From Gemmatimonadota bacterium (GTDB taxonomy: Bacteria > Gemmatimonadota > Gemmatimonadetes > Gemmatimonadales > Gemmatimonadaceae): a DNA stretch of 17,610 nt. Under the pieces are notes generated by a model. That model was not told the DNA's origin, did no database searches, and saw only the letters and a program-made list of their open reading frames with translations. Numbering within the stretch: position 1 is the stretch's first letter; the number at the start of each line of letters is the position of its first letter. Shown here piece after piece: positions 1 to 17,610 of this stretch. Made by a program: the position numbers and the translations under genes. The stretch lies in contig JANMLN010000176.1 in the NCBI GenBank assembly GCA_031372565.1, forward strand, positions 1 to 17,610, read 5' to 3'.

Positions 1-2
1 CC

Positions 3-302
3 GTCGAGGCCCCGCCGCCAGAAGCCTGGCTGCGCCTTCGGCTCGCCGCCACCGCGCGCGGCGCTCAGGGGAACACCGCTACCGGCAAGGTCGAGGAGAC
101 GACGGTGATGTTGGAGCCGGCGCTTTTCGTGGACGGCATCCAGACAGACATCGAGGACATCGGCCGCAACTACTCCACGAACGACATCACGGCCGTCGAG
201 GTCTATCAGGCGTCGCAGGTGCCAGGGCGGTACTCGACGGGCCGGTCGCTCTGCGGCGTGGTGCTGTTCTGGACCAAGAGCCGGACGGGCAAGGACCGAT
301 AG
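3..302 (+). CDS. C-terminal part of a protein ending in a TonB-dependent-receptor plug-like domain (5' end outside the window)
   Basis: The frame is open from position 3 to TAG at 300-302. The pattern PALFVDG...DITAVEVY...SQVP..Y....CGVVLFWTK resembles the plug-like C-terminus of secreted proteins common in Gemmatimonadota. Confidence 0.65.
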   Translation, partial: VEAPPPEAWLRLRLAATARGAQGNTATGKVEETTVMLEPALFVDGIQTDIEDIGRNYSTNDITAVEVYQASQVPGRYSTGRSLCGVVLFWTKSRTGKDR

Positions 303-368
303 GCGCCATGCGACCGGCACTTTTCAGCTCAAGCAGCATCAAGGATCAATCTTACTCATTGTCATCAA

Positions 369-403
369 TTGACTTAGCATCATAAGCTGGCTAAGCTAAA
401 AGC
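369..403 (+). promoter_or_regulatory. Sigma70-type promoter, probably giving a leaderless mRNA, with an overlapping inverted repeat
   Basis: TTGACT (369-374), 17-bp spacer, TAAGCT (392-397), 6 nt, ATG at 404. Inverted repeat CTTAGC (373-378)-N11-GCTAAG (390-395). The stretch is AT-rich compared with the rest of the window. Confidence 0.65.
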
Positions 404-670
404 ATGAACCAAGCCGCCCGCCGCTACCTCGCCGCCATCGGCCGAACCGGTGGCATCCGCAGCCGTCGTACGCTCACGCCCGCGCAGGCGTGCGACATGG
501 TTCGCGTGCGCGAAGCTCGAAAGGCGTACAAGCGCTATTTCGCCGAGTGCTTTTGGTCGTCGGACCCCGCGCGCCGCATCACGGCGGACGATGTCCCGTG
601 GGTGGCCGACCAATTGCGCAAGCACGGGGACGACGCAGCCTGGATGCTGGCGGCGCGCCTGTGCCGGTAA
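404..670 (+). CDS. 88-aa hypothetical protein, putative antitoxin-like partner of a nucleotidyltransferase (AbiEii-like) toxin
   Basis: Clean ORF behind a good promoter. N-terminal IGRTGG is KGG-like. The C-terminal CFWSSDP...WVADQLRKHG...W resembles small FW-x-x-D proteins that I recall preceding AbiEii-like genes. Its stop overlaps a second short ORF starting GTG at 661. Confidence 0.6.
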   Translation: MNQAARRYLAAIGRTGGIRSRRTLTPAQACDMVRVREARKAYKRYFAECFWSSDPARRITADDVPWVADQLRKHGDDAAWMLAARLCR

Positions 671-735
671 CTCCGCTGCAGGCGCGCATCCTCCGCATCT
701 GCGCCAACGGCCTCGCCGGCGATGTCGCGCCCTAA
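661..735 (+). pseudogene. Probable 5' remnant (24 codons) of an AbiEii-like nucleotidyltransferase gene
   Basis: GTG at 661 overlaps the end of the 88-aa ORF and reads MPVTPLQARILRICANGLAGDVAP*. The MPxTPLQxxILR.xAN start resembles, from memory, the N-terminus of such toxins, but the frame stops after 24 codons. Confidence 0.45.
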
Positions 736-754
736 GTCCAGCAGTGGAGCGGAC

Positions 755-791
755 TTGAACTCGGACCGTTCCCCGACTACCTTTCAGGTTT
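755..791 (+). promoter_or_regulatory. Putative sigma70 promoter of the yceD-rpmF-plsX-fab operon
   Basis: TTGAAC (755-760), 17 bp, TACCTT (778-783), 8 nt, ATG at 792. Confidence 0.5.
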
Positions 792-1313
792 ATGCTGTCC
801 TTTGACATCCGCGCCCTCGAAAACGAGGCAGAACAGGTTGATGACGACCTGCCTGCCACCGATTCCATCTGGGAAGAGGGAGATGGCCTGCCCGACGGTG
901 CCGTTCACGTCACCGGTCGTCTCTCCGCGGTCGGAGCGAATCGCTACTACTTCAGCGGTGCGTTCTCGGGCACACTCGCGACCGAGTGTCGGCGCTGCCT
1001 CACGGCAACGACGGTGCGCGTGCGCGACGACGCCCATTTCTTCTATGCCGAAGCCGACACGGACGAAGCCGACGACCCGGATGTGTACCTGATTGACCCG
1101 CGCGATGCGCAGCTGGATATCCGGCCGGCGATCCGCGAGCTGTGGCTTCTGGCCGCTCCCGCGTTTGCACTCTGTCGCGAGGATTGTCAGGGGCTCTGCC
1201 CGCAGTGCGGTGTGGACCGGAACGCGACCGATTGCGGTCACCGGCCCGCCGGCTCCACCGACAGCCGCTGGGATGCCCTCCGCGCCCTCAAGGGCGACGA
1301 GACGTCCCACTAG
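792..1313 (+). CDS. yceD: DUF177/YceD family protein (large ribosomal subunit accumulation)
   Basis: Motifs ECRRCL, LCREDCQGLCPQCG and DSRWDALRAL, in the conserved position directly upstream of rpmF. Confidence 0.92.
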   Translation: MLSFDIRALENEAEQVDDDLPATDSIWEEGDGLPDGAVHVTGRLSAVGANRYYFSGAFSGTLATECRRCLTATTVRVRDDAHFFYAEADTDEADDPDVYLIDPRDAQLDIRPAIRELWLLAAPAFALCREDCQGLCPQCGVDRNATDCGHRPAGSTDSRWDALRALKGDETSH

Positions 1314-1349
1314 CACGAGCTCCACCTTACCCCGAACCAGTCTCCGACG

Positions 1350-1532
1350 ATGGCCGTCCCGAAGCGCCGTACCTCCAAGCGGAAGAAGCGCGCCCGCAAC
1401 ACCCACAAGGTGGCGCCCCGTATCGTGATCCAGGACTGCCCGCGTTGCGGCAGCAAGAAGCGCCCCCACCGGGTGTGCAATGCTTGCGGCTACTACGCTG
1501 GCGAGCAGCGAGTCGCCGCCGCCGAGGCGTAG
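1350..1532 (+). CDS. rpmF: 50S ribosomal protein L32 (zinc-ribbon form)
   Basis: MAVPKRRTSK...CPRCG...PHRVCNACGYY. Confidence 0.98.
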   Translation: MAVPKRRTSKRKKRARNTHKVAPRIVIQDCPRCGSKKRPHRVCNACGYYAGEQRVAAAEA

Positions 1533-1534
1533 AC

Positions 1535-2551
1535 ATGGCCCGCATCGCGCTTGACGCGATGGGGGGTGACCATGCCCCTAAGGCGCCGATCGCCGGCGCC
1601 CTCGAAGCCCTCGCGGAACTCGCTCCTGAGCACCGCATCACGCTCGTCGGGCAGATGGCCGTCATGACGGCCGTTCTCGACGCGCTGTGCGCAGGGGAAC
1701 TCCAGGCGCTCGCGGCCCATCGCGCGCGCCTCGACCTCGTGGACGCCCCCGAGGTCATCGACATGGCCGACAAGCCGACCGTGGCGCTGCGCGCCAAGCG
1801 CAACTCGTCCATGGTCATGGGGATTGACCTCCACGCCAAGGGCGAGGCCGATGCGTTCGTCTCCGCCGGCAACACGGGCGCGCAGATGGCCGCGTCCGTC
1901 GTGCTGCTCAAGCTGCACGCCGGACTCACGCGTCCCGCCATCGGCACGCTCTTTCCCACGGCGCGCGTCCCGGTCGTGGTCCTCGACTCGGGCGCGAACG
2001 TCGATTGCTCCGCCGAGGAACTCGTCTCCTTTGCCCGGCTCGGCGCGGTGTACGCCGAGGACATCCTCGGTCGCCCCAACCCGGTCGTCGGACTGCTCTC
2101 GGTCGGCGAAGAGGCGGAGAAGGGCAATGCCGCGGTGAAGGACGCGCACCAACTCCTGCTCACCGCCGGCCTCAATTTCCAGGGCAACATCGAGGGGCGC
2201 GACATCCCGAAGGGGGCGAGTGGGCGCGGCCCGATCGATGTCGTCGTGTGCGACGGCTTCACCGGCAACGCGCTCCTCAAGTTCTACGAGGCGGTCCCCG
2301 GCGTGCTGGGTGCCATGCTGGCCAAAGCCGGCGTCACCAAGGCACAGATGGCCGAGGCATTCACGGCGCTCGACTACCACGCATACGGCGGCGCGCCGCT
2401 CCTCGGCGTGCGCGGGATCAGCATCATCTGCCACGGCAGTTCGTCGGCGCGTGCCATCAAGAACGCGATCTTCGTGGCGCTCCGCGCGCACGAGTCCGGC
2501 ATGAACGCGCACGTCGGCAAGAAGCTCGACGCCAGCCACGCCGCGACATGA
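1535..2551 (+). CDS. plsX: Phosphate acyltransferase PlsX
   Basis: Start ATG at 1535 (MARIALDAMGGDHAP). Motifs SAGNTGA, RPAI, DSGANVD, GEEAEKGN, VVVCDGFTGN, GGAPLLG and ICHGSS. Confidence 0.97.
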   Translation: MARIALDAMGGDHAPKAPIAGALEALAELAPEHRITLVGQMAVMTAVLDALCAGELQALAAHRARLDLVDAPEVIDMADKPTVALRAKRNSSMVMGIDLHAKGEADAFVSAGNTGAQMAASVVLLKLHAGLTRPAIGTLFPTARVPVVVLDSGANVDCSAEELVSFARLGAVYAEDILGRPNPVVGLLSVGEEAEKGNAAVKDAHQLLLTAGLNFQGNIEGRDIPKGASGRGPIDVVVCDGFTGNALLKFYEAVPGVLGAMLAKAGVTKAQMAEAFTALDYHAYGGAPLLGVRGISIICHGSSSARAIKNAIFVALRAHESGMNAHVGKKLDASHAAT

Positions 2552-3537
2552 AGCGCCCGCTCGCCCGCATCACGGGGACGGGACACGCCGTGCCGGCGTA
2601 TGCCATGCAGAATGGCGATTTTGCGGCCATCGGCATCGACACCGATGATGCCTGGATTCGCGAGCGCACGGGCATCCGCCAGCGCTATATCGCCCGCGAC
2701 GGCGAAACGTGCGTCTCGCTCGCCGCGGATGCGGCGAAGCAGGCGCTCGCGGATGCCCAGGTCAACGCCGCCGACATCGACCTGATCGTCTTCGGTACCT
2801 GCTCGCCGGACAAGCTGTTGCCTGCGTCCGGTGCGGAGATGCAGGCGATCATCGGGGCGAACAAGGCCGCCGCGTTCGACTTGAACGCCGCATGCACGAG
2901 CTTCGTCTACGGCCTGTCGGTCGCCGAAGGATTCATCGCGTCGGGCGCTGCACGGCAGGTGCTCGTCATCGGTGCCGAGAAGCTCTCCGGCATCATCAAC
3001 TGGAAGGATCGCAACACGTGCGTCCTCTTCGGTGATGGCGCGGGGGCGGCCGTGCTCTCCGCCTCCGACGGCACACGCGGGATCCTCTCGCGCTTCATGC
3101 GCTCCGACGGCAACCTGGCGTCGCTGCTCTACCGACCCAAGGGCGGGTCGGCCGAGCCGGTGACGGCGGAGATGATCGCCGAGGGATCACACTACGTGCA
3201 CATGGCAGGGCGCGAGACGTTCAAGCACGCCGTCTACTCGATGAACGAGGCGCTCGATCACGCGCTCGCCGATGCCGGGATGACCGGCGAGGACATCGAC
3301 CTCCTCATTCCGCATCAGGCCAACCTCCGCATCATCGAAGCGACGGCCAAGCATGGCGGCATCGGCATGGACAAGGTGTTCGTGAACGTGGATCGCTACG
3401 GCAACACGAGCGCGGCGTCGGTGCCGATCGCACTCGACGAAGCCATGCGCTCCGGCCGCATTCAGCCCGGCATGACGGTGATGTTGGTCGCCTTCGGCGC
3501 CGGCTTCACGTGGGCGTCCGCGATTCATCGCTTCTAG
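2548..3537 (+). CDS. fabH: 3-oxoacyl-ACP synthase III
   Basis: ATGA overlap with plsX. WIRERTGI, catalytic NAAC, FGDGAGA, PHQAN, YGNTSAAS and FGAGFTW. Confidence 0.97.
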   Translation: MKRPLARITGTGHAVPAYAMQNGDFAAIGIDTDDAWIRERTGIRQRYIARDGETCVSLAADAAKQALADAQVNAADIDLIVFGTCSPDKLLPASGAEMQAIIGANKAAAFDLNAACTSFVYGLSVAEGFIASGAARQVLVIGAEKLSGIINWKDRNTCVLFGDGAGAAVLSASDGTRGILSRFMRSDGNLASLLYRPKGGSAEPVTAEMIAEGSHYVHMAGRETFKHAVYSMNEALDHALADAGMTGEDIDLLIPHQANLRIIEATAKHGGIGMDKVFVNVDRYGNTSAASVPIALDEAMRSGRIQPGMTVMLVAFGAGFTWASAIHRF

Positions 3538-3542
3538 CGCCC

Positions 3543-4478
3543 ATGCAGGTGGTCCTCCTCTTCCCGGGACAAGGGTCCCAGAAGCCCGGCATGGGGAAGG
3601 ATCTCGCGTGGGCACACCCGGCCGCTGCCGAGGTGTTTCGCTCGCTCGATGCAACGCTCGGGCTCGAGCTCTCGACGCTCGCCTTCGAGGGACCTGAAGA
3701 GGAGCTCACGCGCACGCTGAATGCGCAACCGGCCCTGCTCGCGCACAGCGCGGCGGTCTGGAGCGTGGTCCGCGACGCGGTTGCCCCGCATGTCGTTGCG
3801 GCGGCCGGCCATTCACTCGGGGAGTTCACGGCGTACTTCGCCGCGGGCGCGCTTGGCCTGTCCGAGGCCATTCGACTGGTACGCCGCCGTGGGGAGCTGA
3901 TGTGGGAAACGGGCAACGCGCGACCCGGCGCCATGGCCGCCATCCTCGGCGACATGCACGTTCCGATCGAGTCGATCTGCGAGGAGGCCTCTGCGGCGGG
4001 GCTCGTCGTGCCGGCCAACTACAACTCGCCGGGACAGATCGTGATCTCGGGCGAGGTGGCGGGGGTCGAGAAGGCCATGGAGCTGGCCAAGGCAGCGGGC
4101 GCGAAGCGTGCAATCCGGCTCAACGTGAGCGGAGCGTTTCACTCGCCGCTCATGGAGCCTGCCGAGGAGGGATTGCAGCACGCGCTGTCGGAGGCGGGGA
4201 TCGGTGACGCGCAGTTCCCCGTGTTCGCCAACGTGAGCGCCGAGCCCACCCGGTGGCAGGTGTCGATCATGCATCGGTTGGCCCGCCAGCTGACGCGCCC
4301 CGTGCAGTGGACCGGCGCCGTCTCGCGCATGGCTGCCGCGTACCCGAATGCGCTGTACGTCGAGATGGGGCCGGGGAACGTGCTCTCCGGCCTCGTGCGC
4401 AAGATTGCCCCGGGGGTCCAGACGATGACGTGCGGCACCCCCGCCGAAGTGGACGCCCTCCTGGCCAAGGTGAGCTAG
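3543..4478 (+). CDS. fabD: Malonyl-CoA:ACP transacylase
   Basis: Start MQVVLLFPGQGSQ at 3543. GHSLGE nucleophile motif, ANYNSPGQ and VSGAFHSPLM. Confidence 0.97.
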   Translation: MQVVLLFPGQGSQKPGMGKDLAWAHPAAAEVFRSLDATLGLELSTLAFEGPEEELTRTLNAQPALLAHSAAVWSVVRDAVAPHVVAAAGHSLGEFTAYFAAGALGLSEAIRLVRRRGELMWETGNARPGAMAAILGDMHVPIESICEEASAAGLVVPANYNSPGQIVISGEVAGVEKAMELAKAAGAKRAIRLNVSGAFHSPLMEPAEEGLQHALSEAGIGDAQFPVFANVSAEPTRWQVSIMHRLARQLTRPVQWTGAVSRMAAAYPNALYVEMGPGNVLSGLVRKIAPGVQTMTCGTPAEVDALLAKVS

Positions 4479-4481
4479 CCG

Positions 4482-5225
4482 ATGCCGATGCAGATCGACC
4501 TGAGCGGCAAGGTGGCGCTCGTGACGGGATCGACGCGCGGGATTGGCCGCGCGATCGCCGAGGCGCTGACGGCCGCGGGAGCCAAGGTGGCGGTGTGCGG
4601 GCGTGACCAGGCCAAGGCGGCCGAGGTGGCCGCCCAGCTCGGTCCCGACGCGCGTGGCTTCGGTGCCGACGTGGGCAACGTGGCCTCGGTGCAGCAGTTG
4701 ATCGCCGATGTGGAGGCCGCCTTCGGGCAGCTGGACATCCTGGTGAACAACGCCGGCCTGACCAAGGACAACCTGATGCTCCGGATCAAGGACGATGACT
4801 GGGATCAGGTGATCGACGCCAACCTGCGCGGGGCGTTCGTGGCGATTCGGGCGGCAACGCGCGGCATGATGAAGCGGCGCTGGGGACGCGTGATCAACAT
4901 CGCGTCGGTGGTCGGCATCACGGGCAACAAGGGGCAGGCCAACTACGCCGCGAGCAAGGCGGGGCTGATCGGCTTGACCAAGTCCGTGGCCAAGGAACTC
5001 GCCTCGCGCAACATTCTGGCCAACGTGGTCGCGCCCGGGTTCATCGAGACCGACATGACGGCCGCCATGACCGCCGAAGCGAAGACGGCGACGATGGCGC
5101 AGATTCCGCTCGAGCGGTTGGGGCAACCGTCGGATGTGGCGCAGGCGGTGGTCTTTCTGGCCTCCGATGCGGCCTCGTACATCACGGGGCAGGTGCTCGT
5201 GGTCGACGGCGGGATGGTCATGTAG
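4482..5225 (+). CDS. fabG: 3-oxoacyl-ACP reductase (alternative start at 4488)
   Basis: [23 protein letters not shown] and [10 protein letters not shown], within the fab cluster. Confidence 0.97.
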
Positions 5226-5332
5226 GGCGCAAGCGCTTGCGGGGGTGGGACGCAGGTTCCGCCTCTGGTTCGGACATGGTAGGTTGTTGTGTTGAAGTGC
5301 GTTATCCGATTTTACCCCTGAGGATGTGAGTC

Positions 5333-5572
5333 ATGGCCGACATCGGCGCAAAGGTGAAGGACATCATCGAGAAGGAGCTCGGCGTCGAGCGCGAGAAGCT
5401 GACGAGCGAAGCGAGCTTCATTGAGGATCTGGGGGCCGACAGCCTCGACATCGTCGAACTCGTGATGGAATTCGAGAAGGAGTTCAACATCGACATTCCG
5501 GACGAAGACGCCGAGAAGATCCGCACCGTGGGCGATTCGATGACGTACATCCAGTCCAAGGTCGGCCAGTAG
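5333..5572 (+). CDS. acpP: Acyl carrier protein
   Basis: [14 protein letters not shown] phosphopantetheine motif, with an SD-like GAGGA upstream. Confidence 0.98.
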
Positions 5573-6817
5573 ATGCACAGGCGCGTCGTCGTCACGGGGC
5601 TTGGCCTCGTGACGGCTGTCGGAAACAACGTGCCCGCCTCGTGGGCGGCCCTGCTCGACGGCAAGTCGGGCGGGGGCCCTGTGACGCGCTTTGACGCCTC
5701 CAAGCACCGCGTACAGTTCGCGAACGAGGTCAAGAACTTCGACCCGTTGCTGACGATGGACCGCAAGGAGGTCAAGCGGTCCGATCTCTTCACGCAGTTC
5801 GCGCTCGCGGCCAGCGTCGAAGCGATGACCGATGCCGGGTTCGGCGACGGCACCGGATACGATCCGCTGCGAACCGGGGTCATCATCGGCTCCGGAATCG
5901 GCGGGATCCGCACGTTCGAGGATCAGCTGGACGTCGAACGTTCGATGGGGCCGAACCGCGTCTCGGCCTTCTTCGTGCCGATGTTCATCGGCGACATCGC
6001 CGCCGGCGTCGTCTCGATGCGATATCAGGCCAAGGGACCCAACTATGCGGTCCAGTCTGCCTGCGCCACGAGCGCGCACGCCATCGGTGACGCGTTCCGT
6101 CTCATCGCATACGGCGACGCGGACATCATCATCGCGGGCGGAACGGAAGCAGCCGTGAGCCGCATGGCGATGGCCGGCTTCGCCAACATGCAGGCGCTCT
6201 CGCACAACAATGACAACCCGATGACCGCGAGCCGGCCGTTCGACCGGACACGGGACGGGTTCGTGTTGGGCGAGGGAGCGGGCATCGTGGTGCTCGAGTT
6301 GCTGGACCACGCGCTCGCGCGTGGCGCCACGATCCACGGCGAGATCGTCGGCTATGGCGCAACGGGTGACGCCTACCACCTCACCGGCCAGCCCGAGGAT
6401 CACGAGGGTCTACAGCGCGCCATGCGTCGTGCCATCGAGGACGCGGGCCTCACGCCCGAGGACGTGCAGTACGTGAACGCGCACGGGACCTCGACACCGA
6501 TGAACGATTCGAACGAGATCCGCGCGATCAAGAAGGTGTTCGGGGCGCATGCAGCGAGCCTGAATGTGAGCTCGACCAAGTCGTCGACCGGGCACACGCT
6601 CGGCGCGGCCGGCGCGATCGAGGCCGTGTTCAGCACGCTCGCGCTCAAGCACGGCATCATTCCGCCGACGATCAACCTGCACGATCAGGATCCGGAGTGC
6701 GACCTGAACTGCACGCCGAACGTGCCGGTCCGGCGCGAGATCACCGTGGCCGTCAGCAACTCGGCCGGGTTCGGCGGGCACAACACGAGCCTCGCGATCA
6801 AGAAGTGGACGCCGTAA
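5573..6817 (+). CDS. fabF: 3-oxoacyl-ACP synthase II
   Basis: RRVVVTGLG, SACAT (catalytic Cys), RPFD..RDGFVLGEG, NAHGTST, KSSTGHTLGAAG and GFGGHN. Confidence 0.97.
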   Translation: MHRRVVVTGLGLVTAVGNNVPASWAALLDGKSGGGPVTRFDASKHRVQFANEVKNFDPLLTMDRKEVKRSDLFTQFALAASVEAMTDAGFGDGTGYDPLRTGVIIGSGIGGIRTFEDQLDVERSMGPNRVSAFFVPMFIGDIAAGVVSMRYQAKGPNYAVQSACATSAHAIGDAFRLIAYGDADIIIAGGTEAAVSRMAMAGFANMQALSHNNDNPMTASRPFDRTRDGFVLGEGAGIVVLELLDHALARGATIHGEIVGYGATGDAYHLTGQPEDHEGLQRAMRRAIEDAGLTPEDVQYVNAHGTSTPMNDSNEIRAIKKVFGAHAASLNVSSTKSSTGHTLGAAGAIEAVFSTLALKHGIIPPTINLHDQDPECDLNCTPNVPVRREITVAVSNSAGFGGHNTSLAIKKWTP

Positions 6818-6818
6818 G

Positions 6819-6932
6819 GTCGTCCTGAGCGCAGCGAAGGACCTGCTTGTCCCCGCTGTCGTCCTGAGCGCAGCGAAGGACCTGCTTGTCCCCGCTGTCG
6901 TCCTGAGCGCAGCGAAGGACCTGCTTGTCCCC
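6819..6932. repeat. Tandem array of three 39-bp units, each with a REP-like hairpin
   Basis: Unit GTCGTCCTGAGCGCAGCGAAGGACCTGCTTGTCCCCGCT at 6819-6857 and 6858-6896, plus its first 36 bp at 6897-6932, with no mismatches. Internal stem GTCCT...AGGAC. Confidence 0.97.
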
Positions 6933-6979
6933 ATCCGCTCCGCGACGCCTCCGCGGGAACTCCCGGGCCGCTCGCTGCG

Positions 6980-7015
6980 CTGACCATCGTGGTCAACTCC
7001 CGCTATGATTCGCCG
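6980..7015 (+). promoter_or_regulatory. Putative leaderless promoter of mqnE
   Basis: TATGAT (7004-7009), 6 nt, ATG at 7016. Weak -35 CTGACC (6980-6985) at 18-bp spacing. Confidence 0.5.
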
Positions 7016-8203
7016 ATGCGGCTTCCGCTTGCGAACCTCCCAATCGACCGCCTGCGCGACCCGGCGCTGCTCCCGATCGCGGCCAAGCTGGCCGCCGGTG
7101 AGCGCCTCGATCGCGCCGACGCGCTGGCCTGCTACCGGACCTCGGACCTGATCGGCCTCGGGCTGCTGGCCGACGCCGCCAATCGCGCCCTGAATGGCGA
7201 CACGGTCACCTTCGCGGCCAACCAGCACATCAACCCGACCAACGTCTGCGTCCTTCGTACCACCTGCAAATTCTGCGGGTATGCACGACTGCCCAAGGAA
7301 GCGGGTGCGTACCGGTACACGATGGCCCAGGTGCTCGAGGAAGCGGCGCACGCGGCCGACGGCCTCACGCGCGAGTTCCACATTGTCGGCGGGCTCGACA
7401 TGCAGGCCGGGCTCGCGTACTACGAGGAGATGTTCCGCACCCTCAAGGCGAACTTCCCGCACGTGCACATCAAGGCGCTCACGGCGGTCGAGATCGCGCA
7501 TATCGCACGCATCGAGAAGATGACCTGGTCAGCGGTGCTGACGGCGCTGCGGGCCGCGGGACTCGACACGATGCCGGGTGGGGGCGCCGAGACGTTCAGC
7601 GCCGCGGTGCGCGAGCAGATCGCCGGCAAGAAGCTCGGTGGCGCCGACTACATCGGCGTGCACCGCGCCGCGCACCAGCTGGGCATCCGCTCGAACTGCA
7701 CCATGCTGTACGGCCACGTCGAGACGCTCGAGGACCGCGTCGATCACCTGACCATGCTGCGCGACCTGCAGGACGAAACGGGGGGCTTTCTCGCGTTCAT
7801 TCCGCTGGCCTATCACCCGGACGACAACGAGCTGGGCGCCACGCTGGGGCGTCTCGGGACGGCCACCGGAGGCTCCGATGACCTGCGCATGCTCGCGACC
7901 GGGCGGCTCTTCCTCGACAACTTCCGCCATGTGAAGTCGCACTGGATCATGGTCAGTCAGGCGCTCAGCCAGATCGCGCTGCACTTCGGGGTCAACGACC
8001 TCGAGGGCACCGTGGTGCGCGAGAAGATCTACCATGCCGTCGGCGCCCACACCCCGCAAGGAATGACGCTCGACCAGCTGCTCCAGCTCATCCGCGGAGC
8101 GGGGAAGCAGCCGGCGGAGCGGGATTCGTTCTACAACGTGCTCCGCACCTTCCCGCGCGAGGCGCCTGCCGGCGAGACCTTGGCCTCTGCCGCAGGTGCG
8201 TAG
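7016..8203 (+). CDS. mqnE: Aminofutalosine synthase MqnE (CofH/MqnC-family radical SAM)
   Basis: HINPTNVC...CKFC, EFHIVGG, HIKALTAVEI, MPGGGAE, SNCTMLYGHVE, LQDETGGF.AFIPLAY, HVKSHWIM and DLEGTVVREKIYH; adjacent to mqnA and mqnC. Confidence 0.9.
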   Translation: MRLPLANLPIDRLRDPALLPIAAKLAAGERLDRADALACYRTSDLIGLGLLADAANRALNGDTVTFAANQHINPTNVCVLRTTCKFCGYARLPKEAGAYRYTMAQVLEEAAHAADGLTREFHIVGGLDMQAGLAYYEEMFRTLKANFPHVHIKALTAVEIAHIARIEKMTWSAVLTALRAAGLDTMPGGGAETFSAAVREQIAGKKLGGADYIGVHRAAHQLGIRSNCTMLYGHVETLEDRVDHLTMLRDLQDETGGFLAFIPLAYHPDDNELGATLGRLGTATGGSDDLRMLATGRLFLDNFRHVKSHWIMVSQALSQIALHFGVNDLEGTVVREKIYHAVGAHTPQGMTLDQLLQLIRGAGKQPAERDSFYNVLRTFPREAPAGETLASAAGA

Positions 8204-8340
8204 GGGACGAGTGTCGGCGGGGGAGCGCCTGGGTGGCAGACGCCGGGAACAGCGCTGAGGCCACGACGTTAGCTCCGGACAGGGGCCCGGAACACCCGTC
8301 TCACGACCGTGTCACCGCTGGCCTGCGGCCCCCCCGGACA

Positions 8341-8352
8341 TAGATTCCAAAC
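8341..8352 (+). promoter_or_regulatory. Putative -10 element of a leaderless mqnA transcript
   Basis: TAGATT (8341-8346), 6 nt, ATG at 8353. No convincing -35 and no SD. Confidence 0.4.
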
Positions 8353-9201
8353 ATGCGTGTCGGCCGCATTCCCTACATCAACTGCTACCCGGTCTACGGG
8401 GCCATTGACCGTGGCCTCGTGCCAATGGCGGGAACGCTGGTGGATGGATTGCCAACGCGGCTCAACCGGCTCATGGCCGACGGCGTGCTGGATGTGAGCG
8501 TCGTCTCGGCCGTGGAGTATGCGCAGGACGCCGAGCGCTTCCTGCTGCTGCCGGATCTGGCGATCACCTGCGACGGCCCGGTGCGAAGCGTGATGCTGTT
8601 CAGTCGCGTGCCCGCATCCGAGCTCGGCGGTCGCCGGGTGCTGGTGAGCACCTCCAGCATGACGTCGGTCGAACTCCTCCGCCAGCTCTTCCGCGAGCGG
8701 TGGCACGCGGCGCCCGAGTTCGTACCGGCCGACGCCGAGATCGCCGACGTCGCCAACTTCGGCTCCGAGACGCACGCGGCACGGCTCGTGATCGGCGACG
8801 CGGCGCTCATGCTCGATGCGGCGCGGCGCGGTGACGCGGCGGCCGACGGTGCGCCGCATTATCCGTACGCGTACGATCTGGGCGCGGAGTGGAAGGCATG
8901 GACCGGCCTGCCCTTCGTGTTCGCCGTGTGGGTGGCGCAGCGGACGACACCGGTGGCCGACGCGCTGGCGGTGCATGCGTCGCTGATCGCGTCGCGTGAC
9001 TGGGGGGTCCGGCATCTGGACGAACTCGCCGCACAGGCGCACGCGAACACCGGCATCGCGCAGGTGGAGTGCCGCGAGTACTTCGACGGCCTCGACTATC
9101 GCCTCAGCTACAAGCACCTCGCGGGGCTCACGGAGTTCTTCCGCCGCCTCGTGACCGATGGCCGCGTCCCGGATGGGCGTCTGGCCTTCCTTCCCGCCTG
9201 A
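8353..9201 (+). CDS. mqnA: Chorismate dehydratase MqnA
   Basis: RVGRIPYINCYP, PTRLN, GPVRSV, SSMTS, LVIGDAAL and DLGAEWKAWTGLPFVFAVW. Confidence 0.93.
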   Translation: MRVGRIPYINCYPVYGAIDRGLVPMAGTLVDGLPTRLNRLMADGVLDVSVVSAVEYAQDAERFLLLPDLAITCDGPVRSVMLFSRVPASELGGRRVLVSTSSMTSVELLRQLFRERWHAAPEFVPADAEIADVANFGSETHAARLVIGDAALMLDAARRGDAAADGAPHYPYAYDLGAEWKAWTGLPFVFAVWVAQRTTPVADALAVHASLIASRDWGVRHLDELAAQAHANTGIAQVECREYFDGLDYRLSYKHLAGLTEFFRRLVTDGRVPDGRLAFLPA

Positions 9202-9226
9202 CCGTGCGACCCGTCGCACTCCTGAC

Positions 9227-10276
9227 ATGACGACCGTCTCCCGCGACCTGCTCGACTTCTACACCAACGCGCCGCTCCTCGAACTGGGCGCGGAGGCCGA
9301 CCGTATCCGCCGCGAGAAGCACCCGCACAACACGGTCACGTACATCGTCGACCGGAACATCAACTACACCAACGTGTGCGTGGCCGACTGCGGCTTTTGC
9401 GCCTTCGCGCGGCGGCCCAAGCACGGTGAGGGATACACGCTCTCGTTCGAGCAGATCGGGCAGAAGATCGAGGAGACCAAGGCGCTGGGTGGGGTGCAGA
9501 TCCTCATCCAGGGTGGGCACAACCCGTACATCCCCTTCGACTGGTATCTGGACCTGCTGCGCTACGTCAAGCGCAACCACCCGATCCACATCCATGGCTT
9601 CAGCCCGAGCGAGGTCGACTTCTTCGCGCAGGTGTTCCGCATGGATGCGCGCACGGTCGTGCGCGAACTCAAGGCGGCCGGGCTCGATTCGATTCCCGGC
9701 GGCGGCGGCGAGATTCTCGTCCAGCGCGTGCGGGACATCGTCGCCCCCAAGAAGGCGGGGGCCGACCGGTGGCTCGAGATCATGGGGATCGCGCACGAGG
9801 AAGGCATGAAGACCTCGGTGACCATGATGTACGGCATCGGCGAAACGCTGGCAGAGCGCCTCGAGCACCTGACGCGCGTCGAGGAACTGCAGCAGCGGAC
9901 GGGGGGCTTCACGGCGTTCATCACCTGGCCGCTGCAGCCCGAGAACACGCCGACGATGAGCCACATGCCGAAGACCGACGCGGTGGACTACCTGCGCACC
10001 GTCGCCATCGCGCGCATCGTGCTCGCCCACGTTCCCAACCTGCAGGCGTCGTGGGTCACGATGGGGCTCAAGATCGGGCAGCTCGCCCTCAACTTCGGCT
10101 GCAACGACTTCGGCTCCCTGATGATCGAGGAGAACGTGGTGTCGGCCGCCAACACCACGTATCGCACCACAACCGACGAGATGGAGCGCCTGATTCGCGA
10201 GGCGGGCTTCCTGGTCGCGCGGCGCCGGCAGGACTACTCGATCATCCCGGCGGAACTCGCCGGGGCCGCCGCGTAG
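9227..10276 (+). CDS. mqnC: Cyclic dehypoxanthinyl futalosine synthase MqnC
   Basis: TYIVDRNINYTNVCVADCGFCAF, ILIQGG, SIPGGGGEIL, GGFTAFITW, QASWVTMG and NDFGSLMIEENVV. Start taken at ATG 9227. Confidence 0.94.
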   Translation: MTTVSRDLLDFYTNAPLLELGAEADRIRREKHPHNTVTYIVDRNINYTNVCVADCGFCAFARRPKHGEGYTLSFEQIGQKIEETKALGGVQILIQGGHNPYIPFDWYLDLLRYVKRNHPIHIHGFSPSEVDFFAQVFRMDARTVVRELKAAGLDSIPGGGGEILVQRVRDIVAPKKAGADRWLEIMGIAHEEGMKTSVTMMYGIGETLAERLEHLTRVEELQQRTGGFTAFITWPLQPENTPTMSHMPKTDAVDYLRTVAIARIVLAHVPNLQASWVTMGLKIGQLALNFGCNDFGSLMIEENVVSAANTTYRTTTDEMERLIREAGFLVARRRQDYSIIPAELAGAAA

Positions 10277-10290
10277 GCCGAGTCCGCGAC

Positions 10291-10773
10291 ATGCACCGCA
10301 CCGGGATCGGGTACGACTCGCATCGCTTCGTTGAAGGCGGACCGCTCCGGCTCGGCGGCATCGACATTCCGTCGCCCGTGCGCTGCACCGGCCACTCGGA
10401 TGCGGACGCAGTCTGTCATGCGCTGACCGACGCCGTGCTTGGCGCTGCCGGGGCCGGGGACATCGGCGCGATGTTCCCCGACAATGATCCGGCCAACAAG
10501 GGGCGGGACTCGATCGAGATGCTGACGATCGCCGTCGACCGCCTGCATCGCCTGGGGTGGCATGTGCAGCAAGTGGATGTGACGGTCATCTGCGAACAAC
10601 CGAAGATCGGCCCGCATCGTGAGGCGATGGCAGATCGGATCGCGCACGCGCTGCGCGTCCTGCCAGGCCACGTGAGCGTGAAGGGCAAGACCAACGAGGG
10701 CATGGGGTTCACGGGTCGCGGCGAGGGCATTGCCGTGATGGCCGTCGCGACGATCGCGCCGCGCGACTCGTAG
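10291..10773 (+). CDS. ispF: 2-C-methyl-D-erythritol 2,4-cyclodiphosphate synthase
   Basis: RTGIGYDSHRF, GHSDADAVCHALTDAVLGA, GDIGAMFP and KGKTNEGMGFTGRGEGIA. Confidence 0.97.
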   Translation: MHRTGIGYDSHRFVEGGPLRLGGIDIPSPVRCTGHSDADAVCHALTDAVLGAAGAGDIGAMFPDNDPANKGRDSIEMLTIAVDRLHRLGWHVQQVDVTVICEQPKIGPHREAMADRIAHALRVLPGHVSVKGKTNEGMGFTGRGEGIAVMAVATIAPRDS

Positions 10774-10791
10774 CCCCGGAGACGCGCGCCA

Positions 10792-11286
10792 ATGGACGCG
10801 TTCACCGCGTGGGTACATGCGCTGCCGCCCGTGGCCTACTTCGTCGTCGTGGGGCTGTGCGCCGTGGGGGAGAGCTTCTTCCCGCCGATCCACAACGTGG
10901 TGCTGGCCGCGGCGCTGCTTGCGGCGGCCGGGAAGGTGAACCTGGGCGCGTCGTTCATGGTCATCACCGCAGGTCACCTGGTCGGCATGGCGGCCATTCA
11001 CCTGCTGGTGCGTCGGATGGGCGCGGCGCGACTCCACCAGTGGATCGCGAAGCGGGGCGGCAAGGTGCAACGCGGCGAGCAGCGGGTCCACGAGCTGTAT
11101 GGACGGCTGGGTGTCCCCGCGCTCTTCCTCGCGCGTGTGCTGCCCGGTCCGCGCATGATCGTCGCGCCCGTCACCGGGGCGCTCGCGCTGCCGTTCTGGT
11201 CGAGCCTCATTGCCATGACGGCGGCCACGCCGGTCATGTTGGGCGTGCTCGTCGCATTCCGGGCCGGGTTGTCCCGGTGGTTCTGA
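10792..11286 (+). CDS. DedA/VTT family membrane protein
   Basis: Hydrophobic protein with ESFFPP, G.....LFLARVLPGPR and F......A patterns of DedA, somewhat divergent. Confidence 0.8.
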   Translation: MDAFTAWVHALPPVAYFVVVGLCAVGESFFPPIHNVVLAAALLAAAGKVNLGASFMVITAGHLVGMAAIHLLVRRMGAARLHQWIAKRGGKVQRGEQRVHELYGRLGVPALFLARVLPGPRMIVAPVTGALALPFWSSLIAMTAATPVMLGVLVAFRAGLSRWF

Positions 11287-12191
11287 TCCCGGATCAGGTC
11301 GCGCGCGCCTTCTTCACCGAGCGGTTCGGCGACTTCCTGTCGCTGGAACAGGGTGCCAGCACGCGGACGCACGAGGCGTACGCGCGCGACGTGAAGCGGT
11401 TCGTGTCCTGGTCGGTGGCCAGGCAGACGATGACGCCGGCGGCGCTCACGCCGCGGCTCCTCCGCGACTACCTCTTCTTCCTGAAGGATCTGGGGCTCGC
11501 GCCCGCCTCCATCCGGCGCAACGTGTCGGCGCTGCGCACCTGGTTTCGCTTCCTGCTGGCCGAGGGGATCCTCGCGGGCGATCCGAGCGAGCGGCTGGAG
11601 ACGCCGAAGAAGTGGCGCACGCTGCCCGAGGTCCTGTCGGTGCCGGAGATCACGGCGCTGCTCAACGCGCCATCGCAGGACGATGCGCTCTACTATCGCG
11701 ACAAGGCGATGCTCGAGCTCGCGTACGGAGCCGGGCTTCGGGTCTCCGAATGGATCACGCTCGGCGTACGTGATCTCCTGACCGAGGATGGACTGGTGCG
11801 CGTGTTCGGCAAGGGCGGGAAGGAACGGCTCGTGCCGCTCGGACGCACGGCGGCCGGCGCGGTGGCGCTCTATCTCCGCGAGTTGCGGCCGACGTTGGAG
11901 CACGGGAAGGGGAAAGGGGTGCTCTTCCTGAACCATCGCGGCATGCCGATGTCGCGCATGGGCGCGTGGAAGATCCTGCGGAAGCATGTCGAGGCGGCGG
12001 GCCTCACGAAGGCGGTGACCCCGCACACGCTGCGGCATTCGTTCGCCACGCACCTGCTCGAGGGGGGCGCGGACCTGCGCGCCGTGCAGGAGATGCTCGG
12101 TCACGCCGACATCGGCACGACGCAGATCTACACGCACGTGGACCGCGAGTACCTGCGCACGGTCCACAAGCAGTATCATCCCCGGAGTTGA
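11277..12191 (+). CDS. xerD: Site-specific tyrosine recombinase XerD (start uncertain)
   Basis: RDKAMLELAYGAGLRVSE, GKGGKERLVP, HTLRHSFATHLL and VQEMLGHADIGTTQIYTHV...HPR; the R-K-H-R-H-Y catalytic set is complete. Start taken at GTG 11277, overlapping the DedA stop. Confidence 0.87.
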   Translation: MVLIPDQVARAFFTERFGDFLSLEQGASTRTHEAYARDVKRFVSWSVARQTMTPAALTPRLLRDYLFFLKDLGLAPASIRRNVSALRTWFRFLLAEGILAGDPSERLETPKKWRTLPEVLSVPEITALLNAPSQDDALYYRDKAMLELAYGAGLRVSEWITLGVRDLLTEDGLVRVFGKGGKERLVPLGRTAAGAVALYLRELRPTLEHGKGKGVLFLNHRGMPMSRMGAWKILRKHVEAAGLTKAVTPHTLRHSFATHLLEGGADLRAVQEMLGHADIGTTQIYTHVDREYLRTVHKQYHPRS

Positions 12192-12221
12192 GTTCGTGTG
12201 CGCCCGCCGAGGAACGCAAGC

Positions 12222-12809
12222 ATGAACGGCCCGCTGCTGGTCATCGACAACTACGACTCCTTCACCTTCAATCTCGTGCAGTACTTCGGCGAGTTGGGGG
12301 AGGACCCGATCGTGCGCCGCAACGACGAGATCACGGTTGACGATGTCGGCGCGCTCGCCCCGCGCGCCATCGTGCTCTCGCCGGGGCCATGCACGCCGCG
12401 CGAGGCCGGGATCACGGTCCCGGTCATCCGGCGCTGGGGCGCGAGCATTCCGACGCTTGGTGTCTGTCTCGGCCACCAGGCGATCGGCGAGGCTTACGGC
12501 GGCGCGGTGGTGCGCGCGGGCCGCATCATGCACGGCAAGACGTCACGCATTCGCCACGATGGCACGGGACTGTTCGCGGGCGTGGCCGACGGCTGCGACG
12601 TCATGCGCTACCACTCGCTGCTGGTCGAACGCGCATCGCTGCCGAACGACCTCGCGATCACGGCCGTGGCCGATGACGACGCCACCGAGATTCACGCGTT
12701 GCGCCATCGCACGCATCCCGTGTGGGGGGTGCAGTTCCACCCCGAGTCCGTGTTGACGCCGGACGGGAAGCGGATGCTGGCCAATTTTCTCGCGATGGCG
12801 CGAGGCTAG
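12222..12809 (+). CDS. Aminodeoxychorismate/anthranilate synthase component II (PabA/TrpG glutamine amidotransferase)
   Basis: IDNYDSFTFNL, SPGPCTP, GVCLGHQ, HGK, RYHSL and GVQFHPES. PabA and TrpG cannot be told apart by eye. Confidence 0.95.
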   Translation: MNGPLLVIDNYDSFTFNLVQYFGELGEDPIVRRNDEITVDDVGALAPRAIVLSPGPCTPREAGITVPVIRRWGASIPTLGVCLGHQAIGEAYGGAVVRAGRIMHGKTSRIRHDGTGLFAGVADGCDVMRYHSLLVERASLPNDLAITAVADDDATEIHALRHRTHPVWGVQFHPESVLTPDGKRMLANFLAMARG

Positions 12810-12810
12810 C

Positions 12811-14379
12811 GTGAGGCAAGCGGCCCGCTGGCGGCTGGGAGTCGCGGTCGCCGCACTGGCGTTCGTGCCCGCCGCGCGCGCGCAGCAGCCAGGCGCCCCG
12901 ACGGCGCCAACGGCTCCTGCGACGGCTCCTGCAGTCCGCCCTCCTGCCGGCTTCGACGTGCGCATCCAGGGGGCAGCCCCCGGCATCTCCGGCGACGCCC
13001 TGCGCGACGCGCTCCGCGGCCCGCACACCACGTGGCGTGGAAGCCCGGGGGGCAAGGTACGCGTTCCACGCGACACATCCTTTCCGCATGCGCTCGTCGT
13101 GGCCGGAGGTACGGCATTCTTCCAGGCGCGCGTGCAGGGCGACGTGATCGTCGCCGGCGGTGATCTCGAGCTCGGCCCCGGCGCACGGATCGAGGGGCGC
13201 GCGATCGCCATCGGCGGAGTCGTCAAGCGCAGCCCCTGGGCGTTCGTGCGCGACTCCCTGTTCTCGTACCCACAACACAACTACGACCTCATCGAGCAGG
13301 ACGGCGAGTCGTTGCTGCGCTACCGGCGGCAGCGCGAACTCGCGGGCCAGCTCTTCTTCGAACTGCCGGGCTACTACGGCTGGCAGGAGCTGTCGTACGA
13401 TCGCGTGCAATCCGTCGGTGTCCTCTTCGGCTCCGAGCTGGCGTTCACGGGGTCCGACGTGCTCTTGCAGGCGAGCCTCGGATGGCACGCGCTGTTGGGG
13501 GGCGTCGATCCGGGGCTCCACCTGCGTGCGCCCGTGGGCGCGGCGTGGAAGCTCAACCTTGACGTGCGGCGCGAGACGCGCACCAACGAGGGGTGGATTG
13601 CGGGGCCGGTCGACAACTCGGTGACGACCCTAATCTTCGGGCAGGATGTGCGCAACTATTACCGGGCATGGCGTGCAGAGGCCGCGCTGTCCCGTCCGAT
13701 CGAGTTCCAGCGCGGTCTCATGACGTTGGCCGTGGGCGGCGCGTTCGAGCGGGCGCAGACTCTCGCGACGGCATCACCCGCGATGCCCAGCCTCATCGGA
13801 CAGACGCTGCTCTTCAGCAACCGCCGTCCCAATCCCGCGATCACCGATGGCGACATCGGCTCCGGGTTCGTCGACGTCCGCTACGAGCATCTCGCGAACC
13901 GCACGCCCTGGTCCCTGGGGATCCGCACCGAAGTCCCGTGGCAGACCGTGGGTTCGGCGCGCTGGGTCCAGTCGATCATTCGCGGCTCGCTGCTGATCCC
14001 GAGCGTGCGCACGCAGTACTGGCAGGCCAATGTCCGGGCGATCGTCACGGCGAACGGGCCTGCGCCCGGGCAGCGCCGTCACGGCGTCGGTGGCCCGAGT
14101 TCGATGACGACACGCGACATCCTTGATCGCGTGGGGGATCATCTGCTCTTCGCCGAGCAACTGTACACCTTCCCGATCGACCGGTGGGAGGATCCCCTGT
14201 GGGGCACGCCAAGGTTCTCGTTGCGCCATGTCATCGGCAGCGCCGGCGTCGGCAGCCTGGGCACGTTGAACAACGAGATCGGCATCCGGTTCGACTTCGC
14301 CCTGCTCCGGTCGGATGTCATGTACGATCCGGTCAGCCAGCGCGTGATCTTCTCGTTCGCCGCGGCGATCGGCCCGTGA
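12811..14379 (+). CDS. Exported hypothetical protein: signal peptide, Pro/Ala linker, short beta-helix-like segment, predicted beta-barrel C-terminal region
   Basis: GTG start 1 nt after the upstream stop. Signal peptide ending ARA-QQ, segment VQGDVIVAGGDLELGPGARIEGRAIAIGG, and many alternating amphipathic, aromatic-rich strands downstream. Confidence 0.65.
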   Translation: MRQAARWRLGVAVAALAFVPAARAQQPGAPTAPTAPATAPAVRPPAGFDVRIQGAAPGISGDALRDALRGPHTTWRGSPGGKVRVPRDTSFPHALVVAGGTAFFQARVQGDVIVAGGDLELGPGARIEGRAIAIGGVVKRSPWAFVRDSLFSYPQHNYDLIEQDGESLLRYRRQRELAGQLFFELPGYYGWQELSYDRVQSVGVLFGSELAFTGSDVLLQASLGWHALLGGVDPGLHLRAPVGAAWKLNLDVRRETRTNEGWIAGPVDNSVTTLIFGQDVRNYYRAWRAEAALSRPIEFQRGLMTLAVGGAFERAQTLATASPAMPSLIGQTLLFSNRRPNPAITDGDIGSGFVDVRYEHLANRTPWSLGIRTEVPWQTVGSARWVQSIIRGSLLIPSVRTQYWQANVRAIVTANGPAPGQRRHGVGGPSSMTTRDILDRVGDHLLFAEQLYTFPIDRWEDPLWGTPRFSLRHVIGSAGVGSLGTLNNEIGIRFDFALLRSDVMYDPVSQRVIFSFAAAIGP

Positions 14380-14395
14380 TTGCGCCCTCTCCTCG

Positions 14396-15577
14396 ATGCC
14401 TCGTGCCATGCTGAAGCGCCTGCTCTTCGGTCTGTTTGTCGTGCTGGTTGTCGCTGGTGGCGCGGGGTACCTGCTGGCACCCGGCATCGCCGACCGCCTG
14501 ATGAACAAGCGCGCCGGGGCGCCGCCGTGGGGGGTGAGCGCGCAGGCCGAGTCGGTGACGAAGGCGATCGGCCCGATCGATCTGCACAACGACGTGCTGC
14601 TCTGGGGGCGCGACATCCTGGCGAAGGCCGATCATGGTCACGTCGACCTGCCGCGGCTGCAGGAGGGGCACTTTGCGTTGGCCGTCTTCTCGACCGTCAC
14701 GAAGACGCCGAAGGGGATCAACTACGTCCAGAACGACTCGAGCACCGACCAGATCAGACTGCTGGCCCAGGTGTCGGGATGGCCGGCCGCGGCCATCACG
14801 TATCGGGTCCGTCGTGCCATCCTGCAGGCCGATCGGCTCCACGCGGCCGTCGCGGCGTCACACGGCAACCTGTTGCTGATCACCACGCGGCCGCAGCTCG
14901 ATTCACTCATGGCGATGCGCGCTCGCGGCAGCACGAGTGTGGGCGCCGTGCTGAGCACCGAGGGACTGCATGCCCTTGATGGACAACTGGCCAACGTCGA
15001 CACGCTGTTTGCGCACGGCTTTCGTGCGGCCGGCATCACGCACTTCTTCGACAACGACCTCGGCGGCAGCGCGCACGGCGTCGCCAAGGAAGGCCTGACC
15101 GCGCTCGGCCGTTCCGTCGTGCAGCGCATGGAGCAGCTCGGCATGGTGGTCGATGTCGCGCATGCCTCGCCCACGGTCGTGCGCGAGGTGCTCACGATGG
15201 CCTCCAAGCCGGTGTGGGTGAGCCATGGCGGCGTGCAGGCGGTGTGCCCGGGCCCGCGCAATCTGACGGATGACCAGCTGCGAGCGCTCGCCAGGACGGG
15301 TGGCGTGATCGGCATCGGTTTCTGGGACGGAGCGCTCTGCGATCCGACGCCAGCGAACGCGGCGCGCGCCATCCGCCATGTCGCCAACACCGTGGGCGTC
15401 GACCACGTCGCGCTCGGCTCCGACTGGGACGGCGCGACGACGGAACCGTTCGACGCGAGCGGCATCGGGGTGATCACCGACGCGCTCCTCAAGGAGAAGT
15501 TCACGGGCGAGGAGATCGCGAAGATCCTCCACGGCAATGCCGTGCGCGTGCTACGGGCGGTGCTGCCGGCCCGGTGA
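14396..15577 (+). CDS. Membrane-anchored dipeptidase, peptidase M19 (renal dipeptidase) family (alternative start at 14408)
   Basis: N-terminal TM helix; DLHND, GHVDLPRL, STEG, THFFDN, GLT..G, DVAHAS, SHGG and HVALGSDWDG. Confidence 0.9.
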   Translation: MPRAMLKRLLFGLFVVLVVAGGAGYLLAPGIADRLMNKRAGAPPWGVSAQAESVTKAIGPIDLHNDVLLWGRDILAKADHGHVDLPRLQEGHFALAVFSTVTKTPKGINYVQNDSSTDQIRLLAQVSGWPAAAITYRVRRAILQADRLHAAVAASHGNLLLITTRPQLDSLMAMRARGSTSVGAVLSTEGLHALDGQLANVDTLFAHGFRAAGITHFFDNDLGGSAHGVAKEGLTALGRSVVQRMEQLGMVVDVAHASPTVVREVLTMASKPVWVSHGGVQAVCPGPRNLTDDQLRALARTGGVIGIGFWDGALCDPTPANAARAIRHVANTVGVDHVALGSDWDGATTEPFDASGIGVITDALLKEKFTGEEIAKILHGNAVRVLRAVLPAR

Positions 15578-15583
15578 GGCGTG

Positions 15584-15814
15584 TTACGGACGCTGCCGGA
15601 GTTCCCGCAGGCGTCGGCGCACGAGCCAGAGCACGGCACCGCCGATGAGCAGCGACGGCACGGAGACAACGAACACGGCGATGCGATAGTCGTCGCCGCG
15701 TACCGGGCGGGCGTACGTCAGCAGCGTCATCACGGTGTAGCCACCACCGCACAGCGTCATGAGCAGTCCGACCAATCCCGACGCGAGCAGCGCGGCCGTC
15801 CAGAGTTTCTTCAT
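15584..15814 (-). CDS. 76-aa membrane protein with two hydrophobic segments and a single Cys (C22) in a lipobox-like position
   Basis: ATGA overlap with the radical SAM stop (15811-15814). MKK, a hydrophobic stretch, LMTLC-GGG, a second TM segment and an Arg-rich tail. Confidence 0.72.
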   Translation of the reverse strand: MKKLWTAALLASGLVGLLMTLCGGGYTVMTLLTYARPVRGDDYRIAVFVVSVPSLLIGGAVLWLVRRRLRELRQRP

Positions 15815-17241
15815 GCGCGCTCCAACGGAGTGAACATCGTCGTCACCTCGGCACGTCGTTGATCGAGCACATCGCGACGATCATCCCGGTACAGCAGATT
15901 GAACGCCTCGAACGGGATGATGCGCCCATCAGGCTGGACGAGGTGCACGCAGCTCTTCTTCATTGCGCGCACGTCGAACGCCTCGGCATCCATGAATGCC
16001 ATGATCAGCACGCGAAAGACGTTCGCGTAGCCGAGCCCCTCGGGCACCTGCACGTTGGGCAGGCAGCAGAGCAGGGAGGCGAGGCTCTCCGCCTGTGCCT
16101 CGGGGGAGAGGTTGGTGGCGAACAGCTTGAACACCTCGCCCTTGAGGACCGCGTCCTGCTCGAAGACGATCGTGTTGCGCTCGCCGGCCAGCAGCACTTC
16201 CGGGCTGATGAAGCGCGTGAGCGGCAGGATCCCGTTGGCCGTGCGGAGCGCATAGCCCATCGCGAGCGCGTCGGGGTTGCACGGCACCGGAATGATGTCG
16301 GCCGCCTCGAAGATCGTGCTCTGCTCGAGCAGCTTCGTGCGCACGTCGGTGAGCGTGAGCCGCTCCGTCGTGGGCGCCACTCCCGTGGTCCGTCCGGCGA
16401 ACTGCATCGGCTGGAGGGTCACACCGCGCACGCACGGCTGCTCGGCGGCGTGCGCGATGACTGCGCCGATCTCGTGGTCGTTGACGCCGCGTGCGACCGT
16501 CATCACGAGCGTCGTCGACAGCCCCACCCGGTTGAGCGCGTCCAGCGCCTTCGCGCGCACCTGGCGCAGATCCGCGCCGCGCAGCGTCATGAGCGCATCG
16601 CGCTCGAGCGAGTCGAACTGGAGGTACACCTCGAACCCCGGCGCGTAGGTCGCGAGGCGCTCGGCGAAGCCCGGCTCCTGCGCGATCCGGATGCCGTTGG
16701 TGTTGAGCATCAGGTGGCGAATGGGGCGCCGCTTGGCCGCATCGAGGATGGCGAAGAACTCGGGATGCGTGGTCGGTTCGCCGCCCGAGAGCTGCACCAC
16801 GTCGGGTTCGTGCTCGTTGGCCACGATGGCGTCGAGCATTCGTTCGATCGTGGCGAGGTCGCGCCGTTCGGTGCGATGCGGCCCCGATGCGGCATAGCAG
16901 ACCGGGCAGCTCAGGTTGCAGTGGTCCGTGACCTCGAGAATCGTCAGGCACGAGTGCTGCATGTGGTCCGGGCACAGCCCGCAATCGTACGGGCACCCCC
17001 AGTGCATGGCCGTGTTGAACCGGTACGGCATCTCGGGCGACTTGATGTACACCTCGCGGCCCAACCGCCAGAAGGCGGCGTCACTCGCGACCAGCACCTT
17101 GGACGCGCCGTGTTCGGGGCACCACTTGTGCATCCACACCTGGTTGTCCTTGATGACCACCTTGCCCTCGATGCGACGCAGGCAGTCGCGGCACAGCGTC
17201 ACCACCTGGTCGTAGTAGAGGTACGGACGGACGCGGGGCAT
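15811..17241 (-). CDS. Radical SAM protein of the MJ0619/COG1964 family (tetraether synthase Tes / GDGT-MAS-like), 476 aa
   Basis: Start MPRVRPYLYYD at 17241. N-terminal CRDC...CPEHG, then GCPYDCGLCPDH, radical SAM motif CNLSCPVC (16897-16920), SGGEPT, NTNG, YLQFD and C-terminal MAFMD...D.....SCVH...DGRIIPF. Confidence 0.88.
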   Translation of the reverse strand: MPRVRPYLYYDQVVTLCRDCLRRIEGKVVIKDNQVWMHKWCPEHGASKVLVASDAAFWRLGREVYIKSPEMPYRFNTAMHWGCPYDCGLCPDHMQHSCLTILEVTDHCNLSCPVCYAASGPHRTERRDLATIERMLDAIVANEHEPDVVQLSGGEPTTHPEFFAILDAAKRRPIRHLMLNTNGIRIAQEPGFAERLATYAPGFEVYLQFDSLERDALMTLRGADLRQVRAKALDALNRVGLSTTLVMTVARGVNDHEIGAVIAHAAEQPCVRGVTLQPMQFAGRTTGVAPTTERLTLTDVRTKLLEQSTIFEAADIIPVPCNPDALAMGYALRTANGILPLTRFISPEVLLAGERNTIVFEQDAVLKGEVFKLFATNLSPEAQAESLASLLCCLPNVQVPEGLGYANVFRVLIMAFMDAEAFDVRAMKKSCVHLVQPDGRIIPFEAFNLLYRDDRRDVLDQRRAEVTTMFTPLERA

Positions 17242-17287
17242 GTGGGTCGGATAAGGATGAGGTGCGGACGGAGTCGGGGCCTGCGAA

Positions 17288-17610
17288 TCAGATGGCGAGG
17301 ACGGGTCGAGCGAACGCCCGACGACGGTGGCGGCAGAGCAGGGTATACCACGCGATCCCGACCAGCGCCGCCCACTGGATCGCGGTGAGCCCGCCATACA
17401 GTGCGCTCGGCAGCGTGCCCGCCGCCAGCGCGCCGAACGGCGGCTTGAGCCATTCCAGAGCGAAGCGGAGCGCGGCGTATCCGCCCACGAAGGCCGCGAA
17501 TCGGGCGCCTGGCGTATCCGCCCACCGTGTGCGGACGGCGGCGTACAGCAAGAGCACGGCGGCGATCTCGTACAGGGCCACGGGATGCCTCAAGATCCCG
17601 TCGCCGTAGT
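17288..17610 (-). CDS. Prolipoprotein diacylglyceryl transferase (Lgt)-family protein, C-terminal part (5' end outside the window)
   Basis: The frame is open to the window edge and reads YGDGILRHPVALYE...F..F..GYAALRFALEWLK...GLTAIQW, matching the Lgt HPxQLYE and Y...RF..E motifs. Confidence 0.82.
   Translation of the reverse strand, partial: YGDGILRHPVALYEIAAVLLLYAAVRTRWADTPGARFAAFVGGYAALRFALEWLKPPFGALAAGTLPSALYGGLTAIQWAALVGIAWYTLLCRHRRRAFARPVLAI

Follow-up and report, generated by a model that had tools for sequence, protein, structure and literature searches.

An Lgt-family paralogue, a Tes-like radical SAM protein and small cysteine-containing membrane proteins form a widespread bacterial cassette, a candidate module for protein lipidation

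Results

Organization of the locus

The window, by which we mean the whole stretch of 17,610 nucleotides analysed here, is an entire contig (C91) of a Gemmatimonadota genome (G000), and its last two kilobases carry the cassette described in this study. Its features, including the remainder of the Lgt-like gene on a second contig (C159) of the same genome, are the following:

17288..17610, minus strand: Lgt-family paralogue, C-terminal 106 residues, cut by the contig end; TGA at 17288-17290
G000:C159:15954-16394, plus strand: Lgt-like N-terminal 147 residues, at the end of contig C159
17242..17287, minus strand: spacer of 46 bp from the Lgt-like stop to the radical SAM start, read from the sequence
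15811..17241, minus strand: Tes/GDGT-MAS-family radical SAM protein of 476 aa, with Pfam, NCBIfam and PDB matches and a structural model
16897..16920, minus strand: CX3CX2C codons of the radical SAM cluster motif (C108, C112, C115), present in 81 of 81 family members
15584..15814, minus strand: ORF for a membrane protein of 76 aa with a single Cys, with orthologues at loci L007 and L008
15749..15751, minus strand: TGC codon of Cys22, the proposed lipid acceptor, read from the sequence

The initial annotation had described three co-oriented, tightly packed genes separated by a 46-bp gap and an ATGA overlap, and we confirmed each of these elements at its position on the minus strand. The overlap is formed by the stop of the radical SAM ORF (ATG at 17241, TGA at 15811-15813) and the ATG (15814-15812) of the 76-aa ORF. 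The longest radical SAM ORF opens at 17397; because orthologues align from residue 1 of the protein that begins at 17241, the latter was taken as the start. A gene for an M19 dipeptidase (14396-15577) converges on the cassette, and its stop lies 6 bases from that of the small ORF.

Since the window is the whole contig, it encodes no more of the Lgt-like protein than its last 106 residues. The ends of C91 and C159 have 7 bases in common when read by eye, a scripted search for end overlaps of 11-200 bases found none, and the Lgt-like frame runs gapless across the join when compared with the orthologue from L007. Based on the contig ends and on this colinearity, the two halves probably make up one Lgt-like protein of about 252 aa in all.

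Searched against Rfam, the 2 kb that surround the start of the Lgt-like gene on C159 gave no match at E <= 0.1. PADLOC returned no match for the Lgt-like and small proteins; for the radical SAM protein it gave only weak matches to pVip, in the radical SAM core (39-43 bits), and a reading of the locus as a defence system was dropped. An attempt to find empty sites in relatives through the dipeptidase neighbour yielded matches in 7 of 31 genomes of the family at 50-56% identity, too distant for synteny, and a search of sequencing runs returned three DNA matches from one study and no RNA match.

A second copy of an Lgt-family gene

Lgt is the phosphatidylglycerol:prolipoprotein diacylglyceryl transferase (E. 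coli, PDB 5AZB/5AZC; PF01790). Both fragments of the Lgt-like protein exceed the Pfam LGT cut-off of 24.9 bits, the window fragment with 30.1 bits (profile positions 158-233) and the C159 fragment with 37.7 bits (profile positions 51-146), and full-length orthologues score 72-88 bits in the same family. The genome also holds a canonical lgt, on contig C63, which scores 155 bits in Pfam as against 30 and 37 for the two halves, as well as two lspA genes elsewhere. The gene of the cassette is thus a second copy beside the canonical one, as the initial annotation had supposed in calling it a dedicated paralogue, and the refuting case that it had named, namely that this would be the only, canonical lgt of the genome, does not apply.

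Like Lgt, the paralogue family has G142, R143, G154, Y235 and R239 without exception (70 of 70 sequences), while 68 of the 70 keep H196 and the same number have D or E at E243. Of these positions, Y235, R239 and E243 have their equivalents in the part encoded in the window, which also includes the RHP...YE segment. According to the available text of PMC4728403, the conserved residues of the family constitute the catalytic network in E. coli Lgt. The model of the L007 orthologue (pLDDT 91.5) has seven helices, as Lgt does, and its sole PDB match at E <= 0.001 is 5AZB (2.3e-7, TM 0.56/0.52), a moderate similarity.

There are also clear differences from Lgt. The paralogue has about 250 aa as compared to 291, with the periplasmic head and the N-terminal arm shortened, and it comes obligately with a radical SAM partner, as a linked gene or in a fusion. 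It falls below every NCBIfam Lgt cut-off, since the orthologues obtain 30-50 bits in the Lgt equivalog (TIGR00544, PRK00052 models; cut-off 118.9), for which the genome's canonical Lgt itself obtains 105.7 bits. H103 of the HGGL motif, which is essential in E. coli Lgt, is His in none of the 70 paralogues, with V, L, M or I in 69 and a gap in one, and the GGL portion is retained; the canonical Lgt of the same genome also lacks H103 and has Trp there. Y26 of Lgt is mostly His in the paralogues. Judged by its conserved residues, the paralogue appears to keep the phosphatidylglycerol-binding and catalytic core of Lgt, and transfer activity is predicted.

A full-length relative of GDGT-MAS with a rewired C-terminal cysteine set

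The archaeal tetraether lipid synthase, Tes or GDGT-MAS, joins lipid tails together. The radical SAM protein of the cassette matches Pfam Radical_SAM (79 bits) and Zn_ribbon_HMPTM (60 bits) and aligns with GDGT-MAS (MJ0619; PDB 7TOL) at E 8.9e-62. Its model (pLDDT 88) has the domain order and the full-length fold of GDGT-MAS, including the C-terminal lipid-pocket domain, with TM 0.81 to 7TOM and 0.80 to 7TOL over 507-513 alignment columns, and TM at most 0.41 to other PDB chains. The kinship with Tes/GDGT-MAS put forward in the initial annotation therefore extends over the whole protein. The family-specific stretch 353-399 is modelled poorly, pLDDT being below 50 at residues 353-367 and 388-399.

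Within NCBIfam, the best match is to TrsS (NF045646), a radical SAM (seleno)protein family reportedly defined by Haft and Tolstoy in 2025. The alignment runs end to end, with residues 14-453 on profile positions 4-435 of 441, but the score of 310.7 bits lies under the cut-off of 490. Among 48 scanned representatives, 12 pass this cut-off and none of the 12 has the window's C-terminal Cys set, which is common to only 6 other representatives; one that passes, P0235, is fused to a DVU_1556-type methyltransferase. For the NCBIfam Tes family (NF045702) the score is 257.6 bits, and the cut-off of 450 is reached by none of the 48 representatives.

The protein retains three of the four metal sites of GDGT-MAS: the N-terminal rubredoxin-like zinc ribbon with its CX2CX20CX2H pattern (C17, C20, C41, H44), the N-terminal auxiliary cluster with CX3CX2C plus His (C83, C87, C90, H93), and the radical SAM cluster, the motifs being those given for GDGT-MAS in the available text of PMC9433317. 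Their cysteines are kept in all 81 sequences of the family and H44 in 79 of them. The C-terminal cysteine set is rewired. At the GDGT-MAS C-terminal cluster site (beside Met439) the aligned residues are I413, M414, S430, C431 and E445, such that three of the four cysteines, C438, C455 and C470, are replaced by Ile, Ser and Glu; these ligands (C438, C455/C456, C470) were assigned by alignment, as the available text of PMC9433317 names none. In their place, the C-terminal domain has invariant C321, C392, C393 and C431 (81 sequences). The protein further differs from Tes/GDGT-MAS in being bacterial, linked to an Lgt-like gene, and accessory rather than core.

Linkage, fusions and distribution

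We examined 80 related loci, which represent ten or more phyla and whose radical SAM proteins are 54-81% identical among the loci listed. An Lgt-like gene lies within the locus in 71 of the 80; it is upstream and co-oriented in 66, and in 45 of those less than 150 bp from the radical SAM gene. These counts come from tblastn and HMM searches, all-against-all clustering of ORFs having been abandoned because shadow ORFs merged into the Lgt cluster. Five loci have no Lgt-like gene despite at least 4.8 kb on both sides. When five genomes with an unlinked radical SAM gene were searched, four had the paralogue elsewhere (183-291 bits), and in two of these four (L096, L098) the distant paralogue again adjoins a small Cys-bearing membrane ORF.

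The two genes also occur as natural fusions in 49 protein clusters: of 58 matches to the N-terminal part of one such fusion, P0123, 49 are single chains of LGT, Zn_ribbon_HMPTM and Radical_SAM, 618-825 aa long, with identity down to 35%. With an Lgt-like gene in 71 of 80 loci and 49 of 58 proteins fused, the gene arrangement is far beyond chance, and the neighbourhood survey called for in the initial annotation has found its Lgt-radical SAM linkage to be conserved across phyla. As a separate observation, the fusion is also present, in P0204, in a clade that has C430, C431 and C445 in the usual pattern.

The cassette is present in 2 of 201 genomes of its own phylum. The related loci include those of aerobic isolates (Chitinophaga, Maribacter, Tenacibaculum), and the cultured carriers comprise Chitinophaga, Maribacter, Psychroserpens and Brachymonas. 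We read the cassette as a three-part membrane module that is accessory and has spread horizontally. It is widespread, and we found no described function for it in the literature: a search for Lgt together with Tes, GDGT-MAS or radical SAM gave nothing relevant, this search not covering Haft and Tolstoy 2025, which is possibly on relatives.

A small membrane protein with a conserved cysteine

The third gene encodes a 76-aa protein that belongs to no Pfam or NCBIfam family. It has two hydrophobic segments in a hydropathy scan and consists of a basic N-terminus with a Lys pair, a first helix ending at Cys22, a loop, a second helix and an Arg-rich tail. Cys22 is its single cysteine and stands in the context LMTLCGGG. 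Orthologues in the same position are present at L007 and L008 (42 and 44% identity), and of the 15 N-type relatives in alignment A2, 14 have the Cys, which is the sole near-invariant column besides Met1. The window protein and its aligned relatives have the layout of a prolipoprotein signal peptide (basic n-region, hydrophobic h-region, Cys), and in this the proposed acceptor, a Cys after a basic segment and a hydrophobic helix, is like that of Lgt. The canonical lipobox, with G, A or S before the Cys, is absent from the window protein, which has Leu there.

Around the cassette, we counted 70 small membrane ORFs on its strand that have a Cys in a lipobox-like setting, in at least 53 of the 80 loci, with two or more in 15 loci. 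Their density is 0.605 per kb near the cassette versus 0.038 per kb in distal flanks, an enrichment of about 16-fold, which sustains the earlier proposal that a small Cys-bearing membrane protein is part of the module. The other 27 loci have no such ORF by regex, some of them being cut by contig ends or missed by the regex, and five acidobacterial loci have a Cys-free four-helix protein instead. LspA substrates need G, A or S before the Cys. Here, one of these three precedes it in 20 of the 70 ORFs and the usual residue is bulky; unlike in Lgt substrates, the Cys often lies within the protein or close to the C-terminus. A complex prediction for the Lgt-like and small proteins of L007 (both entered as alignments) gave a score of 0.00, controls not having been folded.

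Discussion

In this study, we propose that the cassette may be dedicated to the lipidation of a small protein and combine this with radical chemistry on the lipid tails, a reading on which our confidence is evenly balanced. In this scheme, the Lgt paralogue, as an integral membrane transferase, would take a diacylglyceryl-type group off a phospholipid and attach it to the Cys22 thiol; this cysteine would stand at the outer end of an inside-to-outside helix, in a geometry like that of a lipoprotein signal peptide with its lipobox. The Tes-like enzyme, predicted to touch the transferase physically on the cytoplasmic side, at the transferase C-terminus, would abstract a hydrogen from a lipid alkyl chain, either that of the donor or that of the attached lipid, and the lipid tails would then be cross-linked or otherwise altered. 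The product would be a small membrane protein bearing a tail-modified, thioether-linked lipid. What we observe is the gene linkage, the fusions, the conserved residues, the fold and the enriched cysteine motif; which molecules accept and donate the lipid, how the parts sit in the membrane and every chemical step are what we infer. Several observations count against this reading: the absence of H103, the low NCBIfam Lgt scores and shortened head and arm of the paralogue, the non-canonical lipobox, the 27 loci in which the regex found no Cys-motif ORF, the five well-covered loci that lack an Lgt-like gene, and the rewired C-terminal cysteines. In addition, the available text of PMC4728403 places the Lgt active site on the periplasmic side, and a radical SAM domain attached at the C-terminus should be cytoplasmic, opposite to that site, which counts against the module reading.

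Another explanation, which we consider unlikely, would be that the two enzymes together produce a free membrane lipid of modified structure, such as a membrane-spanning or macrocyclic glycerolipid or a precursor of brGDGTs, with the Lgt-like protein only binding or handing over phosphatidylglycerol and the small proteins serving as accessory subunits or regulators. The full-length relationship of the radical SAM protein to a lipid enzyme, GDGT-MAS, is consistent with this, as are the Cys-free small protein of the five acidobacterial loci and the published hypotheses that assign brGDGT synthesis to bacterial Tes homologues (available text of PMC8941075, PMC11868695). However, the straight analogy with Tes is weakened because three of the four C-terminal cysteines are replaced and other invariant ones are present, and because the cassette is rare and accessory; with 2 of 201 genomes in the phylum carrying it, a specialised product would be a better match than a bulk membrane lipid. 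The residues invariant in the paralogue are moreover those that Lgt needs for transfer, and the enrichment of lipobox-like Cys ORFs also counts against a free lipid. The related loci from aerobic isolates argue in the same direction, as Chitinophaga, Maribacter and Tenacibaculum are, to our knowledge, not known for membrane-spanning lipids. Finally, Tes homologues were detected in only 3 of 14 acidobacteria that produce iso-diabolic acid (available text of PMC13159169). The same source describes Mss, the bacterial membrane-spanning lipid synthase of Thermotoga and Thermoanaerobacter, a radical SAM enzyme that is said to couple fatty acid tails. Set beside the module by description only, Mss is alike in being a radical SAM enzyme and differs in that it is only remotely related to Tes, occurs in anaerobes and has no Lgt link reported in the available text of PMC13159169.

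It is also conceivable, albeit quite improbable, that the radical SAM protein acts on the small protein itself, for example by forming a Cys thioether, and that the Lgt-like protein adds a lipid to give a lipopeptide natural product, in a maturation resembling that of RiPPs. Tandem paralogous small ORFs, which are typical of precursor peptides, are seen in 15 of 80 loci, and the C-terminal-type proteins have their Cys 4-16 residues from the end; the small proteins are nevertheless membrane proteins of two to four helices and not leader-core peptides. The structural matches next after GDGT-MAS are the RiPP maturases SkfB and SuiB, but these cover the radical SAM core only (TM 0.37-0.38), whereas the entire fold tracks the lipid enzyme, and Pfam reports no SPASM or RRE domain. 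Furthermore, the Cys and the radical SAM domain are predicted to lie on opposite sides of the membrane, outer and cytoplasmic respectively. As for an ordinary arrangement in which a housekeeping lgt stands beside an unrelated radical SAM gene (a pterin methyltransferase) and a chance small ORF, it is almost certainly wrong, even if many homologues carry the JGI label 7,8-dihydro-6-hydroxymethylpterin dimethyltransferase and spurious ORFs are abundant in high-GC DNA, because the canonical lgt sits elsewhere in the genome, the linkage is seen in 71 of 80 loci and in 49 fusions, and the small ORF has same-place orthologues with a conserved Cys. The pterin methyltransferase label was itself rejected, as Lloyd et al. 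could not corroborate the pterin role of MJ0619 (available text of PMC9433317).

Within the proposed lipidation module, one specific version, quite improbable as it stands, would be a protein-anchored membrane-spanning lipid, in which the tail of an outer-leaflet Cys anchor is joined to the tail end of an inner-leaflet phospholipid. The Lgt paralogue would diacylglycerylate the outer-leaflet Cys, the tethered cytoplasmic Tes-like domain would then join the tails, and a dedicated microprotein would thereby carry a covalent link that spans the bilayer. If true, this would be a new class of protein lipidation, and a large share of the bacterial "Tes homologues" of environmental surveys would not be brGDGT synthases.

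Bacterial Tes homologues have been put forward as candidate markers of branched GDGT producers, and branched GDGTs underlie widely used palaeotemperature and pH proxies (available text of PMC8941075, PMC11868695). The window is part of a large, highly conserved clade of Tes homologues tied to an Lgt paralogue and to small Cys proteins. This linkage or fusion, together with the small Cys proteins, speaks for lipid chemistry on a protein and against tetraether synthesis in bulk, which would change the reading of Tes-homologue gene counts, and it would be the first lipoprotein-type transferase coupled to radical chemistry on lipid. With natural fusions and cultured carriers at hand, the module is directly testable.

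The module can also be set beside eukaryotic CaaX processing, to which the likeness is one of working only. In both, a thioether lipid would be placed on a Cys few residues from the C-terminus: 30 of the 70 small ORFs have this Cys at 4-16 residues from their end, and a gene for an Rce1-like CPBP protease lies directly downstream in 3 loci (including L038 and L022). The module differs in having no prenyltransferase, and no ICMT/PEMT-like methyltransferase was present among the 38 ORFs scanned of 53 neighbouring membrane ORFs (110-330 aa). A further difference is that the window's own small protein has its Cys near the N-terminus.

Gene layout and the split Lgt-like gene

The window spans the whole of contig C91, part of a draft genome of 4.4 Mb with 68% G+C. 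The three cassette genes enter it from the right end and are convergent to the housekeeping block; they are co-oriented and tightly packed, just as the initial annotation had described them.

Genes of the window (coordinates, strand, description)
1142-15577, plus: housekeeping genes, ordinary gene content
1142-6817, plus: complete plsX-fabH-fabD-fabG-acpP-fabF cluster for fatty acid/phospholipid synthesis
6989-10276, plus: futalosine-type menaquinone genes, with a VitK2_biosynth protein between two CofH/MqnC-type radical SAM proteins
10809-12191, plus: tyrosine recombinase (Phage_integrase and SAM-like N-domain), amid the housekeeping genes
Further genes, plus: DedA-type protein, glutamine amidotransferase, 522-aa protein without assignment, M19 dipeptidase
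15584-15814, minus: 76-aa ORF, its ATG overlapping the radical SAM TGA
17241 (ATG) to 15811 (stop), minus: radical SAM gene, 46 bases after the Lgt-like gene
17288 (stop), frame leaving the contig at 17610, minus: 3' part of the Lgt-like gene, from ORF reading

The recombinase ORF as listed probably starts too early, since its domains start only at residue 171. The plsX to fabF cluster is 9 kb away from the cassette, and because neighbours vary among the other loci we do not take it as linked.

Genome-wide, the Pfam LGT profile matches three places: a full gene on another contig (C63, 155 bits) and two partial matches at contig ends, one on C159 covering profile positions 51-146 and one on C91 covering positions 158-233. 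A scripted comparison of the C159 and C91 ends for overlaps of at least 11 bases found none; in the printed ends, C159 and the reverse complement of C91 have seven bases in common, across which the reading frame continues. Based on the colinearity of the orthologue at a related locus (L007) across this junction, and on a GTG at C159:15954 that agrees with the starts of orthologues, the Lgt-like protein would comprise about 252 aa. Upstream of the gene, C159 bears divergent genes, including one ORF that is kdsB-like by eye, and farther upstream pyrG and a DAHP-synthase-family gene; from the content of both contigs, the cassette thus consists of exactly three genes flanked by housekeeping blocks. 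The Lgt homologue had been supposed to be a dedicated paralogue, and the full gene on C63 means that the cassette copy is indeed not the sole canonical lgt. The only Tes-like gene of the genome is the cassette member. Outside the window, the genome also carries:

G000:C15:9121-10087, same strand: adjoining tandem pair of lspA genes (Peptidase_A8), 109 and 116 bits

Family assignment and active sites

The radical SAM protein matches Radical_SAM and the HMPTM zinc ribbon in Pfam; in NCBIfam it scores 310.7 bits against TrsS (cut-off 490) and 257.6 bits against Tes (cut-off 450), which places it outside both named families. It matches GDGT-MAS (7TOL) at E 8.9e-62, and its structure model (91 sequences, pLDDT 88) superposes on GDGT-MAS (7TOM) over the entire length with TM 0.81, whereas all other chains match the radical SAM core alone (TM at most 0.41). 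Its close homologues bearing names come from Gemmatimonadaceae, Burkholderiales and other Proteobacteria. Orthologous Lgt-like proteins reach 72-88 bits with Pfam LGT and merely 30-50 bits with TIGR00544 (cut-off 118.9); the sole structural match of the Lgt-like model (pLDDT 91.5) is E. coli Lgt, at TM 0.56. The 76-aa protein matches no family in Pfam or NCBIfam.

When 70 Lgt-like sequences were aligned with E. coli Lgt (whose numbering is used), G142, R143, G154, Y235 and R239 were invariant and H196 was retained in 68; the E243 position is Asp or Glu, and the R246 position Lys or Arg, in 68 each. R143 and R239, with their hydrogen-bond network, are the proposed periplasm-facing catalytic centre of Lgt (PMC4728403). 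The position of H103, the proposed peptide binder of the E. coli enzyme (PMC4728403), is His in none of the 70, that of Y26 is His in 55 of 57 aligned sequences, and that of N146 is Cys in all 70, as it is in the canonical Lgt of this genome.

No ligand of the rubredoxin site, N-terminal cluster or radical SAM cluster varies among 81 members of the radical SAM family, and all three sets agree with the published motifs of GDGT-MAS (PMC9433317). The C-terminal cysteines differ: C438, C455 and C470 of GDGT-MAS are replaced by Ile, Ser and Glu in the window protein, and C456, equivalent to C431, is the sole aligned one retained. The invariant C-terminal set of the 81 is instead C321, C392, C393 and C431, a pattern common to merely 6 of 93 full-length representatives; C430, C431 and C445 occur together in 49 of the 93, 47 of which also have C321. 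We read this, from the alignments, as rewired ligands rather than simple loss. The C392-C393 pair lies inside a poorly modelled stretch (residues 388-399, pLDDT below 50).

Conservation of the gene pair

Homologues of the radical SAM protein number in the thousands, the best 120 being 72-88% identical. Among species-representative genomes, 585 stretches were confirmed, and the best 80 (54-81% identity) were kept as loci. They come from Gemmatimonadota, Proteobacteria, Acidobacteriota, Bacteroidota, Planctomycetota, Myxococcota, Elusimicrobiota, Omnitrophota and Fibrobacterota, with one Baltobacteraceae MAG and two MAGs labelled archaeal. A tblastn search with both halves of the Lgt-like gene matched 70 loci: co-oriented and upstream in 66 (gap below 150 bp in 45), upstream on the opposite strand in three and downstream in one. 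An HMM search added L066, so that the link noticed in this one contig is conserved in 71 of the 80 loci and across phyla. Nine loci had no Lgt match; in four of them one flank is short, and in the other five both flanks extend for at least 4.8 kb. A family-alignment search of these five genomes found the paralogue elsewhere in four (183-291 bits), adjoined in two of them by a small Cys-bearing membrane ORF, and nothing in the fifth; weaker matches (21-68 bits), also listed, are presumably canonical lgt. At one locus lacking an Lgt-like gene by tblastn and HMM, the radical SAM gene is preceded by an ORF (L017:5427-5990) whose Cys-rich end resembles the tail of another radical SAM/SPASM protein.

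Natural fusions were surveyed in a library clustered at 50% identity, using its 150 best-matching representatives. Two proteins, P0123 (733 aa) and P0204 (671 aa), carry LGT, zinc ribbon and Radical_SAM on a single chain, and a query with residues 1-330 of P0123 found 58 proteins, 49 of which have all three domains (618-825 aa, identity down to 35%; some are labelled Tepidisphaeraceae or Verrucomicrobiota). A gene-calling artefact would not be kept across such divergence. On sequence grounds, fusions kept to 35% identity show that the Lgt-like and radical SAM enzymes act together.

Small Cys-bearing membrane proteins

In the 76-aa protein, a Lys pair precedes a hydrophobic helix that ends at the sole Cys (residue 22); a loop leads to a second helix, and the tail is rich in Arg. 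By the positive-inside rule, the first helix would run from inside to outside with Cys22 at its outer end, the arrangement of a lipoprotein signal peptide. In 15 aligned relatives of this N-type (Gemmatimonadota, Proteobacteria) the Cys, kept in 14, is the sole near-invariant residue; in Bacteroidota, Planctomycetota and many Acidobacteriota, neighbouring small proteins have their Cys where the last helix ends, a few residues short of the C-terminus.

Cassette-strand ORFs of 40-130 aa were screened with a strict regex (Cys preceded by four small/hydrophobic residues and followed by G/S/A/T/W/F/N, beside or within a hydrophobic segment). Seventy ORFs in 53 of the 80 loci matched, several of the 27 negative loci being regex or contig-end failures. 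Motif ORFs occur at 0.605 per kb in the free DNA close to the cassette versus 0.038 per kb in the distal flanks (both strands), with eight on the opposite strand of the cassette-near intervals. They lie downstream of the radical SAM gene (41), upstream of the Lgt-like gene (17) or between the two (12), and 15 loci have at least two. Since G/A/S precedes the Cys in merely 20 of the 70, LspA cleavage is doubtful. Five acidobacterial loci (L045, L051, L053, L057, L080) have, directly upstream of the radical SAM gene and in place of a Cys-motif protein, a conserved four-helix protein (111-125 aa) that matches no Pfam family and lacks Cys in all except L051, where it has one; this argues against a universal Cys acceptor.

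In seven loci, all proteobacterial (L015, L020, L021, L022, L023, L027, L038), an MFS::acyltransferase gene, whose architecture we take to be LplT/Aas-like, ends at or overlaps (by 4 bases in L020) a small Cys ORF that precedes the Lgt-like gene; this could hint at lysolipid recycling. Three loci have an Rce1-like CPBP (CAAX-type) intramembrane protease gene directly downstream of the radical SAM gene:

L022:3559-3951
L027:3492-3884, called by sequence likeness only
L038:7467-8138

Discussion

Our results show that the two enzymes and the small Cys proteins form a functional unit. The radical SAM gene was found, at E of at most 1e-80, in 2 of 201 sampled Gemmatimonadota genomes including this one, and in none of 38 same-family genomes. 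Being rare in its own phylum yet 75-77% identical to proteobacterial proteins, the cassette is an accessory, laterally moving element. The most economical reading is that the Lgt paralogue would lipidate the Cys of the small protein and that the Tes-like enzyme would perform radical chemistry on an alkyl chain belonging to the donor or to the attached lipid. The sticking point is geometry. E. coli Lgt is a seven-helix protein whose N-terminal strand lies within the periplasmic head (PMC4728403), so its C-terminus, and with it a fused radical SAM domain, should be cytoplasmic; the transferase site would thus face outward and the radical SAM domain inward. Coupling across the bilayer midplane would be a bold answer.

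Cys lipidation with alkyl-chain chemistry has two rivals: a pathway to a free lipid, and RiPP-like chemistry acting on the peptide. Bacterial Tes homologues appear in print as sequence hits only, proposed to be brGDGT enzymes, and the accessible portions of these reports do not mention Lgt (PMC8941075, PMC9433317, PMC13159169, PMC11868695, PMC13459092). Full-text searches for papers that treat Lgt or diacylglyceryl transferase together with tetraethers, GDGT-MAS or radical SAM enzymes found nothing relevant.

Archaea are reported to have no Lgt homologues (PMC12462473). Two MAGs labelled archaeal, L062 (Halobacteriales) and L077 (Poseidoniales), carry a complete bacterial-type cassette with Lgt-like and Cys-tailed proteins, either through mis-binning or through transfer into archaea. 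Elsewhere in the Tes/TrsS superfamily, the representatives P0235, P0247 and P0256 are fusions with a DVU_1556-type methyltransferase, a MobA-like NTP transferase or DUF5714, so several partner enzymes combine with this radical SAM scaffold.
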